Source of the DNA: Alphaproteobacteria bacterium
GTDB taxonomy: Bacteria; Pseudomonadota; Alphaproteobacteria; Rs-D84
Direction of reading: 5' to 3'
Length of the DNA stretch: 64,000 nucleotides
NCBI GenBank assembly: GCA_015062495.1
Contig: SUUN01000002.1
Coordinates: 71,905 to 135,904 of the forward strand
Shown here: positions 1 to 64,000 of the stretch, piece after piece
Layout: each line of letters opens with the position of its first letter
Numbering within the stretch: the first letter of the stretch is position 1
Program-made: the position numbers and the translations under genes
Notes under the pieces: model-generated
What the model saw: the letters and a program-made list of their open reading frames with translations, nothing else
The model's database searches: none
What the model was told of the DNA's origin: nothing

Positions 1-188
1 AAATTTCCACGACACCGCCCCATCGATTTCAACCGGCATTCCCGTTGCATCACGCAAAATGGTTAACAAATTCCCACGCAAAGCCTCTAAATTAATCTGA
101 CTTAATGCCACAACAACTGCCACCACCAACCCCACGACGCACAGCCCCAGGATTCTAACAATCGGAAAAAAAATGCTCTTTTTAACCT

Positions 189-1163
189 TCATGGCAATTT
201 AAATTCCAAAAACTTCATCACCGCCGCCATAAAATCTGGCACGGCTGCACGCAGTGTTAACATCCGGCCCGTCCGCGGATGCTGAAATGTTAACTTATAC
301 GCAAACAAAAACAAGTTGTTTGTTTTTAACACACTGCCCAACGCCCCGTCAACCACATGTCGCCCACCATACAAACCATCACCAACAATCGGCGCATTCA
401 ACGAAAATGCACTATGCAGGCGCAGTTGATGCGTACGTCCTGTTTTGGGTGAAAAACGCACCCACGAAACGCACCCCGTCGCATTTGACAACACCGAATA
501 TTCCGTCACTGCCCGCTGCGGACGTGGCCCCGTACCATTATTCAGACGCACAGGACTGTCAAACACCTGCCCTTTTAACATAAAATTATCAATAACGCCA
601 TGTGCAGGTTTCACATCACCATTTAACAGCGCCAAATATTCCTTGTGTGCAGTTTTATTCTGAAATTGCGCCGCCAGATTTTGTGCCGCACGTTGATTTT
701 TTGCCACGACTAAAATCCCACTGGTTTCCCGATCCAACCGATGCACCAATGCGATTTTATCATACGGGAATAATGCCGCCGCCATTTTATCAACAGACTT
801 GCGAATACCCGTCCCCCCCTGCACAGCCAATCCTGCCGGCTTGTTAAATACAACAACATCTTGGTCGTTATGAATAATACACTTGCGCAATTCTTCTAGA
901 TCAGACAATGAAAAATGTTCACCACTTTCCGTTTTCTTTGGTCCTGCATTTGCATATGTTGCCAACGTTGGCGGCACACGCACCGCATCCCCTGTACGCA
1001 GGATTTCCTGGCCTTTGACACGTTTTGAATTAACACGAATTTGTCCACCACGGCACAGTTTATAAAACTCACGCTGGGGCATTGATGGAAATTGCCGCAA
1101 AAACCACCGCAACAAACGCGTACCATCTTCGACCTTGGAAACCGTAATAAAATCTGCCATCAC
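189..1163 (-). CDS. RluA-family rRNA pseudouridine synthase (RluC/RluD type)
   Basis: 324 aa ORF. Contains the catalytic HRLDRETSG(I/L)LVVAK motif of RluA-family pseudouridine synthases, with an N-terminal S4-like region. Confidence 0.85.
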   Translation of the reverse strand: MMADFITVSKVEDGTRLLRWFLRQFPSMPQREFYKLCRGGQIRVNSKRVKGQEILRTGDAVRVPPTLATYANAGPKKTESGEHFSLSDLEELRKCIIHNDQDVVVFNKPAGLAVQGGTGIRKSVDKMAAALFPYDKIALVHRLDRETSGILVVAKNQRAAQNLAAQFQNKTAHKEYLALLNGDVKPAHGVIDNFMLKGQVFDSPVRLNNGTGPRPQRAVTEYSVLSNATGCVSWVRFSPKTGRTHQLRLHSAFSLNAPIVGDGLYGGRHVVDGALGSVLKTNNLFLFAYKLTFQHPRTGRMLTLRAAVPDFMAAVMKFLEFKLP

Positions 1164-1193
1164 ATACCCCCGCTTGGCACCGACACGCGAAAA

Positions 1194-1658
1194 TTATTCG
1201 CCATAAACTATCTGCACAGAATTTGTACCATTTGTACCATTACAAGAACCTGTTGCGCCACCCTGCTTGCCACCTGACAATTGATACCCAATCGAATCAG
1301 ACCAAGCCTTCGCCACCAAAGATTCACATTCACTTTGCCCCAGTCCATCAATACCAACTATAAACTGACGTGGATTCGACGGGTCAACCGACAATGTATA
1401 ATTTCCACCATACGGATTTTTATTACTCATACCAATTGCGCCAAAAATCGTAGTACCGTTCATATTTGAAAAATCATCATATTCGCCATGAATATTGCGC
1501 ACCATTGTCACCATCTGCACGACCTGATCGTTAACAGATGTCAATTTTTGCGTACGCATTGCGGTTGAAATCATACCGATTGCCCCAACAGTAATCACCC
1601 CCATAATTGCCAGCACCCCCAGCATTTCAATCATTGAACGTCCTGATTCTTGATTCAT
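1194..1658 (-). CDS. type IV pilin / pseudopilin-like protein (prepilin-type N-terminal methylation motif)
   Basis: 154 aa. N-terminus has G-RSMIE followed by the hydrophobic helix MLGVLAIMGVITVGAIGMIS, i.e. Gly then Glu at +5 (class III signal). The +1 residue is Arg, which is atypical. C-terminal half is Gly/Ser/Asn-rich and variable. Confidence 0.55.
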   Translation of the reverse strand: MNQESGRSMIEMLGVLAIMGVITVGAIGMISTAMRTQKLTSVNDQVVQMVTMVRNIHGEYDDFSNMNGTTIFGAIGMSNKNPYGGNYTLSVDPSNPRQFIVGIDGLGQSECESLVAKAWSDSIGYQLSGGKQGGATGSCNGTNGTNSVQIVYGE

Positions 1659-1709
1659 TGAAAAACCTCTTATTTGCTATTTAATATTTAATATTCTATC
1701 ATAAAGATT

Positions 1710-3128
1710 ATGAATATTCAATTTTCAGATTTAATCGAAAACGCACCACACGCCCCCGGCGTGTACAAGATGTATGACACAGAAAACAACCTGCTATATG
1801 TGGGCAAGGCTAAAAACCTGTCCAACCGCCTGCGTCAATATCTGGACATATCAAAACTGGAATTACACAAACAAGTCATGCGCACCTTGGTCGCACGTGT
1901 CGATTGGGAAACTGTCGCCACCGAATCAGACGCCCTGATTCGCGAACAAGAATTGATTAAAACACAAAAGCCAAAATATAACATCATGCTGACCGACGGG
2001 AAAATGTACCCAATGTTGGCGTTAACTTCGGGCGACTTTCCACGCCTGTTAAAATTCCGCGGCAAAATTTCCCAGCGTCGCGATGTCTATGGTCCATACC
2101 CATCTGTATCGGCACTAAATGAAACGATTAAAACGATTCAGCGCGTTTGCCAAATCCGCACATGCACCGACACACAAATGCATAATCGCACACGTCCATG
2201 CCTGTTACACCAAATTGGCCGATGCAGTGCCCCATGCACATACCCCGACAAACAAAAATACGCAGAAAACGTGCGTACAGCGCGAAAAATCCTGACCGGG
2301 GACAGCGAACCAATCATCACCGACCTGACCCAGCAAATGCGCGAATATTCCACAAACATGGATTTTGAAAACGCCGCAATTATTCGTGACAAAATTGCCG
2401 CACTAACCCATACAGCAAACCGTGGAAAGCGCCAAAACAATGCGCATAGCGCGATTTTAGATTGGGACAAAAATGTATCAGAATTGGAAAAATGGTTGAA
2501 CATAAAAATCAACCTGGCGGGTGTATTTGATAATTCACACCTGTTTGGCAAACAACCCGTTGGTGCCATGATAACATTCGGCCACAACGGCTTTGACAAG
2601 AACGGATACAGACACTTTAAATTACAGGACAAATCACGTGCCGGCAACGACATTGCGATGATGTCTGAATTTGTGCATCGCGCTGTTGAACGCGGTCCAA
2701 AACTGGATTTAATAATTGTTGACGGTGGCATGGCCCAGTGGAACATTGCTAACCGCGCATCGGATGACATACCGGTCTTTGGCGTGACCAAGGGCGTCGT
2801 CCGCGACGGCGACGAACACTTTATATTACCCGACGGCACGATATGTCGCGACCTGCCCAAGGACAGTCCGCTATTCCTTATGCTGCGCGCCGTCCGGGAC
2901 GAAGCGCACCGTTTCGTAATCACATATCACCGCAATGTCCGCGCAAAACAAATGACGGCATCGGTCTTGGATGAAATTGATGGCATTGGCCCGACGCGCA
3001 AACGCGCCCTGTTACAACATTTTGGATCAGTTCGTGCAATTATGGATGCCGACATTCGCGCATTGACACACGTCCCCGGTCTGGGAAAAAGTGCCGCTGA
3101 AAAAATATATGCCCATTTTCATCAATAA
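1710..3128 (+). CDS. uvrC: excinuclease ABC subunit C (compact, 472 aa)
   Basis: N-terminal GIY-YIG motif (GVYKMYD...LLYVGKAKNLSNRL). UvrBC-like region, RDEAHRF motif and C-terminal helix-hairpin-helix (GIGPTRKRALLQHFGS) are present. Shorter than canonical UvrC. Confidence 0.85.
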   Translation: MNIQFSDLIENAPHAPGVYKMYDTENNLLYVGKAKNLSNRLRQYLDISKLELHKQVMRTLVARVDWETVATESDALIREQELIKTQKPKYNIMLTDGKMYPMLALTSGDFPRLLKFRGKISQRRDVYGPYPSVSALNETIKTIQRVCQIRTCTDTQMHNRTRPCLLHQIGRCSAPCTYPDKQKYAENVRTARKILTGDSEPIITDLTQQMREYSTNMDFENAAIIRDKIAALTHTANRGKRQNNAHSAILDWDKNVSELEKWLNIKINLAGVFDNSHLFGKQPVGAMITFGHNGFDKNGYRHFKLQDKSRAGNDIAMMSEFVHRAVERGPKLDLIIVDGGMAQWNIANRASDDIPVFGVTKGVVRDGDEHFILPDGTICRDLPKDSPLFLMLRAVRDEAHRFVITYHRNVRAKQMTASVLDEIDGIGPTRKRALLQHFGSVRAIMDADIRALTHVPGLGKSAAEKIYAHFHQ

Positions 3129-3177
3129 GTGATATAATATACTTATTCATATATTTATTAACCAAAGGAGAAACTAT

Positions 3178-3789
3178 ATGAAATTTTTTGTTAACTTTCT
3201 GTCTGCATTCCGCATTGCCGCGGCATTTGCAATTATCCCGACATTAATGTTCCAAATGTATTGGACAACATTTATTCTGTATGTCCTGGCGGCTGCGTCC
3301 GATTGGTTTGACGGCTATCTGGCGCGCAAATACGATGTATGCAGCAAAATTGGCGGCGTCATGGATCACATTGGGGATAAATTACTGGTTATGAACACAC
3401 TGATTATGTTATCAGTCATGATGCCAGTATGGTTTGTTGTTGTCCCAGTAATTTTGATGATTGCACGCGAATTGTACATTTCTGGCCTGCGCGAATTTTT
3501 GGGCACCCAGAAAATAGAAATGCCAGTACCCAAGGCACGCTTTTCCATGGGCAAAATCAAGACCACCCTGCAAATGGTTTCAATCGCTGCATTTTTGTTA
3601 ATCTTTGCTGTTGGCACATTAATTACGCCTGAATCAGACAGTCGTACATTAATGTACCTGATTTACATCCTGCCCCAGGTTGGCATTTGGGGTCTGTGGC
3701 TGTCATTGGTTGCATCTATTTGGTCTGCAACACAATACACAGGTACATTCCTGGGCCACATGAAAACATTGGACAAGAAAAAGAAATAA
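3178..3789 (+). CDS. pgsA: CDP-diacylglycerol--glycerol-3-phosphate 3-phosphatidyltransferase (CDP-alcohol phosphatidyltransferase family)
   Basis: 203 aa polytopic membrane protein with the DWFDGYLARK...G...D...D CDP-OH transferase signature. Confidence 0.75.
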   Translation: MKFFVNFLSAFRIAAAFAIIPTLMFQMYWTTFILYVLAAASDWFDGYLARKYDVCSKIGGVMDHIGDKLLVMNTLIMLSVMMPVWFVVVPVILMIARELYISGLREFLGTQKIEMPVPKARFSMGKIKTTLQMVSIAAFLLIFAVGTLITPESDSRTLMYLIYILPQVGIWGLWLSLVASIWSATQYTGTFLGHMKTLDKKKK

Positions 3790-3792
3790 AAA

Positions 3793-3805
3793 CGCGCTAT
3801 ACGCA
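3793..3805 (+). repeat. 13-mer CGCGCTATACGCA, site 1 of 6 (plus orientation), 4 nt after the pgsA stop
   Basis: Exact 13-mer. Extended context is TAAAAACGCGCTATACGCACTAAATCCGGC. Confidence 0.6.
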
Positions 3806-3807
3806 CT

Positions 3808-3833
3808 AAATCCGGCATCCGCCGGATTTTTTA
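3808..3833. terminator. rho-independent terminator hairpin AAATCCGGCATCCGCCGGATTTTTT
   Basis: 6-bp GC-rich stem with a 4-nt loop and a T-tract. The identical 21-mer recurs at 40962-40987. Confidence 0.7.
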
Positions 3834-3887
3834 TTTACCCAGAAACACTTCGGTAAATAAAAGTTTAACGAAGTAAAAAATAAAAAC

Positions 3888-3978
3888 GTCATACCCGCGC
3901 AGGCGGGTATCTATTGCCCCGCAGGGACTGCATAAAAATGTCTGCGACGCAGTGGATTCCCGCCTTCGCGGGAATGAC
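3888..3978. repeat. pair of inverted 24-bp palindromic units flanking a 43-bp core
   Basis: Unit 1 is GTCATACCCGCGCAGGCGGGTATC (3888-3911). Unit 2 read on the reverse strand is GTCATTCCCGCGAAGGCGGGAATC (3955-3978). Each unit is itself a hairpin (CCCGC-N4-GCGGG). The A/T differences between units are compensatory within each stem. Confidence 0.5.
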
Positions 3979-4085
3979 GAGTCTTAATATTAATTGCTCT
4001 TTGCGCTTTGCTATTTGCTCTTTGTTTGCCCAACGGGCAAACTTAAATAAACTTTTATTTAACGTGGTATTCCTATCTCATATCT

Positions 4086-4120
4086 CAAAAAAATCCCGCG
4101 GTTGCGGGATTTTGTTTTTC
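4086..4120. terminator. bidirectional terminator AAAAAAATCCCGCGGTTGCGGGATTTTGTTTTT
   Basis: Hairpin with flanking A- and T-tracts, immediately downstream of the stop of the minus-strand gene ending at 4131. Confidence 0.6.
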
Positions 4121-4130
4121 CATCATCTGA

Positions 4131-4412
4131 TTATTGGATACCGACGCGGAACTGGTCGCCCCATTCGGCCACGTTTTGACCGCCAATGGTACATTTTATA
4201 TCTTCAAAACCATTTTCAACCTGGTTCTTTTTGACAACACTGCTGGTGATTAATCCGCCCGCAGTCCCCAATACAACCCCCGCAATACTGTCAGATGCCA
4301 AACGCGCGGTGTTAAATTTACCTTCTTCGTTTTTCCATACACTAACATCATCCCGGAATTTATTGTGTATCGATGTCAGTTGGCTGTACACACTGTTAAC
4401 CGTCTGGGTGGC
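4131..4412. repeat. ~280-bp inverted repeat (left copy), paired with 7219-7500
   Basis: Encodes the shared C-terminal 93 aa (ATQTVNSVYSQL...GDQFRVGIQ). The six-frame track shows identical antisense ORF products on both copies, implying nucleotide identity over at least 195 nt. Confidence 0.8.
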
Positions 4413-5609
4413 TGTAAACGTCGCAGACAAAACGCATTTTGTTTGCTCGTCATTAATTACCATGTTTGGATTGGTACATTTACATTCATTGTTTACCCAA
4501 TGCGCACCTGTGATTTTGTTGCATTCGACAATATCAGCCTTTAATTGACATTTTTTATTGCGCCATTCGTGTTGTGGGTTTTCGCATTTGCATTCGCCGT
4601 TATCCCAATATGCGCCGGTACTGGCGGCGGCCTCGCAATCACGTTTTAATTGCGCAGGATCGGTTAAAACACATCTGTCGCCATCGCGTTTATAGTTGCT
4701 GTCGGTGCAAACACATTCGCCATTATCCAGACGCAGATTCTTTGCCGCGTCACATTTACACCGGCCGCCCGACCATGTGCCACCTGATTTTACGCATTTG
4801 TTGCGAAGTGCCGCCGCGGCATTTTCGTTATTTATTGTCGCTTGAGATTTAACGCATTTCTTTTTGGTGGTATTAGGCTCGTATTTGGTTTCGCAAGAGT
4901 CTTTGATTAATGTTAAATCCCATCCGTTTGCTGCACATGTCACTGTACATTTTGCGTTGGTTTTAATGTATTCGGTGCTTTCTAATTTTCCAACAACAGA
5001 ACCAGAATTATTTGCCGCTATACAATCTTGTGAAAAGTTATAGCCGTTTGGGTGAGTTACTCCATCCTTGGTTTCACACTTGGGATTACGTGTGTCGGTC
5101 ACGCAATTGGTTTTATCCGCAGTGGGAACGAATCCAGTCTTACATTTATACATTACGCAACCATGATTGCCTGCGCCTAAGACAATACTGTCCCCTGTAG
5201 CACTTTGTATCGCGCCAGTTTTTGTGCCGTCAATTGCGAAAAATTTTTCCACATTTTGGGCCGTGCTACGTACTTCTGAATCCGAACATGTATCAGTTGG
5301 GTTGTGATTTGTCCATGTGTCATTATGACTGCCTGCATCAGAGCAATAAAAGAAACCATTTATACGATGGTTGAACGTATAATCTGGATGCTTGATGGCA
5401 ATTATTGTGCCTTCGCCACATTCGTAGTCATTGTCGCCCCAATTGCAACGATAGCACTGACCAGTTGCGTTATCTCCAACAACACCAGATGTTGATAGAA
5501 TGCTTTTATTGCTGCCACCACCGGGGCTGCATGTCGTAACCTTGCAATCTGCAAACGCATTTGTGCAAATAAGCGTTGAAAACACCACGAAAAATCCAAA
5601 TTTCTTCAT
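4131..5609 (-). CDS. secreted cysteine-rich protein with EGF-like CxC...C repeats and a conserved C-terminal glycine-zipper domain (family member A)
   Basis: 492 aa. Signal peptide MKKFGFFVVFSTLICTNAFA. About 50 Cys, with repeated C-x-C-x(5-12)-C modules (GGRCKCDAAKNLRLDNGECVCTD, GECKCENPQHEWRNKKC, NECKCTNPNMVINDEQTKC). The last 93 aa are identical to those of the 5791..7500 product. Confidence 0.8.
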   Translation of the reverse strand: MKKFGFFVVFSTLICTNAFADCKVTTCSPGGGSNKSILSTSGVVGDNATGQCYRCNWGDNDYECGEGTIIAIKHPDYTFNHRINGFFYCSDAGSHNDTWTNHNPTDTCSDSEVRSTAQNVEKFFAIDGTKTGAIQSATGDSIVLGAGNHGCVMYKCKTGFVPTADKTNCVTDTRNPKCETKDGVTHPNGYNFSQDCIAANNSGSVVGKLESTEYIKTNAKCTVTCAANGWDLTLIKDSCETKYEPNTTKKKCVKSQATINNENAAAALRNKCVKSGGTWSGGRCKCDAAKNLRLDNGECVCTDSNYKRDGDRCVLTDPAQLKRDCEAAASTGAYWDNGECKCENPQHEWRNKKCQLKADIVECNKITGAHWVNNECKCTNPNMVINDEQTKCVLSATFTATQTVNSVYSQLTSIHNKFRDDVSVWKNEEGKFNTARLASDSIAGVVLGTAGGLITSSVVKKNQVENGFEDIKCTIGGQNVAEWGDQFRVGIQ

Positions 5610-5631
5610 AAAAAATCTCCCTTGAAGCCTG

Positions 5632-5659
5632 CCTAATCCAAACGGTGGTTTGGATTAGG
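5632..5659. promoter_or_regulatory. perfect 28-bp palindrome CCTAATCCAAACGGTGGTTTGGATTAGG in the 5' leader of the minus-strand Cys-rich gene
   Basis: Sits 23 nt upstream of the ATG at 5609, just before the RBS AAGGGAGA. A 22-bp core recurs at 5744-5765 upstream of the divergent gene, in the same orientation relative to each gene. Confidence 0.55.
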
Positions 5660-5684
5660 CATATATTCGCGATTTAAAATATCC

Positions 5685-5713
5685 TTGGCACGTCCCGGAA
5701 AATATGATAAAAT
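5685..5713 (+). promoter_or_regulatory. candidate sigma70 promoter TTGGCA-17-TAAAAT for the 5791..7500 gene
   Basis: Spacing and hexamers fit consensus. The predicted start would put the downstream palindrome in the 5' UTR. Confidence 0.3.
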
Positions 5714-5743
5714 AACATGTATTAAGGATAGGAAAATTTGCTG

Positions 5744-5768
5744 AATCCAAACCACCGTTTGGATTAGG
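5744..5768. promoter_or_regulatory. second copy of the palindrome (AATCCAAACCACCGTTTGGATTAGG) in the 5' leader of the plus-strand Cys-rich gene
   Basis: Located 22 nt upstream of the ATG at 5791 and followed by CATATATAAGGGGAGA (RBS). Confidence 0.55.
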
Positions 5769-5790
5769 CATATATAAGGGGAGATAATCC

Positions 5791-7500
5791 ATGAAAAAAA
5801 TTGGTTTAATGATATTGTGCTGTATGATGATTGGCTCGACCGCATGGGGTAAGAGTGATTGCGAATATATCAAGGTTGGTACAGAAAAGTATGGATGTGA
5901 TACATCGGATTATAGTTCCAAGGAAATAGGCTATAACAGTGTTTATCAAGTGCTGGGGACGGGCTATTGCTATACTCAATCTAATACCAAAATGAGTGAT
6001 TTTACAAATAAAAAAGTAGCCTGTTACGACAAATCGGGCAGCGATGACTTGTGGACACGCGAACCCTTGAATCTTGATCCCAACAGTGTTATCAAAGATG
6101 TTAATAATTTGGTTGAGCATGCTGTATATGAAATTGCAAATTGCAAAGGTGATGGGGTGGCGGTTGCGCTGACCACTGAACAAATCCAGAATGGTGCTAA
6201 TGCAGTATGTTTTAACACCCCTGTAAAAATATCATGCCAACGGAATTATGCTTATGATGGCAATAAATGCATTCCGTTTGAGCAATGGGTGGGCGGATTT
6301 GACGATATTTGCAAGGAATCCAGTGTACAGCACGATGGCGTGGCGGATGAAAAAAAATTGAACACTGGAAATGATACGTATGTGTATTGCTATACAGAAC
6401 AGGAATTGCAAGGTATACGCGATAGGTTTTATTACGGTAATTCTTGCCTGGCAAATAAACATAAATTTAGACTTGGCAATAAATATTATAATTGCACGCC
6501 AAGCGGCTGGACCGAGCACACTTTTTCATGGTGTACAACTGGGAACGATTTCCAAAAATGTGATGGTATAGAACACTGTGTCACCGAATTATATGATAAC
6601 AGTACTCAAAAGGCAATAAAGGATGCCATCGGAACCGGTCAGTCAATGATATCTGATACAGGATCAACATATTGCCTGCGTAATGTTTGTGACAAAGGTT
6701 TTAGAAAGGTTGGCGACAAGTGTGTTGCAGAATCGGTTGTGCGTGATAATGAACAACGCGCCCGTAACGCCCAACAATCATGCGTATCAACGGGTGGTGT
6801 GTGGAAAGTAGGCACTTGTATGTGTGCGCCAGATAAAAATCTGGAACGTGATGGAAACACAAAATGTCGGTGCAAGGCAGGATATGAATACATCGATTCC
6901 AATAATAAGTCACAGGGCTGTAAAAAGATGAGTAAGACCATGATGAAAGAGGCCTGTGATGCCGCGTCCGATGCGTCATGGGATGTAAGTACAGAAACCT
7001 GTGTATGCAATATGGGTGATAACTATGTATTCAATTACGCCCAGAAAAAGTGCCTGCCGAACGATACGTATGCGGCATGTCAAAAATTGGTTGCGGCCGG
7101 GGATGCGCGTTGGGATGATACAGCCAAGGTATGTACATGTACTAAAAAGGGATTCGAATTTGACAGGGCGCAATGCGTTGAAACCGCCCAGGCAACCGCT
7201 GAACGGTTAACACGGGAAGCCACCCAGACGGTTAACAGTGTGTACAGTCAACTGACATCGATACACAATAAATTCCGGGATGATGTCAGTGTATGGAAAA
7301 ACGAAGAAGGTAAATTTAACACCGCGCGTTTGGCATCTGACAGTATTGCGGGTGTTGTATTGGGAACTGCGGGCGGATTAATCACCAGCAGTGTTGTCAA
7401 AAAGAACCAGGTTGAAAACGGTTTTGAAGATATAAAATGTACCATTGGCGGTCAAAACGTGGCCGAATGGGGCGACCAGTTCCGCGTCGGTATCCAATAA
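5791..7500 (+). CDS. secreted cysteine-rich protein with EGF-like repeats and a conserved C-terminal glycine-zipper domain (family member B)
   Basis: 569 aa. Signal peptide MKKIGLMILCCMMIGSTAWG. EGF-like modules (GTCMCAPDKNLERDGNTKCRCKAGYEY, ETCVCNMGDNYVFNYAQKKC, KVCTCTKKGFEFDRAQC). C-terminal 93 aa identical to the 4131..5609 product. Confidence 0.8.
   Translation: MKKIGLMILCCMMIGSTAWGKSDCEYIKVGTEKYGCDTSDYSSKEIGYNSVYQVLGTGYCYTQSNTKMSDFTNKKVACYDKSGSDDLWTREPLNLDPNSVIKDVNNLVEHAVYEIANCKGDGVAVALTTEQIQNGANAVCFNTPVKISCQRNYAYDGNKCIPFEQWVGGFDDICKESSVQHDGVADEKKLNTGNDTYVYCYTEQELQGIRDRFYYGNSCLANKHKFRLGNKYYNCTPSGWTEHTFSWCTTGNDFQKCDGIEHCVTELYDNSTQKAIKDAIGTGQSMISDTGSTYCLRNVCDKGFRKVGDKCVAESVVRDNEQRARNAQQSCVSTGGVWKVGTCMCAPDKNLERDGNTKCRCKAGYEYIDSNNKSQGCKKMSKTMMKEACDAASDASWDVSTETCVCNMGDNYVFNYAQKKCLPNDTYAACQKLVAAGDARWDDTAKVCTCTKKGFEFDRAQCVETAQATAERLTREATQTVNSVYSQLTSIHNKFRDDVSVWKNEEGKFNTARLASDSIAGVVLGTAGGLITSSVVKKNQVENGFEDIKCTIGGQNVAEWGDQFRVGIQ
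7219..7500. repeat. ~280-bp inverted repeat (right copy), paired with 4131-4412
   Basis: See the left-copy entry. Confidence 0.8.
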
Positions 7501-7516
7501 TCAGATGATGGAAAAA

Positions 7517-7545
7517 CAAAATCCCCCAGTCGGGGGATTTTTTTA
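7517..7545. terminator. bidirectional terminator AAAATCCCCCAGTCGGGGGATTTTTTT
   Basis: Lies between the convergent genes ending at 7500 and 7546. Member of the AAAATCCCCC-N4-GGGGGATTTTT family seen four times in the window. Confidence 0.7.
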
Positions 7546-8673
7546 TCAGAACCAGCCTTTCTTATCCGTTTTTGTTCCGGCAAATTCACTTAATAATTTT
7601 TTCTGTTTCTCTGACAACTTGGTCGGAATCTTAATTGAAATATCTATGTACAAATCGCCAAACGTGCCCGCGCGCCGTACCGACGGCATACCATGCCCAC
7701 GCACACGCAACTTTTCACCAACCTGGGTGCCGGCTGGCACTTTGACTGATAATTTTTTATCATCAATGGTTTCAACCTCTATCTCGCCCCCCAGCGCAAG
7801 TGTTGCAAACGGTACATCCACACGGGTAATCAAATCACTGCCATTGCGTTCAAAACGCTTGTCCGGGCGCACACGGATATCTAAATAGAAATCACCCGCC
7901 GGCGCGCCATTCGCACCCGCTTCACCCTGACCCGCCAGACGCAACCGCGCACCATCTTCGACACCGGCCGGAATCTTAACCTCTAATGTGCGTTGTTTAT
8001 GTTCTGTACCTGTACCACCGCACACACTGCACTTTTTATCAATCTTGCGCCCCAGTCCATTACATTCTGGGCATGGCGATTCCATTGCAAAGAATCCCTG
8101 GCGCGTTTGAATAAAGCCACTGCCCCCACAACGTGGACACGCCGGCGCAGGTTTTCCATCGGCCGTACCAAAACCGTGGCATTTTTCACATTCGATATTA
8201 CTGGAAAATTTAACAGTGTGCGTCTTGCCAAAATATGCATCACGCAAATCAATCACCACTTCGTCCAGCAAATCGCGCCCACCACGCTGTGGTGCGCCAC
8301 GCTGTGGCCCGCCACCAAAGTCACCAAATCCGAATCCACGCATTGCTTCGCGCAGGATATCCTCCATCCCGGCGCCACCCCCCATATTAAAATGGAATGC
8401 CCCATCACCAAATGGATTACCACCAAATCCCGCCCCCGATGCATTACCACCTGCAAACGCCGCATCCCCAAATCGGTCATACGCCGCACGTTTTTGTGGG
8501 TCTTTTAATATATCAAAGGCATTATTTACTTCCTTGAATTTTTCTTCGGCATCTTTGTTGTCTGGATTTCTGTCCGGATGATACTTCATCACCAGTTTAT
8601 GGTATGCCTTTTTAATATCTGCATCAGATGCGTCGCGTGCAACGCCCAAAACTTCGTACGGGTTTTTATTCAT
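7546..8673 (-). CDS. dnaJ: molecular chaperone DnaJ
   Basis: J-domain with HPD (YHPDRNPD), a G/F-rich linker, four CxxCxGxG zinc-finger repeats and a C-terminal domain. 375 aa. Confidence 0.95.
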
Positions 8674-8700
8674 ATCTATATGTCCATATAATTATTCGTT

Positions 8701-8734
8701 ATCAAATATATAGAACGCCCCCACAAAAATTCAA
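8701..8734 (-). promoter_or_regulatory. possible heat-shock-type promoter upstream of dnaJ (TTGAAT-N16-TATATA on the minus strand)
   Basis: Hexamer-like elements about 30-60 nt upstream of the dnaJ ATG. Only weak resemblance to sigma32 consensus. Confidence 0.2.
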
Positions 8735-8808
8735 CCCCAAAATATGATTTAGGTTGAAATTCTTTGGACTTGCGTAAAATTCAAAAATGTTTTAATAATA
8801 CTAACATT

Positions 8809-10788
8809 ATGACAGAGAAAAAGACACAAACATATGACGCATCAGATATCCAGGTCCTAGAAGGGCTTGAACCTGTTCGCCTGCGTCCCGGCATGTATAT
8901 TGGTGGCACTGATGAAAAGGCGTGGCATCACCTGCCGATTGAAATTATGGACAATTCCATTGACGAAGCCGTCGCCGGCTTTGCCAAGAAAATCACAGTA
9001 AATTTAATTGATTCCAAGACCATTGAAATCACCGACGACGGTCGTGGTATTCCGGTGGACGAACACCCAAAGTACCCCGGCAAATCCGCCCTAGAGGTTA
9101 TATTAACAACCCTGCATTCGGGCGGTAAGTTTAATAATAATGTTTATAAAACCAGCGGTGGCCTGCACGGCGTTGGATCGGCTGTGGTAAACGCGCTGTC
9201 ATCTGAAATGGTGGTGGACATTGCCCGCGACGGCTATAACTGGCACCAGACTTTTTCACGTGGCGTCACAACATCACCCATGACACGGGGCGACGCAACC
9301 AAGGCCCACGGGACAAAAATCCGCTTTACAATTGATGATGAAATTTTTGGTGCATCTGCCACATTTAAACCGGTAAAAATTTATCGCATGGCCCGGGCCA
9401 AGGCTTTCCTGTCCCGCGGGGTTAAAATCGACTGGCACTGCAACCCAGAATTATTGACCGAAGACATGAATATCCCGGCCACAACAACGTTCTTTTATCC
9501 GAACGGCGTGGCGGATTTCCTGGCGGAAAAGACAGATTCTAAACCACGAATCCTGCCCCGCATTTTCAGTGGCAGCGTTGATTTCCCCGATGACAGCGGT
9601 CGCGTTGAATGGGCACTAACATTTTTAACCGATGAAAATGGCGCGGCATCTGACGATGGATTCTTCTCGTCTTACTGTAATACAATTGCGACAATCGACG
9701 GTGGCACACACGAAACCGGTTTCAAATCCGCCATTACCAAGGGGATTAAGGCATACGGCGAAAAAGTTAATAACAAAGCCGCCGCATCAATTATCGGCGA
9801 AGACGTTTTTGATTCTGTTGCTGCAATCGTATCTGTCTTCTATAAAACACCACAATTCCTGGGCCAGACCAAGGAAAAATTATCCAACCCAGAAATCGCG
9901 CGCTATACTGAAAATGCACTGCGCGACCCATGGGAAATGTTTTTGGCATCCGACCCAAAGACGGCGAATGCATTACTGGAATTTGTAATCAACCTGGCAA
10001 ACGCGCGCATCAAAACCAAGGCGGTCAAAGATGTCGCCCGCAAAACCCCGACCAAGCGTATTCGCATGCCTGCGAAACTGGCCGACTGTTCAAAACACGG
10101 CATCGCCGGCACAGAATTATTTATTGTAGAGGGGGAATCGGCCGGCGGTACTGCAAAACAGGCACGCGATCGTGCAACCCAGGCAATTATGCCACTGCGC
10201 GGCAAGGTATTAAATGTTATATCTAATTCAGACGAACGTTTTGGCAACAACCGCGAATTAAACGATTTAATTGACATTATCGGCGCAGGCACAGCCAAAG
10301 ATTGGAACGAAGATAAACTGCGTTATGAGAAAATTATCGTCATGACCGATGCCGACGTCGACGGCAGTCATATCGCATCACTGCTGATGGCATTTTTCTA
10401 TCAATACATGCCCCAGTTAATTTATGGTGGCCACCTGTATTTATCGTGCCCACCGCTGTATAAATTAACATGCGGGACTGAATCCATCTATGTTGATACA
10501 GACGAAGAATTGGAAAACCTGAAATCAACTAAATATAAAAATAAAAAGGTTGAAATTTCACGATTCAAGGGTCTGGGCGAAATGATGCCGAACCAATTAA
10601 AAGAAACCACCATGTCACCCAAAACACGCCGATTGATACGCGTAGACCTGCCACCGCGTACCGAAGACGGCATCGAAGACACGGAAAAAACACGCATAAT
10701 TGTTTCTGAATTGATGGGCAAAAAGCCAGAATTTCGATTCAAATTTATCACCGAACATGCCCAATTTGTAAAAGACTTGTTCGTATAA
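8809..10788 (+). CDS. parE: DNA topoisomerase IV subunit B (GyrB/ParE family; length favours ParE)
   Basis: N-terminal TYDASDIQVLEGLEPVRLRPGMYIGGT, an ATPase (GHKL) fold, a TOPRIM region (EGESAGG) and C-terminal motifs. About 660 aa, lacking the GyrB-specific insertion. Start re-picked at ATG 8809 because the track start looked like an alternative start codon. Confidence 0.75.
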   Translation: MTEKKTQTYDASDIQVLEGLEPVRLRPGMYIGGTDEKAWHHLPIEIMDNSIDEAVAGFAKKITVNLIDSKTIEITDDGRGIPVDEHPKYPGKSALEVILTTLHSGGKFNNNVYKTSGGLHGVGSAVVNALSSEMVVDIARDGYNWHQTFSRGVTTSPMTRGDATKAHGTKIRFTIDDEIFGASATFKPVKIYRMARAKAFLSRGVKIDWHCNPELLTEDMNIPATTTFFYPNGVADFLAEKTDSKPRILPRIFSGSVDFPDDSGRVEWALTFLTDENGAASDDGFFSSYCNTIATIDGGTHETGFKSAITKGIKAYGEKVNNKAAASIIGEDVFDSVAAIVSVFYKTPQFLGQTKEKLSNPEIARYTENALRDPWEMFLASDPKTANALLEFVINLANARIKTKAVKDVARKTPTKRIRMPAKLADCSKHGIAGTELFIVEGESAGGTAKQARDRATQAIMPLRGKVLNVISNSDERFGNNRELNDLIDIIGAGTAKDWNEDKLRYEKIIVMTDADVDGSHIASLLMAFFYQYMPQLIYGGHLYLSCPPLYKLTCGTESIYVDTDEELENLKSTKYKNKKVEISRFKGLGEMMPNQLKETTMSPKTRRLIRVDLPPRTEDGIEDTEKTRIIVSELMGKKPEFRFKFITEHAQFVKDLFV

Positions 10789-10899
10789 ACCAATCTATCG
10801 GGAACAATCCCGATAGATTTTTTCTTTCTTGTTCCTTGACAATTTTATATTTTGTGTTACATTTCAAACAATGATAAAAAAATAAAAAGGGGAACACTC

Positions 10900-11403
10900 A
10901 TGAAATTATTTGGCAAAAAAAATTCAATATCTGCACCAACACCTGTTATGTCGACAATTCCAGAAGACCACGTGTCCAAGAAAAAGAAAAACACATATCA
11001 AATTGCATTTTCACCATTTATGTCAACGGAATTATTTACCCTGTGCAAAACCGCGCCGCTGGGTGTTATTGTCTTGAATGGCAAACAGACCCAAGAAAGT
11101 ACAGGCTGGATTTCTTGTACCCAATTTCCAAACCCCGGTGCATGTGACATGGCAACAAAACAAACCGTCCTGCGCGAAATTATGGGCGAAAAAATTGCGA
11201 CACAAATCATTGAATACCTGGACAAAGAAACTGGCAAACCTGTGGTTCAAGTTTTCCCAGAACTAATGCACGTATTTGATGGATACGAAGAAAATTATAT
11301 GTCACGTTTAAACCATGCATCACGCCGCGATTTAAAAAAACAGATTGCATTGCGCGAACGCCTGATTTCCGAATTCATGGCACGTCAACAGGCACAAAAA
11401 TAA
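10900..11403 (+). CDS. hypothetical protein
   Basis: ORF with RBS AAAGGGGAACACTC before ATG 10900. No recognisable motif. Followed by a terminator. Confidence 0.5.
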   Translation: MKLFGKKNSISAPTPVMSTIPEDHVSKKKKNTYQIAFSPFMSTELFTLCKTAPLGVIVLNGKQTQESTGWISCTQFPNPGACDMATKQTVLREIMGEKIATQIIEYLDKETGKPVVQVFPELMHVFDGYEENYMSRLNHASRRDLKKQIALRERLISEFMARQQAQK

Positions 11404-11430
11404 AAATCCCCCAACCGGGGGATTTTTTAT
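11402..11430. terminator. bidirectional terminator AAAAATCCCCCAACCGGGGGATTTTTT
   Basis: Hairpin with a T-tract between convergent genes. Confidence 0.7.
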
Positions 11431-11861
11431 CTGCGTTTCCAATTCACAGAATCCATAATTATATTCGGAATTACATCCATTGGATTGTCCAAATCCAAAT
11501 TCCCCAGTGGCTTTACAGATGACCAATCAAAATTAATCGGCGCCCCCACCCCATAAATATATTCCACATAACCACATGTGCGTGGCACTAAATTACCAGC
11601 CACCGCCAATTCTGGTGTCACCTTGGTACATTCATATTTTCGTACCTTTAAACGATTATTATAATCCATGCAACGTCGCGTTTTCAAATCAAGGCAATTA
11701 CAAGACAGTCGCGTATAAAGGGTTATCATATCTGTTCCCGTCTTACACAAACAACACAAACCACACCCCTTGCATATTTTTTCATAAGCACCCGGCGACA
11801 TGCGACGCAATTGTTCAAAACGCTGCGCCTGCTGTGGCGTTAAATTATATTTGATTTCCAT
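11427..11861 (-). CDS. YkgJ/UPF0153-family cysteine-cluster protein (putative Fe-S or zinc-binding)
   Basis: 144 aa with the CxxCGxCC...C cluster (KGCGLCCLCKTG) typical of YkgJ-family proteins. Confidence 0.5.
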   Translation of the reverse strand: MEIKYNLTPQQAQRFEQLRRMSPGAYEKICKGCGLCCLCKTGTDMITLYTRLSCNCLDLKTRRCMDYNNRLKVRKYECTKVTPELAVAGNLVPRTCGYVEYIYGVGAPINFDWSSVKPLGNLDLDNPMDVIPNIIMDSVNWKRR

Positions 11862-11928
11862 AAAAATTCCTTTTTTGGAATCTTAGACCAAAATCAAATT
11901 CTGTCAAATAAAAAACATCGAACTTATT

Positions 11929-12076
11929 GAAAATAAATTAGAATGATTCAGATAAAAAAATACAATTTATAAAAATAAAAGATAATGGTGTAGATATGGG
12001 ATGGGGGCGACATCGTAGTGTACAAACGCTACATGAGATGTCACCCCCGCCCATAGATATGCCATTAGATTTTATT
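11929..12076. repeat. structured intergenic repeat, copy A (conserved-core hairpin family)
   Basis: Composition: GAAAATAAATTAGAATG ... AAAAGATAATGGTGTAGATATGG, then a ~52-nt hairpin (12002-12053) with core GTAGTGTACAAACGCTACATGAG, then CATAGATATGCCATTAGATTTTATT. Abuts the stop codon of the secretin gene. Homologous to 57984-58170. Confidence 0.7.
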
Positions 12077-13705
12077 TTAGTTCAGCGGCGCGCCCCAGTG
12101 CTGCTGAATACTACGCTCTGCATCCATCGGGCTAACCAGAACCTGCGGCGTCAGGATAACAACCAACACTTCACGACTGGCCGATGTTTCACGCGAACCA
12201 GACAGCGCCATAAAGTCCGGATCACCCAGGCCATAACGCGTATCTGAACCTTTTTGTTTTTCAAATCCCGACACCACCAACATTTGACCTGATTCCATGA
12301 TAACTTCTTGCATGAAACTGCGCTCTTCAACCTCGGGCAATTGCAATGTCACTTCACCAATTGTCTGGGTTGACATACGCAATAGTTCACGCACCGACAT
12401 ACGGAACAGCAACAAAATCTTGCCATTTTCCAAAACATTCGGCAACAGTTGCATTGTGAATCCTGTTTCCAAATCGTCCTGATCAACCGTACTGGATTCA
12501 ACCGTTGTAAAATTACGCGATTCAAAACGCTTGATATAGCCGGTTGTACGTGTATTGCTGACCGGGGCAACACGGTTCGAACGCGTTGTCACACCAACGT
12601 TTGTAACCAACGATACCTTGCCCTGCTTTGCCAATGCTTCAATCAACGCATTGCTGCCCGCCGCACCTGACAGTGAACCATTCATAATCTGATCTTGGGT
12701 ATACGCCCCCTCTACAAGTGACGATCCCTCCATATGCGTTGCACCCGTCAATGCCGATACAGTATTAGACAACACAGCGATATTCATAGAACTGGCCTCG
12801 GTCGATGCCAAATTGTTCTTTGGATTTGCGACAATATTCAATCCAGATGTTGAATTAATCGCCGCCGCCAAATTCAAACCAAACGCAGAATCGTTTGAAA
12901 TCGTAACTTGCAAAACCTTAACATCAATTGTAATCAATTGACTCAAACGCTTGTTCTGACGTTCAATATATTCACCAACACGCGCCAAAATCGATGGCGA
13001 CGCGGTAACTGTAATTGTCCCTAAACTGCGCGACACTGTAAAGTCTGCATTATCTGCCTTGCCAATAATGGATTCGATTGCATTTTCAACTTCGTCCCAT
13101 TCTTTTAAAGTAGATTCCAGCGACACTTCATTTGAATTATCGGTCGACACAGATGTTTGATATGCAACCTCAGTCCCCAGGGCATACAAGGTAAATGTTT
13201 TTGTTTCTGTTTCATAAAAGACGATTGAATTTTTATCATAATACCACAACAAATCCAAATCTGTTGCGACCTGACTTAACAATCCGGACAATTTACCAGT
13301 ATATGCCACATTAACCAATTTCTTTAATTTATCAGACGATACCTGGCCATCAATTTTAACTGGGATACCAGTAATTGAATAAATATCATTAGCCAGCACC
13401 TGTAACGACACAGGTTCATTTAACAAGATAGTCACCCCCGTATCCGTTTCAAACTTAGACGGCAGGTTATTGCGATGTTCCAACACCATGGACTTGTTTC
13501 CCAACCAAACCCCTTCGGACATAGAAACTGTATCACCACTGGCAACCTTGGCGCGTGGATTTTTCGCCATTTCAAACGCATCATATGCGTTAATAAAATC
13601 CTGATCCACAGATGCTGCAACCTTGGCCGATTCGCGTTTTGCACATCCCGTTGCCGTCGCCAACACAACACTGCACAGAATTAAAAATTTTAATGACTTT
13701 CTCAT
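12077..13705 (-). CDS. secretin-family outer-membrane lipoprotein (type IVb pilus / T2SS-type secretin)
   Basis: 542 aa. Lipoprotein signal (LATATGC). C-terminal secretin signature GLGDPDFMALSG...EVLVVILTPQVL, analogous to the IPxLG...ELLVFITP motif. Confidence 0.7.
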   Translation of the reverse strand: MRKSLKFLILCSVVLATATGCAKRESAKVAASVDQDFINAYDAFEMAKNPRAKVASGDTVSMSEGVWLGNKSMVLEHRNNLPSKFETDTGVTILLNEPVSLQVLANDIYSITGIPVKIDGQVSSDKLKKLVNVAYTGKLSGLLSQVATDLDLLWYYDKNSIVFYETETKTFTLYALGTEVAYQTSVSTDNSNEVSLESTLKEWDEVENAIESIIGKADNADFTVSRSLGTITVTASPSILARVGEYIERQNKRLSQLITIDVKVLQVTISNDSAFGLNLAAAINSTSGLNIVANPKNNLASTEASSMNIAVLSNTVSALTGATHMEGSSLVEGAYTQDQIMNGSLSGAAGSNALIEALAKQGKVSLVTNVGVTTRSNRVAPVSNTRTTGYIKRFESRNFTTVESSTVDQDDLETGFTMQLLPNVLENGKILLLFRMSVRELLRMSTQTIGEVTLQLPEVEERSFMQEVIMESGQMLVVSGFEKQKGSDTRYGLGDPDFMALSGSRETSASREVLVVILTPQVLVSPMDAERSIQQHWGAPLN

Positions 13706-13737
13706 AATTATTCTCCTACGCCATCTGTCTGTGATAC

Positions 13738-14664
13738 TTATTCATCATCTGTTGAAATTACCAACACTCTATTACCCTTATAGAATTTTGCATATGGGAT
13801 TGGTGTCGCACGTCCAAAATTACGCACCAAAGCAGACGCCACATCAACAAAACGTCCCTTGAATACGGCACTGGCCTCAATCGGATATTCGCGCGGCGTT
13901 GTCCAAACTAAATCCCAACCTTCTTTATCGCACCAGGACTGCAAAACCTCGCGCAGGGTTTGACCATTTGCAACAACCCATGAACGAACCTGGTCTGTTA
14001 AATTAACTGGTGCTTCGGCATCTGCAGAAACATCCACCGCAATTTCAGTTTCTTCTTCAACAACCTCAACATCTTGTTCCACGCTTTCAACCTTCATACC
14101 ATTACGAACTGCAAACGCCTCATATCCATCGGCATATTTACCACAGTTCTTGCGTCCACTGCGCGACACAGCCAAAACATTTCCACCATCATCTTCTAAA
14201 ACCTCGCGATGCAACAGTGCCATCTCTGCCCCGTTACATTCGTCGTCAAAGCCAACCGGAATCTGTGTCCCGTGCAACAAATTCGCCCCACCGGACCAAC
14301 CTGTAAATTCACCACGCGCCCCCAGGTTAAAATTATTTTCAACCACTAAATCCGCACCAATCTTGGACACAATACGAATATTATCATCCTGCTTGGTCTT
14401 AGAACACGCACCACCTTCGCAGGAAATCTCTACATCGGCATCAGAACCCGCGATCGGCCACGCAGGCACACTTGCCGGCATTGCATAGTTTTCAACCATA
14501 TCCATTTGCATGGTATCAACCTGTTCATACGTTCCACCATCTGCGACAACATCTTGTTCATAGAACACCTCAGACGTTACGACCTGGGGCAAAGAATCCG
14601 CGGCAAAGCAATAGCCCGCCGCCGTTGCAAACATTGCAATAATCAAAATCTTGCGGAACATCAA
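13738..14664 (-). CDS. TcpQ/PilL-like protein (putative secretin-associated pilotin/assembly factor)
   Basis: 308 aa with signal peptide. C-terminal ~75 aa (QTLREVLQSWCDKEGWDLVWTTPREYPIEASAVFKGRFVDVASALVRNFG...YKGNRVLVIS) resembles the TcpQ / IncI1 PilL C-terminal domain. Immediately upstream of the secretin and co-oriented with it. Confidence 0.4.
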   Translation of the reverse strand: MMFRKILIIAMFATAAGYCFAADSLPQVVTSEVFYEQDVVADGGTYEQVDTMQMDMVENYAMPASVPAWPIAGSDADVEISCEGGACSKTKQDDNIRIVSKIGADLVVENNFNLGARGEFTGWSGGANLLHGTQIPVGFDDECNGAEMALLHREVLEDDGGNVLAVSRSGRKNCGKYADGYEAFAVRNGMKVESVEQDVEVVEEETEIAVDVSADAEAPVNLTDQVRSWVVANGQTLREVLQSWCDKEGWDLVWTTPREYPIEASAVFKGRFVDVASALVRNFGRATPIPYAKFYKGNRVLVISTDDE

Positions 14665-14844
14665 AACCTTCCTTTCCTTGAATAATCTTCCTTAATTAAT
14701 AATTATTATAACAATTTGCCCGAATCTGTGCAAGACCTAAAACACACATAAATCAACGAAAAAAAATAATTGCGCATATAAATCGCACGAATCGACAAAA
14801 GATGTTATACTGTCCCCAAAGAACCAGACATTTCAGGGGACAAC

Positions 14845-15387
14845 ATGGAAAACATTATTATTTTTGGCTTACTTGGCATAATTGTTTTATTAATTGGCGT
14901 TATATCGCTGTACATATATCGCATAAACACGCGCATTGGCGACATTGGCAAAACCCTGGAACATCAGTATGCCCTGATTGTAAAAATTCAGTCCGTACTA
15001 AAAAACAAATCCGCCACAAATGCGGTTGCCGAAAACGCAGAAATGATATACCAAGATCTGTTGCAAAACCTGATACCTGTGATGGCGGCAATTGACATTA
15101 TGCCCCGCAACACACCTGAACACGCCCTGTGGCGCGCCCTGGGCGGCATAATGGACGAATATGCGAAAAACCCATTCGCCTTGGAAAAATTACGTCGCGC
15201 AATCAAACTAGATTCCGAAGTTGCCCGCAACATCGACAACTATATGCGTCGTGCAGACACCTTCTTGCACCACCTAACGACCACAGAACCGGACGGCCTG
15301 TTATCCAACACATTTACCGATGGCCTGTTGGGACAATCATTAACATTCTTTGCCCAGGCAAAACAGTTGGCGGCACAAAACACATAA
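14845..15387 (+). CDS. hypothetical membrane-anchored protein
   Basis: 180 aa with an N-terminal transmembrane helix (IIIFGLLGIIVLLIGVISLYIY). No motif recognised. Confidence 0.45.
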   Translation: MENIIIFGLLGIIVLLIGVISLYIYRINTRIGDIGKTLEHQYALIVKIQSVLKNKSATNAVAENAEMIYQDLLQNLIPVMAAIDIMPRNTPEHALWRALGGIMDEYAKNPFALEKLRRAIKLDSEVARNIDNYMRRADTFLHHLTTTEPDGLLSNTFTDGLLGQSLTFFAQAKQLAAQNT

Positions 15388-15391
15388 ACGT

Positions 15392-16720
15392 ATGGCAAAA
15401 TTGTCTGAAAATCTTATCCGTGAAATATCGGCCAAACGTAATGAACCCGATTGGCTATTACAATGGCGTCTTGACGCATATAACGCATGGAAAGATATGA
15501 CCGAACCCCATTGGGCCGACATTGAATACAGCCCCATTGATTACGACAGTTTAAATTATTATAACGAGCCAGGCGAAATCGATAATTCTGACTTAGAATC
15601 CGTGTATGATAAAATGGGCCTGCCCGAAAATGAAAAACGCGCCCTGTTGGGAATGGCAACCGACACTGTAATCGACAGTCGTTCCGTCCACACATCATAC
15701 ACAGCCGAACTAGAAAAATTAGGGATAATATTTCTACCTTTCTCGGACGCAGTTATCAAACATCCCGACCTCGTAAAAAAATACCTGGGCACGGTCGTAC
15801 CTGCATCTGACAACTTTTTTGCAGCACTAAATGCCGCTGTATTTTCAGACGGCACATTTGTATACATTCCACCCAACACAAAATGCCCGATTGACCTGGC
15901 CAGTTATTTTAGAATAGAAACCGCAAAAATCGGACAATTTGAACGCACGCTTATCATTGCAGATGCCGGTGCCGAATTAACATATATGGAAGGCTGCAGC
16001 GCCCCCCGCCGCCCAAACCACCAACTGCACAGTGGCGTCGTTGAAATAATTGCCATGGATAACGCAACCATCAAATACGCAACCGTCCAAAATTGGTTTG
16101 CCGGCGACTTTGATGGCACGAAAAACAACGGTGGCATTTTAAACTTTGTAACCAAGCGTGGAATTTGCCACGACAACGCAAAACTACTCTGGACCCAGAT
16201 GGAGGTTGGCAGCGCCCTAACCTGGAAATACCCATCAACAATTTTGCGCGGAAACAATGCGTACAGCGATTTTTATTCATTATCAATTACACGTGGTGCT
16301 CAAATGGCCGACACCGGCACAAAAATGATACACATTGGCGACAATTCAATATCAAATATTGTCTCATATGGCATCGCACTGGATGCATCCACCCAGACAT
16401 TTCGCAGCCTGGTATCTTTTACCGGAAAAAACTGCACCAATGCATCCAAGTGTGACAGCCGCATTATCGGCAATCGCGCCACTGCAAACACACTGCCACG
16501 AATTATCCACGGCGGACAACACAACTCACAATCGCACGAGGCCACAACCGGCACCATCGACGCCGCCACCCTAAACTATCTGAACATGGCCGGCATCGAA
16601 ACCGACGCTGCAATCGCACTGATAATTGGCGCCGCCGCAACACCGGTATTATCACGTCTGCCGATGGAATTTTTGGTTGAATCAAAACAATTAATACAAA
16701 TGGCAATATCCAGGGATTAA
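15392..16720 (+). CDS. sufB: Fe-S cluster assembly protein SufB
   Basis: SufB/SufD-family beta-helix protein about 440 aa, directly upstream of sufC. Start re-picked at MAKLSENLIR. Confidence 0.8.
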   Translation: MAKLSENLIREISAKRNEPDWLLQWRLDAYNAWKDMTEPHWADIEYSPIDYDSLNYYNEPGEIDNSDLESVYDKMGLPENEKRALLGMATDTVIDSRSVHTSYTAELEKLGIIFLPFSDAVIKHPDLVKKYLGTVVPASDNFFAALNAAVFSDGTFVYIPPNTKCPIDLASYFRIETAKIGQFERTLIIADAGAELTYMEGCSAPRRPNHQLHSGVVEIIAMDNATIKYATVQNWFAGDFDGTKNNGGILNFVTKRGICHDNAKLLWTQMEVGSALTWKYPSTILRGNNAYSDFYSLSITRGAQMADTGTKMIHIGDNSISNIVSYGIALDASTQTFRSLVSFTGKNCTNASKCDSRIIGNRATANTLPRIIHGGQHNSQSHEATTGTIDAATLNYLNMAGIETDAAIALIIGAAATPVLSRLPMEFLVESKQLIQMAISRD

Positions 16721-16722
16721 AG

Positions 16723-17400
16723 ATGTTAGAAATAAAAAAATTAACTGTATTTTATGGCGACAAAGAATTACTGACCGACATCAACATGACGGTGTCTGGT
16801 GGCGAACGCCATTTAATATCGGGACACAACGGTTCAGGCAAATCAACATTGGCCCAGACAATCGCCGGCAACCCAGACTATAAAATCACATCCGGCAAAA
16901 TCGTATTCGACGGTCGCGACATAACAAACGAAAATGCAACAACACGCGCACTGCTGGGCATATTTCTGGGCGCACAGCATGTCCCCGAAATACCAGGATT
17001 AACAGTTATCAGTTTTTTAAAACACTCAATTGCGGCCCACGTTCATTTTCAAACCGGCCACGAACTGTCCATGGGCGAATTTTTGCAAAACCTGGAATCT
17101 GCACGCGAACAATTAAATATACCGCGCGAATGGCTGAACCGCAGTATTAACGTCGGCTTTTCCGGCGGCGAACGCAAACGACTGATGCTGTTACGTCTGA
17201 TACTAACAAATCCGCGTCTGGCAATTCTGGACGAACCAGATTCTGGGGCCGACAACGACACACAACAATTAATCGCTGATACTGTAAAAAATATGCCAAA
17301 CACAACGTTTATCTTTATCAGTCACCAATCATCATTCACGGATAAAATTCAACCAACCAACACTACAACTTTATCATGCGGTAAAATTGTGGTAAAATAG
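16723..17400 (+). CDS. sufC: Fe-S cluster assembly ATPase SufC
   Basis: ABC ATPase with Walker A GHNGSGKST and an ABC signature (FSGGERKR), 225 aa. Gap of 2 nt after sufB. Confidence 0.85.
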   Translation: MLEIKKLTVFYGDKELLTDINMTVSGGERHLISGHNGSGKSTLAQTIAGNPDYKITSGKIVFDGRDITNENATTRALLGIFLGAQHVPEIPGLTVISFLKHSIAAHVHFQTGHELSMGEFLQNLESAREQLNIPREWLNRSINVGFSGGERKRLMLLRLILTNPRLAILDEPDSGADNDTQQLIADTVKNMPNTTFIFISHQSSFTDKIQPTNTTTLSCGKIVVK

Positions 17401-17407
17401 GTACAAA

Positions 17408-18346
17408 ATGGGGGATAACATGAAAAAATCAACAACCAAAAAATTTTCCACATGGACATTATGGTCACCATTAAAATTTGCGGCTACATCTTTTTGCATT
17501 TTAATATCAATTGCGTTTATATACAGTTTGATTGCTGGCGCAATTTATACACCCGCGACAATTCCCCAGACACCACTAATGATATTATTGGCACTTGGCT
17601 TTATATGTTCAATCGCACTGCAAATAAACTCATTGCCACGCGCTAAAATGGACCAACTGTCTTTTATCAGCATACATAACACACAAACCGTGCTTCTTTC
17701 TGGACTATTCATTACATCTTCATATCTTTTGGCACGCTATGCACAACAAATAATGTTTTACCTGTTTATGCTGGAAACACATTTATCCGCAACATTCATC
17801 ATAACACTGACGGCATCATTACTATTTTACCTGTATTTACTGGGCCTGGCGATTGCGAATATTTACGCTAAATTCCGCCGCATACGCGAATTTAATGTTC
17901 CAACCTGGAAAATAATTTGCAGTATGCCATTTGGCTTTGCCGCGTTGTGGACACCTGGCTATATCATAAAATCAACCGCAACCAAAGCAACCACATTCAC
18001 ACCAAAATCAAAATGGATGCAACGTGCAACAAATTGGATTTGTCTACGCCCCGCCAACACAATTGCAACATTTATAGCAATTACAACATTATCCGGCTTC
18101 TTCTTTGGCTTTAATGCGGTACTATTAACATTTTCTCTGACATTAATATTTGGAATTTGGGCACTGCAACGTGGCACAAAATCATTTATCCAGGATATGC
18201 CACGCAAATACGCCACCGCATCTGTCATATTTAATGTGGCATTACTGGCTATCACAATAATATACTTTGCTATACCACACACTTCTGACCAGGATGTTCA
18301 AATAACAATATCAGACACTGAAATAACAACAATACAGCAACAATAA
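17408..18346 (+). CDS. hypothetical polytopic membrane protein (not SufD)
   Basis: 312 aa with about 8 predicted transmembrane helices. No motif recognised. Confidence 0.5.
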   Translation: MGDNMKKSTTKKFSTWTLWSPLKFAATSFCILISIAFIYSLIAGAIYTPATIPQTPLMILLALGFICSIALQINSLPRAKMDQLSFISIHNTQTVLLSGLFITSSYLLARYAQQIMFYLFMLETHLSATFIITLTASLLFYLYLLGLAIANIYAKFRRIREFNVPTWKIICSMPFGFAALWTPGYIIKSTATKATTFTPKSKWMQRATNWICLRPANTIATFIAITTLSGFFFGFNAVLLTFSLTLIFGIWALQRGTKSFIQDMPRKYATASVIFNVALLAITIIYFAIPHTSDQDVQITISDTEITTIQQQ

Positions 18347-18350
18347 AAAA

Positions 18351-18363
18351 CGCGCTATACGCA
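18351..18363 (+). repeat. 13-mer CGCGCTATACGCA, site 2 of 6, 4 nt after the stop at 18346
   Basis: Context is TAAAAAACGCGCTATACGCACGATTTATTG. Confidence 0.6.
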
Positions 18364-18395
18364 CGATTTATTGACACACAAAGGGGGAAACACAA

Positions 18396-19439
18396 ATGCA
18401 TGGAATCATTATTTTTACAGCCATCATATTCTTTCTGTGGATTGCCCGTTCCATATTAATACCAATACTGGTTGCGGGTTTTCTGTGGTATTTAATGAAT
18501 GCCATATCTGACTATTATCGTCGCGCATTGCCATACAAAACCCCATCGGACAAACATTCAAAAATTTGGTCCGTTATCTTTGATTGGGTATCATACATTG
18601 GAACACTTGCAACGGTATGCATTATCATATATTTGTTTGCGACCCAAATCCGCCCAATGTTTTCAGAACTGTTCAACGCCCTGCCCGCAATCCAGGACAG
18701 ACTAACCCAATTGGGGACATACCTATCCGACTCCGTCGGTTTGCACTTTGACACGAACATGATACCAAATATTACAAAAATAGCCGCTAACATCGGTGCA
18801 TCTGTGGCCGGCATTGCCACATCATTTGGCATGGTATTGGTATATCTGATTTTCATGTTTGTCGAACAAAGCACATTTAACAAGAAATTTACTGCAATGT
18901 TTCCAGCCAAACGCCAATCAAAAAAGTTCAGATATATTCTGGACAGTATCGACACCAACATGAAAAAGTACCTGTTTGTTAAAACCGCAATTTCTGCGAT
19001 TACCGGCGTTGCCTCATTCATATGGTTACAAATAATCGGCGTTGAATTTGCCGGCGTCTGGGCATTTATCGTATTTATCACCAGTTATATTCCAACCATT
19101 GGCGCAATTGTGGCATGTTCCCTGCCAATATTATATTCATTGGTATCTGCGCCAACCTTACAGCAACCAATTCTGACCGCCGTCGGTTTAATTTCATTGC
19201 AAATTTTATTTGGAAACATAATCGAGCCAAAATTAACCGGCAAAACATTAAACCTGTCAACATTGGCAATTCTGATAAACCTGGTTGTTTGGGGTATGAT
19301 ATGGGGCATCGCCGGCATGTTTTTCAGCGTTCCATTATTGGTCGGAATCTACATCATTTGCGCCCAGTTTGATTCCACCCGTTGGATTGCAATATTGCTG
19401 TCTGCCGACGGTCAAATCCCCGACAAAGACGAAGAATAA
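18396..19439 (+). CDS. AI-2E family transporter (PerM/YhhT/UPF0118)
   Basis: 347 aa polytopic protein with the characteristic C-terminal segment LVVWGMIWGIAGMFFSVPLL. Confidence 0.75.
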   Translation: MHGIIIFTAIIFFLWIARSILIPILVAGFLWYLMNAISDYYRRALPYKTPSDKHSKIWSVIFDWVSYIGTLATVCIIIYLFATQIRPMFSELFNALPAIQDRLTQLGTYLSDSVGLHFDTNMIPNITKIAANIGASVAGIATSFGMVLVYLIFMFVEQSTFNKKFTAMFPAKRQSKKFRYILDSIDTNMKKYLFVKTAISAITGVASFIWLQIIGVEFAGVWAFIVFITSYIPTIGAIVACSLPILYSLVSAPTLQQPILTAVGLISLQILFGNIIEPKLTGKTLNLSTLAILINLVVWGMIWGIAGMFFSVPLLVGIYIICAQFDSTRWIAILLSADGQIPDKDEE

Positions 19440-19442
19440 AAC

Positions 19443-19455
19443 GCGCCATACGCAT
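19443..19455 (+). repeat. 13-mer variant CGCGCCATACGCA (1 mismatch), site 3 of 6, 4 nt after the stop at 19439
   Basis: Context is TAAAACGCGCCATACGCATAAAAATCGGGC. Confidence 0.5.
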
Positions 19456-19483
19456 AAAAATCGGGCTTTTTTAAGCCCGATTT
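19456..19483. terminator. bidirectional terminator AAAAATCGGGCTTTTTTAAGCCCGATTT
   Basis: Hairpin overlapping the ruvX stop codon, between convergent genes. Confidence 0.6.
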
Positions 19484-19920
19484 ATCATTGCAATTGCATT
19501 TTCCAAAATTACCCGCGCAGATTCTGAATCCAGTTTTTCTTTTAAATCGCGCACCTTTATACGTCCCATACTTTCCTGGGCGGCCGATGATGTTAAATTT
19601 TCTTCTATCATACAAATTGGCAGATCCGTTTTTGTTGCCAATTTCGCAACAAAATCCCGCACCATTTTTGTTGTATCAGATTCTGTTCCGTCCCCACGCA
19701 CAGGCAATCCAACAACAATTCCAGACACATGTTCTTGCCCCGCCAAATCCGCAATCAAGCACGCATGATTATTCGCCCCACGTGGCATTACAATCACATC
19801 GCGCACAAACACAAAATCACGCATTGGACTGGACACTGCCACCCCAATTCGACGCAATCCCCAGTCGACCCCTAAAATGCGCCCAGCGCGCGGAAAAGCC
19901 TTGAAATCTGGCAAAATCAT
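19471..19920 (-). CDS. ruvX: Holliday-junction resolvase-like putative pre-16S rRNA nuclease YqgF/RuvX
   Basis: 149 aa with the N-terminal ILGVDWGLRRIGVAVS motif of the YqgF family. Confidence 0.8.
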   Translation of the reverse strand: MILPDFKAFPRAGRILGVDWGLRRIGVAVSSPMRDFVFVRDVIVMPRGANNHACLIADLAGQEHVSGIVVGLPVRGDGTESDTTKMVRDFVAKLATKTDLPICMIEENLTSSAAQESMGRIKVRDLKEKLDSESARVILENAIAMINRA

Positions 19921-19957
19921 TGTATAATCCCTTTACTTTACAAATATAGGATTGAAA

Positions 19958-20254
19958 ATGGCATTTAGCAAGCAGCAATTACAAAAATTTGCAAACCTGA
20001 TAAGAATTGAAATTTCGGATGAAAAGCTGGCCGAAATGAACATTGACTCGGTCATTGAATGGCTGGACAAACTGCAAAAAATTGATACAACTGGTGTTGA
20101 ACCATTACTAAACCCATCGGAACACGATCTGCCCCTGCGCGACGACGTGGTCACCGACGGCAACATTCGTGACTTGGTTTTGGCAAACACGCCTGACAAT
20201 GCCGGCACATCACGTGGCTATTTCGCAGTACCAAAAGTTATGGATGGAGAATAA
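19958..20254 (+). CDS. gatC: Asp/Glu-tRNA amidotransferase subunit C
   Basis: About 98 aa and 3 nt upstream of gatA. The track start at 19952 is TTG, so ATG 19958 was taken. Confidence 0.8.
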   Translation: MAFSKQQLQKFANLIRIEISDEKLAEMNIDSVIEWLDKLQKIDTTGVEPLLNPSEHDLPLRDDVVTDGNIRDLVLANTPDNAGTSRGYFAVPKVMDGE

Positions 20255-20257
20255 CAA

Positions 20258-21724
20258 ATGATTAACCTTACACTTACCGAAGCATTACAAAAATTAGACG
20301 CCGGCGAAATTTCCGCTGTGGAATTAACACGGCGCTATTTGGAACGAATTGAAAAATATGGTGCGGACCTAAATTGCTATATCACAACCACACCAGAACG
20401 CGCCATGGCGGACGCAGCGGCATCTGACGCGCGGCGCAGCGCGGGCAACGCCCTGCCCCTGGACGGTGTTCCAATCGCGATGAAGGATTTATTTGCCACC
20501 CGCGGCATTCGCACAACCGCCGCATCACGCATGTTGGAAAACTTTGTACCCGAATATGAATCAACCGTTTCCCAGAAATTAATTGATGCCGGCACCGTTT
20601 TATTGGGCAAAGCCAACCTGGATGAATTCGCCATGGGCACATTCAGCAAAACGTCTTACTTTGGCGCGCCAATCAATCCATGGCAAATTGAACGCCAATT
20701 AACTGCCGGTGGTTCATCGGGCGGTTCAACATCCGCCGTGGCATCTGGCTTGGCGATTGCCGCAACCGGCACCGACACAGGTGGTTCAATTCGATTCCCT
20801 GCGGCCATCACTGGTATGGTGGGAATGAAGCCAACATACGGCCTGTGTTCACGTTGGGGTTGCGTTGCGTTTGCGTCCAGTCTGGACACACCGGGCCCAA
20901 TTACACGCACTGTTGATGACGCGGCATTAATGCTGTCTGCCATGGCGGGCCATGATGCCAAAGATTCAACGAGCAGCACAAACGGCTTTACATGTAACGC
21001 GCCACTAGAACCAATCCTGGGCGACGGCAAAAAATTACGCGTTGGTATAATCAAAGAATTTTCAGACGTCAAAGTTTCAGACGACATGAAAACGTTATTT
21101 GAAAAACGCATTTCCGATTTAAAATCCATGGGCGCAGAAATTGTCGAAGTGTCTATTCCAAACATCCTGGATGCATTGGCGGCATATTATATTATTGCCC
21201 CGGCCGAGGCCTCATCAAACCTAGCGCGCTATGACGGCATGCGTTATGGTCTGCGCATTGACGGCTCGGATTTAATCGACACATACAAAAAAACACGTGC
21301 CGCCGGCTTTGGTGACGAAGTACAACGCCGCATGATTATCGGCACAGCCGTTTTAAGCAGTGAATCATACGACGTATACTTCATGCAGGCCGCCCGCGTC
21401 CGTCGCATGATTGCAGACAGCTTTGCATCCGCATTTAAACAGTGCGATTTAATTGTATGCCCATCCAGCGCCGGCACCGCCATGCCATTGGCATCCGACC
21501 TGTCGCCACTGGAATATTATGCATTGGATTTATTCACGGTTGCGATGAACCTGGCGGGCGTACCTGCATGCAGCGTACCATGCGGATTGGCTGCAAACGG
21601 CCTGCCACTGGGGATGCAGGTTGTTGGCCCACGTTTTGAAGATATGCGCGTCCTGCAATTGGCCAAGCATATTGAAATCGCCGCTGGCATTGACAACCGC
21701 CCAACAGCAATTATGGGGAAATAA
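20258..21724 (+). CDS. gatA: Asp/Glu-tRNA amidotransferase subunit A
   Basis: Amidase signature (GGSSGGSTSAVASG...GTDTGGSIR), 488 aa. Confidence 0.9.
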   Translation: MINLTLTEALQKLDAGEISAVELTRRYLERIEKYGADLNCYITTTPERAMADAAASDARRSAGNALPLDGVPIAMKDLFATRGIRTTAASRMLENFVPEYESTVSQKLIDAGTVLLGKANLDEFAMGTFSKTSYFGAPINPWQIERQLTAGGSSGGSTSAVASGLAIAATGTDTGGSIRFPAAITGMVGMKPTYGLCSRWGCVAFASSLDTPGPITRTVDDAALMLSAMAGHDAKDSTSSTNGFTCNAPLEPILGDGKKLRVGIIKEFSDVKVSDDMKTLFEKRISDLKSMGAEIVEVSIPNILDALAAYYIIAPAEASSNLARYDGMRYGLRIDGSDLIDTYKKTRAAGFGDEVQRRMIIGTAVLSSESYDVYFMQAARVRRMIADSFASAFKQCDLIVCPSSAGTAMPLASDLSPLEYYALDLFTVAMNLAGVPACSVPCGLAANGLPLGMQVVGPRFEDMRVLQLAKHIEIAAGIDNRPTAIMGK

Positions 21725-21738
21725 AAATGAACATCCGC

Positions 21739-21948
21739 ACCATCTTCTTGGGCAATAAAAAAACGACCACAACGGTCGCTAGAAAGGAGATGGTGGCGAG
21801 CCGACGGGAATCGAACCGCCGACCACAGGAGTTTTAAGGTGAATTGTTCTAATACCATCTTCTTGGGCAATAAAAAAACGACCATTTCGGTCGCAATAAG
21901 AAAGGAGATGGTGGCTAGGGACGGAATCGAACCGCCGACACAGGGATT
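21739..21948. repeat. tandem partial duplication (~115-bp period, ~85% identity) covering the tRNA-Phe 3' half and its terminator
   Basis: Copy 1 (21739-21830) is ACCATCTTCTTGGGCAATAAAAAAACGACCACAACGGTCGCTAGAAAGGAGATGGTGGCGAGCCGACGGGAATCGAACCGCCGACCACAGGA. Copy 2 (21854-21948) is the same with 'TTTC' / 'AATAAG' / 'TAGGGACGGAATCGAACCGCCGACACAGGGA' substitutions. Copy 2 continues into the intact tRNA. Confidence 0.75.
21791..21840 (-). pseudogene. degenerate tRNA 3'-half fragment (pseudo-tRNA-Phe)
   Basis: Has ...GGCGGTTCGATTCCCGTCGGCTCGCCACCA (T-arm and acceptor 3' strand with CCA). The anticodon arm is decayed and there is no 5' half. Confidence 0.55.
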
Positions 21949-21984
21949 TTCAGTCCCTTGCTCTACCAACTGAGCTACCTAGCC
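21909..21984 (-). tRNA. tRNA-Phe (GAA)
   Basis: Reverse strand reads GGCTAGGTAGCTCAGTTGGTAGAGCAAGGGACTGAAAATCCCTGTGTCGGCGGTTCGATTCCGTCCCTAGCCACCA. Cloverleaf with anticodon loop CTGAAAA and encoded CCA. Located antisense between gatA and gatB. Confidence 0.9.
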
Positions 21985-22039
21985 AACGCGAGGACAATAA
22001 TAAGATACGAAAAATAAAAAAGCAAGGGAAAAAGATAAA

Positions 22040-23560
22040 ATGTTCACAATAAAAGGCAAAACATGTGATTGGGAATTGGTAATTGGTCTGGAAACCCATA
22101 TCGAAGTACTGTCCGAATCGAAATTATTCAGTGGCGCATCTGCGGACTATAACCCAACCGTCGCCCCAAATACCCAGGTATCAATGGTCGATGTTGCGAT
22201 GCCCGGCATGTTGCCAGTATTAAACAGATACTGCGTTGACCAGGCAATAAAAATGGGACTGGGGCTGAATGCAGAAATATCCCACCACAGTCGCTTTGCC
22301 CGCAAACAATACTTTTACCCTGACCTGCCCCAGGGCTATCAGATATCACAACCCGCAGACGAAGCCCCTGTTGTCGGCCGTGGCTGGATTGAAATTATGG
22401 GCGACGATGGCAACCCTAAAAAGATTTTAATTGAACGCGCCCACCTGGAACAGGACGCCGGCAAACTAAAACACGATGTACATCCAACAAAATCTTTTGC
22501 AGACTATAACCGTACCGGGGTCGCCCTGTTGGAAATCGTTACATATTTGAACACCAAAGATACGGAAAATAATTCTTATATTTCATCCCCAGACGAAGCC
22601 GAACGCTATCTGCGTGAAATCCGCGAAATCGCACGTGCCCTGGGCGTATCACGCGCAAACATGGAAGAAGGTTCTATGCGTGCTGATGTAAATGTATCTG
22701 TGCGACCGGTCGGTTCAAAAGAATTTCGCACCCGCACAGAAACAAAAAACATGGTATCATTTAAATTTATCAAATCTGCCATTGAGTACGAGGCACGCCG
22801 TCAAATCGAAATCTACGAAAACGGTGGCACTGTTTCCCAGGACACAATGCGCTATCACCAAGATGACGGCACAACATCCGTTATGCGCAGCAAAGAAGAC
22901 GCCCTGGACTATCGCTATTTCCCAGATCCAGACCTGCTGCCAATCATTATCACAGACGAACAAATCGAACAAATTCGCAGCACTATGCCCGAATTACCAT
23001 CTGCAACCCGTGCGCGCTATACGCATGAATTCGGGCTGTCTGAATATGACGCGGCACGCCTGACGGAAACAACCGATATATCACACTGGTTTGATTCTGC
23101 CGTCAATGGCAAGAAAGAAAACGCTAAATCAATTGCCAATTGGATGATTTCTGAACTGTTCGCCCACCCTGAAAATTGGGATGCGAAAAATGAAAAATCC
23201 GGCATTGTGGATGAAATGCGCATTATCACACCATCTGATTTGTCAGAATTGGTTGATATGATTGGCGACAACACAATTAACGGCAAACAGGCCAAAGAAA
23301 TCTTTATCAAAATGTTGGACGGGGAATCTGGCACACCACGCGAAATTGCCGACAAATTCGGCATGAAACAGATGACTGACACCACCGCAATCGAAGGAAT
23401 TGTTGACGAAGTCATCGCTGCAAATCCATCCCAGGTTGAACAATATAAATCTGGCAAGGTTGGATTACTCGGCTTCTTTGTTGGAAACGTTATGAAGAAA
23501 ACAGGTGGCACCGCCAACCCAGCCGTTGTAAATGAAATTTTAAGAAACAAACTAGCATAA
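22040..23560 (+). CDS. gatB: Asp/Glu-tRNA amidotransferase subunit B
   Basis: 506 aa. GatB N-terminal motifs (GLETHIEV...) and a C-terminal YqeY-like domain. Confidence 0.9.
   Translation: MFTIKGKTCDWELVIGLETHIEVLSESKLFSGASADYNPTVAPNTQVSMVDVAMPGMLPVLNRYCVDQAIKMGLGLNAEISHHSRFARKQYFYPDLPQGYQISQPADEAPVVGRGWIEIMGDDGNPKKILIERAHLEQDAGKLKHDVHPTKSFADYNRTGVALLEIVTYLNTKDTENNSYISSPDEAERYLREIREIARALGVSRANMEEGSMRADVNVSVRPVGSKEFRTRTETKNMVSFKFIKSAIEYEARRQIEIYENGGTVSQDTMRYHQDDGTTSVMRSKEDALDYRYFPDPDLLPIIITDEQIEQIRSTMPELPSATRARYTHEFGLSEYDAARLTETTDISHWFDSAVNGKKENAKSIANWMISELFAHPENWDAKNEKSGIVDEMRIITPSDLSELVDMIGDNTINGKQAKEIFIKMLDGESGTPREIADKFGMKQMTDTTAIEGIVDEVIAANPSQVEQYKSGKVGLLGFFVGNVMKKTGGTANPAVVNEILRNKLA
23013..23025 (+). 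repeat. 13-mer CGCGCTATACGCA, site 4 of 6, inside gatB coding sequence (encodes ...ARYTHE...)
   Basis: Context is GTGCGCGCTATACGCATGAATTCGGGC. Confidence 0.6.
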
Positions 23561-23572
23561 AAGGATAAAATC

Positions 23573-23755
23573 ATGGTAAAAGTAATTGGCATTGTTGAAA
23601 ATGATTCAATCACAGGCGTTAAATACGGCACAATCGAGGTTGACGAACACATATCTGAAATTGAACGTGCAAAATCTGCCTATGATTCCGCCGTTGCCAA
23701 GGTAAAAACATCCCAGGCGAAAAAAATTCGCAGCGAAAAAACCAAGAACAAATAA
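23573..23755 (+). CDS. small hypothetical protein with a basic C-terminal tail
   Basis: 60 aa, ending ...AKVKTSQAKKIRSEKTKNK. Paralogous tail to the next small ORF. Confidence 0.35.
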   Translation: MVKVIGIVENDSITGVKYGTIEVDEHISEIERAKSAYDSAVAKVKTSQAKKIRSEKTKNK

Positions 23756-23756
23756 A

Positions 23757-23927
23757 ATGTACACATCAATAAAGCGCACTTTACGCGAATTAGCGCATAC
23801 CACAGCGATGTCTAAAATTCAAAACCACGAATGGTCTGAACGCATGCGCGCATGTCGTCGTGCCTTTGACACGGCAACCGCACGTCAAATAAAACGTATG
23901 CGCAACGAACATACCAAGCACAAATAA
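23757..23927 (+). CDS. small hypothetical protein (tandem paralogue of 23573..23755)
   Basis: 56 aa, below the track threshold. MYTSIKRTLRELAHTTAMSKIQNHEWSERMRACRRAFDTATARQIKRMRNEHTKHK. Similar C-terminus and a similar 3' nucleotide context (ACCAAG.ACAAATAAA.T.TACAA). Confidence 0.3.
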   Translation: MYTSIKRTLRELAHTTAMSKIQNHEWSERMRACRRAFDTATARQIKRMRNEHTKHK

Positions 23928-23936
23928 AGTACAAAC

Positions 23937-25235
23937 ATGAAAAAATTCTTTATCCAAACCTTTGGCTGTCAGATGAATGTTTATGATGGATGGCGAATCG
24001 CTGCGATGTTGGAACACCGCGGCATGGTGCGTACAGACGATGTTTCCGACGCAGACATTATCATATTAAACACCTGCGCTGTTCGTGCCAAGGCGACCGA
24101 TAAAGTATTTTCTGCCCTGGGGCGCATACGCCGCGCAAAAAAGCCATCGGCACTGTTCGGTATTGTTGGTTGCGTCGCCCGCGAATCGGGCACAGATGCA
24201 TTTCGTCGCATTCCTGATTTGAATTTTGTGTTGGGCCCGCAATCGTATCACAAATTGCCCGACATCCTGGAAAACCCAGATGCACGTTTACTAAACATTG
24301 ACCTGGGGGGCTTGGAAAAGTTTGACGCCCTGCCCCAGATGGTAAAATCCCCACGCGTCGCATATATTCCAATCCAAGAAGGCTGTAATCACGTCTGTAC
24401 ATATTGTATTGTTCCATACACACGTGGCCGCGAAATTTCGCGTTCATTCGAATCGGTAATGGCGGAAACTATACATGCGGCAAAAACCGGTGCGATTGAA
24501 ATCTGCTTTCTGGGGCAAAATGTCAACGGATACAAATACACCGATGAAAACGGCAAACTTTATCGCCTGTCCGATTTAATTCGCGAAACCGCAAAAATCC
24601 CAGAAATCATGCGTATACGCTTTACATCCAGTTATCCAACTGAAATGACAGACGACCTGATTTCTATGTTCGCGACCGAACCAAAACTACTGCCTTTTTT
24701 GAACATGCCAATCCAAAGTGGCGCACCCAATGTACTGGCGCGCATGAACCGCCCATACAGCCTGGAATTATACACTGACATAATTCGCAAACTAAAAATT
24801 GCACGTCCAGACATTCAAATTTCATCTGACTTTATTGTTGGATTCCCAGGCGAAACAGACGATGATTTTGAACAGACAATGCGTATTGCGGAACAAATCA
24901 AATATATCAACTCATACTCGTTCAAATATTCACCGCGTCCACATACCGCGGCGGCATTAATGCCCGATCAAATCCCCGAAAACGTCAAGGCCGCACGCCT
25001 GGCCAAACTGGATGCATATTTAAACGAAGTCCAACGCGAATTTAACATTGGCTGTGTTGATAGAACCTTATCCTGCCTGCTCGAAGGGGTCGACAAAACT
25101 GGCCGTCACCTGGTATATCGAACACCGTTCATGCAACAATGTATCGTTGAATATCGCGACAATGCACCTGAATTGGCCAACATAAAAATTACCGCCGCAA
25201 ACAAGGCATCACTTCGTGGTAAATTTGCAGACTAA
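23937..25235 (+). CDS. miaB: tRNA-i6A37 methylthiotransferase MiaB
   Basis: UPF0004 N-terminal domain (FIQTFGCQMN), radical-SAM CNHVCTYC motif and a TRAM domain. 432 aa. Confidence 0.9.
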   Translation: MKKFFIQTFGCQMNVYDGWRIAAMLEHRGMVRTDDVSDADIIILNTCAVRAKATDKVFSALGRIRRAKKPSALFGIVGCVARESGTDAFRRIPDLNFVLGPQSYHKLPDILENPDARLLNIDLGGLEKFDALPQMVKSPRVAYIPIQEGCNHVCTYCIVPYTRGREISRSFESVMAETIHAAKTGAIEICFLGQNVNGYKYTDENGKLYRLSDLIRETAKIPEIMRIRFTSSYPTEMTDDLISMFATEPKLLPFLNMPIQSGAPNVLARMNRPYSLELYTDIIRKLKIARPDIQISSDFIVGFPGETDDDFEQTMRIAEQIKYINSYSFKYSPRPHTAAALMPDQIPENVKAARLAKLDAYLNEVQREFNIGCVDRTLSCLLEGVDKTGRHLVYRTPFMQQCIVEYRDNAPELANIKITAANKASLRGKFAD

Positions 25236-26768
25236 TCAGAAACGCAATCTGCCCACAATTGATATTTTGTATGACAACGTATCAAACATGCGCACGATGC
25301 TAAATTCTGTGTTACCACCAATCATATCATACGCCGACCAAACCCCAATTCGCGCCACACCGCGCATCATATACTGCGACGCAACATCGAACATAGCATC
25401 ATAATTGTATTTTATTCCCATCATTTCATATTGATACCCAACCATTACCCCACCACGCGCGTGCATTGTCCCATCTGTAACAGATTCCATTCTATAATTC
25501 GACATATCAATCCCGACAAAGGGCGCAATATAAAACGAATCGATTGGTACATACCTGTATCCAAAATCCGCCACCACATTCATTGACACAGCAGACGGAT
25601 TATTTATAACACGATTTTCATAAAACACATCACCCATATCAAAATCAAATCTTGTAACATCCACCAACCCGCGCACCCATAAATTATTTTTCATCAAATA
25701 TTTTGCATTTAAATTTAACCCATAATACACACCTGCAAAATTATCTAATTCTGTTTCATACTCAATATTTCCAACACGCATATTTATCGCAACATCCACA
25801 TCACCAATCCTGTCCACCCCACCCAGGTTTACACCATACGAATAAAAATTATCAGACCACACCAGATTTCCATCCACATAAATACCTGCATCTGTTTTAA
25901 ACAAAAATTTATCAAACGAATTAATGATTTCAATAATGTTCCCCAGAACACTTGGGTTAAATCGCACCGAACGTTTCATCGCATCACGCAACGCATCCAT
26001 ATGCGTTGCACTATCCATGTATTTCAACAAACCATCATCCGGATTCTTTGCCCGCAGATTATTCAAAAACAGCCCTGCTTTACTGTTTAAAACCTTTACA
26101 TAGTCTGTTTCACGCACACGTTTTACAAACAACCGTCCATCATCAACATATCCCACATCCGCGAACAAAGGATTATTCACATCACTTTGAAAATAAATCT
26201 GACCATTTGCCGACACATTATTAACAATCGGCACATCATACATATCTGACAAATCATCCACGACAAAAACAATATCGCCCAACAGATCTAATGCGTCCAA
26301 ATTTCTAAAATCAAAATTATTAATATCAACAATCGAATTCTGTATAACTAATTTATTCAGCACACCTGCATTTACCCCGGCATTTAAATAAATGTTATCC
26401 GCACCATCAATCATCAAAGTATATTTCACATTACTTACAATTGGATTAAAATCATTCACACCCGACACAACCTGAACAATATCTGCATCCATACCCAGAT
26501 TAAAATTTGCTGTAAAATCCCCGTGATTCAGAATTCTAAATTCACACCGTTCGCAAACTACAAAATCAGTATTAACCGAACCATTATTTATCAAATCAAT
26601 TGTTCTGTTAACATTAACAACATCTGGTTCAAATCTGATATTTTCACCAATGACGGTATCTGCGTTCAAATTGATAAAATCAGCCGTCACATCCCCCATG
26701 AACGAATCGGCACATGCCACACCATGGGACATAACAAGGAAAGCAAAAGCCAAAGCATAAAATTTCAT
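25236..26768 (-). CDS. outer-membrane beta-barrel / autotransporter-like surface protein
   Basis: 510 aa with a signal peptide. Asn/Asp/Val-rich beta-strand-like repeats. C-terminal ...SIVGRLRF with terminal Phe, an OMP sorting signal. Confidence 0.55.
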   Translation of the reverse strand: MKFYALAFAFLVMSHGVACADSFMGDVTADFINLNADTVIGENIRFEPDVVNVNRTIDLINNGSVNTDFVVCERCEFRILNHGDFTANFNLGMDADIVQVVSGVNDFNPIVSNVKYTLMIDGADNIYLNAGVNAGVLNKLVIQNSIVDINNFDFRNLDALDLLGDIVFVVDDLSDMYDVPIVNNVSANGQIYFQSDVNNPLFADVGYVDDGRLFVKRVRETDYVKVLNSKAGLFLNNLRAKNPDDGLLKYMDSATHMDALRDAMKRSVRFNPSVLGNIIEIINSFDKFLFKTDAGIYVDGNLVWSDNFYSYGVNLGGVDRIGDVDVAINMRVGNIEYETELDNFAGVYYGLNLNAKYLMKNNLWVRGLVDVTRFDFDMGDVFYENRVINNPSAVSMNVVADFGYRYVPIDSFYIAPFVGIDMSNYRMESVTDGTMHARGGVMVGYQYEMMGIKYNYDAMFDVASQYMMRGVARIGVWSAYDMIGGNTEFSIVRMFDTLSYKISIVGRLRF

Positions 26769-26873
26769 TTTCTAACCTGTTCCCCCAGCATAGCAAACAA
26801 GAATATATTCCCAAAGCAAAATATAAAAACACCCCGTTTTCACGGGGTGCAATGCCAGTTTCAAAAACAGCGA

Positions 26874-27431
26874 TTATTTTTCCAATTTGCCCCATCCGGC
26901 CTTGTATCCACCATCACGTTCCAGATAGATATTAGCACCATCCAATTGTGCGGCACTTAATCCTTGAATCATATATGTCTGATTCAGATGACGACTTAAT
27001 CCCGCCTGCAACATTGGCAACTGAACATTCATCAACTTAGAATTATTACAGCATTTCGCGTCGTTATAGCATGAATTGCACTGGTACAGTTTAACATTGT
27101 ACTGAACACCTGGGCGCAAATCTTTCAAATCAACCATCATTTTCAGACCATTATCAGTATCCTTGAACTTGATATGTCCCATTTTCGATTCGCCACCATT
27201 ACTGCTGTGTGTGTACATTTTTGCATAAACGTGATTTACATCTGCATTTTCATACGTTTGATAAACGACGATTTCATCTGTTTCTGCTACAACGGCGACT
27301 GGCTGAACGCGCTGCACAGGTTTATGATGGCGCATCTTTTTATTTGGACATTCCATCATACACCCACTTAATAAAACTGCTGCACCCAACACAGATGCAA
27401 ACACCCCCATTTTTTTCATAATGTTTTTCAT
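26874..27431 (-). CDS. lipoprotein, weak Cu/Zn-superoxide-dismutase-like fold signature
   Basis: 185 aa. Lipobox LSGC. Mid-region GHIKFKDTDNGLKMMVDLKDLRPGVQY loosely resembles SodC but lacks the metal-binding His set. Cys-rich C-terminus. Confidence 0.35.
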   Translation of the reverse strand: MKNIMKKMGVFASVLGAAVLLSGCMMECPNKKMRHHKPVQRVQPVAVVAETDEIVVYQTYENADVNHVYAKMYTHSSNGGESKMGHIKFKDTDNGLKMMVDLKDLRPGVQYNVKLYQCNSCYNDAKCCNNSKLMNVQLPMLQAGLSRHLNQTYMIQGLSAAQLDGANIYLERDGGYKAGWGKLEK

Positions 27432-27614
27432 AGTATTTTCTCCTTTTGTTCCGTGTATTTACACATTACCAGTCTACTATAAAAAAACACCATTTACCCC
27501 AGGTTTGATTCCCTAGGAATCCCCAGATTTCATGCGTACAGCGCGTTTTGAAACCAATCCTATATCAATCATAAAATTTATCTGATATTGTCTTTTTACC
27601 AAAGGGGGGAAAAC

Positions 27615-27971
27615 ATGTACACACTTATGCAATATTTAATCGCATTCAAATACGCATGCAAAATCAATCACTGGTCAACAGACAGTTATGCCAAGCACCT
27701 GTTATTCGATCGTTTAACCGGCGACATTGACACCTGGGTCGATTCGATTGCAGAAAATTATTTTATGGCTGACGACAACAAAAAAGTATTCAAGCCCGAC
27801 ATCCTAAATTCCAAATTCATCAATCGTGACCTGGTAAAAATGTGTATGATTATAATATCACACCTGGAAGAATTACAGACCGACGGCGAAACGAACGAAG
27901 GGCTAAATTCATTACTCAGCGCAATCGAAGAAGGTTTCTTAAATAAACTGGCCCTGGCCAAACTTACATAA
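27615..27971 (+). CDS. small ferritin-like / Dps-like protein (tentative)
   Basis: About 118 aa from ATG 27615 with RBS AAAGGGGGGA. KINHWSTDSYAKHLLFDRL...DTWVDSIAENY resembles the Dps HW...LH...D...E ferroxidase region. Shorter than canonical Dps. Confidence 0.3.
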   Translation: MYTLMQYLIAFKYACKINHWSTDSYAKHLLFDRLTGDIDTWVDSIAENYFMADDNKKVFKPDILNSKFINRDLVKMCMIIISHLEELQTDGETNEGLNSLLSAIEEGFLNKLALAKLT

Positions 27972-28001
27972 AAAAAATCCCCATTTCGGGGATTTTTTTA
28001 T
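27972..28001. terminator. bidirectional terminator AAAAAAAATCCCCATTTCGGGGATTTTTTT
   Basis: Hairpin with a T-tract between convergent genes. Confidence 0.7.
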
Positions 28002-28453
28002 TACTTTGCAACATTAACCGACGCCTTGAACAATCTGTATTTAGCCAAAGTCCAACATCCAAATTTGTACGCAACAAAAACCTGTAAAATTAAGGCCACA
28101 ATATAATTACGCGGCAACGCCATTAAATACTGTGACGCACCCGGCGCATTCCCCGTCTCAATAACAGGTGCAAGCCCCGTTAAAATCATTGCCATCAGTC
28201 CCACACGAAACAACGGCATATATTTTTGAATATTAAATTTACTTACCAATCGCATCACCAATGGACCAACCAAAAAGAAATCCAGCGTAAATGCCGTTAT
28301 ATAAATGGGCCCCAGCGCACCAAAAAAATTTGCCCACGACAAATGCCCATAAATCCATAAATTCATTGTCATCATCCCCAACACCATCGTTGTACAGTTT
28401 GGAATTGCAGAAATTATTGCTTCTTTGAAATTCTGTGGATAAATATTTGCCAT
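28001..28453 (-). CDS. hypothetical small membrane protein
   Basis: About 150 aa with 4 predicted transmembrane helices. Start re-picked at MANIYPQ. Confidence 0.45.
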   Translation of the reverse strand: MANIYPQNFKEAIISAIPNCTTMVLGMMTMNLWIYGHLSWANFFGALGPIYITAFTLDFFLVGPLVMRLVSKFNIQKYMPLFRVGLMAMILTGLAPVIETGNAPGASQYLMALPRNYIVALILQVFVAYKFGCWTLAKYRLFKASVNVAK

Positions 28454-28578
28454 CTTGTTTTCCCCATAAAAAAACAGTGCCTGCAACTGGACTTATGTGT
28501 TGCATACACTGCGCGTTGTTAATTTATTTTCCTAAAAATGCTGGGGCATTATAAGTTTTTTTATTTTTTGGGTCAAAC

Positions 28579-28608
28579 AAAAAATCCCCCACATGGGGGA
28601 TTTTTTTT
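28579..28608. terminator. terminator AAAAAATCCCCCACATGGGGGATTTTTTTT
   Basis: Hairpin overlapping the stop of the OMP gene. Confidence 0.7.
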
Positions 28609-29221
28609 AGAACATAAATCTGATACCGATATCGCCACCAAAGTTATGCAACCCTGACTGGATATCAACATATGTATAACGTGCCGCGACATCAACCGCA
28701 AAACGTTCCATATCGAATGTTACGCCCATTGTACCCATACCTGAAAAGCGTGTTTTGCTTTCACTTTGACGTGGGACCAGTTCGCCATCACGTTTAACAT
28801 CTGTAAACGCCATACCAACGCCCAATCCAACGAACGGACGAACGATTTTATACGAACCAAATTCCCAATAGTTATTCCACAACAGTGTCTGCATTTTGGT
28901 TTCTACATCAATACCACCAATGCCTGCGCCAAAATTCTCGCTATCAGACATTCTGCCAAAGTATGTCCATTCGATTTCCGAACGCACGGTATCACAAACT
29001 TCTAAACCTAATGCGGCACGACCCTGGAAAATATAATCAGTCATAGATTCCTTGTTGCCATCATATTTATAGTTCAAGTTTGTATAGCTCATACCACCAC
29101 GCAAACCGATATAAGGGTCCATCCCCCACATCTGCCAGCTGCTACCCTGGTTCGGATTATTCATCGCGAACGCCGGACACGCAATCAGCACAGCCAGTGT
29201 TGAAATTGCTAACTTTTTCAT
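28607..29221 (-). CDS. small outer-membrane beta-barrel protein (OmpA-like/OMP_b-brl family)
   Basis: 204 aa. Signal peptide, alternating beta-strand pattern, C-terminal ...GIRFMF. Confidence 0.6.
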   Translation of the reverse strand: MKKLAISTLAVLIACPAFAMNNPNQGSSWQMWGMDPYIGLRGGMSYTNLNYKYDGNKESMTDYIFQGRAALGLEVCDTVRSEIEWTYFGRMSDSENFGAGIGGIDVETKMQTLLWNNYWEFGSYKIVRPFVGLGVGMAFTDVKRDGELVPRQSESKTRFSGMGTMGVTFDMERFAVDVAARYTYVDIQSGLHNFGGDIGIRFMF

Positions 29222-29374
29222 TTTCTCTCCTTTTTGTGTTTTTTGTGATTCAAAGTTTCATGTCAACACCCATATTCTATCAAGGCAATATAAATATTTA
29301 CATAGGTATGAATCCCTGGGCTACAATATCCATAAATCAAACAAAAAAACGGCCGCAAAATGGCCGTTTATTTC

Positions 29375-29450
29375 TGGTGGACGCGCAGGGACTCGAACCC
29401 TGGACCCACTGATTAAGAGTCAGTTGCTCTACCAACTGAGCTACGCATCC
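29375..29450 (-). tRNA. tRNA-Lys (CTT)
   Basis: Reverse strand reads GGATGCGTAGCTCAGTTGGTAGAGCAACTGACTCTTAATCAGTGGGTCCAGGGTTCGAGTCCCTGCGCGTCCACCA. Anticodon loop CTCTTAA. Followed on its strand by a CGGCC-loop-GGCCG terminator. Confidence 0.85.
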
Positions 29451-29505
29451 AGAACCGTAACGGGGCTAATTATAGACTTAAAATCCACCAAATGCAAGTT
29501 TTTGT

Positions 29506-30705
29506 TTACATTTCAACACATTGCGCCGTCATACATCTTGGACGTAATTCAACATCCTTGATTTCTTCCACCGTCTGCGTCCCTGCCAACCACATAACAC
29601 GTTGCAAATCAGTCTTTAAATATTCAAACACAGATTCCACCCCGCGCCATCCACCCAACGCCAACCCATATATCACCGGCCGACCAATTGCAACCACATC
29701 TGCGCCACTGGCAATGGCCTTGAATACATGCTGGCCACGGCGAATACCGCTGTCGAAAATAATTGGAACACGCTTATTAACCCGCGTTGCAATTTCTGGC
29801 AACACATCAAATGCCGCCGGCGCACCATCCAATTGGCGTCCACCATGATTTGACACCCAAATCGCATCCGCACCGGCGGCAATCGCGACCTCGGCATCAT
29901 CAGGATGCTGAATACCTTTGACAATAACGGGCAAATCCGTCCATGACTTTACCCGCATAATATCAAATGGGATTAAATCATTTTTGGCCGCTGCGAATAT
30001 TGCACCTATACCCTGCCCGCCCGATCGTGGCACATTTGGCAAATCCAATGGGAACTTAAAATTATTACGTGCATCACGCACACGATTACCACCAATCGGC
30101 GCATCAACCGTCAATATTATCGCGCGATACCCCTGATTTTCCGCAGATTTAACCAGTGCCCGATTTGCTGCATCATCCTTGCTCAGATACAGTTGAAACC
30201 ATTGTGGTGCACCGTTACCAGCAGCTGCCACCTCGGCCAATGTTGAACTTGCATATGTGCTGACTGACATAATTGTCCCCGCGGCCGCCACGCCACGCGC
30301 ACTGCCCGCTTCGGCCGACACATGTGCAAGGCCATGCGCCGCCGCCGGCGCGGCAATTATCGGCATTGAAATATCAATTCCCAAGATTTGCGTACGTGTA
30401 TCTGGATTATCAACCCCACTCATCACACGCGGATAGATATCAACCATATCAAACGCCGATTCGTTTCGGCGCATTGTATTTTCCGTCTGGGCCCCGCCAC
30501 GAATATAGTCAAAACCACCCACCGGTATAATTTGTGCCACCTGACTTTCCAAATCATCAATATCATATATTGTAATTTTTTCATCACGCATGGATGCCTG
30601 ATAATCATCATGTGCCACCGCATCCGCGCGATGCATTCGCACCACAACCCATATAATTAACAAAAAAACCAAAACAACCGATAAAATAAAAATCATTTTT
30701 TTCAT
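29506..30705 (-). CDS. FMN-dependent alpha-hydroxy-acid dehydrogenase/oxidase (L-lactate dehydrogenase LldD-like), membrane-anchored
   Basis: TIM-barrel FMN motifs (SNHGGRQLDG, RPVIYGLA). N-terminal transmembrane helix. Start re-picked at MKKMIF with RBS. Confidence 0.75.
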   Translation of the reverse strand: MKKMIFILSVVLVFLLIIWVVVRMHRADAVAHDDYQASMRDEKITIYDIDDLESQVAQIIPVGGFDYIRGGAQTENTMRRNESAFDMVDIYPRVMSGVDNPDTRTQILGIDISMPIIAAPAAAHGLAHVSAEAGSARGVAAAGTIMSVSTYASSTLAEVAAAGNGAPQWFQLYLSKDDAANRALVKSAENQGYRAIILTVDAPIGGNRVRDARNNFKFPLDLPNVPRSGGQGIGAIFAAAKNDLIPFDIMRVKSWTDLPVIVKGIQHPDDAEVAIAAGADAIWVSNHGGRQLDGAPAAFDVLPEIATRVNKRVPIIFDSGIRRGQHVFKAIASGADVVAIGRPVIYGLALGGWRGVESVFEYLKTDLQRVMWLAGTQTVEEIKDVELRPRCMTAQCVEM

Positions 30706-30802
30706 CTCTTTTCCCCTTCTGTTTGTATACAGAATACCAAAAGTGATAAAAAAATCTGATTTGACAATATTCACAAAAAAAGCCACACACATGTGGCAAA
30801 AT

Positions 30803-32011
30803 TTACTTTTTCAAGTATTGCGTTGGGTTATATGCTTTGGTCCCCTTGCGAATTTCAAAGTGCAATTGTGGACTGTCCACCTTGCCTGTTTTGCCAACCG
30901 TTCCAATTTGCTGTCCAACTGACACACGTGCGCCACGTCGCACAACCATCGAATCCATATGGGCATAGACCGTCATCCAACCATCTTCATGTTGAATAAT
31001 TATCAGATTTCCCATACCTTTAACCTCGTTCCCGGCATAGGCAACAACACCATTTTCCGCTGCCTTGACGGCCGCACCACGCGTGGCACCAATATTTATG
31101 CCATCATTAAACAGCCCACTGGATTTCGCACCATAGTTCGACAAAATTTTTCCCCGCACCGGCCATGAAAATTTAGACGATGAACGCGCATTAATTTTTG
31201 GCAATTTTTTTGTCGGATCAGACGATATCTTTTTCACAGGCGTTGCAACAACCTTTTTTTCTGCCCCCGCCTTCTCTGCTATTGCCTTGGCAACACGCTT
31301 TTGCTGGGACTGCGTCTGTACAGTGGTATTTGGGGATTTCATGGCAACCTTGACATCATCTGTTCGCACCTGCTCTACCGACACGCGCGCCAGGTTTGGC
31401 ACCCGAATTTTCTGTCCCACAGTCAAATTAAACGGTGGCGTCAAATTATTCATAACCGCCAAATCATTCACCGGCACAGAATACTTGCGCGATAATGAAT
31501 ACAGTGTATCACCACGCGCCACAACCACATCGGTTAATTCCACACGTGTTGTCTTTTGCGCACCAACGCGCGGCTTGGCAATCTTTAATACATCATCTGT
31601 GTTTATATTGGCACGTTGCGCCCCCGTATCACCATACATCGGCACCAAAATATATTCATCTGCACTTGCGACATCAACAGAATCATTCGTTCCAGATTTG
31701 TCGTCCACTATTTCTGCACCCACATCAACATCTGCGACCTGGGGCGGAATGATATAATCATCCACCGACGCATACATTACATAATCATCCCCAGAATATG
31801 TTCCATACAACTGGGGCGATGCATAGACACCATAATCTGTTGCCGCCGAATTATAAATTTCTGGATATTGATTTGGATCTGCTAACAATGCGGGATAACG
31901 CGCCGAAATAAAGTCCCCAACAGAATCTGGGAACGACAAAACCCTGGGCTGTAAATCACATGCCGTTTGTGTAATCAGAACACCTGCAAAAATCCATATG
32001 AATTTTTTCAC
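30803..32011 (-). CDS. LysM-domain M23 metallopeptidase (NlpD/murein hydrolase activator-like)
   Basis: LysM (GDTLYSLSRKYSVPVNDLAVMNNL) plus C-terminal M23 motifs (HMDS...HFEIRKG). 402 aa with signal peptide. Confidence 0.8.
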   Translation of the reverse strand: MKKFIWIFAGVLITQTACDLQPRVLSFPDSVGDFISARYPALLADPNQYPEIYNSAATDYGVYASPQLYGTYSGDDYVMYASVDDYIIPPQVADVDVGAEIVDDKSGTNDSVDVASADEYILVPMYGDTGAQRANINTDDVLKIAKPRVGAQKTTRVELTDVVVARGDTLYSLSRKYSVPVNDLAVMNNLTPPFNLTVGQKIRVPNLARVSVEQVRTDDVKVAMKSPNTTVQTQSQQKRVAKAIAEKAGAEKKVVATPVKKISSDPTKKLPKINARSSSKFSWPVRGKILSNYGAKSSGLFNDGINIGATRGAAVKAAENGVVAYAGNEVKGMGNLIIIQHEDGWMTVYAHMDSMVVRRGARVSVGQQIGTVGKTGKVDSPQLHFEIRKGTKAYNPTQYLKK

Positions 32012-32031
32012 GATACAATTATATCATAAAA

Positions 32032-32739
32032 TCAATCACGACGCATAAACAAAATACTAATTTCAAACAATGCCCACATTGGCAACGCCAATAAAACCTG
32101 GCTGACTACATCTGGTGGTGTCAAAACGGCCGCCCCAATCACAATAAACACAATTGCATAGCGCCGCATTTTTATTACGCGTCCCCGCTCTAATACACCG
32201 ACACGATTTAACAACACCAATACCAACGGCAATTGAAACGCCACCCCAAACACCTTTAACAATCCAATTGCAAATGTCAAATAACCACGTGCCGCCGGCA
32301 ACAAAACAGCCGGCACAGGCGCAGTCTGATTTAATTCAACAAAGAATTTAAAAACAATCGGAAACAGAAAATAAAATGCAAATGCCACACCCAACAAAAA
32401 CAAAACCGGCGACATAATCAACATTGGGAAAATAACATTACGTTCATTCTGCCTTAGCCCTGGCGCAACAAACGCCCACACATGCCATAACACAGCCGGT
32501 CCAACAACAATCAGCGCGAACATCGTCGCCAACGAAAACTGAATCATCAACCCATCTGTCAGTCCCGTATAAATCAACGCCCCATCCCCCCACACACTTA
32601 ACAAAGGCGCAGTCAAAAATTTTTGCATCATTGGCGCAACATACCAACCACACACAAACGAAATCGCGAAAATCAACGCCACCCATAAAATTCGCCGACG
32701 CATCTCAGAAAAATGCTGCATCAATGTCATTTTCTTCAT
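32032..32739 (-). CDS. tatC: twin-arginine translocase subunit TatC
   Basis: 235 aa, 6 transmembrane helices, TatC family conservation. Confidence 0.85.
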   Translation of the reverse strand: MKKMTLMQHFSEMRRRILWVALIFAISFVCGWYVAPMMQKFLTAPLLSVWGDGALIYTGLTDGLMIQFSLATMFALIVVGPAVLWHVWAFVAPGLRQNERNVIFPMLIMSPVLFLLGVAFAFYFLFPIVFKFFVELNQTAPVPAVLLPAARGYLTFAIGLLKVFGVAFQLPLVLVLLNRVGVLERGRVIKMRRYAIVFIVIGAAVLTPPDVVSQVLLALPMWALFEISILFMRRD

Positions 32740-33026
32740 TTTTTCTGCGCCTTTTTACGAACGTTTTTTTTGGGCTTTTTTATCGCGGTTGATATAGTAT
32801 CCAGAACATCATTCGTTGTCGATTGAATTAAATCATCAATTGGTTTTTCCAGTTCAATTTGTTGCTTAATATTTTCAGACGCATCCGTAATTTTCCATAA
32901 AATTCCACGAACAAAATTCACAGCCCGTGCCAAAAACCGCGCCACATCCGGCCACATACGCGCCGGCACAACAATGACGCCAACCAGTACAATTACAAAA
33001 AATTCACCCCAACTAATTCCAAACAT
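32736..33026 (-). CDS. tatB: twin-arginine translocase subunit TatA/TatB
   Basis: 96 aa. N-terminal transmembrane helix plus amphipathic helix (MFGISWGEFFVIVLVGVIVV). Overlaps tatC by 4 nt. Confidence 0.75.
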   Translation of the reverse strand: MFGISWGEFFVIVLVGVIVVPARMWPDVARFLARAVNFVRGILWKITDASENIKQQIELEKPIDDLIQSTTNDVLDTISTAIKKPKKNVRKKAQKK

Positions 33027-33033
33027 AACTTAT

Positions 33034-33648
33034 TTAATCATAGTAATCATCGCCACCGCTGGTACTGATTGTTTTATGACGCTGAATTTGAAAGAAATCC
33101 TTGGCAAACTTGTTTTTTTCACGCAAATCGCGAAACGCCACATCTGTTTTTGCACCTGTTGCATCAACAACGGTCCATGAATTTAGTTTAATTGGCGATT
33201 TATCAAAAACAACCGTCATATGCCCCAGCCCTTCTTGCCCACGCAGATTCATTTTTAACGCAAATGAATTTTTCCAATTTGCTGTTTCCACAACGTTAAT
33301 ATCTGCATTCACCAGGTCAATATTTTTCCGCACCAAAATACCGGCGGGCGTACTAGTAATCGGCACTGTTGTAATCTGATCCAAAGATTTATCAAAGAAA
33401 TACAAATCACTGCCATCTGAAATTAATTGCACCGGCATATTATCATAGTCCAACCGCACCCGCCCTGGACGCAGCATTGCAAAATCCCCCGCCTGTTGCT
33501 TACCAGATGCGGTTTGAACAAATTCCCCACTTAACCCAGTAATGGAATTCAGATACTTTTCAGCCTGTTTAACCAGCGCATCATCCACCGCTGCATTTGC
33601 ACAACATGTCATCCCTGCAATAAATAACGCACAAAAAATTCTTTTCAT
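33034..33648 (-). CDS. lolA: outer-membrane lipoprotein carrier protein LolA
   Basis: 204 aa periplasmic protein with LolA family features. Confidence 0.7.
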   Translation of the reverse strand: MKRIFCALFIAGMTCCANAAVDDALVKQAEKYLNSITGLSGEFVQTASGKQQAGDFAMLRPGRVRLDYDNMPVQLISDGSDLYFFDKSLDQITTVPITSTPAGILVRKNIDLVNADINVVETANWKNSFALKMNLRGQEGLGHMTVVFDKSPIKLNSWTVVDATGAKTDVAFRDLREKNKFAKDFFQIQRHKTISTSGGDDYYD

Positions 33649-33653
33649 TCCCC

Positions 33654-34604
33654 TTATTCCCCCTTGAACAGTTCCAACACACGCGCCCGCACATTGGCCA
33701 TATTATCACGCACAACCGCACCTGCGGCCCTTTCATGACCGCCGCCCCCCAGCGCAATTGCAATTTTATCTATTGGCTTTTTCCGACTGCGAATAGAAAT
33801 ACCAATTTGCTCGGGCTTTTGCTCTTTTAGTAAAACTATATATTCCACACCTTGAATCTGTCCCAGTAAACTTAACGCCATTTCCCCACGTCCGTCCAGG
33901 TACTTATAATCCTTTTTTTCAACCACAGCCAACGCCAATCGCCCATGATAGAAAAATTCTGCATTGGCGGCGGTTCGTGCCTCTAACTGTACAGTTTTGC
34001 GTGGTTTATTATTCATCAATTCGATTAATTCACGAATATTGACACCACTGTCAACCAAGTCCGCCATAATACGCAGCGCATCACCATTACGGGCGAATTT
34101 AAAATTCCCTGTATCTGTCAATATTGCCAACGCTAATAAATCCGCCGTACGCGAATCCAGGCTAAGTCCACCCGCCCGCATTATCCGATAAACGATTACC
34201 GCAGTTGCAGCGGCATTTTCGTCATTTATACACAATTGCCCAATATTGTTTTCGTTTTTATGATGATCTATTTCAATTACAAAATCTGCTTTATCAACAA
34301 TCGGCTGTGGTCCACCAACATGCACCGGATTTCCATAATCCATCACAATGGCTAAATCAAAGTGCTGGTTCATATCGACGCGTTCAAAATACTTAATCCG
34401 TGGTCGCAACGGCACATTTGACAAGTTTTCTGGAATATTTCCATCATATACACAAACGGGACTGACACCAAAGTTTTCTTCGATTAAATGCGCCAACGCC
34501 AACACACTGCACAGCGAATCACCATCTGGGTTTTTATGCCCCATAATGGCAATCGATTTTGCATTTCTTACGCGTTCAAAAAATTCCTTTATGTTTTGTT
34601 CCAT
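33654..34604 (-). CDS. nrnA: DHH-family phosphoesterase (NrnA-like oligoribonuclease/pAp phosphatase)
   Basis: DHH motif (HKNPDGDSLCS) and DHHA1 GGGH motif (LGGGGHERAAG). 316 aa. Confidence 0.75.
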   Translation of the reverse strand: MEQNIKEFFERVRNAKSIAIMGHKNPDGDSLCSVLALAHLIEENFGVSPVCVYDGNIPENLSNVPLRPRIKYFERVDMNQHFDLAIVMDYGNPVHVGGPQPIVDKADFVIEIDHHKNENNIGQLCINDENAAATAVIVYRIMRAGGLSLDSRTADLLALAILTDTGNFKFARNGDALRIMADLVDSGVNIRELIELMNNKPRKTVQLEARTAANAEFFYHGRLALAVVEKKDYKYLDGRGEMALSLLGQIQGVEYIVLLKEQKPEQIGISIRSRKKPIDKIAIALGGGGHERAAGAVVRDNMANVRARVLELFKGE

Positions 34605-34616
34605 ACCAACCTATCT

Positions 34617-36353
34617 TTATATCGCTACATCTTCTACAAAGAACTGTGCATTAACGCGACCGTTGTATTCATTTTCTTTTAACTTGCCCAGCAACATTAT
34701 TTTAGTATTTACATTAACATCGTCCAGTAAAAAATCACCCACCGGCGTTCCAACCAGATTAAACCCAACAAAGGACACCTGTGTACCTGCACTGGTATTA
34801 ATTACCCCACGCAAATGTGCACCGCCCCCCATAACCGATGCATATCGTAACACCCCACCACGCAGCACCAACGTTGGTTCTGGATTTCCCTGACCGAACG
34901 GTGCCAACGCCGCCATTTTTTTGACCAATCGCATATTTGCCGCACCTGCATCTATTTCTGCATCCACAACCAATTCAGGTGCCGGCATTTCACCATTCAA
35001 TTGTTCTTTGACCGCATTTTCCAAGAATTCACAAAACGCACTTTCATTTTCCACCGCCAATGAAAATCCCGCTGCTGCTGCATGACCGCCACCTTCGCTA
35101 ATAACACCGGCGGCCAACGCATCGTGAATAATTTTTCCTAAATCCACCCCCGCAATCGAACGCCCCGAACCATTTATCATTCCGTCTGATTTAGTCGCCA
35201 CACACGACGGCAGATTATATTTATCCTTCAATCGCCCTGCGATAATCCCCATCACACCACCGTGCCAATTTTCACCACAGACAAATAAACTGCAACGCCC
35301 CGCCTTACAGCAATCTTCGGCCATTTCACACGCCCGCAGCATAATTGCATTTTGGATATCAATACGTTCCTGATTCATCACATGCAATTTATTTGCCAAA
35401 TCATTTGCAATCAGCGGATTATCCGTTAACAACAATTCTAACGCAGGCGCGGCCGAATCCAATCGTCCCGCCGCATTCAATCGCGGACCAATCGCAAAGC
35501 CTGCTGCATACACTGACGGCTGTTTTATTCCGGCAATATCCATCAACACCCGCAGTCCCAGGTTTTGACGCAACCCTAACACTTTCAGCCCCGTCGCAAC
35601 AAATGCACGATTCAACCCCACCAATGGCATAGTATCGCAAATTGTCCCCAACGCGACCAAATCCATGAAATTCATCAGTTCTGAATTATCCAGTCCCAAT
35701 CCACGGCTTTTTAATTCACGATTTGTTGCAACCAATGTCAAAAACGCAACACCAACCCCGGCCAAATATGTTAATCCCGACGCATCATCCACGCGTTTGG
35801 GATTTACCACTGCATCTGCATCGGGCAAGATACTATCCGGCGAATGATGATCCGTCACAACAACCCGCAATCCACAATCCCGTGCATGTGCAACCTCGCC
35901 AATACCGCTTATTCCACAATCGACAGTAATCAGTAATTTCACGCCATTTGCGACAATTTCATCGATTGCTTCGTTATTCAGGCCATAACCTTCACCCTCA
36001 CGCGTGGGCAAATGCCATATAACATCCGCATGTATTGCGCGTAAATACTTTACCAACACAGCCGTTGACGTAATCCCATCAACATCATAATCACCATATA
36101 TTGCAATTTTATCGCCATTCTGTACGGCATCTGCGATTATACGGGCGGCATTATCCATATCCATCAACACCGATGGATTTGGCATATATTCTTTGATTGA
36201 TGGATTCAGAAATTTTTTTACATCTGCATCTGCCAGAACCCCACGGCCGGCCAAAATTTTTTTGACCAAATCATCCGAGTTCACATTATCAATACAATCT
36301 GCCAACACCCATGCCTTGCCCAGCATGGACTTCTCTACTATTCTACTACTCAA
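34617..36353 (-). CDS. recJ: single-stranded-DNA-specific exonuclease RecJ
   Basis: DHH (GDYDVDGITS), DHHA1 (GGGHAAAAG) and a C-terminal OB-like domain. 578 aa. Confidence 0.9.
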   Translation of the reverse strand: MSSRIVEKSMLGKAWVLADCIDNVNSDDLVKKILAGRGVLADADVKKFLNPSIKEYMPNPSVLMDMDNAARIIADAVQNGDKIAIYGDYDVDGITSTAVLVKYLRAIHADVIWHLPTREGEGYGLNNEAIDEIVANGVKLLITVDCGISGIGEVAHARDCGLRVVVTDHHSPDSILPDADAVVNPKRVDDASGLTYLAGVGVAFLTLVATNRELKSRGLGLDNSELMNFMDLVALGTICDTMPLVGLNRAFVATGLKVLGLRQNLGLRVLMDIAGIKQPSVYAAGFAIGPRLNAAGRLDSAAPALELLLTDNPLIANDLANKLHVMNQERIDIQNAIMLRACEMAEDCCKAGRCSLFVCGENWHGGVMGIIAGRLKDKYNLPSCVATKSDGMINGSGRSIAGVDLGKIIHDALAAGVISEGGGHAAAAGFSLAVENESAFCEFLENAVKEQLNGEMPAPELVVDAEIDAGAANMRLVKKMAALAPFGQGNPEPTLVLRGGVLRYASVMGGGAHLRGVINTSAGTQVSFVGFNLVGTPVGDFLLDDVNVNTKIMLLGKLKENEYNGRVNAQFFVEDVAI

Positions 36354-36396
36354 CGCACTTCTCTTTTTTTATTATCAAGTGCATTATAATTCAATT

Positions 36397-38028
36397 TTAT
36401 TCAAATAGCAACGGCAGTATCCCATCTAAAATTTTTCCTGTTGTCGGCACAGCATTCCATGCTGCCGTCCGCCAACCCCACGATTCTTTAGTTCCCTGGG
36501 GTTCATCCAACACAACCAATATCGTATACTGTGGTGCATGGACAGGGAATATCCCTGCAAACGCGGTCACATTACGTTTATGATCAACCTTGCCATTGGT
36601 GTATTTAACGGCGGTTGCGGTCTTACCACCGATTTGAATACCCGCAACACGTGCCTGTTTACCACTGGTTTCTTCGGCCACACGCAACATAATCGGTCGC
36701 AGTTTTGCAGATATTTCATCACTCAGCACACGTTCCCCACGCACCACACCAACATTGCGTTTTTGCAACGTTGGATAAATATATATCCCCCCATTTGTCA
36801 CCGCATTCACCGCCAACATCAAATGCATTGGCGTCACTGACACACCATGTCCATATGCACGTGTCGCGCGTTCGACCGGCCCCCACTTATTCGGTAACAA
36901 CGGCTTTTCTGTACGTCCAAATTCTAAATCCAACGCTTCATCAAAATGTAATCTTTCAAAAAATTCTTTTTGCGCACCATCCGGCAGATCCAGCGCAATT
37001 TGCGCACTGCCTACATTACATGAATGAACCATTATTTCTTCAATTGTCAGATGTGGACGTGGTGGCTTAAAACTGCGAATATCAGTAATTTTTGCAGCCG
37101 TCCGCCCAAACTTATCCGGTATTATAAACGGCTCTTTGACATAGTATTCTTTGTTTATGCCATTTTCCAACGCCAATGCTGTATTGAATATTTTAAAAAT
37201 AGACCCCAATTCAAACACACCACGCATTGGTTTAAACAATCGATTTGCAACTGGATCTGCCGATAAATTTTCTGGATCGAAATCCGGCAAAGACACCATA
37301 GCGATAATTTCACCAGTCCGCGAATTCATCAGCATCCCCATCGCAGCCTTGGTCTGATATTTTTGCATTGCAAATGATAACTGGTCATAAAACACAGACT
37401 GAACACGCGAATCAACCGACAATCGTAACGGATCTTTATTTTCAGTCAGATAATCTTCATAAATACGTTCTGCACCTTCCAGGCCACGTCCTTCGGCACC
37501 GACAAAACCGACCACATGTGAAAACAATCTGCGTTTTGGATATTTACGCGTTTGAATTTTTTCAATTTCCAGCCCCTCTAACCGCGCGTTTTGAATAATT
37601 TCACGCTGTGCGTCACTGGCATATTTTTTCAGTCTGATAAATCGTCTGTCTGAATTAACCAGCGCAATCGCATCCGCCAACGAATATTCATATGGCAATG
37701 CCTGGTGTATCGTCTGGGCAACCGCATCCCGATCTTGTTCCCGAACGGCACGGTTACGCAGTATAATATGTCCCGACGCAACATTTTTGGCCAAGATATC
37801 ACCATTTCTGTCCACAATGTCCGCACGTTGCACATTCCATTCACCATCTGCCCCGGCCAGACGCGCCCTATCTGTTCCCTGAATCCCCAGTTGTAATGTT
37901 CGCCCAATAAAAATCATAAACGCGATTAAAAATACCGTATACATAACCCCCAGACGTTTACGGCCGACAACCTCGCCACGCGCGCCTGAAAAACCATGCT
38001 TAAAAATATCCTTGCCGACTTCGAACAT
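36397..38028 (-). CDS. ftsI: peptidoglycan D,D-transpeptidase FtsI (PBP3-type class B PBP)
   Basis: SxxK (GSIFK), SxN (HSCN) and KTG-like motifs, with an N-terminal transmembrane anchor. Immediately downstream of an FtsL-like gene. Confidence 0.8.
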   Translation of the reverse strand: MFEVGKDIFKHGFSGARGEVVGRKRLGVMYTVFLIAFMIFIGRTLQLGIQGTDRARLAGADGEWNVQRADIVDRNGDILAKNVASGHIILRNRAVREQDRDAVAQTIHQALPYEYSLADAIALVNSDRRFIRLKKYASDAQREIIQNARLEGLEIEKIQTRKYPKRRLFSHVVGFVGAEGRGLEGAERIYEDYLTENKDPLRLSVDSRVQSVFYDQLSFAMQKYQTKAAMGMLMNSRTGEIIAMVSLPDFDPENLSADPVANRLFKPMRGVFELGSIFKIFNTALALENGINKEYYVKEPFIIPDKFGRTAAKITDIRSFKPPRPHLTIEEIMVHSCNVGSAQIALDLPDGAQKEFFERLHFDEALDLEFGRTEKPLLPNKWGPVERATRAYGHGVSVTPMHLMLAVNAVTNGGIYIYPTLQKRNVGVVRGERVLSDEISAKLRPIMLRVAEETSGKQARVAGIQIGGKTATAVKYTNGKVDHKRNVTAFAGIFPVHAPQYTILVVLDEPQGTKESWGWRTAAWNAVPTTGKILDGILPLLFE

Positions 38029-38337
38029 TTATAATTCTTCTTTGAACCCAATTTCATTAACTGCAATTGATTTATTAAAACTGACCAATTCCGATTTTGG
38101 CGCAATACTTACCACCAAATTACGCAAAATTTCCGGACGCACATACGCGGCAAAGTTAGCCTCGGCCACGGCGATTTGTTGTTGGGTTGCAACGATTTCC
38201 CGTCTGACGCGGTTTAACTGCCGATTTTGTGTACGGAACGCAACCTGTAATATTACCGTCATCAACAGCACTACACCAACCGACCAGACGCCAATTTGAA
38301 ACATTTTTTCATCGTTCTGCATAATCCCCCCACACAC
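38029..38337 (-). CDS. ftsL: cell-division protein FtsL-like
   Basis: 102 aa bitopic protein with a coiled-coil, in the canonical position before ftsI. Confidence 0.5.
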   Translation of the reverse strand: MCGGIMQNDEKMFQIGVWSVGVVLLMTVILQVAFRTQNRQLNRVRREIVATQQQIAVAEANFAAYVRPEILRNLVVSIAPKSELVSFNKSIAVNEIGFKEEL

Positions 38338-38360
38338 AAATACGCTTTATCGGCATTTTA

Positions 38361-38723
38361 TCACAAATTCTGAAAAAAACGAATCATAGAATTAACACCA
38401 TTTAACCGCCCCGCCCCCAGGTTTAAATTCAAAGACGCAAATTCCCCTGCCAAATCCATTTTTTTTATTTCATCCGCCGTGCATCCATCAACCATCGCAA
38501 TCAGTATCGCAACAATTCCACGCACAATTGCCGAATCGGCCACACCATAAAAGCGATTATCCAACCGACAAATTTGAACAAACGACGCACAGCCTAAAAT
38601 CTCAGTACAAATTGCCCCATCTGGCACTGGGGACAAATTTTTTCCAAAATCCATGACCATTTCCAAACGAATCGCCGGATCATCGACCATCATCAACATA
38701 CTTTTCATATCTGAATATGTCAT
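38361..38723 (-). CDS. sufE: SufE-like sulfur acceptor protein
   Basis: 120 aa with conserved Cys in ILGCASFVQI. Confidence 0.5.
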   Translation of the reverse strand: MTYSDMKSMLMMVDDPAIRLEMVMDFGKNLSPVPDGAICTEILGCASFVQICRLDNRFYGVADSAIVRGIVAILIAMVDGCTADEIKKMDLAGEFASLNLNLGAGRLNGVNSMIRFFQNL

Positions 38724-38726
38724 GAC

Positions 38727-39041
38727 CTACCACCCCTCGTTTGTTAAATCCAGTTCCACACGCGCCGCATCCGACATACGTGACAAATCCCATGGTGGGT
38801 CCCACACCAAATCCACACGCACCGGCACATCACCCGCAACCAATTGGGCGGCGGCGCGCACCTGCTCTAACAATTCTTCCATCATCGGACACGTCGGACT
38901 GGTAAATGTCATTTTTATAACAACCAAATCCGGTTTAATATCAATATCATAAATCAGCCCCATATCCCAAATATTGACTGGGATTTCTGGGTCATAGATT
39001 GTTTTTAACGTGGCAATAATATCTTCTTTTGTAAATGTCAT
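38727..39041 (-). CDS. sufT: Fe-S assembly protein SufT (DUF59/MIP18 family)
   Basis: 104 aa. ATLKTIYDPEIPVNIWDMGLIYDI...TSPTCP is typical of DUF59. Confidence 0.7.
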   Translation of the reverse strand: MTFTKEDIIATLKTIYDPEIPVNIWDMGLIYDIDIKPDLVVIKMTFTSPTCPMMEELLEQVRAAAQLVAGDVPVRVDLVWDPPWDLSRMSDAARVELDLTNEGW

Positions 39042-40126
39042 TTTATAATATCTTTTATTACCTGAACCGCATACTTTACATCATCAATTGTATTATATGC
39101 CCCGACTGACAAACGAACCGACCCCGGAACACCCAAACGATTATGTATCCATGTCGCACACATATTTCCAGCACGCACACAAATATTACGCGCACCCATC
39201 ATTACCCCCACATCCAATACATGCATTCCATCAACAACAAATGTCAGCATCGACGCATCACGGGCCGATAAAATTTTAATCCGTGGATTGGCACACAATT
39301 CATCATACATATATTTTATTAAATCCAAATTCGGGCGATTCTTTTCGATTTCATCAATCGCCACGCCCAGGCCCGAAATCTGGGTCAATGGCAAAGTTCC
39401 TGCTTCGAACTTTTCAGGCCCAGCCACCAAAACAACATCATTCCCAATGATTCTGTTGACCATTCCACCACCAAAGTTTACCGGATTAAATCGGTCTGGA
39501 TTTTTAATATACATAACCCCCAGTCCCGTATCCGCACCAATTTTATGCGCAGACCACACAACAAAATCCGCCCCCCAATCCATAACATCAATCTGCTCAT
39601 GAACCACATATTGCGCCGCATCCACCACAACGATAACATTTGGATTTTTATCACGCGCTATACGCACGATTTCTGGGACTTTTTGCGCCACGCCTAAAAC
39701 ATTAGACATCGCCGTCAACACAACAACATTTGCATACGGAACATTATTTATATCGATATTAAAATCCGCATCCAATGGCATAACTATTGTTTTTGCCACC
39801 GCTTCTTCAAATGGCAAACGCGCACTGTGGTGATCCAGGTCAGACACCGCCACAACCATATCCGATGTTAAATTCAGCATACGCGCAATCATATTCATCG
39901 CACCCGTCGTCCCAGATGTAAATACAATTTTATTTTCATGCGCCCCCATAAATTGCGCCACACGCCGCCGCGCATTCAAAACCATATCATCAACATATGC
40001 CGCCCGTGCACAAATACCACGCCCGGCATTCGCATAATTATTGCGCAAAAAATCAACCTGAGCCCCAATTACAGACTCTGACTTTTGATATGTTGCAGCC
40101 GCATCTAAGTATATGATTTTATTCAT
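39038..40126 (-). CDS. sufS: cysteine desulfurase (class V aminotransferase, SufS/IscS-like, short form)
   Basis: 362 aa PLP-dependent fold with SAHK. Clustered with sufT and sufE. Confidence 0.7.
   Translation of the reverse strand: MNKIIYLDAAATYQKSESVIGAQVDFLRNNYANAGRGICARAAYVDDMVLNARRRVAQFMGAHENKIVFTSGTTGAMNMIARMLNLTSDMVVAVSDLDHHSARLPFEEAVAKTIVMPLDADFNIDINNVPYANVVVLTAMSNVLGVAQKVPEIVRIARDKNPNVIVVVDAAQYVVHEQIDVMDWGADFVVWSAHKIGADTGLGVMYIKNPDRFNPVNFGGGMVNRIIGNDVVLVAGPEKFEAGTLPLTQISGLGVAIDEIEKNRPNLDLIKYMYDELCANPRIKILSARDASMLTFVVDGMHVLDVGVMMGARNICVRAGNMCATWIHNRLGVPGSVRLSVGAYNTIDDVKYAVQVIKDIIK
39654..39666 (+). repeat. 13-mer CGCGCTATACGCA, site 5 of 6, inside sufS (minus-strand gene; encodes VPEIVRIARD)
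   Basis: Context is TCACGCGCTATACGCACGATTTCTGGGAC. Confidence 0.6.
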
Positions 40127-40200
40127 TTATGATTTCTCTTGCATTTTGGACGGATTATAATACACTTCTGCCAAATATCAATAACAGAAAGGAGAAAAAC

Positions 40201-40518
40201 ATGGCAATCACACACGCGAACGACACAACAATTGATACAATTATTGGTGATGGTATCACATTGGTCGATTTCTGGGCATCCTGGTGCGGTCCATGCCGTA
40301 TGTTTGGTCCAATTTTCGAATCTGCTTCTGACCAGGCAACCGATGTAAAATTCGTCAAATTTGAAATTGATGAAACGAATCGACGTACCCCGGCCAAATA
40401 TGGCATCCGCAGCATCCCATCAGTTTTAGCATTTAAAAATGGCGAATTGATTGAAGCACGCACCGGCCTGATGGACGAAGAAACTGTCCTAAACTGGATA
40501 CAAGAATTAAAGGGTTAA
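40201..40518 (+). CDS. trxA: thioredoxin
   Basis: WASWCGPCRM active site. About 105 aa from ATG 40201. Confidence 0.9.
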   Translation: MAITHANDTTIDTIIGDGITLVDFWASWCGPCRMFGPIFESASDQATDVKFVKFEIDETNRRTPAKYGIRSIPSVLAFKNGELIEARTGLMDEETVLNWIQELKG

Positions 40519-40522
40519 TACC

Positions 40523-40957
40523 ATGGCAAAAACAAAAGAATACAAGACACTTGAACTACCCAGCAATTACAAGCCAAAAAAATCAGAACCATATATGTGC
40601 CCAACACAATTGGCATACTTTTATCGCATATTAAACGCCCAGCGCGAAGAATTACAAAGTAACAGTGATTCTGTATTAAATGCGATTCGCCTGGCGGACA
40701 AGACCGAAGCCGTCGGCGTCGGCGACGAATCAGACAACGCAACATACAACCAAGACATCACAATGGACCTGCGTATGTCTGACCGCAACAATAAATTATT
40801 ACAAAAGGTTAACGCCGCCCTGGATCGTATTGCAAACGGCACATATGGATACAGTGTTGTATCTGGTGAAGAAATCGGGATTGGGCGCATGATGGCGCGT
40901 CCACTGGCCACCATGACGGTCGAAGAACAAGAAGAATACGAATCCCGCAAAGGCTAA
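40523..40957 (+). CDS. dksA: DksA/TraR-family RNA-polymerase-binding protein (Cys-less variant)
   Basis: 144 aa. Coiled-coil with the DESDNA tip motif (DxxDxA). The C-terminal Cys4 positions are replaced. Confidence 0.6.
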   Translation: MAKTKEYKTLELPSNYKPKKSEPYMCPTQLAYFYRILNAQREELQSNSDSVLNAIRLADKTEAVGVGDESDNATYNQDITMDLRMSDRNNKLLQKVNAALDRIANGTYGYSVVSGEEIGIGRMMARPLATMTVEEQEEYESRKG

Positions 40958-40961
40958 ACAA

Positions 40962-40987
40962 AAATCCGGCATCCGCCGGATTTTCTA
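40962..40987. terminator. terminator AAAATCCGGCATCCGCCGGATTTTCT (identical hairpin to 3808-3833)
   Basis: Same 21-mer hairpin as the one after pgsA. Confidence 0.7.
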
Positions 40988-41260
40988 TTCAGTGTAATAA
41001 CAATCACCTGCATATGTTCCCGAACCCGTTGTGTCACTAAAACTATTACCGGACGGTATGTAACAACTTGTAATACCACCCGTATTTTGATCCACCGTTG
41101 TTCCATATACACCACCCGACGACGGGCATCGCACACACGATGTACCACTTAAATAATACCCCGTATAACACGAATACGTCGTAGACGAAACCGCACATGT
41201 ATCTGCATACACCGACGACATGCACAACCCCACCCAAAGGGCAAATAATATCTTCTTCAT
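40985..41260 (-). CDS. small secreted cysteine-rich protein
   Basis: 91 aa. Signal peptide MKKILFALWVGLCMSSVYA. 9 Cys, Gly/Thr/Ser/Tyr-rich. Confidence 0.55.
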   Translation of the reverse strand: MKKILFALWVGLCMSSVYADTCAVSSTTYSCYTGYYLSGTSCVRCPSSGGVYGTTVDQNTGGITSCYIPSGNSFSDTTGSGTYAGDCYYTE

Positions 41261-41273
41261 ATCTTTACCCCCT

Positions 41274-41678
41274 TTACATCAAAGAAATTGCCGAACACGC
41301 CGTATTAGTGGCATTAATCAAACAACATCCTGTCCAACCTATTGACGACGAACTGTAATTAACACATTGCCACGCTTCTTCTGTTGATGTTGTAGCCTCA
41401 CACGAAGAATATTGCACCTTCGTATAGCGATGTGCAGATTCCGAATATGTTGTTTCCGCCATCCGCAGACACCGCCCACTTGCATCATTATACGTCCACC
41501 CTGTCGGACACTCCCCTTTGGTAAAGGTTTTACCATTTGTACAACAATGTGTATTCGCACACGTTGCAATACATTCCGACTTTGTTTGATTCAAAAAAAT
41601 TAACGATCCTGTCACACCAAAACAGTCATCAACAAACATTGGCAGCATACCAACACACAAAACAAAAATTTTTTTCAT
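41274..41678 (-). CDS. secreted cysteine-rich protein
   Basis: 134 aa with signal peptide and 14 Cys. Strong RBS AGGAGGA. Preceded by the conserved leader element. Confidence 0.6.
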   Translation of the reverse strand: MKKIFVLCVGMLPMFVDDCFGVTGSLIFLNQTKSECIATCANTHCCTNGKTFTKGECPTGWTYNDASGRCLRMAETTYSESAHRYTKVQYSSCEATTSTEEAWQCVNYSSSSIGWTGCCLINATNTACSAISLM

Positions 41679-41700
41679 TTCAATCCTCCTGATGTTTTAT

Positions 41701-41800
41701 AAAAAACAAAAACCACTGAAAAATCTTTCAAGTGGTTGGAGGTTCGAAACAATTATAGAGAATTGTGGGCTTATTTATATATATCACCACCCTCCAACCC
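41701..41800 (-). promoter_or_regulatory. conserved structured 5' leader element, copy 1 (long stem + terminator-like hairpin + U-tract before the RBS)
   Basis: In mRNA orientation the order is: stem GGGUUGGAGG (41799-41791) pairing with CCUCCAACC (41742-41734) around a ~48-nt loop, then hairpin CCACUUGAAAGAUUUUUCAGUGG (41735-41713), then UUUUUGUUUUUU, then AGGAGGA and AUG at 41678. Homologous to 51107-51210. Confidence 0.55.
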
Positions 41801-42006
41801 AGACGGATTGGCGGTTCAGACATATCTATAAAAAACAACACCACCCAGATAACTTTTTACCCAGTGGTGTCGAAATCTATATCTATGCCTGTATTTCTAT
41901 GTTGCACATTGCAACATCTCTATAACGGGTTTCGACACCCCGCCCACGGGAATTCCCCATCGGCACTTTGAGTATAAACGAAACCACAAATCAACGCAAT
42001 TATAAA

Positions 42007-42136
42007 TTTTGCTTCTATTTACTGGATTGTCCCACTACACTTGCGATGGCAACAAAAAGAGGCTTAAAATTTCTAGAACCTTAAAAACTCTTGTCATTGC
42101 GAGCAAACGCCAGTTTGCGTGGCAATCCAGTCTTAT
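42007..42136. repeat. direct repeat, copy 1 (~130 bp), containing a palindromic SLRxNxSLRGNPV-coding REP-like unit
   Basis: TTTTGCTTCTATTTACTGGATTG ... TTCTAGAACCTTAAAAACTCTTGTCATTGCGAGCAAACGCCAGTTTGCGTGGCAATCCAGTCTTAT. Lies just 3' of the GIY-YIG gene. Inner hairpin is GCAAAC-GCCA-GTTTGC. Confidence 0.75.
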
Positions 42137-42146
42137 GCATTCCGAC

Positions 42147-42455
42147 CTACCTGACCCAAAACATATCTTGTAAACTTAAATCTATCCAATCTGGATTTAT
42201 ACTTTCAATCAAACTTAATTTATATTTTCTTGACTGCGACTTGATATGCTTTTCACGTTCAATAGCATCATTTACATATTGAAACTCTTCCCAATATCCC
42301 AACTTATCACAACCATATCGTGCCGAAAAAGAATCTGGATTTATCTTATTTTTGTGTTCCCAAACACGTCTTGTAACATCATCCGTCATACCAGTGTACA
42401 ACGTACCATTTCTGCGATTAAACATAATATAAACATAGAATTTATATTCTTTCAT
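42147..42455 (-). CDS. GIY-YIG nuclease-superfamily small protein (UPF0213-like)
   Basis: About 102 aa from MKEYKFYVYIMFNRRNGTLYTGMTDDVTRRVWEHK (GIY...YIG-type motif with R and E). The track start at 42515 would run into the upstream repeat. Confidence 0.7.
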   Translation of the reverse strand: MKEYKFYVYIMFNRRNGTLYTGMTDDVTRRVWEHKNKINPDSFSARYGCDKLGYWEEFQYVNDAIEREKHIKSQSRKYKLSLIESINPDWIDLSLQDMFWVR

Positions 42456-42587
42456 TTTGCTTCTATTTACTGGATTGCCGCGGTCGTTAACACTCCCTCG
42501 CAATGACAAAGACACTTAATATTCTAGAACCCTAAAAACTCTTGTCATTGCGAGCAAACGCCAGTTTGTGTGGCAATCCAGTCTTAT
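42455..42587. repeat. direct repeat, copy 2 (~130 bp), immediately 5' of the GIY-YIG start
   Basis: TTTTGCTTCTATTTACTGGATTG ... TCTAGAACCCTAAAAACTCTTGTCATTGCGAGCAAACGCCAGTTTGTGTGGCAATCCAGTCTTAT. About 90% identical to copy 1 in the conserved blocks. Confidence 0.75.
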
Positions 42588-42595
42588 ATTCAAAA

Positions 42596-43333
42596 TTACA
42601 AATCCAAAATACAACCGAACAGTACAGCGAAAAAGAAACACACCGTCCCACCAATTACGAACAAGTGCCAAACCGCATGTGAAAACTTCATCCGTCGCCA
42701 CAGATAAAATATCACCCCGATTGTGTACGCCAATCCCCCCGCCAAAATAAACCACAAACCGCGTTCCGGGATATTGCGAATCATTGCCGGCAAAATGAAC
42801 AGCAACGTCCACCCCATCGCGACATACAACCCAACCATCCATTTTGGCTGTTGCCGTGGATTACGAATTTTCATATACGATCCGAACAACACAATCGCCC
42901 ACAGGATTCCAAACACCGTCCATCCAATCAACCCACGCAAATTCACCAACAAAAACGGCGTATATGTACCCGCAATCAACGCATAGATTGCAACGCTGTC
43001 CCACACTTCAAAAAAACACTCGTGCTTTTTACCAATTGTTGCGTGACACATTGTTGAACCAAAATACAACGTTATCATTGTCACACCAAAAATCGCGCAC
43101 GACACAACCGCCCATGCATCGCCCTTAATCCCTGCGAACACCACCAACAATGTTAATGCCGCAATGGCCAATCCGATGCCAATACCGTGCGTTAAAATAT
43201 TTACGACTTCTTCGGCGTGGGTTGACGGCTTTTCCCATCGAAACAACCCCGTCGCCCGCAAAACCTTTAACAATTTTGATGCATGTTCATCTTTCTTGAC
43301 TGCGCGTATCCGCGCCCGTTTTGATTTCGTCAT
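42596..43333 (-). CDS. hemolysin-III family membrane protein (PAQR/HlyIII)
   Basis: 245 aa, 7 transmembrane helices. Conserved NxxTHGIG and SHAVWHLFV motifs. Confidence 0.75.
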   Translation of the reverse strand: MTKSKRARIRAVKKDEHASKLLKVLRATGLFRWEKPSTHAEEVVNILTHGIGIGLAIAALTLLVVFAGIKGDAWAVVSCAIFGVTMITLYFGSTMCHATIGKKHECFFEVWDSVAIYALIAGTYTPFLLVNLRGLIGWTVFGILWAIVLFGSYMKIRNPRQQPKWMVGLYVAMGWTLLFILPAMIRNIPERGLWFILAGGLAYTIGVIFYLWRRMKFSHAVWHLFVIGGTVCFFFAVLFGCILDL

Positions 43334-44907
43334 TTTATCGCCTTTTCGATTCGTTTAATTACGCGTTCTGTGCCCATAACCGACATAATTGAATACAGAT
43401 CCGGTGTATTTGTGCGCCCCGCCAATGCCACACGCAGGTTCATCGCAACATCACCATTTTTTACACCGCATTTTTCGGCAACCGAAACAATTTTTGCCCA
43501 CCAAGTATCCTTGTCATCCGCCGCGTTATACGTTTCCAAAAACGCACGCAACACATCCGAATTAAATTCATATTCAGTATTGGCCACAAACAATTCATCC
43601 CAGAAAAACGCAACATTTTCCAGCGTCTGTGACCACGTGATAAAGTCCTTGCGCACACGCTTTGGATTATCACGTTCAATTCCCAAAACACCTGTTAAAT
43701 AATCTGCATCTGCGACCTGCATGCGATTCGTATCTGTACCATATTCATTTGCCCAGGCAACCACACGTGCAACCAATTCCGGCACAGGCAACGAACCAAT
43801 AAATTCCTTGGCCCACCATTCTAATTTTTTCATATCAAACAGCGCACCTGACATCGGAATCTTTTTTGCGCGCATTTCATAATCCCAGAATGATTTCACC
43901 TGGCCCTTCATCTTGGCTTCTTCATAACCCGACGCTGCAATGTTTCCCAGATATTCAATCACGGATTCAACGGGCCAGCCCGCACTCAGGAAAAACGCAA
44001 CATTGGCCTCGGGATCTTTACGTTTAGACAATTTACGTTGCTTGCCCGTTTCTTCATCAATCTTGTCAATGGTCGACGTATGAATATACAACGGTGCACG
44101 CCAATCCATCATACGAAACATCTGTACATGCAACGGCAATGACGGCAGCCATTCTTCCCCACGAATAACATGTGTTGTCCGCATAAAGTGATCATCACAC
44201 AAATGCGCAAAGTGATACGTTGGCAACCCATCATTTGATTTAATTAAAACAATATCCTCGTTATTTTCTGGGAAGCCAATCGAACCACGAACCGCATCCT
44301 TGCAAAAAATTCTTTGTTCTGGATTTCCCCCAGAAAACATGCGTACAGACGGAATTTCGCCATTATCCAAATGCGCAATAATTTCTTCTTCGGTCAGATT
44401 TCTGTCACGTGCAAATTCACCATAAATTCCCGTTGCGAAACCCGCTGCTTTTTGTTTTTCTCTGATATCCTCCATATCCGCCGCAGTCAAGAAACACGGA
44501 TATGCCAGCCCCTGCTCTAACAAATATGCAGCGACACTGTGGTAAATTTCCTTGCGCTGCGATTGATAATATGGACCGTATTTTTCATCATTATTATATT
44601 TCAATCCGAATCGATTCATAGAATCATTGATAATCTGAACCGCATCTGCGACTTCGCGTTTAGTATCCGTATCTTCGATACGCAACATAAACACCCCACC
44701 CGACTGCTGCGCCAATTTACAGTCAATCAACGCACCATACAGCCCGCCAATATGCATATATCCCGTTGGACTGGGGGCAAAACGCGTCACCATTGCGCCA
44801 TCTGGCAGATTGCGTGGCGGAAACATTGCTTCTAATTCATCCAATGTATATTTTGGCGTCCCGCCCAAGACACGCGCAATTAAATCCTTTGATAAACCTG
44901 TTCTCAT
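43330..44907 (-). CDS. gltX: glutamate--tRNA ligase
   Basis: Class I HIGG (PSPTGYMHIGG) and KLSKR (KMSKS) motifs. 525 aa. gatCAB is present nearby, consistent with a non-discriminating GluRS. Confidence 0.8.
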   Translation of the reverse strand: MRTGLSKDLIARVLGGTPKYTLDELEAMFPPRNLPDGAMVTRFAPSPTGYMHIGGLYGALIDCKLAQQSGGVFMLRIEDTDTKREVADAVQIINDSMNRFGLKYNNDEKYGPYYQSQRKEIYHSVAAYLLEQGLAYPCFLTAADMEDIREKQKAAGFATGIYGEFARDRNLTEEEIIAHLDNGEIPSVRMFSGGNPEQRIFCKDAVRGSIGFPENNEDIVLIKSNDGLPTYHFAHLCDDHFMRTTHVIRGEEWLPSLPLHVQMFRMMDWRAPLYIHTSTIDKIDEETGKQRKLSKRKDPEANVAFFLSAGWPVESVIEYLGNIAASGYEEAKMKGQVKSFWDYEMRAKKIPMSGALFDMKKLEWWAKEFIGSLPVPELVARVVAWANEYGTDTNRMQVADADYLTGVLGIERDNPKRVRKDFITWSQTLENVAFFWDELFVANTEYEFNSDVLRAFLETYNAADDKDTWWAKIVSVAEKCGVKNGDVAMNLRVALAGRTNTPDLYSIMSVMGTERVIKRIEKAIK

Positions 44908-44953
44908 CTATATATTCCTTGTGTTTTTAATAACTCAATTCTATACTAAAAAC

Positions 44954-45574
44954 ATGGAAAAACAAGAAATAAGAACATTTGGTCGCCGTCACGGCAAAAA
45001 ATTATCCACCCGTCAACAAACACTGATTGACAACCTGTTGCCAACATTAAAACCGACAACGGGCGACATTTTGGAAATTGGATTTGGTGCGGGCGAACAT
45101 GTACGTGACCTGGCGCGCACAAATCCAGATAAAATTATTATTGGTGCCGAACCATTTATGAACGGGGTGGCGTCCCTGCTGTCCGCAATCACCGACGAAA
45201 AAACGAATCAGGTAATGGACGAATACGCCGGCATTCGCATCTGGGCGGATGATGTACGTGATTTTCTGCGCGAAACCGATTCGAAATTCGAACAAATTTG
45301 GGTTTTGCACCCCGACCCCTGGCCGAAAGCCCGACATGAAAAACGTCGCCTGCTATCGTCAGATTTTTTAAATCTGCTGTCAAAATATCTGACCGACAAT
45401 GGCGAAATTATTATCGGCACAGACCACTGGGAATATTTTGATTGGATATTGGAACAAATAAAAAACACACGCCTGACGGCAAACATCCCAGACATGGAAA
45501 TTATTCAAACGCGTTACCAACATAAAAACAAGGCGGGCACAGTCGCCCCAAAATATCTAATTCTTAAAAACTAA
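44954..45574 (+). CDS. trmB: tRNA (guanine46-N7)-methyltransferase TrmB
   Basis: SAM-methyltransferase fold (LEIGFGAGEH...) and HPDPWPKARHEKRRL. Start re-picked at MEKQEIRTF. Confidence 0.8.
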   Translation: MEKQEIRTFGRRHGKKLSTRQQTLIDNLLPTLKPTTGDILEIGFGAGEHVRDLARTNPDKIIIGAEPFMNGVASLLSAITDEKTNQVMDEYAGIRIWADDVRDFLRETDSKFEQIWVLHPDPWPKARHEKRRLLSSDFLNLLSKYLTDNGEIIIGTDHWEYFDWILEQIKNTRLTANIPDMEIIQTRYQHKNKAGTVAPKYLILKN

Positions 45575-46271
45575 CCCAAAAACGCAGTCCATCCATCAAC
45601 CCGGGCCGCACCTGTTGAACCAACCGCATTGCCTGCTCTATACGCATGAAATTCGGGCCAAATGCGAAATGCAAGTTAAATTTATTTTCCGTCCCCCATG
45701 CATTTAACATCCCGTACAACCGTCCAACAAAATCAGATTTATTCCCCGTATCATGCGCAAACGCAAATATCACAGACGACGCATTTATTTTGCGCAGATT
45801 TGCAAAAACATTTCCCCAGTCGAACGGCCCGATTTCACTGATATCCAATCCAATTGATAAATCCTTGTTAAAGAACAAATCATCCCGCACAAAATGCGTT
45901 TGTTCGACCAAGTCACCCAATCCACCCACATTCAAAAAAATCTGCGCACCATTTGCACCATGACGCAGACACGCATTAATCCGTACTGTAACATCTGAAA
46001 TCTGTTCTTCTGTGATTTTATCATTTTCCATATAGAACCGGGTCATAATCTTTACAGACGTTTTTTCCAACCACGGCCAAACAGTCTGAATCATATTTGG
46101 CGCAACTGAAACCTCTGACAAATTATGCGAATTTGCAAAATGCACAGCATCGGCCAAATCTGTGGCATCCATATCTGCCCCACACCACAGTGCCGCATTT
46201 TTACCAACCAAATCAAAAACAGCATTTTTATCAATCATAACACTTTTTACTTTATCACAAATATGATACAA
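45564..46271 (-). CDS. hypothetical protein
   Basis: 235 aa with no signal peptide and no confident motif. Divergent from the downstream four-gene operon. Confidence 0.45.
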   Translation of the reverse strand: MYHICDKVKSVMIDKNAVFDLVGKNAALWCGADMDATDLADAVHFANSHNLSEVSVAPNMIQTVWPWLEKTSVKIMTRFYMENDKITEEQISDVTVRINACLRHGANGAQIFLNVGGLGDLVEQTHFVRDDLFFNKDLSIGLDISEIGPFDWGNVFANLRKINASSVIFAFAHDTGNKSDFVGRLYGMLNAWGTENKFNLHFAFGPNFMRIEQAMRLVQQVRPGLMDGLRFWVSF

Positions 46272-46282
46272 TTAAAAATGTT

Positions 46283-47164
46283 ATGAAGGACAGACTGGAC
46301 AACTTTTTACTTGCAATTCTGTGGTTGTTGGCATCAACCCTGGGCGCATGCTTTTGGTTCAATATCCGATTCGGATTTAATATATTTTCGTCCCAACACT
46401 GGCATCACCTTGCCTATATGCAGGCCGCCCAAAACCCCGTCAGTCCAATGTTTTACATATCGACGGTTATAACAGTATTCGTTGTGATATTTGGTCTGTA
46501 TCTGATTATTCGTCCGCGTTTCAGACGATTTAAAATGCCAATACGTCAAACAACAATACCATCGCCACAACAACCCGCACAACCAATCCCCGCGAACGTC
46601 CCAACCCCCAGTGTCACGCCCGCACCCGCGCAGCCGCAAAACGCATCAACTATTCCCGAACAAATGTTGACACGTCCACCACGACTAAACATTGCGGTCA
46701 CACCACAATTATTCAGTGCCCCCCCACCGCAACAGGTTGCCACACCACAAAACGACTGGTCTGAAATACGCGACATATTTGAATCCGCTGGATATACATT
46801 CAAGGGCACGCCCCGTATTGGCACAATAACATCTGCACCCATTGCCATCGGCACAGGCGAAGTTTTATGGCTTGGCGCTATCGGTGTACCGACATCTGCC
46901 CTGGGCGCGGCCATTGATACACTTAACCAAATATTTTCAGATACACTGGATGACATAATAATAAACGTAAATGGCTTTGTTATTGATGCGCCCGACGCGG
47001 CCGCCCCAACCACCCCGGGCATACTAACATTTGACACACCCGCATCCCTGCGTCAATATATGTCTGAACATACAAACCCACCACTGGCCGAAGACGACAT
47101 CGAAAACTTTGATGCATTTTCCGCCTATATATCAACCGTAATTGATTACATTGGGAAAATTTGA
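46283..47164 (+). CDS. hypothetical Pro/Gln-rich membrane-anchored protein (operon gene 1)
   Basis: 293 aa. Two N-terminal transmembrane helices, a PQQPAQPIPANVPTPSVTPAPAQPQ low-complexity linker and a C-terminal globular region. Confidence 0.5.
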   Translation: MKDRLDNFLLAILWLLASTLGACFWFNIRFGFNIFSSQHWHHLAYMQAAQNPVSPMFYISTVITVFVVIFGLYLIIRPRFRRFKMPIRQTTIPSPQQPAQPIPANVPTPSVTPAPAQPQNASTIPEQMLTRPPRLNIAVTPQLFSAPPPQQVATPQNDWSEIRDIFESAGYTFKGTPRIGTITSAPIAIGTGEVLWLGAIGVPTSALGAAIDTLNQIFSDTLDDIIINVNGFVIDAPDAAAPTTPGILTFDTPASLRQYMSEHTNPPLAEDDIENFDAFSAYISTVIDYIGKI

Positions 47165-47667
47165 TGGAACTAAATGCCGGCACTGCCGAAAAATTAATAT
47201 CAGATATGGGCATGTCAGACCTGCCCCTGACCCAGGTTCATCCGACCCCCACCATTGTTGCGCCCGATTGGTTTTCGCGATACAAAAAATTGTGTCACGA
47301 ATTTATGGCATCATTAACAGATTCTGCCGAAACATTGGCGTTTATGAATTTGACCCAAGACGAATTTATGAACATAATTATGGGGCGCGACCTGCCCCAG
47401 AATATATCCATTCGGTTTCGCATACCGTTGGTATGGGGTGGCAAACTGGAAATTGATAATTTATTTATGTGTTGGACTTTTCCGCATTCCTACAACATGG
47501 ATCGATTTATTATTGCCCAGTCTGGCGCACAAACAATATGGATGCCGAACCCCGCAAAAAAGATTTATCTGCCTGCACACACGGCGGGTGGCGGTGACGG
47601 CGGCAACGCAACCGAAGACAGACTGGCCCAGATTGGCGCACAAATTGCGGCCGATCGTGATATGTAA
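47161..47667 (+). CDS. hypothetical protein (operon gene 2)
   Basis: 168 aa. ATGA overlap with gene 1. Confidence 0.45.
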   Translation: MMELNAGTAEKLISDMGMSDLPLTQVHPTPTIVAPDWFSRYKKLCHEFMASLTDSAETLAFMNLTQDEFMNIIMGRDLPQNISIRFRIPLVWGGKLEIDNLFMCWTFPHSYNMDRFIIAQSGAQTIWMPNPAKKIYLPAHTAGGGDGGNATEDRLAQIGAQIAADRDM

Positions 47668-47686
47668 AGCAAGACGGTGATAAAAA

Positions 47687-48121
47687 ATGACAACAGACGA
47701 ATTTTTATCATATATAAAATCGCGCGGGGCGCACCTGGCGGATGCCGTATCACCAAATCAAATTGCGCTGACAAACACTGCACTGCAACAACGTCGTCGC
47801 GCCATGTTGCCACAATATATGACCGAACTATATACCAAAACCGGTGGCATTATCTTGGGCAACGGTTATATATTTGGCCCAAAAGAAATCCCCCAGGGCC
47901 TGCGTTTTCCCGTCCCAACAATAACCAAAATTAACGAAGACGTATCCAACATTCCCCAAACCATCGGCAAAACTATATTTGGTCGCAACGATTTATTTTG
48001 GTTTGCATTTGATGCATTTGGTGTTTGCTATATGCTGGATAATTTAACACTTGCACCATTACGCAAATATGACGATCCACACCGCGCACTAATCGATTGT
48101 TTAATCGCAGGAAAAATATAA
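47687..48121 (+). CDS. hypothetical protein (operon gene 3)
   Basis: 144 aa, 20-nt gap after gene 2. Confidence 0.45.
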   Translation: MTTDEFLSYIKSRGAHLADAVSPNQIALTNTALQQRRRAMLPQYMTELYTKTGGIILGNGYIFGPKEIPQGLRFPVPTITKINEDVSNIPQTIGKTIFGRNDLFWFAFDAFGVCYMLDNLTLAPLRKYDDPHRALIDCLIAGKI

Positions 48122-48124
48122 ACA

Positions 48125-48343
48125 ATGAAAAAAATATCTGTATCCTTGTCCGGTCATCAAACCAGCATCACCCTGGAACGCGAATTTATTGACGCCCTGC
48201 ATGCATTGGCAGCACGCGCCGGCAAACCAATTGCACAAATAATAAATGAAATCGATTGCGCACGCGCACCCGACACCAACCTGTCGTCTGCGGTACGCGT
48301 ATGGGTACTAAATCAAATGATATTACGCATTGGTACGAATTAA
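48125..48343 (+). CDS. ribbon-helix-helix DNA-binding protein (PF13467/COG4321-like)
   Basis: 72 aa. KKISVSLSGHQTSITLEREFIDAL...IDCARAPDTNLSSAVRVWVL matches the RHH_4 family consensus (...SxxIxGHrTSisLE..Fw.aL...A...g.s...L...ID..R...NLSSAiRl.VL). Confidence 0.65.
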   Translation: MKKISVSLSGHQTSITLEREFIDALHALAARAGKPIAQIINEIDCARAPDTNLSSAVRVWVLNQMILRIGTN

Positions 48344-48367
48344 AAATCCGCCTATACGGCGGTTGTT

Positions 48368-51088
48368 TTATTCATTATCCGGGGGATATATCAAACAACT
48401 GGTATAATTATTATATCCAAATGCGCCTGATTGTGTACATTCTATTTTTGCCTTTTTACACATATTTGCACAACGCTTAAAACCAGGCGATTTATCTTCT
48501 GTACCAAAATCACATGTGGCATCAACATAGGTATTAAATTTCCCATCCTTGTTTTTCATAACCGTATAAACCTTAATATCTTCACGCCATGTTCCGTGCG
48601 CATCATTACACGCACTTCGTGCCTTGGACAAATATTCTGAATATTTTCCACGTGTTGCAGACTGATAAATCGTTCCTTCCACTGCAGTTTGATCAAACCA
48701 CCAATCCGATTCCAACGGTCGCCACACAGTTTGTCCAGACGCCACAGATTCTACATCTGTATCTGCGAAACAATCCAATTTCATTTCCACATTTGGACAT
48801 GGCAGAGTATTATTTTCGCATCCGCCACCACGCCGCCTTGATACAAGTACGTCAACCTGAATATTCGCTGGCTTTTGTTTTGCGACAAAATAACTTTCCA
48901 ATAATTTCTGTTTAGCAAAGGCTATGTCAAACTCTTTATCAAAATCCTTGTAATGTGGAGAAACTAATTCGACTTCAAATTTACATACGCGCCCTGTTAT
49001 TTGCGACCACATTTCATCAATCTTTGCCTTGGCTACAGATGTCAATCCGTTATCACTGAAAAAATCTGCTTCTGCAATAATAACCCCATCTTGGTTTGAT
49101 GTTACCGCACCGACATTATTTAACACATCCTTGATTGCCGTATTATCCGGTATTATTTGATTGGGATTCACCATCCCCTGCACCTGCGATTCTGCTGATT
49201 GCGATTGTATATTACCAACGACGTTTGACACAGACTCCTCAGAATCTGATTCTACAACAGGTTCTGTAACAGAATTTTTTAACACAATATTTGTATGTGC
49301 ATTTTCATAATCTTTCTTGTCATATTTATTTTTACCTGAATTAATCGCCAGGTTACCAATCAATGACCCTGCCGCTCCAACAACCGCAGTTATTGCTCCT
49401 GTTTTCTTTTTTTCCGCAGTCTCATCTTTTTGTTCTTGCCACATCTTGGCGTCCTGGCTATTTGGATCAGTCAACGCCCGCGCCAACGATGCATATGCAC
49501 CACCTGTTTTCCCAATCGCTACATCATCATACAATCCAGATGTTGCCGCATTCAAAATCGGTTCAGACTCAATCCCAGGTCGCATCCCCAATGCTTCTTT
49601 GCGCACCTTTAAATCATTTGCCAGCGCAACATATTCTGCATACAGTGCAATCAAGTCATTACCACCCGGCAATTCAACATCAACATCACCACCACGCACA
49701 TTTTTGCCATTACCATAACTGCATGTAAACGTGGCCAGATATGCCCGCATTGCATTTTCCGCATCTGCATACGCATCTTGTTCCGCCGCACCTGATGCCA
49801 ACATCATACCGCCAATCCCAGTTGCACCAATACCCGCTGCCCCCAACAGTTTATTTGCATCTGATTGTTCCCTGTCTTTGGCGGATTTTGCACTATCTTT
49901 TAATTTATCAATATTGTTTTGTGATTCTTGTTGCGCTTGTAAACTATTCACCTGCGGATTTTCACCCGGGACAGCAACCACGTCATCTACAGCTGTTTCG
50001 TCATCACTAACAACGGTTGTATCCTGAACATTCGTGGGCGATGTCACACCATCGTCCGTCGTACTGGCACTGTCCCCATCTTCAACTGGCGCGGCAACCA
50101 CAGCTGTATCGGTCACGGTTTCTTGTGTTGGTGTCGACGTATTTTCCGCATCAGACTGCGCGTTGTCCTCTGTCACTGGCGCAACACATGTCAGGTCTGT
50201 TTTTTCCCCATCTATAATAGTTAACTTATATTCTGCATCCATTTTTTTTACACTTTGACAATAACTGTCCGCGACACACCACCCCTGGGACACCCCCGCA
50301 GAACTCACAACCAGATACGTCCCCGCCTTGCACTTTGTAGCCACACATTTTAGCCCAGAATTATATTTTCCCGCTGTTGCGAATTGTGGCAAATCGTTTG
50401 CGGCACAATTATCACCCGGCCCAATTGTACGCACACAACTTCTTTTATCATCCGACGGTCTATAATTCTGTTTACACTCAGAAATCGAGTTGACCCACAC
50501 CATGCGGTTTGGATTTTCCTTGTATGTACATGTTTTTGTACACGAAGCCGCGTTGGAATCAGTTATCACATTTGGCGCACATTCTTGATTTTCCAAGACT
50601 GTCCCCTCAGGCGAATCGCCACATTTTCTTTCCTGACATTTACCATCTGCAAAAAATCTATTACCGTCACAACTAGCCATCAGACACCCTCTGGGCCACG
50701 CACCATCTTCAACAAAATTCCCACCTTGAACCCTGCATCTCTGCTCTGCCCCATCTTGGTACACACAATACCGCGCGCCACTAACACTTAATGTTGTTAT
50801 TTGACTTTTCTCACACCAATTTGTTTGCTGTTTTTGCCACTCATCCGGCCAACCTTTAACACATTTATAATTATCGCCATATAATGTTTGCAACTCTGCC
50901 CCATCCGCAAATGAAAAAGTTCCTTTTCTATACACCGGATTACATTCATAACTACTACCGTTATTCAAATAAAAGAATGATTTATCATCCGATGAACTAC
51001 TGGCTGCATTCACCTGTCGCCATGGTGCCGCATCACCATATGCAGCATCTAAAATCAGACAAAAAAACAACACAAACAAACAGCGCAT
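48368..51088 (-). CDS. large secreted cysteine-rich modular protein (Cys-rich N-domain, acidic T/D/V-rich linker, glycine-zipper segments, Cys-containing C-domain)
   Basis: About 906 aa from MRCLFVLFFCLILDAAYG (track start 51136 runs into the leader hairpin). About 45 Cys in the first 330 aa. Linker TDTAVVAAPVEDGDSASTTDDGVTSPTNVQDTTVVSDDETAVDDVVAV. Gly-zipper segments GAAGIGATGIGGMMLASGAA and GAITAVVGAAGSLIGNLAI. Shares a KFNT motif with the 4131/5791 C-terminal domain. Confidence 0.7.
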   Translation of the reverse strand: MRCLFVLFFCLILDAAYGDAAPWRQVNAASSSSDDKSFFYLNNGSSYECNPVYRKGTFSFADGAELQTLYGDNYKCVKGWPDEWQKQQTNWCEKSQITTLSVSGARYCVYQDGAEQRCRVQGGNFVEDGAWPRGCLMASCDGNRFFADGKCQERKCGDSPEGTVLENQECAPNVITDSNAASCTKTCTYKENPNRMVWVNSISECKQNYRPSDDKRSCVRTIGPGDNCAANDLPQFATAGKYNSGLKCVATKCKAGTYLVVSSAGVSQGWCVADSYCQSVKKMDAEYKLTIIDGEKTDLTCVAPVTEDNAQSDAENTSTPTQETVTDTAVVAAPVEDGDSASTTDDGVTSPTNVQDTTVVSDDETAVDDVVAVPGENPQVNSLQAQQESQNNIDKLKDSAKSAKDREQSDANKLLGAAGIGATGIGGMMLASGAAEQDAYADAENAMRAYLATFTCSYGNGKNVRGGDVDVELPGGNDLIALYAEYVALANDLKVRKEALGMRPGIESEPILNAATSGLYDDVAIGKTGGAYASLARALTDPNSQDAKMWQEQKDETAEKKKTGAITAVVGAAGSLIGNLAINSGKNKYDKKDYENAHTNIVLKNSVTEPVVESDSEESVSNVVGNIQSQSAESQVQGMVNPNQIIPDNTAIKDVLNNVGAVTSNQDGVIIAEADFFSDNGLTSVAKAKIDEMWSQITGRVCKFEVELVSPHYKDFDKEFDIAFAKQKLLESYFVAKQKPANIQVDVLVSRRRGGGCENNTLPCPNVEMKLDCFADTDVESVASGQTVWRPLESDWWFDQTAVEGTIYQSATRGKYSEYLSKARSACNDAHGTWREDIKVYTVMKNKDGKFNTYVDATCDFGTEDKSPGFKRCANMCKKAKIECTQSGAFGYNNYTSCLIYPPDNE

Positions 51089-51106
51089 TAATCCCCCCGT
51101 CAACAT

Positions 51107-51210
51107 CATAATAAAAAACCACTGAAAAAACATCAAGTGGTTGGAGGTTCGTTACAACTTTTCAGGAAATTGTTCGCTTTATTCAATATATTCAAGCGAC
51201 CTCCAACCCT
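51107..51210 (-). promoter_or_regulatory. conserved structured 5' leader element, copy 2
   Basis: In mRNA orientation the order is: GGGUUGGAGGUCG (51210-51198) pairing with CGAACCUCCAACC (51151-51139) around a ~46-nt loop, then hairpin CCACUUGAUGUUUUUUCAGUGG (51140-51119), then UUUUUUAUUAUG..., then RBS GGGGGGA and AUG at 51088. Stem and hairpin are conserved with copy 1; the loop sequence is different. Confidence 0.55.
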
Positions 51211-51348
51211 TTTGGTTGGAGAGATTGCCCGCACACTCTAATTCTGCGCAGACACCTGAAAACACGGGTAACGACACCCCATCACGGCAAAGCCACCGTG
51301 ACAACTATATTATAACACACAGAAAACAAATAAGAAAGAATAAAAATA

Positions 51349-53343
51349 TTACCTGTATTTGCGCCTACAAAAACCAATCGACACAATTAAAATAATAATC
51401 ATCCATCCATTCAGTCCAATCACACGATACGGTGTAATATGTGCCCCCCATACAAATCCATCCAGCACCCCCGTCGCGCCAATCGGCAATGATGATATGA
51501 TTGCGCCATCCGCCCCAACAAACGCGCTAATGCCCGAATAATTTGCACGAATAATCGGCAACCCTGATTCAATTGCATATCGCCGCACCATATCCAGATG
51601 CTGATATGTGCCCGGCGTATTACCGAACCAATTATCATTTGTAATATTCACAATTGCATGCACATGCCCCGTATTCCCACCTGGCAACAAAGAATCTGAA
51701 AAAATAATTTCATAACAAATCGCAGGCGCAAAAACAAAATCCCCAACCGCAAGCAGTTCTGGTCCACGTCCCGGCATCAAATCAACCGGCGCAGGCAAAA
51801 ATCCCAACGGTCTATACTCGCCAAATGGCACCAGGTGTGACTTGCTATAAATCTTGTTAATATCACCACCGTCGTTCACAACAACCATAGAATTAGACAC
51901 CCCATTCCCGTCAAACGTATTTGTCCCCATAACAACGGGACGTCCAATTATTTTTACAAAATCAAATGTATCATTTGGCACAACAACAAACGGATATGTG
52001 GTTTCCGGGAACACAACCATATCATATACCCCAGGCTGCGTTGCCAAATTCATTAAATTATTCAAATTGGTTTCCGCACGCGCCAACGCTTCGGCCCGAC
52101 TGTGTGTTGCCTTTTGCAATTGGGAATTGGCAGGTTGCACAATACGAACCATTGGCCCTGTTGCATCCGCCCCAACATCTGAATATCGCATATTTTGCGC
52201 ACCAACAAACATTCCACATATGCCCAATAAAAGCATACCAATTAACACCGCCCAACATGCACGACATTTTCTGTCCCGCAAAACTTCAACCAACGCCGCT
52301 ATTACCCCCACAATAACAAACGTTAATCCCAACGCCCCCCACAACGCCATAGAATTTGCCAACATCGGCAATGGCATTGTTATATTTGCAACCGGATTCC
52401 ACGGAAATCCTGTAAACATCCATTCACGCGCCCACAGAACCAACGCCCAAACACAGGCAAACAAAATCGCACGCGCCCCACCCGATATACGCATACGCGC
52501 AATCGCAACGAACGGCCATGAAAATATCAGCGCACCCGCAATCGCCAATCCAACCACACCTGGAATTGTCCAAATTGCAAACTGTTGGGTTAATTCCGGC
52601 ACAACATAAATCGAATGCAGAACCCACCAAAAATTTGCCACGGCATACATCGCCCCAAATGGCGACACACGCAATAACGAACGCCAAAAGCCACCTATAT
52701 TTTCATTACGAACCGTCAACCAGTATGCGCCCATTATTCCAACAATCGTCCACCACCAATGGTAAAATGGTGCGAACCCAAAACTGGCAACCCCACCAAA
52801 CAGTGCGTACAGCGCATATTGCCAAAAACCATTTTCACGAATTTTTAATCGCCGAAAAAACGCAAGCACCCCACCACCTGGGCAGCAACTGGCATCATTA
52901 CACGAAACAGCGACATCATCCGCATATGGATTTTTTATCCCCATTTTTTTCAGCACCTTTATTTCCTTCATCTCCATCAGAATTGCTTCTTCATCTGTCA
53001 TATGATCGTACCCCAACAGATGAAACATACCATGCACAACCATATGCGCCACATGATCATGAAACGATATTTTTGCCTCTTTTGCTTCGCGCATTACTGT
53101 ATCAATGGAAATATAAATATCCCCCAGTAACACATCGTCCCCCAATTCAAACGACAGCACATTTGTCGCCCTGTCTACATTGCGATACGTTTTATTGATT
53201 TCATGAATTTCCGCATCATTGGTCAGTATAATCGACACTTCGGCATTTTTATATTTTGCCCCAACCACAATATTGGCGATTTTTTGAAAGTCAATTTTAT
53301 GACTATCCCAACGTTTATCATGTGCATCAATATATACTTTCAT
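51349..53343 (-). CDS. fusion ORF: endoribonuclease YbeY (N-terminal ~150 aa) joined in-frame to apolipoprotein N-acyltransferase Lnt (C-terminal ~500 aa)
   Basis: N-terminus has the YbeY motif HGMFHLLGYDH. After the linker VAVSCNDASCCPGGG comes a polytopic membrane domain and a nitrilase-like CN-hydrolase domain (ICYEIIFSD) typical of Lnt. No intervening stop codon. The usual ybeY-corC-lnt arrangement lacks corC here. Confidence 0.75.
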   Translation of the reverse strand: MKVYIDAHDKRWDSHKIDFQKIANIVVGAKYKNAEVSIILTNDAEIHEINKTYRNVDRATNVLSFELGDDVLLGDIYISIDTVMREAKEAKISFHDHVAHMVVHGMFHLLGYDHMTDEEAILMEMKEIKVLKKMGIKNPYADDVAVSCNDASCCPGGGVLAFFRRLKIRENGFWQYALYALFGGVASFGFAPFYHWWWTIVGIMGAYWLTVRNENIGGFWRSLLRVSPFGAMYAVANFWWVLHSIYVVPELTQQFAIWTIPGVVGLAIAGALIFSWPFVAIARMRISGGARAILFACVWALVLWAREWMFTGFPWNPVANITMPLPMLANSMALWGALGLTFVIVGVIAALVEVLRDRKCRACWAVLIGMLLLGICGMFVGAQNMRYSDVGADATGPMVRIVQPANSQLQKATHSRAEALARAETNLNNLMNLATQPGVYDMVVFPETTYPFVVVPNDTFDFVKIIGRPVVMGTNTFDGNGVSNSMVVVNDGGDINKIYSKSHLVPFGEYRPLGFLPAPVDLMPGRGPELLAVGDFVFAPAICYEIIFSDSLLPGGNTGHVHAIVNITNDNWFGNTPGTYQHLDMVRRYAIESGLPIIRANYSGISAFVGADGAIISSLPIGATGVLDGFVWGAHITPYRVIGLNGWMIIILIVSIGFCRRKYR

Positions 53344-53370
53344 ATTTATTCCACCTTTTATAACAGGAAC

Positions 53371-55242
53371 TTATGCCATATTTCCTTTGAATTCTTGCCC
53401 ATACAACAGCAAATCTTTCTTTGCATTTTTCTGGTGAATCTGTTTTATCCCAGAATGAAAGGCCACTTTTTTATTACCACCTTGCTTGATTTTTTCAGAC
53501 ACACGTGTGATATCATTTTGCACACGCCTGTTGCCATTTGCCAATGCTAATTTATAGTTCGCCAATGCCTTGTCTAATTTCCCCAGTTGTTCGTACGCAA
53601 ATCCCGCGTTGTATTGCGCTGCACCATATTGTGATTTATCACCGATACGCTGGACCACCTCGCGCGATTGGGCGATTGCTTCGTTATACATCCCCAGCTT
53701 ATTATAGGTTGCCGCCAAATCATTACGCAGCAATGCATTATCCGGATATTTTGCAATCATATCCTGATATTTTTCGGCCGCCCCACGATAATCCCCGGCG
53801 CGATACGCACCCACCGCATCGGCATATAATTCATCATATCCGATAACATATGTTTTAACCTCGACCTGCTCTGCTTCTTTTTTCTGTTTATCAGACCGCA
53901 ACACATTATCCCAAACACTTAGTGCACCTATTTCACACTTTCCAATTGCACACTGTTGTGCAATATCGACCGGCAACCAATCCGCCGCTGTTTTCCAGTG
54001 TGCCAACGATTCCCCATGTTTATTAACCGGATTTTCCAACCATTTATAGAAACGTGTCAACGTTTCATCATTTGCCACACGTTTGCCATTTTTTTCAACG
54101 AACCAGTTTTCACGTTTATCACCAATAATCTGATAAAACTCGTACATTCCGCCAATTGGGATTTTCAAGAAAACCTCAGGCTTAATATTTCCCTTCATTA
54201 CCTGGGCTTCTAACCATCTGCGCCATTTCAGTCCATTACCCCCCTTTAAAAAGTTCCCCAAACTATTGCCTATTTCATCCTTGGGCGCGCCATTCAGCCA
54301 CGCATCGCCAACGGACGTCATATGTTCCACCGGATACTTTGCAAACACATCACGCACCATTTCATTGGTTATTGCATTACCATATTGTTCATGCAGTTTG
54401 TCCAATTCTGCAAAACGTTCTTCGTATTTCCGATTCCTTTTTCCGTCTACCTTGGGTTCTTCTATTAAATCAGTACCAACATTATATGTTGCCGCCGACA
54501 ATGCAATTAATTCCCCCGCCCGATTAATATCAACGTTATCAAACACCACATCATAGCAATACAACCGAAACAGTGTTTCATTTTCCATAATATGCCAACA
54601 CGCTAATTCATAGGCCGCCTGGGTGGAAATTGGCGGTGTATTTTTATTAACACGCGTTCCGTCCTTTAAAACAGTTGAACCAAATCCAATTGTCCATATT
54701 CCACGTCCATCCAGATACGGCGCATGCATACCATTTGCATCAACATTAACCCCTTCCTTGGCAATCAGGTCCGCAACCAGATACGGCAACGCCCCCCGCA
54801 TTTTATCCAGATATTCTGCATACGTTCCACGCTTTGCGCGCTCAGCCTCGCGTTCAATTTTTACCTGATTAACCAAATCAGAAATTTCAACCCCCGCCTT
54901 GATTCCACCCGCAATAGATGCAATCAGCATATAATAAATCATATGCGACGACAGGTTTGGATGCCGTTTCATAAACTCGTGTAATTTTTTATTTTCGCCT
55001 TTTTTATTTTTTCCAACACGCATATCACGCAGTGCCTTTTCCCCCGCACGCAACGCATGATTATCCAACGTAATATATTTGGTTGCCCAGAATAAAAATT
55101 GTGCCAACCCCGTCATGGTCATCCCTGCACCTTTTGCAACCTTGCCATACCATTTATCGGGTTGTATACGCTTGATTTCCTGGGTTGCGCGCCCAAACGC
55201 TCTGTGTGGAAAATTAACAATATTACGGAATTTTTCTGACAT
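53371..55242 (-). CDS. membrane-anchored GH24 (T4/lambda-type) lysozyme-domain protein with C-terminal TPR repeats
   Basis: 623 aa. Predicted transmembrane helix (MIYYMLIASIAGGIKAG). Lysozyme motif LIAKEGVNVDANGMHAPYLDGRGIWTIGFGST with an E...D...T catalytic-triad pattern. C-terminal TPR-like AEKYQDMIAKYPDNALL...YNKLGMYNEAIA...YEQLGKLDKALANY. Confidence 0.65.
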   Translation of the reverse strand: MSEKFRNIVNFPHRAFGRATQEIKRIQPDKWYGKVAKGAGMTMTGLAQFLFWATKYITLDNHALRAGEKALRDMRVGKNKKGENKKLHEFMKRHPNLSSHMIYYMLIASIAGGIKAGVEISDLVNQVKIEREAERAKRGTYAEYLDKMRGALPYLVADLIAKEGVNVDANGMHAPYLDGRGIWTIGFGSTVLKDGTRVNKNTPPISTQAAYELACWHIMENETLFRLYCYDVVFDNVDINRAGELIALSAATYNVGTDLIEEPKVDGKRNRKYEERFAELDKLHEQYGNAITNEMVRDVFAKYPVEHMTSVGDAWLNGAPKDEIGNSLGNFLKGGNGLKWRRWLEAQVMKGNIKPEVFLKIPIGGMYEFYQIIGDKRENWFVEKNGKRVANDETLTRFYKWLENPVNKHGESLAHWKTAADWLPVDIAQQCAIGKCEIGALSVWDNVLRSDKQKKEAEQVEVKTYVIGYDELYADAVGAYRAGDYRGAAEKYQDMIAKYPDNALLRNDLAATYNKLGMYNEAIAQSREVVQRIGDKSQYGAAQYNAGFAYEQLGKLDKALANYKLALANGNRRVQNDITRVSEKIKQGGNKKVAFHSGIKQIHQKNAKKDLLLYGQEFKGNMA

Positions 55243-55243
55243 T

Positions 55244-55708
55244 TTATTTTTTCCCCAGCCCTGTTTTCTTGGCTATCTTTGAACGCTTGCGCGCATAGGC
55301 CGGCGCAACAAACGGATAATCATCCGGCAACCCCCACTTTTCACGATACTGCTGTGGGGTTAAATCAAAGCGTCGCTTGATATACCGGCGCAGCATCACA
55401 TGCCACGTCCCATCTTCCAGACATTGAATCTTGTCTGGTCGAACAGAATCCTCGATTTGTTGTGGTGTAACGGACGTTCCGCGTAAAATCTCGCGCGCAT
55501 TTTTTACTGCCATCTCCATCGTCAGTTTTGGATTCGCATTAATTGCCGCCGCCGCCAAATTTGCAACCGCCAAAGTGAACTCAGAATTTTTATTTACCAA
55601 CTTGCCAATTCCTTTATAATTTAATAATATAATTATACCACAAATGAACCATAAATAAAAGCCAAGTAAAATGACACGACCACTTGCCGATTTAATGCGT
55701 CCCAACAC
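55244..55708 (-). CDS. mucR: MucR/Ros-family transcriptional regulator (variant with non-canonical zinc ligands); true start probably downstream of the track start
   Basis: C-terminal IQCLEDGTWHVMLRRYIKRRFDLTPQQYREKWGLPDDYPFVAPAYARKRSKIAKKTGLG matches the Ros/MucR DNA-binding domain (..CLECG..HL..HH..TPeeYRekWgLp.dYPmvApnYa..Rs..Ak..GLG), but the second Cys and both His are replaced. The first ~30 codons overlap the divergent rarA start and are likely not translated. Confidence 0.6.
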   Translation of the reverse strand: MLGRIKSASGRVILLGFYLWFICGIIILLNYKGIGKLVNKNSEFTLAVANLAAAAINANPKLTMEMAVKNAREILRGTSVTPQQIEDSVRPDKIQCLEDGTWHVMLRRYIKRRFDLTPQQYREKWGLPDDYPFVAPAYARKRSKIAKKTGLGKK

Positions 55709-56939
55709 AATTGACCAGGTTATTGGTCAAACCACACTGTTGGGTGAAAACGGCCTGGTCCGTCGCATGGTTGACAATAAAAAACTATCTAATTTAATTC
55801 TGTGGGGCCCGCCCGGGTGTGGCAAAACAACAATTGCGCGTGCCCTGGCAAACTCGGTCGACATGGACTTTGTTCCGATGTCCGCGGTATTTTCTGGTAC
55901 GGCAGATATAAAAAAGGCAATGGACACCGCCCGCATGAGCCGCGACATTGGCCGTGGAACATTATTATTTATTGATGAAATTCACCGCTTTAACAAAACG
56001 CAACAGGACACCCTGTTGCCATATCTGGAAGATGGCACAGTCGTATTCATTGGTGCAACAACCGAAAACCCCAGTTTTAATTTAAACAACGCGTTATTGT
56101 CGCGCTGTCATATCGGGGTACTGCAGCCATTATCCACCGAAGATTTATTGACATTAATGACCCGCGCCGAAGAATTTGTTGATAAAAAATTACCACTGGA
56201 AAACAATGCACGAACCCACCTGGCCCAGATGGCGGACGGGGATGCGCGATTTTTGCTGAACACAGTTGAATACCTGTTTAACGCAAATTTTAAAAAGCCA
56301 CTATCACCCGACGCACTGGATAACGCAGTACAAAAACGCGCCCCCCTGTCGGACAAGCATGGTGACGAACACTATAATTTAATATCTGCGGTTCACAAAT
56401 CCCTGCGTGCTAGCGACACTGACGCCGCCCTGTACTGGACGGCGCGCATGATGACATCAGGCCAAGATCCAATGTACATATTTCGTCGCCTGACCCGCTT
56501 TGCGGTCGAAGATATAGGCCTGGCCGACCCGAACGCCCTGCAAATTGCAATTGCCGCATGGTCTGCATACGAAAGATTGGGCAGTCCCGAAGGCGACCTG
56601 GCCCTGACGCAACTTGTCATATATTTAGGAACTGCACCAAAAAGCATTGGCAATTACCGCGCGCAAAAGGCCGCATACGCCGCCGCCCGCGAAACAGGCA
56701 GTCTGATGCCACCAAAAAACATCCTGAACGCGCCAACAAAAATGATGAAGAATTTGGGCTACAACGCGGGCTATATCTATGAACCTGACACCGCAACCGG
56801 TTTTTCCGGTCAGAACTGTTTCCCAGAATCCATGGGGCGCAGAAAATTTTATGAACCGGTCGAACGCGGATTTGAACGCGAAATTAAAAAGCGTCTGGAA
56901 TATTGGGACACTTTGCGCAAAAAACTAAATAACGATTAA
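55671..56939 (+). CDS. rarA: replication-associated recombination protein A (AAA+ ATPase RarA/MgsA)
   Basis: Walker A GPPGCGKTT, Walker B LFIDEIHRFNK, and a MgsA C-terminal domain. 422 aa. Confidence 0.85.
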   Translation: MTRPLADLMRPNTIDQVIGQTTLLGENGLVRRMVDNKKLSNLILWGPPGCGKTTIARALANSVDMDFVPMSAVFSGTADIKKAMDTARMSRDIGRGTLLFIDEIHRFNKTQQDTLLPYLEDGTVVFIGATTENPSFNLNNALLSRCHIGVLQPLSTEDLLTLMTRAEEFVDKKLPLENNARTHLAQMADGDARFLLNTVEYLFNANFKKPLSPDALDNAVQKRAPLSDKHGDEHYNLISAVHKSLRASDTDAALYWTARMMTSGQDPMYIFRRLTRFAVEDIGLADPNALQIAIAAWSAYERLGSPEGDLALTQLVIYLGTAPKSIGNYRAQKAAYAAARETGSLMPPKNILNAPTKMMKNLGYNAGYIYEPDTATGFSGQNCFPESMGRRKFYEPVERGFEREIKKRLEYWDTLRKKLNND

Positions 56940-57901
56940 CGTCCTTTGACCATAATATCGCCAATTTCACGCAGGACAGCACGAACATTTCCCGACACAT
57001 CGGTCTGACGTGGCGCACAACCAACATTTGCACGCTTAATCAGGCCAGTCAATGTACGCCCCGGCCCCAGTTCATATGCCCGCGTTATATTATATGCCGG
57101 AAACGTTTCCATTATATCCAACCAGCGCACACCATGTGTCATCTGATTACACAACGCATCGCGTACATCACACGGGTTTGACATAAACTGGGCAGTTTGA
57201 TTGGAATACCAATTTGTTTTCGGTGCATCAAACTGAATTTTTTCCATACGGGCACGTAATAATTTTTCTGCATTACTCATCAATGCGCAATGTGCTGGCA
57301 CAGAAACATTTAATCGCTTTGCAATTCGCGCCCCACGTTTTTGTGCCGCCGTCACAATCGCATCCAACGCATCATTATGTCCACTGACAACAAATTGATC
57401 ACGTGCATTATGATTTGAAATTTGGGCATATCCAATTCCTGCGGCATCTACCATACACTGTTCGATTATATCTTTGGTCAACCCCACAATAGCTGCCATA
57501 CCACCGGCCCCCGCAACATTTTGCATATATGTTGCACGTGCCGCCAACATATTAACCGCATCGTCCATTTTCATACTGCCCACGCAATGCAACGCGGAAT
57601 ACTGTCCCATAGAATGTCCCGCCATGGCATATCCAATTACCCACAACGGCATACCAAATTCAGTTTCAATCACATTGGCAATTGCAACCGAATGCGCGAA
57701 CGTAGCCAATGATGTATTTTCTGGTTTATTTAATTCAGCCTGCGACCCTTCAAAACATATTTTTGACATATCACGTTTTGAAATATCTGACACCTGTTCA
57801 AATACATGCCACGCCGCAGGAAAATCGCGACACAAATCTGCGCCCATACCAACGTATTGCGCACCTTGACCGGGAAAAACAAAAATTATTTTTTCTGACA
57901 T
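56936..57901 (-). CDS. fabD: malonyl-CoA:ACP transacylase
   Basis: GHSMGQ nucleophile elbow, 321 aa acyltransferase fold. Confidence 0.8.
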   Translation of the reverse strand: MSEKIIFVFPGQGAQYVGMGADLCRDFPAAWHVFEQVSDISKRDMSKICFEGSQAELNKPENTSLATFAHSVAIANVIETEFGMPLWVIGYAMAGHSMGQYSALHCVGSMKMDDAVNMLAARATYMQNVAGAGGMAAIVGLTKDIIEQCMVDAAGIGYAQISNHNARDQFVVSGHNDALDAIVTAAQKRGARIAKRLNVSVPAHCALMSNAEKLLRARMEKIQFDAPKTNWYSNQTAQFMSNPCDVRDALCNQMTHGVRWLDIMETFPAYNITRAYELGPGRTLTGLIKRANVGCAPRQTDVSGNVRAVLREIGDIMVKGR

Positions 57902-57983
57902 ACCATTATAAAATTAACACAAAACACATTATTGTCAAATAAATTAAAATACAAAATCCAACGCCCCTTGCTTGGTAAAAAAT

Positions 57984-58170
57984 AAAAGATAATGGTATAG
58001 ATATGGACAGTACCGTCCCCGCAGTGTACAAACGCTACATAAGGGGACGGCACCGTTCATAGATATGCCATTAGATTTTATTGAAAATAAATTAGAATGT
58101 GCCAGATGCACGTAGTGGGTGTGGCGTAGTGTACAAGTCGCTACATGAGCCACACCCACCGCGTGCAGAT
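57984..58170. repeat. structured intergenic repeat, copies B and C (two tandem conserved-core hairpins)
   Basis: AAAAGATAATGGTATAGATATGG, then hairpin B (58010-58054; core GCAGTGTACAAACGCTACATAAG, stem CCGTCCCC/GGGGACGG), then CATAGATATGCCATTAGATTTTATT, then GAAAATAAATTAGAATG, then hairpin C (58111-58165; core GTAGTGTACAAGTCGCTACATGAG, stem GTGGGTGTGGC/GCCACACCCAC). Abuts the stop of the OMP gene at 58197. Confidence 0.7.
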
Positions 58171-58196
58171 GGACCGTTATAATTTATTTATATTTT

Positions 58197-58934
58197 TTAG
58201 AATAAGATATTTATCTTGAATCCTACCTGTGCATCATCTGACTCAAACTCATAGTCAACATGCCCCACATACTGTGTACGGCCATACTGACGCACCAATT
58301 TCATATGTAACCATTCCTGGTCATAGTCTTTACCGGTTTGAATATCTTTGTGCGTTGCCTTGCGAATGGTCAGACCTGCCCCAATTCGCCAGTCGGGCGC
58401 AATACGGAAATATGATTCTGGTGTAAAATCTAATAATGCCATACCACGTTCATCATCAAACACCCACGTTGACTTAACGGTTGCGGCCAATGTCATACCC
58501 GCCCATTGACGTCCCATACGCAAACCAACATAATATGTTGAATCCGCATAGTCCGGGGTACGGACGCGATGACTGCCCCCGAATTTAAATCCAAACAAAA
58601 CATCTGATATTATATGCGAATCATTATCATCGGCATTACCCATACGATAAACACCACCTAAATCGATGGCGGCAAATCCATCTTCGGGCCCATTAAAGTC
58701 ATGCTGATAACGAACATTTGCGCCAATTGCCAATCGATTATTCATCCCATACGACAACGATTGGCCAACACCCAAAATATGATCCCAGTATGAAATCGAT
58801 GATGTTGATAAAATTTCTTCTATACCCTGTAAAAACAGCGGATCAGACGTATCAGTTGCCAAATCATTCGCACGCGCGAACGACGGTGTGGCCATTATAC
58901 CCAACAAACCCAAAATCGATAAAAATTTACGCAT
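58197..58934 (-). CDS. outer-membrane beta-barrel protein
   Basis: Signal peptide MRKFLSILGLLGIMATPSFA. C-terminal ...GFKINILF. About 245 aa. Confidence 0.55.
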   Translation of the reverse strand: MRKFLSILGLLGIMATPSFARANDLATDTSDPLFLQGIEEILSTSSISYWDHILGVGQSLSYGMNNRLAIGANVRYQHDFNGPEDGFAAIDLGGVYRMGNADDNDSHIISDVLFGFKFGGSHRVRTPDYADSTYYVGLRMGRQWAGMTLAATVKSTWVFDDERGMALLDFTPESYFRIAPDWRIGAGLTIRKATHKDIQTGKDYDQEWLHMKLVRQYGRTQYVGHVDYEFESDDAQVGFKINILF

Positions 58935-59002
58935 AAACTCTCTCCCTGTACCCAATATAAACTTTGCCCCCAGATACCCGGGGGCATATTAATTTAATAA
59001 CC

Positions 59003-60295
59003 CTAGAACTGGAACATTACCTGCAAACCAATTTTTGTTTCGGCATAATTATCCAATTCAACTGTACCAATCTTGGTCAAAGAATCTAAATTAAATTCTG
59101 TACCATCTGGTGCCTGGGCTGTTATACCATTTTCCATCCAGTACAAATCTAAATCCTTGCCATCTGCACTGTCATAGAACGCAACCTTGGCATACAGGTT
59201 CAACGCGAACCAATCATTTGGCTGCCATCCGATTGCCCCTTTGATATTACCCTGGTTGTGCCAATCATAGTCACCAAAGATTGCCTCTACATTCAGTGTC
59301 CAATCTTCATTCAGCACACTAAACACACCCAGTCCACCTTCGACATACATCACACTGCTGTCACCAACCTGGTATGGAATATATGTCATTACCATATTTC
59401 CATTTTCATCTGTGCCTTCGACCCCATTACCATATGAATTACCATCCAGGTCAACATACCAACCGCGCACCAAACCATAGATTGTGGACGAAGAAACCTT
59501 GTACCCACCTTTTAATTCAACCAGGAAATTATTTGCAACATCCTTTTGGTGCTGGAAATGCGCAGATGCCGTTGCAATCCATTCATTTGTATCAACAAAG
59601 CGCCACTGTCCACCAATACCAAACAGATTCAGACCATCATCATCCATTTTATCATCTGGCGAATTATCATCCCATTCAAATTTATATTCATTAATATCAT
59701 ATTGCGCCATAGCCAAAATTGCGATACGGTCTGTGATACCATAACTGAAATCTTCCTTAATGGAAAATCCAGTCATATCCCACTTAGCCCCCAGGCCATT
59801 TAGCACCACCTGATATTCATTTGCTTTTTCATTCCATACCGGCAAAGTCTGATTAATTTTAAAATCATACGAACTGCTGTTATAAGACAAATCTGTATGC
59901 GACCCGAACATTCCACCCAACGGCTGATAGAACGGATGTGCCAAGAAATACTTACGACGCATCTTATTGACAATTTTTTCAGAACGCGTTGTACGCTGTG
60001 TTGTTTTTGTCGCGCGCGCCGACGAAGAATTTGCCCCTTCATACTGTTTGTACAGCGCACTGCGATTTTGTGGTTTTGTATAATACAAATCCCCGGCATC
60101 CTTAGACTCATACGTTTTGGTCAACGTACGCGTCTGATATTTTTCATAGTTAATTTTTTCACGTGTACGTGTGGCCGGCGCACTTGATAAATCCGCACTA
60201 GACCCTGCACGCGTTCCCCAATTTGTGGCTGCATCTGCCGAAACCGCCCCCAATGCCACCAACAAACCAACAAAAACCGATAAAGATTTCTTCAT
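59003..60295 (-). CDS. outer-membrane beta-barrel (porin-like) protein
   Basis: Signal peptide MKKSLSVFVGLLVALGAVSA. Aromatic-rich beta-strands. C-terminal ...GLQVMFQF. About 430 aa. Confidence 0.55.
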   Translation of the reverse strand: MKKSLSVFVGLLVALGAVSADAATNWGTRAGSSADLSSAPATRTREKINYEKYQTRTLTKTYESKDAGDLYYTKPQNRSALYKQYEGANSSSARATKTTQRTTRSEKIVNKMRRKYFLAHPFYQPLGGMFGSHTDLSYNSSSYDFKINQTLPVWNEKANEYQVVLNGLGAKWDMTGFSIKEDFSYGITDRIAILAMAQYDINEYKFEWDDNSPDDKMDDDGLNLFGIGGQWRFVDTNEWIATASAHFQHQKDVANNFLVELKGGYKVSSSTIYGLVRGWYVDLDGNSYGNGVEGTDENGNMVMTYIPYQVGDSSVMYVEGGLGVFSVLNEDWTLNVEAIFGDYDWHNQGNIKGAIGWQPNDWFALNLYAKVAFYDSADGKDLDLYWMENGITAQAPDGTEFNLDSLTKIGTVELDNYAETKIGLQVMFQF

Positions 60296-60351
60296 AACAA
60301 TAACTCCTTTTGTCAAAAATTATAACACAAATCCGCCCCATTACAAAGAAC

Positions 60352-60380
60352 AAAAATCCCCGCAATCACGCGGGGACAAC
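60352..60380. terminator. terminator (minus strand) after rfbB: hairpin TCCCCGC-AATCA-GCGGGGA with a T-tract on the minus strand
   Basis: Minus strand reads AAGTTGTCCCCGCGTGATTGCGGGGATTTTTGTT. Confidence 0.6.
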
Positions 60381-61391
60381 TTACCTGTCCAGATACCATT
60401 TAACCGTCTTGACAATCCCCGTATCAAATGTTTCATTCGCGCGCCACCCCAGTTCCTGTTCCAACTTGGCTGCATCAATTGCATATCTAAAATCATGCCC
60501 CGCGCGATCAGCGACAAATTCAATCTGTGATTCATACTTTTTGCCGTCTGTTCGTGGACGCAATTCATCCAGAATTGAACAGATGGTTTTAACAATCGTA
60601 ATATTATTGCGTTCATTATGCCCACCAACATTGTACGTTTCACCCGCACGCCCATTGTGATAAATCAAATCAATCGCCCGACAATGATCCATCACATACA
60701 GCCAGTCCCGCACATTTTCCCCACGCCCATAAATCGGCAACGGCTTTCCCGCCAGCGCACACGAAATAATATGCGGAATTAATTTTTCATCATGTTGCTT
60801 TGGCCCATAGTTATTTGAACAATTCGATGTTGTTGTATTCAACCCATATGTATGATGATACGCCCGCACCAGGAAATCAGACGATGCCTTGGATGCAGAA
60901 TACGGACTGTTCGGCGCATATGGCGTGTCTTCGCGAAATTCACCTGTTGCCCCCAGCGCACCATAAACTTCATCTGTGGAAATATGATGAAAACGCGCAT
61001 CCGCATACCCTGGCTTAATGCGCCCCGGCGCATCCATCCAATGCCGTCGCGCCGCATCCAGCAAATTAAACGTTCCAATAATATTAGTATTTATAAACGC
61101 GCGCGGGCCCGTGATTGAATTGTCCACATGACTTTCCGCCGCAAAGTGAATCACACCACGCACATCGTTTTCACGGAATAATTTTTCAACCAAATCCGCA
61201 TCACAAATATCCCCCTGAACGAATGAATAGTTCGACATATTTTCGCACGACCGCAGATTTTCTAAATTCCCCGCATATGTCAATTTATCCAGATTGATAA
61301 TTTTATATTCTGGATATTTTTCACAAAAATATGGCACAAAGTTCGAACCGATAAACCCCGCCCCACCTGTAATTAAAATTGTTTTATGCAT
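60381..61391 (-). CDS. rfbB: dTDP-glucose 4,6-dehydratase
   Basis: ILITGGAGFIGSNF Rossmann motif, YxxxK. Start re-picked at MHKTILITGG. Confidence 0.85.
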   Translation of the reverse strand: MHKTILITGGAGFIGSNFVPYFCEKYPEYKIINLDKLTYAGNLENLRSCENMSNYSFVQGDICDADLVEKLFRENDVRGVIHFAAESHVDNSITGPRAFINTNIIGTFNLLDAARRHWMDAPGRIKPGYADARFHHISTDEVYGALGATGEFREDTPYAPNSPYSASKASSDFLVRAYHHTYGLNTTTSNCSNNYGPKQHDEKLIPHIISCALAGKPLPIYGRGENVRDWLYVMDHCRAIDLIYHNGRAGETYNVGGHNERNNITIVKTICSILDELRPRTDGKKYESQIEFVADRAGHDFRYAIDAAKLEQELGWRANETFDTGIVKTVKWYLDR

Positions 61392-62194
61392 TTTTCCAGC
61401 CCCTTTTTCCAATGTTCAATTTCAACACCAAATATACTTTTAATCTTGTCTTTATCCAGCACACTATAAAACGGCCGCACCGCACGCGTTGAATATTGGT
61501 GGGATTTTATCGGATTTACCCGACACCCCAGTCCCGACATTTCCATAATTTCACAGGCGAAATCATACCACGAACACACGCCTTCGTTTGTAAAGTGATA
61601 TATACCGGAATTTTCACGCGTCATCTGTGGAATAATTTTTACAATCGCATCCGCCAAATCCCCCGCATACGTCGGACTGCCAATCTGGTCTGCGACAACA
61701 TTGATTGAATCTTTTTCTGCACCCAATCGCCGCATAGTCTTTACAAAGTTATTCCCATGCGTGCTGTACAGCCACGCCGTACGAATAACAACCACCACAT
61801 CCGTATTTTCCAACGCGGCCAATTCCCCTGCCCGCTTGGTCCGCCCATATACCGACACCGGATTTGTTTCATCATCTGGCGCATATGGACAATGCCCCAT
61901 GCCATCAAAAACATAGTCTGTGGAAACATGAATAATTTTTGCCCCCGTCTGGGCCAGGTTTCGCACCCCATCAACATTGATTTTTGTCGCCAATTCCACA
62001 TCGTCTTCGGCCGCATCTACGGCGGTGTACGCCGCGCAGTTTATGATTACATCAATATTATTTTCGTGCACAAAATTACGCACCGCCACCGCATCTGTGA
62101 TATCCAGCGCATCGCGCCCCACCGCAATTGCATCTGGCAAACGTGCAACTAATTCACGCCCCAATTGCCCATTACAGCCCGTAATCAGTTGCAT
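61373..62194 (-). CDS. rfbD: dTDP-4-dehydrorhamnose reductase
   Basis: 273 aa. RmlD family (MQLITGCNGQLG...). Confidence 0.8.
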   Translation of the reverse strand: MQLITGCNGQLGRELVARLPDAIAVGRDALDITDAVAVRNFVHENNIDVIINCAAYTAVDAAEDDVELATKINVDGVRNLAQTGAKIIHVSTDYVFDGMGHCPYAPDDETNPVSVYGRTKRAGELAALENTDVVVVIRTAWLYSTHGNNFVKTMRRLGAEKDSINVVADQIGSPTYAGDLADAIVKIIPQMTRENSGIYHFTNEGVCSWYDFACEIMEMSGLGCRVNPIKSHQYSTRAVRPFYSVLDKDKIKSIFGVEIEHWKKGLEKCIKQF

Positions 62195-62723
62195 CTTTTA
62201 ATACCCCATGCTTTCTGTCTTTGTCCGACACAATGATTTTGTCCGCCGGTATTTTCCAGTCAATTCCAATATCCGGGTCATCAAACCGCACGCCAAATTC
62301 CGCACCCGGCGCATACAGATTATCACACTTATACGCAAATACCGCCACATCTGACAGCACCGAAAACCCATGTAAAAACCCACGCGGTATAAACAATTGC
62401 CGTTTGTTTTCGGCACTCAGTTCCACCGCCACATGCCGCCCAAATGTCGGCGAACCGGGCCGAATATCGACCGCCACATCCAGAACCACCCCCTGTAACA
62501 CACGCACTAATTTTGCCTGGGCATGCACGCCCGTCTGACAATGCAGACCACGCACAACCCCATACGATGACATGGATTGATTATCCTGGACAAACACATT
62601 TGGAATACCGTTTGCCACAAATTCATCCGCGTTATATGTTTCCATAAAATATCCACGTGCATCCGCAAACACATGCGGTTCAACAATAACAACGCCATCA
62701 ATTTCAGTCTTAATAAATTTCAT
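62172..62723 (-). CDS. rfbC: dTDP-4-dehydrorhamnose 3,5-epimerase
   Basis: RmlC cupin (MKFIKTEIDGVVIVEP...RGLHCQ). Start re-picked at ATG 62723. Confidence 0.8.
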   Translation of the reverse strand: MKFIKTEIDGVVIVEPHVFADARGYFMETYNADEFVANGIPNVFVQDNQSMSSYGVVRGLHCQTGVHAQAKLVRVLQGVVLDVAVDIRPGSPTFGRHVAVELSAENKRQLFIPRGFLHGFSVLSDVAVFAYKCDNLYAPGAEFGVRFDDPDIGIDWKIPADKIIVSDKDRKHGVLKDATDYGL

Positions 62724-63597
62724 GCTTTTCCCTATATACTTTTTCCAGATAATCCCGATATATTCCGGGCCGCAATGCATCTATTAATGCACGCATTTGC
62801 GCATCATCAATAAATCCCTGGGCATACGCGATTTCTTCGATGCACGCAATTTTCAACCCCTGACGCTTTTCAATAATCTGAACAAACTGTCCCGATTCCA
62901 TCAGGCTGTCTGGCGTCCCCGCATCCAACCACGCATTACCCCGTCGCATTGGCACAACCGACATTCGCCCCTGGGACAGATAAATATTATTCAAATCTGT
63001 AATCTCGTATTCGCCACGTGCCGACGGATTCAGCCCACGCGCATATTCCACAACATCACTGGGATAAAAATACAGCCCCACCGACGCATAGTTTGATTTT
63101 GGATTTTTTGGTTTTTCTTCGATTGAAATGGCATTAAAATTTTCATCAAATTCCACCACACCGAATCGTTCTGGGTCGGACACATGATACGCAAAAATCG
63201 TTGCGCATCTGCCTGCATTTTCCCGCGCTATACGCACAAAATCCGGCAATTGTCCCCCCATATAGAATATATTATCCCCCAATATCAAACACACATCATC
63301 CGCGCCGATAAATTCCGCGCCAATGGTGAATGCCTGGGCAATACCGCGCGGCGCATCCTGCACCGCATATTGAATATTCATCCCCAGTTGCGCCCCATCA
63401 TGAAATAATCGTTCAATATTCGGCGTGTCATTTGGCGTTGAAATAATCAACACATCGAGAATTCCAAACTGCATCAACGTTGACAACGGATAATAAATCA
63501 TCGGCTTGTCATATACCGGCAACAACTGTTTAGATATCGTCTGTGTCATTGGATACAGGCGCGACCCACTGCCCCCAGCCAGAATAATTCCCTTCAT
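62710..63597 (-). CDS. rfbA: glucose-1-phosphate thymidylyltransferase
   Basis: MKGIILAGGSGSRLYP nucleotidyltransferase motif. 295 aa. Confidence 0.9.
   Translation of the reverse strand: MKGIILAGGSGSRLYPMTQTISKQLLPVYDKPMIYYPLSTLMQFGILDVLIISTPNDTPNIERLFHDGAQLGMNIQYAVQDAPRGIAQAFTIGAEFIGADDVCLILGDNIFYMGGQLPDFVRIARENAGRCATIFAYHVSDPERFGVVEFDENFNAISIEEKPKNPKSNYASVGLYFYPSDVVEYARGLNPSARGEYEITDLNNIYLSQGRMSVVPMRRGNAWLDAGTPDSLMESGQFVQIIEKRQGLKIACIEEIAYAQGFIDDAQMRALIDALRPGIYRDYLEKVYREKHEIY
63224..63236 (+). repeat. 13-mer CGCGCTATACGCA, site 6 of 6, inside rfbA (minus-strand gene; encodes LPDFVRIARE)
   Basis: Context is TCCCGCGCTATACGCACAAAATCCGGCAAT. Confidence 0.6.
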
Positions 63598-63729
63598 ACA
63601 AATCCCCTTTTGATAAAATCATACGACATAATTCCCGCCCCCGCACCAGGACACTATTCCTTAACCGACAGGTTGACATTTATATTTTTTGTCCTATAAT
63701 TAAAGTAACAACAAACAAAGGGAAACAAA

Positions 63730-64000
63730 TGACAAAGACTCGTACCATCAGTGAAATCTATGATATCGCCACTGCATTTATCACCGACCGCCAAACAACC
63801 GTTGATATATCAAACAGCAACGGCCACCTGATGTACAAATTTACGAAACGCGGCCTGGCCGAATACCCATACACATTGGTTATATCGGCTGAACGCGGCG
63901 CACCGGCCAAAATTCCAAACACTAATCAGACAAACAAAAAACCGGGGCGCGTCTATTTACAGTGCGGAACAATACTGGATGGTGAAACGGGCCCACGCAC
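63730..64000 (+). CDS. hypothetical protein (5' partial at the window edge)
   Basis: Open frame from ATG 63730 (MTKTRTISEIYDIATAFITDRQ...) running off the window. RBS AAAGGGAAACAAATG. Confidence 0.35.

What the first reader, a model, noticed from the sequence alone, without database searches (positions are those of the whole stretch)
12077..14664. Lipoprotein secretin with TcpQ/PilL-like partner, isolated from any pilus or T2SS gene cluster
A 542-aa secretin with a lipobox (the type IVb / conjugative thin-pilus style, like BfpB, TcpC and PilN) is followed upstream by a 308-aa secreted protein whose C-terminal ~75 aa resemble the TcpQ / IncI1 PilL domain, which is associated with secretin assembly. 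No ATPase, platform, prepilin peptidase or minor pilin genes are nearby. The only pilin-like gene in the window is 11 kb away (1194..1658) and has an atypical Arg at +1. In a reduced genome this orphan pair may be the outer-membrane conduit of a degenerate or non-canonical type IVb-like system, possibly for secretion or DNA uptake, rather than a classical pilus. The pair is bracketed by the conserved-core hairpin repeat.
Basis: partly seen in the sequence, partly recalled or inferred. Interest (0 to 1): 0.5.

Follow-up and report, generated by a model that had tools for sequence, protein, structure and literature searches.

The report
Split type IVb pilus secretin module
The "orphan" secretin and its partner are the outer-membrane half of an ordinary type IVb pilus machine whose operon was split in a tiny-genome gut bacterium (Candidatus Enterousia); the motor half is encoded at another chromosomal site in related genomes.

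Summary
Gene 12077..13705(-) encodes a 542-aa lipoprotein secretin of the BfpB/TcpC/PilN type. Gene 13738..14661(-) encodes a 307-aa exported protein whose last ~80 aa are a TcpQ/BfpG domain. Each matches one chain of the solved 17:17 BfpB-BfpG complex (9u5s), and the interface motifs are conserved. No pilus-motor gene lies in the 64-kb window.

The "orphan or degenerate" reading does not hold. The window comes from Ca. Enterousia (Alphaproteobacteria, order Rs-D84, genomes under 1 Mb). In more distant relatives the same pair heads an intact operon: TcpQ-secretin-PilO-PilP-ATPase-platform, the R64/ICE pilL-N-O-P-Q-R order. In the Enterousia lineage the operon is split.
- The pair always follows SufB.
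- PilO-PilP-ATPase (BfpD-like)-platform sit between lpxC and gyrB.
- One Enterousia contig carries both halves 9 kb apart.
- The window's pilin gene (1194..1658) is TcpA-like.

Both genes of the pair are under strong purifying selection (dN/dS about 0.05 and 0.11 across about 75 species).

This is a new member of a known kind. Lineage-specific points are chromosomal inheritance, scattered genes and an extra conserved domain in the partner. Two gaps remain: the motor half was not shown in this exact genome, and no prepilin peptidase was found.

The parts
13738..14661 (-). Secretin partner gene (pilL/tcpQ/bfpG family), 307 aa. It has a signal peptide, a variable N-terminal segment, a lineage-specific conserved middle domain, an acidic linker and a C-terminal TcpQ domain.
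   Evidence: Pfam TcpQ E 6.5e-18. PDB 9u5s_R (BfpG) E 4.1e-14 over aa 223-304. The 307-aa gene call recurs in L086-L090. dN/dS is 0.11.
13750..13983 (-). TcpQ/BfpG domain of the partner (aa 227-304), the part expected to clamp the secretin.
   Evidence: Identity across Enterousia species is 87-100%, and dN/dS is 0.037. This is the only part of the protein that matches plasmid TcpQ/BfpG/PilL-family genes.
14137..14391 (-). Conserved middle domain of the partner (aa 91-175), with no known family.
   Evidence: dN/dS is 0.058, with median identity 85% across species. It is conserved in the intact-operon relative L082 (51% identity from aa 98). It is absent from the Bosea plasmid homologue and from all plasmid hits. 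There is no Pfam or PDB match.
12077..13705 (-). Lipoprotein type IVb secretin (pilN/bfpB/tcpC family), 542 aa.
   Evidence: Pfam Secretin and TIGR02520 matches. PDB BfpB 9u5s_A at E 2.4e-44 in three collinear segments covering aa 33-523. The AF2 model has pLDDT 67.3, and its top Foldseek hit is 9u5s_A at E 5.9e-30 and TM 0.60. dN/dS is 0.049.
13484..13531 (-). Predicted partner-binding region of the secretin LG domain (aa 59-74, TVSMSEGVWLGNKSMV).
   Evidence: It aligns to BfpB M39-F53, the BfpG-binding region (residue roles from PMC12531336). W67, L68 and G69 are invariant or nearly invariant in homologues.
12137..12637 (-). C-terminal secretin pore domain (aa 357-523).
   Evidence: Pfam PF00263 over aa 357-523. 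dN/dS is 0.028.
14705..14732 (-). Promoter-like site upstream of the partner gene (TGCACA-16-TATAAT with an extended -10 TG).
   Evidence: Consensus scan, 10 of 12 matches. The two genes are 32 nt apart, and AGGAG precedes the secretin ATG. This is a consensus match only.
11996..12057 (.). Long imperfect hairpin just 3' of the secretin stop. It belongs to a lineage-specific repeat family with a conserved core, and is a likely terminator or REP-like element.
   Evidence: Folding energy is -38 kcal/mol. The core recurs at 58021 and 58126. There are 56 copies in L001-L081; in the three loci checked (L002, L003, L053) a copy lies about 40 nt after the secretin stop.
1194..1658 (-). TcpA-like type IVb pilin gene (154 aa). 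It is the probable fibre subunit and lies on the same strand, 10.4 kb downstream of the secretin.
   Evidence: The best PDB match is TcpA 8uhf_A at E 1.9e-5 over aa 8-135, including the C-terminal Cys region. Pfam N_methyl is weak at E 0.005. The N-terminus ESG|RSMIEMLGVLAIMGVITVGA is identical in all 13 N-terminal variants of this pilin recovered from the loci. In L004, L015 and L034 the gene lies only 2.6-2.7 kb from the secretin.

Best explanation
The two genes encode the outer-membrane module of a chromosomally inherited, minimal type IVb pilus machine of Candidatus Enterousia.

Expected mechanism. The secretin is exported, lipidated at Cys21 and inserted into the outer membrane as a multimeric gated pore, probably of about 15-17 subunits by analogy with BfpB. 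Its N-terminal LG segment runs back down the barrel. The strands around VWLGN (aa 59-74) are clamped by the C-terminal TcpQ domain of the co-transcribed partner. The partner forms a 1:1 hoop around the N3 ring and is needed for secretin assembly, as shown for BfpB-BfpG.

The fibre is polymerised from the TcpA-like pilin (1194..1658). The polymerising platform is encoded elsewhere and consists of PilO (actin-like), PilP, a BfpD-like ATPase and a GspF-family platform protein. The fibre then passes through this pore.

Evolution. The ancestral operon TcpQ-secretin-PilO-PilP-ATPase-platform was split in the common ancestor of Enterousia and its sister genera. The pair was left next to the suf genes.

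Shown here:
- homology of every part;
- conservation of the interface motifs;
- the intact operon in relatives and the split arrangement in Enterousia;
- purifying selection on both genes.

Inferred:
- ring stoichiometry;
- that this exact genome holds the motor half;
- the biological role. The most likely roles are attachment to a partner cell or surface, or uptake of DNA or secretion of a protein, in an organism that cannot make its own nucleotides and amino acids.
For: (1) Matches to solved type IVb parts. Secretin to BfpB, E 2.4e-44, and best fold match 9u5s_A at E 5.9e-30, against 4.9e-16 for the next secretin. Partner to BfpG, E 4.1e-14. ATPase of the other half to BfpD, E 3.1e-73, against 2e-44 for GspE. 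Pilin to TcpA, E 1.9e-5. PilP to TIGR03021, E 1.8e-6. PilO to PF06864.

(2) Interface. BfpB I46-Y47-I48-G49-N50 aligns to V66-W67-L68-G69-N70, and BfpG strand beta5 (IKFYNGN) aligns to AKFYKGN.

(3) Intact operon in L082 and L083, in the same order as an annotated type 4b cluster on a Bosea plasmid.

(4) Split arrangement. SufB-180aa-partner-secretin is invariant wherever the flank is held (82 loci carry the pair; 77 of them also SufB), covering 80 GTDB species loci plus the sister genera L081, L139 and L140. The DUF374-LpxK-LpxC-lipoprotein-PilO-PilP-ATPase-platform-gyrB block, or the part of it that each contig holds, is found in L084, L085 and 36 metagenome loci.

(5) Both halves lie on one Ca. 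Enterousia contig, L053.

(6) dN/dS is 0.049 for the secretin and 0.113 for the partner, against 0.077 for SufB.

(7) GC content of 0.444 equals that of the surroundings.
Against: - The motor half was not located in the window's own genome. The link rests on congeners (L053, whose secretin is 89% identical) and on contigs of inferred, not proven, genus membership.
- No prepilin peptidase was found in any sequence held.
- The pilin has a short 6-residue leader and Arg at +1, which is unlike classical type IVb prepilins.
- The TIGR02520 score is below NCBI's curated cutoff.
- dS is near saturation (about 1.2), so the dN/dS values are rough.
- No experiment shows a fibre.
Confidence: 0.8

Rival explanations
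1. Secretion or uptake conduit rather than an adhesive fibre. The same type IVb machine mainly exports a soluble protein (as TCP exports TcpF) or imports DNA as a nucleotide source, with only a short pseudopilus.
For: The organism lacks nucleotide and amino-acid synthesis and standard transporters (PMC12306168). DprA is encoded a few kb from the secretin in most species. No retraction ATPase or tip-adhesin gene lies in the cluster. The pilin has a short pseudopilin-like leader.
Against: The pilin's globular domain matches the fibre-forming TcpA. No candidate secreted substrate and no ComEC/ComEA gene was seen in the sequence available. This reading is not exclusive of the main explanation.
Confidence: 0.15
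2. True orphan in this genome. The window's species has lost PilO-PilP-ATPase-platform, and the secretin pair persists for another function or is starting to decay.
For: No motor gene lies in the 64 kb. The region downstream of the secretin is rearranged between species. The motor half could not be tied to this strain.
Against: The genes are intact and the secretin is 85-100% identical in the 80 best-matching loci. dN/dS of 0.05-0.11 is as low as for SufB. The TcpA-like pilin is kept with an unchanged N-terminus. The motor half is abundant in the same gut metagenome sources (7,938 hits).
Confidence: 0.07
3. Remnant of an integrated conjugative plasmid or ICE thin-pilus (R64/PAPI-1 type) cluster.
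For: The gene order in relatives equals pilL-N-O-P-Q-R of plasmid and ICE systems. The family is common on plasmids.
Against: There are no conjugation, integrase or shufflon genes. The flanks are housekeeping genes (suf, parE, dnaJ, lpxC, gyrB) with conserved synteny across genera. GC content matches the surroundings. The closest non-lineage secretins are at most 43% identical. Plasmid partners match only the last 80-95 aa, at about 27-41% identity in the rows listed.
Confidence: 0.03

Closest known systems
BfpB-BfpG secretin complex of the EPEC bundle-forming pilus (PDB 9u5s; PMC12531336)
   Same: Both have a lipoprotein secretin with an LG segment, N0, N3 and secretin domains and no obvious C-terminal S domain. 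Both have a non-lipoprotein TcpQ-fold partner. The partner-binding motif (I-Y-I-G-N here V-W-L-G-N) and the partner's beta3 and beta5 strands are conserved. The motor ATPase of the lineage is closest to BfpD.
   Different: Identity is only about 24%. The partner is 307 aa against about 114-133 aa, with an extra conserved middle domain and an acidic linker. The genes are chromosomal and detached from the rest of the operon. The secretin carries an insertion around aa 322-345.
PilN-PilL of the IncI1 plasmid R64 thin pilus and ICE (PAPI-1-type) type IVb pili; annotated example on Bosea sp. RAC05 plasmid pBSY19_1
   Same: The best NCBIfam model is TIGR02520 (PilN). Gene order in relatives is partner-secretin-PilO-PilP-ATPase-platform. 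PilO matches PF06864 and PilP matches TIGR03021.
   Different: The score is below the TIGR02520 cutoff. The partner has no lipobox, whereas R64 PilL is a lipoprotein (from my own knowledge). There is no second ATPase, PilV adhesin, shufflon or conjugation genes. The context is not a mobile element, and the operon is split.
TcpC-TcpQ and TcpA of the Vibrio cholerae toxin-coregulated pilus
   Same: The partner's family is named after TcpQ. The window's pilin is closest to TcpA among solved structures.
   Different: The pilin is 154 aa with a 6-residue leader and Arg at +1, against a long leader and Met at +1 in TcpA. There is no tcp-like contiguous operon.

Membership tests
Type IVb pilus lipoprotein secretins (PilN/BfpB/TcpC; NCBIfam TIGR02520) | C-terminal secretin pore domain (Pfam PF00263) above the gathering score | tested here: met
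   50 bits against a cutoff of 27.5, over aa 357-523
Type IVb pilus lipoprotein secretins (PilN/BfpB/TcpC; NCBIfam TIGR02520) | Whole-protein score at or above NCBI's curated cutoff for TIGR02520 | tested here: not met
   234.9 bits against a cutoff of 287.65. It is still by far the best model (next is MshL at 99 bits). The intact-operon relative L082 also scores below the cutoff, at 237.3 bits. The clade is therefore a divergent branch, not an equivalog by NCBI's rule.
Type IVb pilus lipoprotein secretins (PilN/BfpB/TcpC; NCBIfam TIGR02520) | N-terminal lipoprotein signal with an invariant Cys | tested here: met
   LATATG|C is present, and Cys21 is invariant in A1 (20 sequences) and A5 (40 sequences). 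Lipidation itself was not tested.
Type IVb pilus lipoprotein secretins (PilN/BfpB/TcpC; NCBIfam TIGR02520) | LG domain with a partner-binding region ahead of N0 (as defined for BfpB) | tested here: met
   aa 33-117 align to BfpB 14-97, and VWLGN aligns to IYIGN. W67, L68 and G69 are conserved. The AF2 monomer model is of low confidence here, as expected for a strand that needs the partner.
Type IVb pilus lipoprotein secretins (PilN/BfpB/TcpC; NCBIfam TIGR02520) | Overall fold closest to a type IVb secretin | tested here: met
   The top Foldseek hit is 9u5s_A at E 5.9e-30 and TM 0.60. The next hit is InvG at 4.9e-16.
Type IVb pilus lipoprotein secretins (PilN/BfpB/TcpC; NCBIfam TIGR02520) | Forms an SDS-stable multimeric outer-membrane ring | not testable with these tools
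   This needs biochemistry or cryo-EM.
TcpQ/BfpG/PilL secretin partners (Pfam PF10671) | TcpQ domain above the gathering score | tested here: met
   65 bits against a cutoff of 27, over aa 227-304 and 78 of 80 model positions. BfpG chain 9u5s_R matches at E 4.1e-14.
TcpQ/BfpG/PilL secretin partners (Pfam PF10671) | Encoded immediately upstream of, and co-oriented with, a lipoprotein secretin | tested here: met
   The gap is 32 nt in the window. The genes overlap by 11 nt in L082 and L083. The adjacency holds in all 82 loci.
TcpQ/BfpG/PilL secretin partners (Pfam PF10671) | Exported to the periplasm | tested here: met
   A signal peptide with a CFA|AD cleavage site was read from the sequence. 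No signal-peptide predictor was run.
TcpQ/BfpG/PilL secretin partners (Pfam PF10671) | Binds the secretin and is required for its assembly | not testable with these tools
   Only conservation of the interface strands could be shown. A single-sequence model of the partner was unusable.
R64/ICE-type type IVb pilus system (pilL-N-O-P-Q-R plus pilin and peptidase) | PilO, PilP, extension ATPase and platform protein present | tested here: inconclusive
   They are absent from the window. They are contiguous with the pair in L082 and L083. They form a separate block in L084, L085 and L091-L126. pilO lies on the same contig as the secretin in Ca. Enterousia L053. They were not shown for the window's own genome.
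R64/ICE-type type IVb pilus system (pilL-N-O-P-Q-R plus pilin and peptidase) | Type IVb pilin | tested here: met
   Gene 1194..1658(-) matches TcpA 8uhf_A at E 1.9e-5, with G-1 and E+5. The leader is atypically short and +1 is Arg.
R64/ICE-type type IVb pilus system (pilL-N-O-P-Q-R plus pilin and peptidase) | Dedicated prepilin peptidase (A24 family) | tested here: inconclusive
   A motif scan (GxGDxK[LFM]) of the window and all fetched loci found none. Less than about 10% of a genome was available.
R64/ICE-type type IVb pilus system (pilL-N-O-P-Q-R plus pilin and peptidase) | Carried on a conjugative plasmid or ICE, with a PilV adhesin and shufflon | tested here: not met
   The flanks are housekeeping genes conserved across genera, and no transfer genes are present. 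It works like the pilus part of these systems but is not a mobile-element thin pilus.

The most novel reading that the evidence does not exclude
The scattered type IVb machine is the main cell-to-cell or uptake organelle of the Rs-D84 obligate symbionts. On this reading it is kept under housekeeping-level selection in genomes under 1 Mb because it attaches the cell to a partner or pulls in DNA or other macromolecules. The lineage-specific conserved middle domain of the secretin partner (aa 91-175) would add a function not seen in BfpG/TcpQ, for example peptidoglycan or partner-cell contact, or gating.
Probability: 0.3. Interest if true: 0.6.

Novelty: new member of a known kind. Interest (0 to 1): 0.35.

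Why it matters
Ca. Enterousia and the rest of order Rs-D84 are widespread gut bacteria with genomes under 1 Mb. They are thought to live off other cells, and the published metabolic reconstruction of the lineage reports no type IV pili for it (PMC12306168). Here they are shown to keep a complete-looking type IVb pilus gene set, scattered over at least three loci and under strong purifying selection. That gives a concrete candidate for how they attach to or feed from a partner. The case also shows that an apparently orphan secretin can be half of a split operon. The extra conserved domain on the BfpG-like partner is a small structural question of its own.

Tried and rejected
- A 20-sequence alignment (A1) was too diverse for locus finding. 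An 8-sequence alignment worked but returned only Enterousia-like loci of 85-100% identity.
- The first homologue search was saturated by near-identical sequences. Distant contexts needed a profile of non-Enterousia representatives.
- I tried to place the motor half in the window's own genome and failed three ways. NCBI protein accession ranges of secretin and ATPase hits did not fall in common blocks. No shared contig lengths or record names were found. The hairpin-repeat signature is too rare outside the secretin locus to serve as a lineage tag.
- The single-sequence AlphaFold model of the partner was unusable (pLDDT 34.8). An alignment could not be supplied because locus-derived sequences are not accepted, so the middle domain's fold remains unknown.
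- The motif scan for an A24 prepilin peptidase found nothing in the available loci.
- The idea that the small lipoprotein upstream of pilO is R64 PilM-like found no support: it has no Pfam or NCBIfam hit.
- The ICE/plasmid-remnant and decay hypotheses were rejected on synteny, GC content and dN/dS.
Full report
**What is in the sequence**

On the minus strand there are two co-oriented genes 32 nt apart, with AGGAG before the second ATG.

The upstream gene is best read as 13738..14661, giving 307 aa. The ATG lies one codon inside the TTG listed by the ORF finder, and the same 307-aa gene is called in five independent contigs. It has a signal peptide ending CFA|AD and no canonical lipobox. It matches Pfam TcpQ (PF10671) at E 6.5e-18, 65 bits against a gathering score of 27, over aa 227-304.

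The downstream gene, 12077..13705, encodes 542 aa.
- Its lipoprotein signal is LATATG|C.
- It matches Pfam Secretin at E 3.4e-13.
- It matches NCBIfam TIGR02520 (PilN type IVB secretin) at E 1.5e-69 and 234.9 bits. This is the best model by far but falls below the curated cutoff of 287.65.

A promoter-like site with an extended -10 lies at 14732..14705. A -38 kcal/mol hairpin at 11996-12057 follows the secretin stop. The hairpin's conserved core recurs at 58021 and 58126 but not upstream of the pair, so the pair is not bracketed by it. GC content of 0.444 is the same as that of the surroundings. None of the window's ORFs of at least 80 aa is a pilus ATPase, platform protein or PilO.

**Match to a solved complex**

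Each protein matches one chain of PDB 9u5s, the 17:17 BfpB-BfpG secretin complex of the EPEC bundle-forming pilus. The secretin matches BfpB at E 2.4e-44 in three collinear segments spanning aa 33-523. The partner matches BfpG at E 4.1e-14.

The paper on that structure (PMC12531336) shows that BfpG clamps two strands and a linker of the BfpB LG domain (M39-F53). It also shows that I48E and Y47A abolish bundle-forming pilus function (auto-aggregation) and I46E weakens it. In the alignment, I46-Y47-I48-G49-N50 corresponds to V66-W67-L68-G69-N70 of the window's secretin. W67, L68 and G69 are invariant or nearly so in 20- and 40-sequence alignments. BfpG strand beta5 (IKFYNGN) corresponds to AKFYKGN in the partner.

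An AlphaFold model of the secretin built on 40 homologues has pLDDT 67.3, with N0, N3 and the barrel at about 80. Its best Foldseek match is 9u5s_A at E 5.9e-30 and TM 0.60. The next secretin is InvG at 4.9e-16.

**Whose genome it is**

Identical or near-identical secretins come from gut MAGs named Alphaproteobacteria bacterium or Candidatus Enterousia. Enterousia belongs to GTDB order Rs-D84. Its genomes are under 1 Mb, lack most biosynthesis, respiration and standard transporters, and are thought to belong to obligate symbionts or parasites. The published description reports no flagella and mentions type IV pili only for another lineage (PMC12306168). A closed relative, OZ007020.1, is 958,618 bp.

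**Is the pair an orphan?**

A search of 1.84 billion representative proteins showed that secretin identity drops from 84% to at most 43% outside the Enterousia cluster. Contexts of the more distant relatives settle the question.

In L082 (secretin 64% identical) and L083 (39-42%) the pair is followed directly by four genes:
- a PAP_PilO protein;
- a 227-273-aa protein that is PilP-like (TIGR03021 E 1.8e-6 for the Enterousia-type homologue);
- a T2SSE ATPase;
- a T2SSF platform protein.

This is the pilL-N-O-P-Q-R order of R64/ICE type IVb pili. It is also the order in an annotated type 4b cluster on a Bosea plasmid.

In Enterousia, SufB-180aa-partner-secretin is invariant wherever the flank is held: 82 loci carry the pair, 77 of them also SufB, and they cover 80 GTDB species loci. 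It is also invariant in sister lineages with 71-79% identical secretins (L081, L139, L140). In none of these loci does PilO directly follow the secretin; it appears within the fetched flank only in L053, 9.2 kb downstream.

The missing half exists at another conserved site: DUF374-LpxK-LpxC-small lipoprotein-PilO-PilP-ATPase-platform-(189 aa)-GyrB. This block, or the part of it that each contig holds, is seen in L084, L085 and 36 metagenome loci, including contigs of 935, 590 and 558 kb. gyrB also lies downstream of the intact operon in L082, so the PilO-to-platform half stayed in place and the pair moved.

One Ca. Enterousia contig (L053, JAZRIB010000007.1, secretin 89% identical to the window's) has the secretin at 8543-10165 and the start of pilO at 19330 on the same strand. 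Between them lie rpsT, plsY, dprA, dnaA, lpxK and lpxC. Its closest relative, L091, shows the whole half-operon.

The ATPase of this block matches BfpD at E 3.1e-73 over its full length, against 2e-44 for GspE.

**The pilin**

Gene 1194..1658(-) has the class III signal ESG|RSMIEMLGVLAIMGVITVGA. This signal is identical in all 13 N-terminal variants of this pilin recovered from the loci. Its best solved match is TcpA, the type IVb pilin of V. cholerae, at E 1.9e-5 over aa 8-135, including the C-terminal Cys region. The alignment puts Arg7 opposite TcpA Met+1.

In L004, L015 and L034 the pilin gene lies only 2.6-2.7 kb from the secretin, because the parE-dnaJ-surface-protein block is absent there.

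So four independent parts (secretin, partner, ATPase and pilin) all point to a BFP/TCP/R64-class type IVb pilus.

**Is it functional?**

Pairwise dN/dS was computed against the window across about 75 species. dS is about 1.2, so the values are rough.

| Gene or region | dN/dS |
|---|---|
| Secretin | 0.049 |
| Partner, whole protein | 0.113 |
| SufB | 0.077 |
| Neighbouring 180-aa protein | 0.085 |
| Partner, TcpQ domain | 0.037 |
| Partner, aa 91-175 | 0.058 |
| Partner, N-terminal segment | 0.23 |
| Partner, acidic linker | 0.24 |

The N-terminal segment and the acidic linker also vary in length, so the partner ranges from 293 to 579 aa.

The middle block is shared with the intact-operon relative L082 (51% identity). 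It is absent from plasmid TcpQ, BfpG and PilL homologues, which match only the last 80-95 aa. It has no Pfam or PDB match. A single-sequence structure prediction of the partner failed (pLDDT 34.8).

**Mechanism**

The pair most likely forms the outer-membrane gate of a type IVb pilus.
- The secretin is a lipidated multimer.
- Its LG strands are hooped 1:1 by the partner's TcpQ domain.
- A TcpA-like fibre, assembled by the BfpD-like ATPase, the platform protein, PilO and PilP, is extruded through it.

What is shown: homology of the parts, conservation of the interface, the operon's history and selection on the genes.

What is inferred: stoichiometry, presence of the motor half in this exact genome and the biological role. 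Given the organism's dependencies, attachment to a partner cell or uptake of DNA are the most plausible uses. dprA is nearby in most species, but no ComEC gene was seen.

**What remains open**

- I could not tie the motor half to the window's own strain.
- No prepilin peptidase was found in the small part of the genome that was accessible.
- There is no retraction ATPase, tip adhesin or PilM/PilT equivalent in the clusters.

**Verdict**

The "orphan or degenerate" interpretation is not supported. This is a divergent, chromosomally inherited, split type IVb pilus system, and so a new member of a known kind. It is of moderate interest because of the organism that keeps it and because of the extra domain on the secretin partner.

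Noticed in passing
window 4087-4413 and 7218-7544: A 327-nt inverted repeat, 97% complementary, encodes identical ~95-aa C-termini of two divergently transcribed Cys-rich secreted proteins: 4131..5609(-), with a weak DUF5874 match, and 5791..7500(+). The arrangement could allow inversion or gene conversion between surface proteins. The whole block is absent between the secretin and the pilin in L015 and L034.
   Followed up: partly
window 11996-12057, 58013-58050, 58115-58159; L001-L081: A hairpin repeat family has a conserved core (GTAGTGTACAAACGCTACAT) and variable G+C-rich outer arms. There are 56 copies in the Enterousia secretin loci; in the three loci checked (L002, L003, L053) a copy lies about 40 nt after the secretin stop, where downstream gene order also varies between species. 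Copies are almost absent from the pilO loci.
   Followed up: partly
window 53371-55242 (-), 30803-32011 (-): There is a 623-aa membrane-anchored protein with a phage-lysozyme domain plus TPR repeats, and a LysM-M23 peptidase. Cell-wall hydrolases may matter for a bacterium thought to live off other cells.
   Followed up: no
window 48368-51136 (-), 40985-41678 (-), 25236-26768 (-): Further large or small Cys-rich exported proteins have no family match. A 510-aa protein has an autotransporter beta-domain. A sizeable share of this reduced genome's window is surface proteins.
   Followed up: no
L053 10426-15100; L081, L139 and most of L010-L080: In most Enterousia species the secretin lies 2-6 kb from rpsT-plsY-dprA-dnaA, that is, near the presumed replication origin. 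The window's species has lost this adjacency: YcgN-like, ParE and DnaJ genes follow instead. This shows repeated rearrangement just 3' of the secretin.
   Followed up: partly
L084 7689-7997; L053 18834-19208; L091-L126: A small lipoprotein (102-124 aa) with no family match is encoded immediately upstream of pilO in 34 of the 36 metagenome loci, L084 and L053. It may be an undescribed component of this pilus system.
   Followed up: partly
window 42147-42515 (-): A 122-aa ORF has a GIY-YIG-like N-terminal motif (YVYIMFNRRNGTLYTGMTDD). This was read from the sequence only and was not tested.
   Followed up: no

Follow-up and report, generated by a model that had tools for sequence, protein, structure and literature searches.

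The elements at 41701-41800 and 51107-51210 of the window (the whole 64,000-nt stretch of DNA that was analysed), both on the minus strand, are the 3' third of a longer leader of 190-290 bases. We propose that this leader, transcribed from its own promoter, is a bistable attenuator of the kind represented by P4 CI, P1 c4 and IsrK, with termination and read-through inferred from folding models and from analogy with those systems; we give this reading a probability of roughly 60%. We show here that two sets of helices are encoded in the leader and are kept by compensatory and triple-compensatory change, and that one of the two conformations, fold T, is thermodynamically favoured in the calculated structures. 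Transcription start, termination and read-through of the leader are predictions.

Architecture and distribution of the leader

Copy A spans about 250 nt (41964-41701) and copy B about 190 nt (51302-51113); their parts are listed in Table 1. The copies have a 39-nt block in common (BLAST E about 2e-7 within the window), and an nhmmer search over the window returned these two only. A further candidate at 61521 (GGGGTGTCG) falls within an rmlD-like ORF and is therefore a chance match. Much of what the earlier note had read from the elements was recovered. The 9-10-bp stem is formed by GGGTTGGAGG (41800-41791) and CCTCCAACC (41742-41734) in copy A and by 51209-51200 and 51147-51139 in copy B; after it come the hairpin CCACTTGA..TCAGTGG and a U-run, with an RBS and ATG (41678 and 51088) 22-24 nt past the U-run; and the upstream blocks GGGGTGTCG..ACCCGT and a second GGTTGGAG complement (seg1) are shared. 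The loop of the stem, which had been given as 46-48 nt and as completely different between the copies, is 48 nt long in copy A and 52 nt in copy B, and in both it holds two matching hairpins with a conserved arm-1 loop and compensatory changes in the stems. The attenuator layout stands, with a terminator-like hairpin between promoter and RBS and a competing helix, but the elements are only the 3' part of the leader and not the whole of it.

Table 1. Parts of the two leader copies and the genes that follow them
Feature	Position	Strand	Remarks
Copy A predicted promoter	41971..41999	minus	-35 TTGCGT 41999-41994, 17-nt spacer, -10 TATACT 41976-41971
Copy A hairpin P1	41942..41964	minus	leader 5' end; helix 1, two-sided changes in 7/9 pairs
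Copy A 5' switch strand	41918..41941	minus	G-run, P2b 5' strand, CCC and X, in that order
Copy A G-run GGGG	41941-41938	minus	P2a 5' strand; part of 5' switch strand
Copy A P2b 5' strand UCGAAAC	41935-41929	minus	part of 5' switch strand
Copy A CCC	41928-41926	minus	local partner of G-run; part of 5' switch strand
Copy A X, UUAUAGAG	41925-41918	minus	part of 5' switch strand
Copy A insertion P3	41826..41917	minus	variable; long hairpin, from folding
Terminator-like hairpin inside copy A P3	41870-41838	minus	then UGUUUUUU at 41837-41830
Copy A seg1, CCGCCAAUCC	41805..41814	minus	partner of seg2 in terminator-permitting fold
Copy A seg2, GGGUUGGAGG	41791..41800	minus	shared strand; partner is seg1 or seg3
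Copy A interior between seg2 and seg3	41743..41790	minus	arm 1, arm 2, P2b 3' strand
Copy A arm 1, loop GAUAUAUAUAAAUAAG	41790-41765	minus	interior of seg2:seg3 stem
Copy A arm 2	41766-41749	minus	holds X' CUCUAUAA at 41760-41753
Copy A P2b 3' strand GUUUCGA	41750-41744	minus	interior of seg2:seg3 stem
Copy A seg3, CCUCCAACC	41734..41742	minus	5' part CUCC pairs with G-run (P2a); whole pairs with seg2; last 4 nt in terminator stem
Copy A intrinsic-terminator-like hairpin	41737-41711	minus	AACCACUUGA..UCAGUGGUU; U-run 41712-41701
Copy A RBS and ORF	41690-41685; 41678-41274	minus	AGGAGG; 134 aa, signal peptide, 9.7% Cys
Operon A second ORF	40985..41260	minus	91 aa; stand-alone conserved Cys-rich C-terminal domain
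Copy B -10 box TATAAT	51314-51309	minus	upstream of P1
Copy B hairpin P1	51300-51283	minus	from sequence and folding
Copy B 5' switch strand	51255..51280	minus	G-run 51280-51277; P2b 5' strand UCGUUAC 51274-51268; X UUUUCAGG 51262-51255
Copy B hairpin P3	51225..51254	minus	from folding
Copy B seg1, loop, seg2	51200..51223	minus	seg1 CUCUCCAACC 51223-51214; loop AAAA; seg2 GGGUUGGAGG 51209-51200
Copy B arm 1, loop GAAUAUAUUGAAUA	51199-51174	minus	interior of seg2:seg3 stem (51148..51199)
Copy B arm 2	51172-51155	minus	holds X' CCUGAAAA at 51166-51159
Copy B P2b 3' strand GUAACGA	51155-51149	minus	interior of seg2:seg3 stem
Copy B seg3, CCUCCAACC	51147-51139	minus	complementary to seg2
Copy B terminator-like hairpin	51113..51147 (with seg3)	minus	hairpin 51142-51117; U-run 51118-51113
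Copy B RBS and ORF	51098-51093; 51088-48368	minus	GGGGGG; 906 aa, signal peptide

Across 596 Gb of genomes, 22 loci contain the 19-mer CGAACCTCCAACCACTTGA, against about 4 expected by chance (calculated), and all 22 belong to gut Alphaproteobacteria MAGs and have an identical context. We recovered 35 distinct homologous leaders with covarying helices and an identical order of elements. They were drawn from 22 loci in genomes, from metagenomes (7 distinct leaders; of the 8 true-hit loci, one duplicates L002 and one is cut short) and from loci reached via homologues of the downstream protein (7 distinct leaders). All come from gut Alphaproteobacteria MAGs, several of them labelled Candidatus Enterousia. 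The hosts, Candidatus Enterousia-like bacteria, belong to the order Rs-D84 and have genomes of <1 Mb (PMC12306168).

Each genome carries one or two copies, always 5' of an ORF. The distance from the U-run to the RBS or ORF start is 20-40 nt in nearly all leaders with enough downstream sequence, and the ORF starts 54-74 nt past seg3 in nearly all leaders. The downstream proteins have signal peptides and 3-10% Cys; most, not all, of the ORFs are Cys-rich. The translation-initiation region GGAGGAUUGAAAUG is kept together with the leader though the ORFs differ. The Cys-rich C-terminal domain that forms the second ORF of operon A is part of most downstream proteins at other loci, and Pfam PF07699 is present in one homologue; the 906-aa protein of copy B has no Pfam match. 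Synteny is loose, with gltX-hlyIII upstream in about 10 loci, and no conserved regulator or partner protein gene adjoins the leaders among the loci compared. The neighbours in the window (gltX, hlyIII, GIY-YIG, ybeY-lnt, dksA-like and thioredoxin genes) are without mobile-element context; phage-like neighbour genes occur at L034 only.

Promoter, terminator and three-way junction

The leader has its own predicted promoter: a -10 box with at least 5/6 matches to TATAAT ends 3-8 nt 5' of P1 in 28/35 leaders. In addition, the genes upstream of L002, L006, L008, L017, L021 and L022 have, by eye, their own terminator-like hairpins 50-70 nt before the leader promoter. The leader promoter and these separate hairpins therefore reject the fallback offered in the earlier note, that the hairpin is the terminator of the upstream gene, reused; in this form the explanation is already refuted. 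It could be recast as a decaying repeat or mobile-element remnant without a regulatory role, to which the co-orientation of the upstream genes in the window and the occurrence of relatives in mobile elements would lend some colour. Set against this are the placing of one or two copies per genome before ORFs and a structure kept by compensatory change across lineages with clearly different leader sequence; the purifying selection observed on the pairing contradicts the remnant form, and the explanation as a whole is highly improbable.

A terminator-like hairpin with a U-run lies between promoter and RBS in 35/35 leaders and is built from 33 distinct stems; a simple terminator scanner overlooked it because of its bulge and loop size. 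The hairpin overlaps seg3 by 4 nt (AACC) in 31/35 leaders and by only 1 nt in L026. The stem and the terminator of the earlier note are both present, but the stem does not simply precede the terminator, as AACC is common to both. Because these last 4 nt are shared with the terminator stem, the seg2:seg3 stem qualifies as an antiterminator. The leaders contain both components of an intrinsic-terminator attenuator, a hairpin with a U-run and a competing helix that is itself opposed by a third pairing. Other placements of the promoter were rejected. One inside the element (arm-1 loop TTGAAT with arm-2 TATAAT or TATAGT) has a spacing that varies over 18-22 nt by reading of the sequences, and its start would still be 5' of the terminator; CACTTGA as the -35 box of a hairpin-spanning promoter gives a 9/12 match in copy B alone and is not conserved; and between the U-run and the RBS there is neither space nor consensus for a separate promoter in nearly all leaders with enough downstream sequence.

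A frame of 20 codons that ends in ..EPPTT-UGA is present in both window copies (VVIYINKPTILYNCFEPPTT in copy A and LNILNKANNFLKSCNEPPTT in copy B). This might indicate ribosome-mediated attenuation, in which a leader peptide would run from the SD-like GGAGG of seg2 to the UGA in the terminator 5' arm and a ribosome stalled at Pro-Pro/stop would mask the terminator; L023, L029 and L033 have an in-frame stop at the same codon, by reading of the sequences. However, the frame is broken or its start codon missing in L002, L006, L016, L017 and L021, the stop is lost in L026, L027 and L030, the SD-to-start spacing is only 0-3 nt, and the changes in the stem are compensatory at the level of RNA and alter the 'peptide'. 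This explanation is already largely refuted, and we regard its probability as negligible.

In both copies, the region inside the seg2:seg3 stem consists of two covarying hairpins, arm 1 and arm 2, and the stem therefore closes a three-way junction. The loop of arm 1, GA(A)UAUAU..AAUAA, is conserved, and arm 2 has CAAUU..AAUUG, with compensatory changes in the stems. Upstream, seg1 is a near-copy of seg3, and seg2 is complementary to both. Direct complementarity tables show seg2 and seg3 to be fully complementary in 32/35 leaders, and the three segments have changed together across three sequence types, with seg1/seg2/seg3 being CUCCAACC/GGUUGGAGG/CCUCCAACC, CUCCUGACC/GGUCAGGAGG/CCUCCUGACC and CCCGACC/GGUCGGGG/CCCCGACC. 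RNAalifold on a junction-only alignment (A4) gave compensatory pairs and zero broken ones; the tables and this alignment were used for counting seg2:seg3 because the MAFFT alignment A2 mis-registered the UGACC types. The A-rich linker and the arm-1 loop are absent from the L039/L041 type. Of the marks of RNase P processing and action in trans that go with RNAs of the P4 CI and P1 c4 type, only a tRNA-like shape is seen, in which an acceptor-like stem of 7-9 bp precedes a purine and C. Searches with ARAGORN and Rfam for a cloverleaf with a T-arm or a tmRNA tag returned only tRNA-Phe and tRNA-Lys elsewhere in the window, and tRNA, tmRNA (including the two-piece alphaproteobacterial form), 6S and SRP were discarded as identities on these negative results. 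A kissing interaction of the P1 and arm-1 loops was also discarded, as the complementarity is not consistent.

Long-range helices and the proposed switch

A long-range helix, P2 (P2a and P2b), together with X:X', is mutually exclusive with the junction, and seg1:seg2 and P2a compete for seg2 and seg3. P2b has at least 8 compensatory sequence variants; the AA-to-UU change that distinguishes copy B from copy A, for example, is matched by a compensating change in the 3' strand. For X:X', cognate duplexes have a mean of -11.4 kcal/mol versus -5.8 kcal/mol for non-cognate ones. Given the plain MAFFT alignment, RNAalifold finds P1, P2a/b and both arms again. Paired cells amount to 95.3%, compared with 79.3% after shuffling (0/500 shuffles reached the observed value) and about 40% with the partners slid. 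X' directly abuts the 3' strand of arm 2, with 0 nt in between, which excludes an H-type pseudoknot combining the arm-2 stem with X:X'; the two pairings are therefore alternatives.

Fold T, a long-range structure that the earlier note did not describe, is the unconstrained MFE structure in 28/28 leaders folded. The fold with the seg2:seg3 stem is 5-23 kcal/mol worse than the long-range fold in all 28, and fold A is never the full-length MFE; because the terminator fold is the MFE in 28/28, the antiterminator stem is the alternative structure. When the 3' domain is folded without the 5' strand, the two folds are only about 4.4 kcal/mol apart. No factor stabilising fold A was found.

We propose the following mechanism. 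In fold T, the 5' strand GGGG-YG-UCGAAAC-CC-X would pair over 100-200 nt with X'-GUUUCGA-A-CCUC, forming the helices X:X', P2b and P2a. Because seg2 would be held in a local hairpin with seg1, AACC, the last four bases of seg3, would be free for the terminator hairpin, and transcription would end 20-25 nt 5' of the RBS with the gene OFF. In fold A, seg2 would pair with all of seg3 and close the tRNA-like three-way junction with arms 1 and 2, X' would be kept in arm 2, and the G-run would pair locally with CCY; the four basal pairs of the terminator stem would be lost, and RNA polymerase would continue into the gene for the Cys-rich secreted protein, which would be ON. As the seg1:seg2 hairpin would form first in transcription, fold A would require strand displacement. 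By analogy with P4 CI RNA (seqA/seqC), P1 c4 and Gifsy-1 IsrK, the trigger that we prefer is an interplay between RNAs, in which a leader copy that has been terminated or processed would bind X and P2b, the lineage-specific address strands, of the nascent transcript; alternatively, a protein or small ligand may act as the trigger. If the switch is constitutive or a mere terminator, what is left is a new, divergent subgroup within an Rfam family already known.

With the terminator fold as ground state, a small RNA would be the product of most transcription events. The leaders might thus be stand-alone genes for trans-acting sRNAs, in which the hairpin and U-run would be the gene's own terminator, unlinked mRNAs would be the targets via the arm-1 or arm-2 loop, and the downstream gene would be reached by incidental read-through. 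The arm-1 loop GAAUAUAUUGAAUAA is conserved and unpaired, and sRNA-Xcc1, which Rfam annotates as Gene; sRNA, has a length of 88 nt and gives one Northern band at about 100 nt in X. campestris (PMC2996969). We nevertheless consider this unlikely: the RBS and ORF start follow the U-run closely, with no room or consensus for a separate promoter, the initiation region GGAGGAUUGAAAUG is conserved with the leader despite differing ORFs, and the triple covariation of seg1, seg2 and seg3 and the 4-nt overlap with the terminator would be without a role. Such an sRNA would be compatible with a dual function, as in IsrK.

Relation to sRNA-Xcc1 and to phage RNAs

In the Rfam check suggested in the earlier note, no family matched the window copies, and these have no match to RF02221 (sRNA-Xcc1) even at E<=10 (261-601-nt stretches). 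The divergent relative L039 matches this family at 43.5 bits (E 1e-6; gathering threshold 53 bits); L041, which is of the L039 type, has no match. The element is thus no orphan. The leader is a distant relative of sRNA-Xcc1, homologous in architecture, and the link consists of this one sub-threshold match and the shared architecture. The three-way junction of RF02221 is present in the leaders, with the closing stem complementary in 32/35 and arms 1 and 2 covarying. Both have a closing stem of 9-10 bp that is rich in G/C, an AU-rich arm 1 that is conserved, an arm 2 that varies and a junction strand of 6-8 nt; in both, a small hairpin then reuses the last C's of the closing stem, and a co-oriented gene starts 50-70 nt downstream. 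In an Aeromonas sRNA-Xcc1 copy, CGUCGAAAC and GUUUCGAACCUCC are nearly letter-for-letter identical to window copy A. The arm-1 motif of RF02221 is AUACAA-(ACCCGNAAGGG hairpin)-GAAUA, whereas the window has GAUAUAUAUAAAUAA and GAAUAUAUUGAAUAA without the inner ACCCGNAAGGG hairpin; at this position L034 has GAAUAUACAAUACA, and L039 has UUAUACAAC..GCGAAGA with an inner hairpin. The closing stem also differs in sequence, and the trailing hairpin of the window copies is a full intrinsic terminator. In contrast to sRNA-Xcc1, which is found in integrons, plasmids and phages, the window copies are chromosomal, in a reduced-genome gut alphaproteobacterium, and they precede Cys-rich secreted proteins instead of symE, BRO or antirepressor genes.

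In the Rfam model and the literature found, sRNA-Xcc1 is an independent trans-acting sRNA without 5' complementary strands. However, four bona fide RF02221 members used as control loci (L046-L049; 68.8-72.6 bits) have P2b and X strands about 105-113 nt upstream, with a hairpin and U-run between. A copy in an Stx-type Shigella phage (found by BLAST and not scored against Rfam) has, by eye, like upstream complementary strands and a hairpin with a U-run.

A metabolite- or ion-sensing riboswitch, in which a ligand bound by the multi-helix junction of fold T, or by fold A at its three-way junction, would set the choice between terminator and antiterminator, would account for the layout of aptamer and expression platform and for the well-covarying helices. 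No conserved partner protein gene adjoins the leaders, and the hosts' genomes, at <1 Mb, presumably encode few regulators. Yet no known class matches in Rfam 15 by gathering or E-value scans, the best being Na+ DUF1646 at 17.9 bits on the wrong strand (E 0.14). The strands of a would-be pocket (junction strand GUUUCGAA, X, X' and CCY) vary by lineage and covary as helices rather than being conserved unpaired pockets, and the A-rich linker and the only conserved unpaired part, the arm-1 loop, are replaced or lost in L039 and L041. Neither the Rfam scans nor the cross-lineage comparison of strands gave evidence for a metabolite ligand. Moreover, relatives precede unrelated cargo, namely symE, BRO/antirepressor and ORF6N genes (bioRxiv 10.1101/2025.06.18.660453; 10.1101/2020.03.17.996009), which a self-contained RNA switch fits better. 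The riboswitch that the earlier note had entertained is therefore very doubtful. As in riboswitch platforms, T-boxes and trp-type attenuators, the region between promoter and RBS holds mutually exclusive helices with strands in common (an anti-antiterminator, an antiterminator and a terminator); unlike classical attenuators, the leaders are without ligand-pocket conservation, a tRNA specifier or a conserved leader peptide.

The bistable attenuator that we favour has counterparts in phage RNAs; none of the Rfam scans gave a match to C4 (RF01695) or isrK (RF01394). Termination in P4 is Rho-dependent. P4 CI RNA pairs with both seqA and seqC, and transcription terminates prematurely as a result (PMC4825925, which summarises Sabbattini 1995 and Briani 2000). 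As with P4 CI (and N15 CA RNA), a small RNA is encoded within the untranslated leader of the operon controlled, and one internal sequence is complementary to two near-identical sites up- and downstream, as seg2 is to seg1 and seg3. In P4, however, it is a processed RNA, working in trans, whose pairing promotes termination, whereas the pairings in the window are intramolecular alternatives and the seg2:seg3 pairing should prevent an intrinsic terminator.

The c4-icd-ant system of P1/P7 immI likewise has a tRNA-like processed RNA upstream of the regulated gene. Citron and Schuster, in 1990 and 1992, and Heinrich, in 1995, are said to have described c4 loops complementary to an upstream site and to a site at the downstream RBS. 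In the window leaders, X and X' form the upstream pair, and the downstream RBS site (X'') occurs in phage and plasmid relatives only. For the arm-2 loop against the downstream RBS, cognate pairs in the Enterousia leaders (-10.6 kcal/mol) are no better than non-cognate pairs (-10.0 kcal/mol); a c4-style translational target is therefore absent there, and the arm-2 loop was rejected as an RBS antisense for lack of specificity. Such complementarity does hold for the sRNA-Xcc1 copies L046 and L047 and for the Shigella phage copy, which precede BRO/antirepressor or uncharacterised genes. c4 represses Ant synthesis (PMC8546580); unlike c4, the output in the window would be a terminator, not a translational block plus Rho.

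IsrK of Gifsy-1 in Salmonella has a short isoform, a promoter-proximal RNA that ends at a terminator, and a read-through mRNA isoform that takes up either of two structures, of which one is active and the other inactive; the short form acts on the long form (PMC4825925). The leaders resemble it in having a promoter-proximal RNA with a terminator and a predicted read-through form with alternative structures. In contrast, IsrK controls translation of orf45-anrP and not termination, and the sequences are unrelated.

We tentatively extend the proposal, at less than even odds, to the whole sRNA-Xcc1 family, which may be the tRNA-like half of a widespread, programmable, self-contained RNA switch. 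The junction in Rfam would be one conformer, and the 5' strand (P2b and X) about 110 nt upstream would encode the other; the address helices X:X' and P2b, specific to lineage and paralogue, would make copies in the same genome orthogonal. In a phage and a plasmid, the switch would mask the RBS of antirepressor/BRO-type genes; in genome-reduced gut symbionts, its output would be an intrinsic terminator ahead of Cys-rich surface or secreted proteins that evolve fast. If the input is a self-produced RNA, bistable on/off, phase-like expression of these proteins would be possible without a protein regulator. The proposed switch supplies a concrete structural mechanism, with two conformers and named strands, for a family of poorly understood action that is widespread in integrons, plasmids and Shiga-toxin-type phages. 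The leaders also indicate that Candidatus Enterousia-like bacteria have taken up an RNA immunity module of phage style to serve chromosomal genes, where it precedes the hosts' most rapidly diverging Cys-rich secreted proteins, candidates for interaction with a host or partner. As natural, orthogonal and re-programmable RNA switches, the paired address helices would be of interest to synthetic biology.

Copies A and B differ in both X:X' and P2b, as do L034 and L045 of one MAG. A counterpart of the P3 hairpin and U-run of copy A is present in the bona fide sRNA-Xcc1 loci.

Structure and conservation of the leader

The leader is a genuine, strongly structured and evolutionarily maintained feature. 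The two elements described in the earlier note, each with a stem, hairpin, U-run, RBS and ATG, were recovered on the minus strand as copies A and B (Table). These copies have a 39-nt block in common (E ~2e-7 within the window), and the segments enclosed by strands seg2 and seg3 (48 nt in A, 52 nt in B) are not unrelated, contrary to the claim that the loop differs completely. Profile searches of the 64-kb window gave these two copies only; a GGGGTGTCG match inside a coding region was dismissed as chance.

A scan for the invariant 19-mer CGAACCTCCAACCACTTGA across 596 Gb, with one genome per species, returned 22 loci against ~4 expected by chance (own calculation), all of them from MAGs of gut Alphaproteobacteria. 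Many of these MAGs are labelled Candidatus Enterousia, and each genome has one or two loci. Enterousia is placed in the order Rs-D84, whose members live in the gut and mostly have genomes of <1 Mb (PMC12306168). A metagenome scan that left stem and terminator free added eight true-hit loci (seven distinct usable leaders) and three chance matches, and contigs encoding homologues of the 91-aa second ORF downstream of copy A yielded seven more divergent leaders. In all, these searches gave 35 distinct leaders.

From 5' to 3', the leader consists of hairpin P1, a G-run (GGGG, GAGG or GGGA), the P2b 5' strand, CCY, segment X (7-10 nt), the variable hairpin P3 and often an A-rich linker, followed by seg1, seg2, arm 1 (conserved loop GAAUAUAUUGAAUAA), arm 2 (loop X'), the P2b 3' strand, seg3, the terminator hairpin and the U-run. 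Covariation argues for two mutually exclusive folds, both kept in evolution. The terminator-permitting fold T combines X:X', P2b, P2a (the G-run with CCUC of seg3) and a seg1:seg2 hairpin. X:X' differs in sequence in almost every lineage, the partner always matching, with a mean duplex energy of -11.4 kcal/mol for cognate versus -5.8 for non-cognate pairs. P2b occurs as UCGAAAC:GUUUCGA (copy A), UCGUUAC:GUAACGA (copy B), UGGAAAC:GUUUCCA, CUGAUAAC:GUUAUCAG, UUAGCGAC:GUCGCUAA, UGAAGAC:GUCUUCA, UAAGAAAUC:GAUUUUCUUA and UCAGAAAU:AUUUCUGA. From an ordinary MAFFT alignment of 19 leaders, RNAalifold recovered P1, P2a/b, arm 1 and arm 2; 95.3% of cells were paired, compared with 79.3% in shuffles (0/500 as high) and ~40% with partners slid, and P2 was 100% paired, with four pairs altered on both sides.

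The antiterminator fold A is a three-way junction of arms 1 and 2 closed by seg2:seg3, whose complementarity is full in 32 of the 35 leaders. Joint change of seg1, seg2 and seg3 was seen three times, the types being CUCCAACC/GGUUGGAGG/CCUCCAACC, CUCCUGACC/GGUCAGGAGG/CCUCCUGACC and CCCGACC/GGUCGGGG/CCCCGACC, and junction-only RNAalifold gave compensatory pairs with none broken. By reading of the sequences, the G-run has two partners that track its changes, the local CCY and seg3 (GGGG/CCYC/CCUC, GAGG/CCUC/CCUC and GGGA/UCCC/UCCC). Because no nucleotide separates X' from the arm-2 3' strand, the arm-2 stem and X:X' exclude each other.

Table. Positions of leader elements and neighbouring features (A and B, window copies; L numbers, other loci with their own coordinates)
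Feature	Position	Strand
seg2 GGGUUGGAGG	A 41800-41791; B 51209-51200	minus
seg3 CCUCCAACC	A 41742-41734; B 51147-51139	minus
Hairpin CCACUUGA..UCAGUGG	A 41735-41713; B 51140-51119	minus
U-run	A 41712-41701; B 51118-51113	minus
RBS (A AGGAGG; B GGGGGG)	A 41690-41685; B 51098-51093	minus
ATG	A 41678; B 51088	minus
P3 hairpin and UGUUUUUU	A 41830-41870	minus
Conserved initiation region	A 41690-41676	
91-aa Cys-rich ORF	40985-41260	
66-nt direct repeat	42071-42136; 42522-42587	minus
24-nt repeat	42006-42029; 42454-42477	minus
GIY-YIG nuclease ORF	42147-42515	
ybeY-lnt ORF	51349-53343	minus
Phage-lysozyme/TPR protein	53371-55242	minus
GGGGTGTCG chance match	61521	
tRNA-adjacent leaders	L039 1713-1799; L033 2434-2508; L026 670-740	
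Phage-associated leader locus	L034 1-2632	
Shigella phage Ss-VASD	L050 3588-6067	

Proposed terminator control and the downstream genes

Every one of the 35 leaders has a hairpin with five or more U in the next 9 nt. The stems comprise 33 distinct sequences, and in 31 leaders the terminator stem begins with the last four bases of seg3. Formation of seg2:seg3 would therefore deprive the terminator of its basal pairs. Unconstrained folding gave fold T with the full terminator in 28/28 leaders, and forcing seg2:seg3 cost 5-23 kcal/mol; for the 3' domain without the 5' strand, the folds differ by only ~4.4 kcal/mol on average. This small difference, together with fold T as ground state, suggests that the 5' strand would act as an anti-antiterminator, and by default the gene is predicted to be OFF. 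The attenuator proposed in the earlier note was right in kind, but it took the wrong helix as ground state; its riboswitch reading we judge wrong. We favour a bistable terminator/antiterminator leader that is OFF by default (probability roughly 0.6). As its trigger, a self-RNA acting in trans on the address strands, in the manner of P4 or IsrK, is a tentative candidate, and an RNA-binding protein an equally tentative one; a small ligand is doubtful, and an effect of kinetics or temperature on the long-range, AU-rich helices is more improbable still. Within one genome, paralogous leaders have seg1-3 in common and differ in X as well as in P2b (A vs B, and the leader pairs L015 vs L016 and L034 vs L045), which fits address-specific RNA-RNA recognition, with drift as the alternative.

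On the fallback reading of the earlier note, the hairpin would be the terminator of the upstream co-oriented gene. A -10-like hexamer (five or six of its six positions as in TATAAT) ends 3-8 nt 5' of the first hairpin in 28/35 leaders, usually with a TTG-type -35 at 17±1 nt from it (35 leaders examined), and at several loci the upstream gene has, by eye, its own hairpin and U-run 50-70 nt further up. The signal-peptide protein starts 54-74 nt after the start of seg3, or 20-40 nt after the U-run, too short a gap for a promoter there. On these observations the upstream-terminator explanation is rejected, and the RNA is the 5' leader of the Cys-rich gene.

The downstream proteins contain 3-10% Cys. 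Many have in common only a ~60-aa Cys-rich C-terminal domain (C..GYY..C..CP..GG.YG...CYIP.G.SFSD.TG.G.Y...CYY.E) behind hypervariable N-terminal parts, as in the downstream ORFs of L001, L003, L008, L010, L011, L013, L015 and L022; the remainder, among them the two first ORFs of the window, show no detectable relationship. In the window, the domain is split off as the separate 91-aa ORF, one homologue of which matches Pfam PF07699 (GCC2_GCC3), a module mainly of eukaryotic type. The translation-initiation region (A/G)GGAGGAUUGAAAUG is kept with the leader even before unrelated ORFs (for example, copy A, L003, L005, L012, L013, L029, L034 and L045). This region can pair either with CAAUUCUCU in arm 2 or with CGAACCUCC ahead of seg3, so expression may also be controlled at the level of translation.

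Relationship to sRNA-Xcc1 and phage RNAs

The Rfam check suggested in the earlier note found no family at threshold in the window and no relevant match in permissive scans of both copies. The divergent leader L039 matched RF02221 (sRNA-Xcc1) along all 87 model positions, with a score of 43.5 bits against a threshold of 53 (E 1e-6). The family model describes a three-way junction: a 9-bp stem closes it, arm 1 bears AUACAA..GAA, and arm 2 and a junction strand complete it. The Enterousia arm-1 loop resembles the arm-1 internal loop of this model minus the inner hairpin. BLAST with the Rfam consensus gave four loci (Nitratidesulfovibrio, Pseudomonas, Neisseria and Aeromonas; RF02221 scores 68.8-72.6 bits), all with a strand ~105-113 nt upstream of the junction that is complementary to the junction strand and arm-2 loop, and with a hairpin and U-run in between. 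A Stx-type Shigella phage copy before a putative antirepressor gene has the same arrangement by eye (not scored against Rfam). The Aeromonas copy has CGUCGAAAC and GUUUCGAACCUCC in common with copy A. The downstream RBS likewise has a complement in the arm-2 loop of the Pseudomonas, Nitratidesulfovibrio and phage copies, whereas in Enterousia leaders the loop has no specific complementarity to that site. The element belongs to a known RNA family that is poorly understood, as a divergent and re-wired variant; the analysis suggests that the family has an unmodelled second conformer.

P3 of leader A is long and holds a strong hairpin (ACACCAC..GUGGUGU) and U-run; the same hairpin, U7 and AUGCC lie between the 5' strand and junction of the bona fide sRNA-Xcc1 loci (L046-L050 equivalents). 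Judged from sequence, this may be a first termination point releasing a short 5' RNA with X and P2b.

P1 c4 has a1/a'/a2 sites and is processed by RNase P. It represses Ant synthesis (PMC8546580). The leader follows the grammar of P4 CI RNA with seqA/seqC (PMC4825925), namely an internal sequence with upstream and downstream complements, in the leader of the controlled operon, controlling termination; its predicted short and read-through isoforms, with their alternative structures, resemble those of Gifsy-1 IsrK (PMC4825925). sRNA-Xcc1 is an 88-nt RNA of X. campestris (PMC2996969) and is described in the literature as trans-acting. In integron cassettes it precedes symE and is co-oriented with it (bioRxiv 10.1101/2025.06.18.660453), in APSE phage it precedes the gene for an ORF6N protein (10.1101/2020.03.17.996009), and Xylella has seven copies (PMC12189769).

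Genomic surroundings

Besides Shigella phage Ss-VASD, ~100 Stx2a-converting phage records have an sRNA-Xcc1-type element before a putative antirepressor gene, mostly without annotation. In Ss-VASD the annotated CDS start (locus 1253) overlaps the RNA and an RBS and ATG follow at ~1314-1326; therefore, the start is probably mis-annotated.

Just upstream of leader A, a 66-nt direct repeat (97% identical) and a 24-nt repeat both flank a GIY-YIG nuclease ORF, with GATTGCCACGC..GCTCGCAATGAC in the 66-nt repeat; the pattern resembles the footprint left by insertion of a small mobile GIY-YIG cassette. Several leaders adjoin tRNA genes, including, by reading of the sequence, a tRNA-Ser-like gene ~100 nt upstream of L039; this may reflect the integration-site history of the module. 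In one MAG, the Enterousia-type leader L034 has phage-like genes as neighbours (head-tail connector, SocA_Panacea, DnaB and HTH regulator) and the other leader, L045, adjoins serS, a hint that the module passes between prophage and chromosome.

Near copy B, a single 664-aa ORF joins a YbeY endoribonuclease domain (residues 20-133) to apolipoprotein N-acyltransferase (LNT_N and CN_hydrolase); this is a gene fusion, or else two genes with no stop between them in this frame. The gene just upstream of it encodes a 623-aa protein in which TPR repeats come after a phage-lysozyme domain.

Follow-up and report, generated by a model that had tools for sequence, protein, structure and literature searches.

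A short GIY-YIG nuclease gene, here termed ssn, lies between two related ~130-bp elements that have no further copies in the 64-kb stretch of DNA analysed here (the window), which raises the question of whether the gene and its flanking repeats belong together and, if so, as what kind of unit. The Ssn family, described only in 2025, provides a precedent: its members are ~94-aa, single-domain GIY-YIG proteins (cd10448) that act as ssDNA-specific, site-specific nucleases (Chenal et al., Nat Commun 2025, PMC11893778). Hairpin repeats (NTS/SRM) stand on either side of their genes, giving the order 'NTS-ssnA-NTS', and among the Ssn homologues examined 71% had at least one SRM nearby and 42% had one on both sides (PMC11893778). 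According to the sequence analyses described below, the locus very probably follows the published 'SRM-ssn-SRM' plan, in which a nuclease gene of the Ssn family stands between its cognate hairpin repeats.

The ssn gene encodes a bare GIY-YIG domain

The ORF list and Pfam agree with the initial sequence-only reading of the locus, which had called a GIY-YIG gene of ~102 aa here (Table 1; stop codon at 42147-42149, ATG at 42453-42455). The Pfam GIY-YIG domain (PF01541) covers residues 5-77 of the protein (E = 1.5e-15), and no second domain was found with Pfam, T5orf172 scoring 18.5 bits, under its cut-off. With 102 aa, the protein is of single-domain size (~94 aa in the family, under 150 aa). Seven residues (Y9, Y20, G22, R30, H34, E68 and N87) are invariant in an alignment of 44 homologues, and the resulting spacing, Tyr-11-Tyr-48-Glu (Y9, Y20, E68), equals the 11/47 of SsnA after allowing for a one-residue insertion seen in the alignment. 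In N. meningitidis SsnA, the catalytic residues are Y6, Y17 and E64, with the spacing Tyr-11-Tyr-47-Glu (PMC11893778).

Searches of other collections returned little: PADLOC gave no match to the ssn protein, NCBIfam no more than a below-threshold hit to TIGR01453, the model for group I intron endonucleases (16.4 bits vs a cut-off of 56), and a PDB sequence search a marginal match to the UPF0213/YhbQ-type protein 1ZG2 (BH0048; E = 0.0016). A homing-endonuclease-like enzyme, as had been proposed from the sequence, was rejected: 102 aa leave room for the bare catalytic domain and no second one, the TIGR01453 score falls well below its cut-off, and the family cuts only ssDNA.

The flanking repeats are composite hairpin elements

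The two elements had initially been described as ~90% identical copies, and a direct-repeat search recovered them as a 24-nt repeat with 100% identity (42006-42029 / 42454-42477) and a 66-nt repeat with 97% identity (42071-42136 / 42522-42587). Their relatedness thus stands, while the identity is 85% overall by alignment and not uniform, because ~40 nt in the middle of the elements (42030-42070 vs 42478-42521) are unrelated; in this section the two elements carry different arm types. The placement described earlier was borne out as well, with copy 2 overlapping the AT of the ssn start codon and copy 1 ending 10 nt past the stop codon, as was the suggestion that the palindrome encodes a peptide in one frame, since frames reading MSLRANASLRGNPV and MSLRANASLCGNPV are present in the palindromic elements. 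With ≤1 mismatch allowed, the window contains exactly two copies of a 39-nt palindromic unit, and 100 shuffles contained none.

In each element we found two arms of ~38 nt arranged as an inverted pair. An arm consists of GTCAT, a stem-loop and ATCCAG, or, at finer resolution, of a GTC tag, an ATTGC/GCAAT closing stem enclosing a variable inner hairpin, and CCAG. These arms represent a divergent 'TGCGAG' type with a nested hairpin, of which the 64-kb window holds four, one of them degenerate. At least one hairpin repeat lies within 500 bp of the gene on both the 5' and the 3' side, and each inner arm has an outer partner (Table 1).

Table 1. Features of the ssn locus (positions in the window).
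Feature	Position	Strand	Basis
Upstream composite element ('copy 2'): 15-nt tail, arm, 36-nt loop, second arm	42454..42587	.	direct-repeat families D1, D2
Upstream outer SRM arm, NTS orientation on + strand (GTCATTGCGAG-CAAAC GCCA GTTTG-TGTGGCAATCCAG)	42544..42581	+	half-element scan
Promoter-like site (ATGACA, 16 nt, TAGAAT), facing ssn	42521..42548	-	consensus scan, 10/12 matches, pattern match only
Upstream inner SRM arm, NTS orientation on coding strand (GTCATTGCGAG-GGAGTGTTAACGACCGC-GGCAATCCAG)	42470..42507	-	half-element scan
ssn gene, 102-aa single-domain GIY-YIG nuclease, probably of the Ssn family	42147..42455	-	ORF list, Pfam
Downstream composite element ('copy 1'): 15-nt tail, degenerate arm, loop, intact arm	42006..42136	.	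direct repeats, alignment
Downstream inner SRM arm, intact, NTS orientation on + strand	42093..42130	+	half-element scan
Downstream outer SRM arm, degenerate (GTTGCCATCGCAAGTGTAGTGGGACAATCCAGT)	42021..42052	-	alignment of six assemblies, scan
Presence/absence block, 1.6 kb	40959..42595	.	BLASTN of empty-site loci vs window
Cys-rich ORF, 134 aa	41274-41678	-	within block 40959..42595
Cys-rich ORF, 91 aa	40985-41260	-	within block 40959..42595

A long hairpin is the predicted fold of each ~130-bp 'repeat' (z = -3.1 to -6.2), with copy 2 forming a single one at -44 to -49 kcal/mol (z about -6) and copy 1 reaching -39 to -40 kcal/mol (z = -3 to -4). Taken singly as ssDNA, the two + strand arms fold into hairpins: the upstream outer arm forms the ATTGC/GCAAT closing stem plus inner hairpin at -6.4 kcal/mol, and the downstream intact arm, which is its direct repeat 451 nt away and whose complement begins 16 nt past the ssn stop codon, reaches -8.6 kcal/mol (z = -2.7). 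The upstream inner arm, ending 14 nt before the ssn ATG, folds weakly (-4.4 kcal/mol, z = -0.35), and the degenerate arm gave no proper hairpin in the ssDNA fold; its orthologue in loci L003 and L005 is closer to the consensus (GTCATTGCAAGCGTAGCGCGGCAATCT).

Both strands also fold strongly as RNA, and the hairpins could in principle work there, as a terminator of hlyIII, as a regulatory or stabilising element in the 5' UTR of the nuclease mRNA, or as an RNase III site, with the link to DNA being secondary. Copy 2 contains a promoter-like site and is placed after the stop codon of hlyIII and ahead of the start codon of ssn, which would suit such a role, as would three substitutions in the degenerate arm of copy 1 that would yield G-U pairs on the + strand. 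This promoter-like site is made up of the end of a copy 2 arm and the loop, and the consensus scan found no more promoter-like sites in the region than expected from shuffled sequence. Substitutions in L003 and L005, however, favour the opposite strand, leaving no consistent strand signal, and we dropped this line of evidence. Rfam gave no meaningful match, either across the whole window at the gathering threshold or for 41900-42700 in E-value mode, gene-less copies lie in either orientation between unrelated genes, and SsnA does not bind RNA (PMC11893778). We therefore regard a primary role in RNA as improbable.

The arms share the build of Ssn repeats and escape the published pattern

For SsnA, specific binding and cleavage have been shown, with only ssDNA being cut, and the repeat acts in one orientation, in which nucleotides 5' of the palindrome are needed for cutting and the C 3' of it for binding (PMC11893778). 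The NTS consensus is CGTCATTCCCGCGMAVGCGGGAATCYRG, and the published SRM search pattern, HGTCWYN(0-2)YYVSBRHN(0-5)WNVSBRGN(0-2)RNCYNB, was derived from 29 genomes (PMC11893778). The window arms do not fit the consensus, and the pattern matched none of the arms flanking ssn, its only matches in the window being NTS-type arms at 3887-3914 and 3952-3979. TGCGAG and TCCTGC arms, both common beside ssn homologues, likewise escape the pattern, which is a search tool and carries no functional definition. The oriented layout itself is present, the window arms reading GTC-ATTGC...GCAAT-C(CAG) in parallel to the GTC-ATTCCC...GGGAAT-C of the NTS. The probable placement in the Ssn family draws on the architecture of the protein and its repeats and on its homology to proteins whose genes have NTS-type arms beside them.

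Hairpin arms accompany ssn homologues across metagenomic loci

We examined the association of gene and repeat in 80 metagenomic loci selected by the gene (38-61% tblastn identity over the best aligned segment), defining arms by structure after a de novo inverted-repeat alignment had revealed further stem types; this definition superseded a sequence-only regular expression that had placed arms near 39/80 genes. An arm was found within 200 nt of the gene in 67/80 loci (84%). The 164 arms near genes correspond to 5.44 per kb, compared with 0.34 per kb farther off (16-fold), and shuffled flanks yielded ~0.5 arms in total. The commonest layout, an arm, the gene and an inverted arm, occurred in 24/80 loci, and many of the arms were of the canonical NTS type (e.g. 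L175, L206 and L210). The sequence-only reading was thus right that such elements often lie next to small GIY-YIG genes, and it was also right in relating the palindrome to a dispersed element that produces SLRAKRSNP-type pseudo-ORFs.

The arms also vary in a structured manner. Between loci, arm stems show compensatory changes (TGC/GCA, TCC/GGA, TCT/AGA, CCC/GGG, GGCC/GGCC), and within the TGCGAG subtype the inner hairpins of the window, L020, L059 and L171 are wholly different in sequence with their pairing kept. TGCGAG is the most frequent type beside homologues (39/73 typed loci), and arm type tracks nuclease relatedness, the nearest neighbour having the same type in 49/73 cases, with 2 of 1000 permutations reaching the observed difference. 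Across the window and L001-L015 (about 230 kb), all TGCGAG-type arms lie within 1 kb of the gene.

The converse sampling gave a different picture: in 120 loci from many phyla selected by the hairpin, an ssn gene was present in 0/120, which fits many repeats per single nuclease gene, and a search of these loci for cargo genes between distant half-elements found nothing recurrent. Such abundance without the gene, together with the location of hairpins at convergent or tandem gene boundaries, the usual sites of terminators, is what would be seen if the repeats were host REP-like sequences or terminators and the nuclease gene had come to lie between two of them by chance. That reading is highly improbable given the 16-fold concentration of arms near genes, the confinement of TGCGAG-type arms to within 1 kb of the gene, and the specific binding and cleavage published for SsnA (PMC11893778). 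The earlier proposal of a gene captured between two REP-like copies is likewise not supported, because arms within 200 nt of 67/80 genes make the link far too systematic for passive capture.

The same data bear on whether the unit is an integron-like cassette, that is, a promoterless ORF between attC-type imperfect palindromes. The layout of a ~130-bp repeat, a short ORF and a second repeat resembles one, and the arms are indeed imperfect palindromes with unpaired bases. Against this, the arm sequence (GTCAT...ATCCAG), and not structure alone, is conserved across phyla, hairpin arrays without ORFs occur (L008, L136), no integrase was called beside the cassette in the loci fetched by protein look-up, and the nuclease is the only recurrent ORF between arms. 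We rejected an integron cassette array on these grounds and give an integron-like origin almost no credence.

The cassette differs between related species and is static among close strains

Many assemblies carry an identical ssn protein at this locus (23 contigs were read), and an alignment of six assemblies shows the cassette to be fixed there in close relatives. Homologues with 69-75% identity occur in related MAGs at four unrelated loci, always with arms. In species-level relatives, BLASTN of the empty-site loci against the window revealed that a 1.6-kb block is absent. Besides the SRM-ssn-SRM cassette, the block comprises two small Cys-rich ORFs and ~300 nt of non-coding sequence (Table 1); L216 has 103 nt in place of the window's 1,637 nt, and no SRM or hairpin was found at the relatives' empty sites. 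On the timescale of species, the cassette has thus been acquired, lost or moved, whereas close strains keep it in place. As signs of a static arrangement, the sequence-only reading had named a repeat present at many loci without the gene and a gene conserved in position in all relatives. The outcome is mixed: the former was found, in the hairpin-selected loci, and close relatives show an unchanged arrangement, whereas species-level relatives lack the cassette and homologues in other relatives lie at other loci.

These patterns lead to a further reading, in which arm, ssn and arm together make up a minimal element of about 0.45-0.6 kb that is actively mobile, whether in the manner of an IS or by homing into hairpin repeats. 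Such an element would move through single-stranded intermediates with its own nuclease, gene-less arm pairs then being its non-autonomous MITE- or REPIN-like derivatives. In addition to the scattered homologues and the empty sites without any arm, several observations point this way: gene-flanking arms in L141 and L157 are perfect 26-28-nt inverted repeats including the variable bases, sharp-edged gene-less arm pairs are widespread across phyla, homologues were found on predicted viral contigs, and the two same-orientation, well-folding arms 451 nt apart are so placed that 5' cuts would free a unit-length ssDNA.

Other observations argue against mobility. The indel at this locus is a 1.6-kb block that includes two unrelated ORFs and has no arm at its far end, target-site duplications were not noticed in the flanks read by eye, and the ends are not fixed, the gene being found at both kinds of junction within arm arrays (R^L and L^R). 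The cassette is, moreover, static among close strains. GIY-YIG enzymes are hydrolytic, and we know of no strand-transfer activity in the superfamily. We consider it unlikely that arm-ssn-arm is an actively mobile element of this kind; that it spreads as a ~half-kb unit via ssDNA intermediates or by homing into the loops of hairpin pairs is likewise doubtful. The Ssn authors remark on an IS-like layout and also raise the idea of a selfish or domesticated module (PMC11893778), and the sequence-only reading had likewise seen what looked like a small selfish or mobile module. If the unit were mobile, it would, to our knowledge, be smaller than every known autonomous bacterial insertion sequence, hairpin pairs that occur without the gene in many bacterial phyla would count as its non-autonomous progeny, and TGCGAG-type arms would mean that the repeat census of the family is substantially underestimated. 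With its clean pairs of filled and empty sites and relatives carrying the cassette elsewhere, the locus bears on the choice between a mobile and a domesticated module.

A model for the action of the nuclease on its repeats

Returning to the assignment to the Ssn system, we infer the enzymatic activity, strand preference and biological role of the window ssn from the published family. When DNA becomes single-stranded, during replication, transformation, conjugation or repair, an arm would fold into a hairpin, which the nuclease would bind in one orientation, with the C right after the palindrome and the GTC before it as key contacts. Cleavage would follow on that strand, a few nucleotides to the 5' side of the arm, and neither dsDNA nor RNA would be a substrate. 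Incoming or exposed ssDNA bearing these repeats would be a likely target of restriction or modulation, and the nuclease would probably also be linked to how the repeat family spreads and is maintained, as for REP/RAYT.

Comparison with known systems

REP/REPIN sequences and their RAYT proteins (IS200/IS605-related HUH Y1 enzymes) share with the locus short tagged palindromes that occur singly and as inverted pairs (REPIN-like), the dispersal of repeats in intergenic DNA, a single small nuclease gene flanked by them, and hairpins recognised in ssDNA. Membership of that system was rejected, as the repeat-flanked gene is a GIY-YIG gene and not an HUH Y1 (IS200/IS605-like) transposase: the fold is unrelated, and a hydrolytic GIY-YIG enzyme stands against an HUH tyrosine enzyme with a covalent intermediate. 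The arm sequence is, in addition, conserved across phyla, whereas RAYT repeats are lineage-specific.

With GIY-YIG homing endonucleases (I-TevI, phage Seg proteins) the locus has in common the GIY-YIG domain and a patchy distribution like that of selfish elements, but ssn has no DNA-binding domain, intron or intein, and the substrates of the Ssn family are hairpins in ssDNA, not long sites in dsDNA. Small GIY-YIG proteins of the UPF0213/YhbQ type are similar in size and likewise consist of a bare GIY-YIG domain, whereas the sequence match with ssn is marginal; they presumably form a separate CDD family (cd10456), and we know of no reported association with hairpin repeats.

The closest correspondence is with Ssn/SsnA itself: a ~100-aa single-domain GIY-YIG protein with the catalytic Tyr/Tyr/Glu set, a gene flanked on both sides by 20-50-nt hairpin repeats, a GTC(A/T) tag ahead of the palindrome and a C behind it, and repeats that occur also as inverted pairs and far from the gene. 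The window differs in that its arms are 38 nt long, with a TGC/GCA closing stem and a nested inner hairpin outside the published SRM pattern, and are grouped as two composite ~130-bp hairpins in direct orientation; in that few repeat copies are present in its 64 kb; and in its host, an uncultured gut or rumen alphaproteobacterium-like MAG. Since the TGCGAG-type nested-hairpin repeat escapes the published pattern, repeat counts made with that pattern are probably too low. One genome can hold two arm types of which only one adjoins the nuclease gene. For enzyme discovery, ssn is a candidate ssDNA nuclease with a new recognition hairpin. The locus adds one more case, with an unusual variant of the repeat, to a known system and leaves the basic picture of Ssn unchanged.

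A GIY-YIG nuclease gene between inverted hairpin arms

The sequence-only reading had placed a GIY-YIG gene between two related repeats, and the ORF list, a Pfam search, the direct repeats and comparison with shuffled sequence all confirmed this arrangement. PF01541 (GIY-YIG; residues 5-77, E = 1.5e-15) is the sole significant domain of the encoded protein, which keeps the catalytic residues and, after allowing for its one-residue insertion, has the same Tyr-Tyr-Glu spacing as Nm SsnA.

Features of the cassette and of other elements in the window
Feature	Position	Strand	Source or remark
ssn ORF, 102 aa	42147-42455	-	ORF list, within 41700-42900
Cys-rich ORF, 91 aa, hydrophobic N-terminus	40985-41260	-	
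Cys-rich ORF, 134 aa, hydrophobic N-terminus	41274-41678	-	
Direct repeat 1, 24 nt	42006-42029 / 42454-42477		identical
Direct repeat 2, 66 nt	42071-42136 / 42522-42587		97%
Intact arm	42093-42130	+	arm scan
Intact arm	42544-42581	+	arm scan
Arm, end 14 nt before ATG	42507-42470	coding strand	arm scan
Degenerate arm	42052-42021		arm scan
Canonical NTS-type SRM inverted pair, CGTCATACCCGCGCAGGCGGGTATC / CGTCATTCCCGCGAAGGCGGGAATCC	3887-3914, 3952-3979	+, -	spacer 37 nt

The flanking copies are related, but the ~90% identity originally given for them was too high: the full alignment gives 85%, lowered by a central stretch of ~40 nt that is unrelated between copies. The palindromic unit reported in both is indeed there, 39 nt long, at these two places alone in the 64 kb and absent from shuffled sequence. 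Both strands of each copy fold as long, imperfect hairpins (z = -3.1 to -6.2), and every ~130-bp "repeat" consists of two shorter arms in inverted orientation. A half-element scan, followed by a structure-based definition, gave an arm design of ~38 nt consisting of GTCAT, a closing stem, a variable inner part and ATCCAG. Four arms in the window are of the TGC type, with a TGC/GCA closing stem extending to ATTGC/GCAAT. When folded computationally as ssDNA, the two intact + strand arms form this closing stem and an inner CAAAC/GTTTG hairpin (-8.6 and -6.4 kcal/mol, in table order), and folding of the coding-strand arms is weak or absent.

A promoter-like arrangement (ATGACA, 16 nt, TAGAAT) lies at 42521-42548 on the minus strand, composed of the conserved end of an arm (GCAATGACA) together with the copy-2 loop. 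Going by the pattern match alone, hexamers resembling a -35 box might often come from arm ends.

Single-domain GIY-YIG proteins of ~94 aa make up the Ssn family (CDD cd10448), whose genes are flanked by hairpin repeats generally named SRM; the Neisseria version, NTS, is CGTCATTCCCGCGMAVGCGGGAATCYRG and has the dRS3 repeat inside (Chenal et al. 2025, PMC11893778). At least one SRM occurs near 71% of the homologues examined in that study, and on both sides in 42%. The arms that we defined independently (GTCAT, stem-loop, ATCCAG) are the published NTS/SRM repeat, and near-canonical NTS arms occur at several metagenomic homologues (L175, L206, L210). We identify this locus of the window as a member of the Ssn/SRM system; its variant of the repeat is missed by published search tools. 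The canonical NTS-type pair of the window is intergenic, between convergent ORFs (3178-3789 and 4131-5609) and far from any nuclease gene; therefore, this genome has two arm types, and ssn is flanked by the other type only.

Arms accompany the nuclease gene

For a hairpin-selected sample, 185,579 species genomes were scanned for CTGGATTGC-N(4-32)-CTCGCAATGAC, yielding at least 120 loci. Hosts among the matches listed belong to Alpha-, Beta-, Gamma- and Deltaproteobacteria, Bacteroidota, Melainabacteria, Patescibacteria, Spirochaetota, Verrucomicrobiota and Fibrobacterota. In these matches the element usually takes the form of a compact, sharply bounded inverted pair of 75-85 bp, located between ordinary genes. 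A profile built from 120 nuclease homologues, which recovered 16/16 positive controls, detected a nuclease ORF in 0/120 of the matches listed (~840 kb).

The gene-selected sample came from a metagenome scan and comprised 80 loci, at 38-61% tblastn identity over the best aligned segment. An arm pattern defined on sequence only placed an arm within 400 nt of the gene in 39/80. De novo inverted-repeat alignment showed that many of the remaining loci carry the same arm design with other stems (TCC/GGA, TCT/AGA, CCC/GGG, GGCC/GGCC), and these differences between loci are compensatory changes. Under the structure-based definition, 67/80 loci have an arm within 200 nt of the gene, and the 164 arms in this interval correspond to 5.44 per kb, versus 0.34 per kb farther out; shuffled flanks contained ~0.5 arms altogether. 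The commonest layout was arm, gene, inverted arm (24/80); in some elements (L141, L157) the pair of arms forms a perfect inverted repeat of 26-28 nt. The gene-arm association is strong in two-way statistics, and all arms of the cassette's type lie less than 1 kb from the nuclease gene in the window and in 15 loci of relatives (L001-L015; ~230 kb together). Predicted viral contigs (IMG/VR, L228-L260) carry homologues as well: of 33 such contigs, 16 have arms within 250 nt, and several show the L.R-gene-L layout of the window.

The short arms of TGC type, which are widespread (L018, L024, L036 and many other hairpin-selected loci), share a GCGNAGC motif in which any base can stand at N (GCGAAGC, GCGCAGC, GCGTAGC, GCGGAGC). 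This motif matches the unusually stable d(GCGAAGC) DNA mini-hairpin. Such a mini-hairpin would fit ssDNA recognition.

The cassette was gained or lost within a larger block

Many assemblies from JGI, NCBI and ENA encode the identical protein at the same place (hlyIII to the 134-aa ORF), with conserved flanking elements. Related MAGs carry homologues at 69-75% identity in three further, unrelated loci (near mraZ and L33, era and murJ, or ftsK and mgsA); arms of this family surround every one of them, and some of the arrays exceed ten arms.

The equivalent locus of relatives was fetched via HlyIII homologues. In L216 (HlyIII 96% identical, DNA ~82%), 103 nt separate hlyIII from dksA, compared with 1,637 nt in the window. 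In a second synteny background (L218-L221), a tRNA synthetase gene with ThrRS-type Pfam domains directly follows hlyIII, and L003/L005 hold a 1.7-kb insert at this junction. The arm scan found no arms in the empty sites of relatives. The insert also holds the 134-aa Cys-rich ORF and, in the window, additionally the 91-aa ORF, neither with a Pfam match. Both ORFs lie within a 1.6-kb block that is present or absent among relatives together with the cassette, and the nuclease cassette adjoins the identical 134-aa protein at every occurrence found. Filled and empty sites, and the extra ORFs of the insert, therefore indicate that the cassette was gained or lost within this larger block and not as a neat arm-to-arm unit.

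Movement of the arm-ssn-arm unit by itself is favoured by its geometry and patchy distribution but is on balance rather unlikely: against it stand the block-sized indel, the varying position of the gene inside arm arrays, the lack of any target duplication noticed in an unsystematic reading of the flanks inspected, and the hydrolytic chemistry of GIY-YIG enzymes. The sequence-only reading was accurate in description and partly right in interpretation; its homing-endonuclease and passive-capture proposals for the gene are unsupported.

Tandem arm arrays surround ssn homologues in L008 (5071-6757; more than ten alternating arms) and L009, and seven same-orientation arms with a 55-nt period precede the homologue in L136 (3563-4000); these arrays show that the repeats have been amplified locally. 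At one locus seen in different assemblies (L010-L015), strains differ in truncated or recombined arms: for example, L010, L011 and L013 have an intact arm behind the gene, and in L012 and L014 this arm is cut at GGCA|TCCG (L015 stops too close beyond this position for a full judgement). This suggests ongoing rearrangement inside arm clusters. Upstream of the tRNA synthetase gene, the empty-site relatives L218 (~3810-3870), L219 and L221 carry a leader-like conserved segment, ACTACAACAACTACAACCCCTTTGGGGGTGTAA, which may be related to the "leader element" mentioned earlier near 41700-42000.

Proposed action of the window protein

SsnA binds the hairpin in ssDNA only and in one orientation only, cuts a few nucleotides upstream of it, and ignores dsDNA and RNA; the nucleotides directly 5' of the palindrome are important in cutting, and the C directly 3' of it in binding (PMC11893778). 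If these properties, with binding and cleavage restricted to ssDNA and to one orientation, carry over from that study, the window protein would act on its own TGCGAG-type arms, probably preferring the two well-formed + strand arms. Cutting on the 5' side of each of these two arms would free a unit of 451 nt, and the protein's role may be to handle ssDNA with these repeats.

Comparison with the published Ssn/SRM system

In N. meningitidis, SsnA modulates natural transformation, and the authors likened "NTS-ssnA-NTS" to an insertion sequence and to REP/RAYT pairing, suggesting domestication (PMC11893778). Unlike the published repeats, the window's cassette arms match neither the degenerate SRM pattern nor the NTS consensus; they close with a TGC/GCA stem that encloses a second, nested hairpin. 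Further examples of this subtype, whose inner hairpins differ entirely in sequence between loci and yet stay paired, come from MAGs of Neisseriaceae (L020) and Patescibacteria (L059) and from the metagenomic loci L171 and L062. In the gene-selected sample, the TGC type is the commonest beside homologues (39/73 typed loci), and the published SRM pattern matches anywhere in only 17/80 loci. Arm type modestly follows nuclease relatedness: the nearest nuclease neighbour shares it in 49/73 cases, and the observed difference is attained by 2/1000 permutations. The system itself is already published; what remains new is the arm variant and the evidence on mobility.
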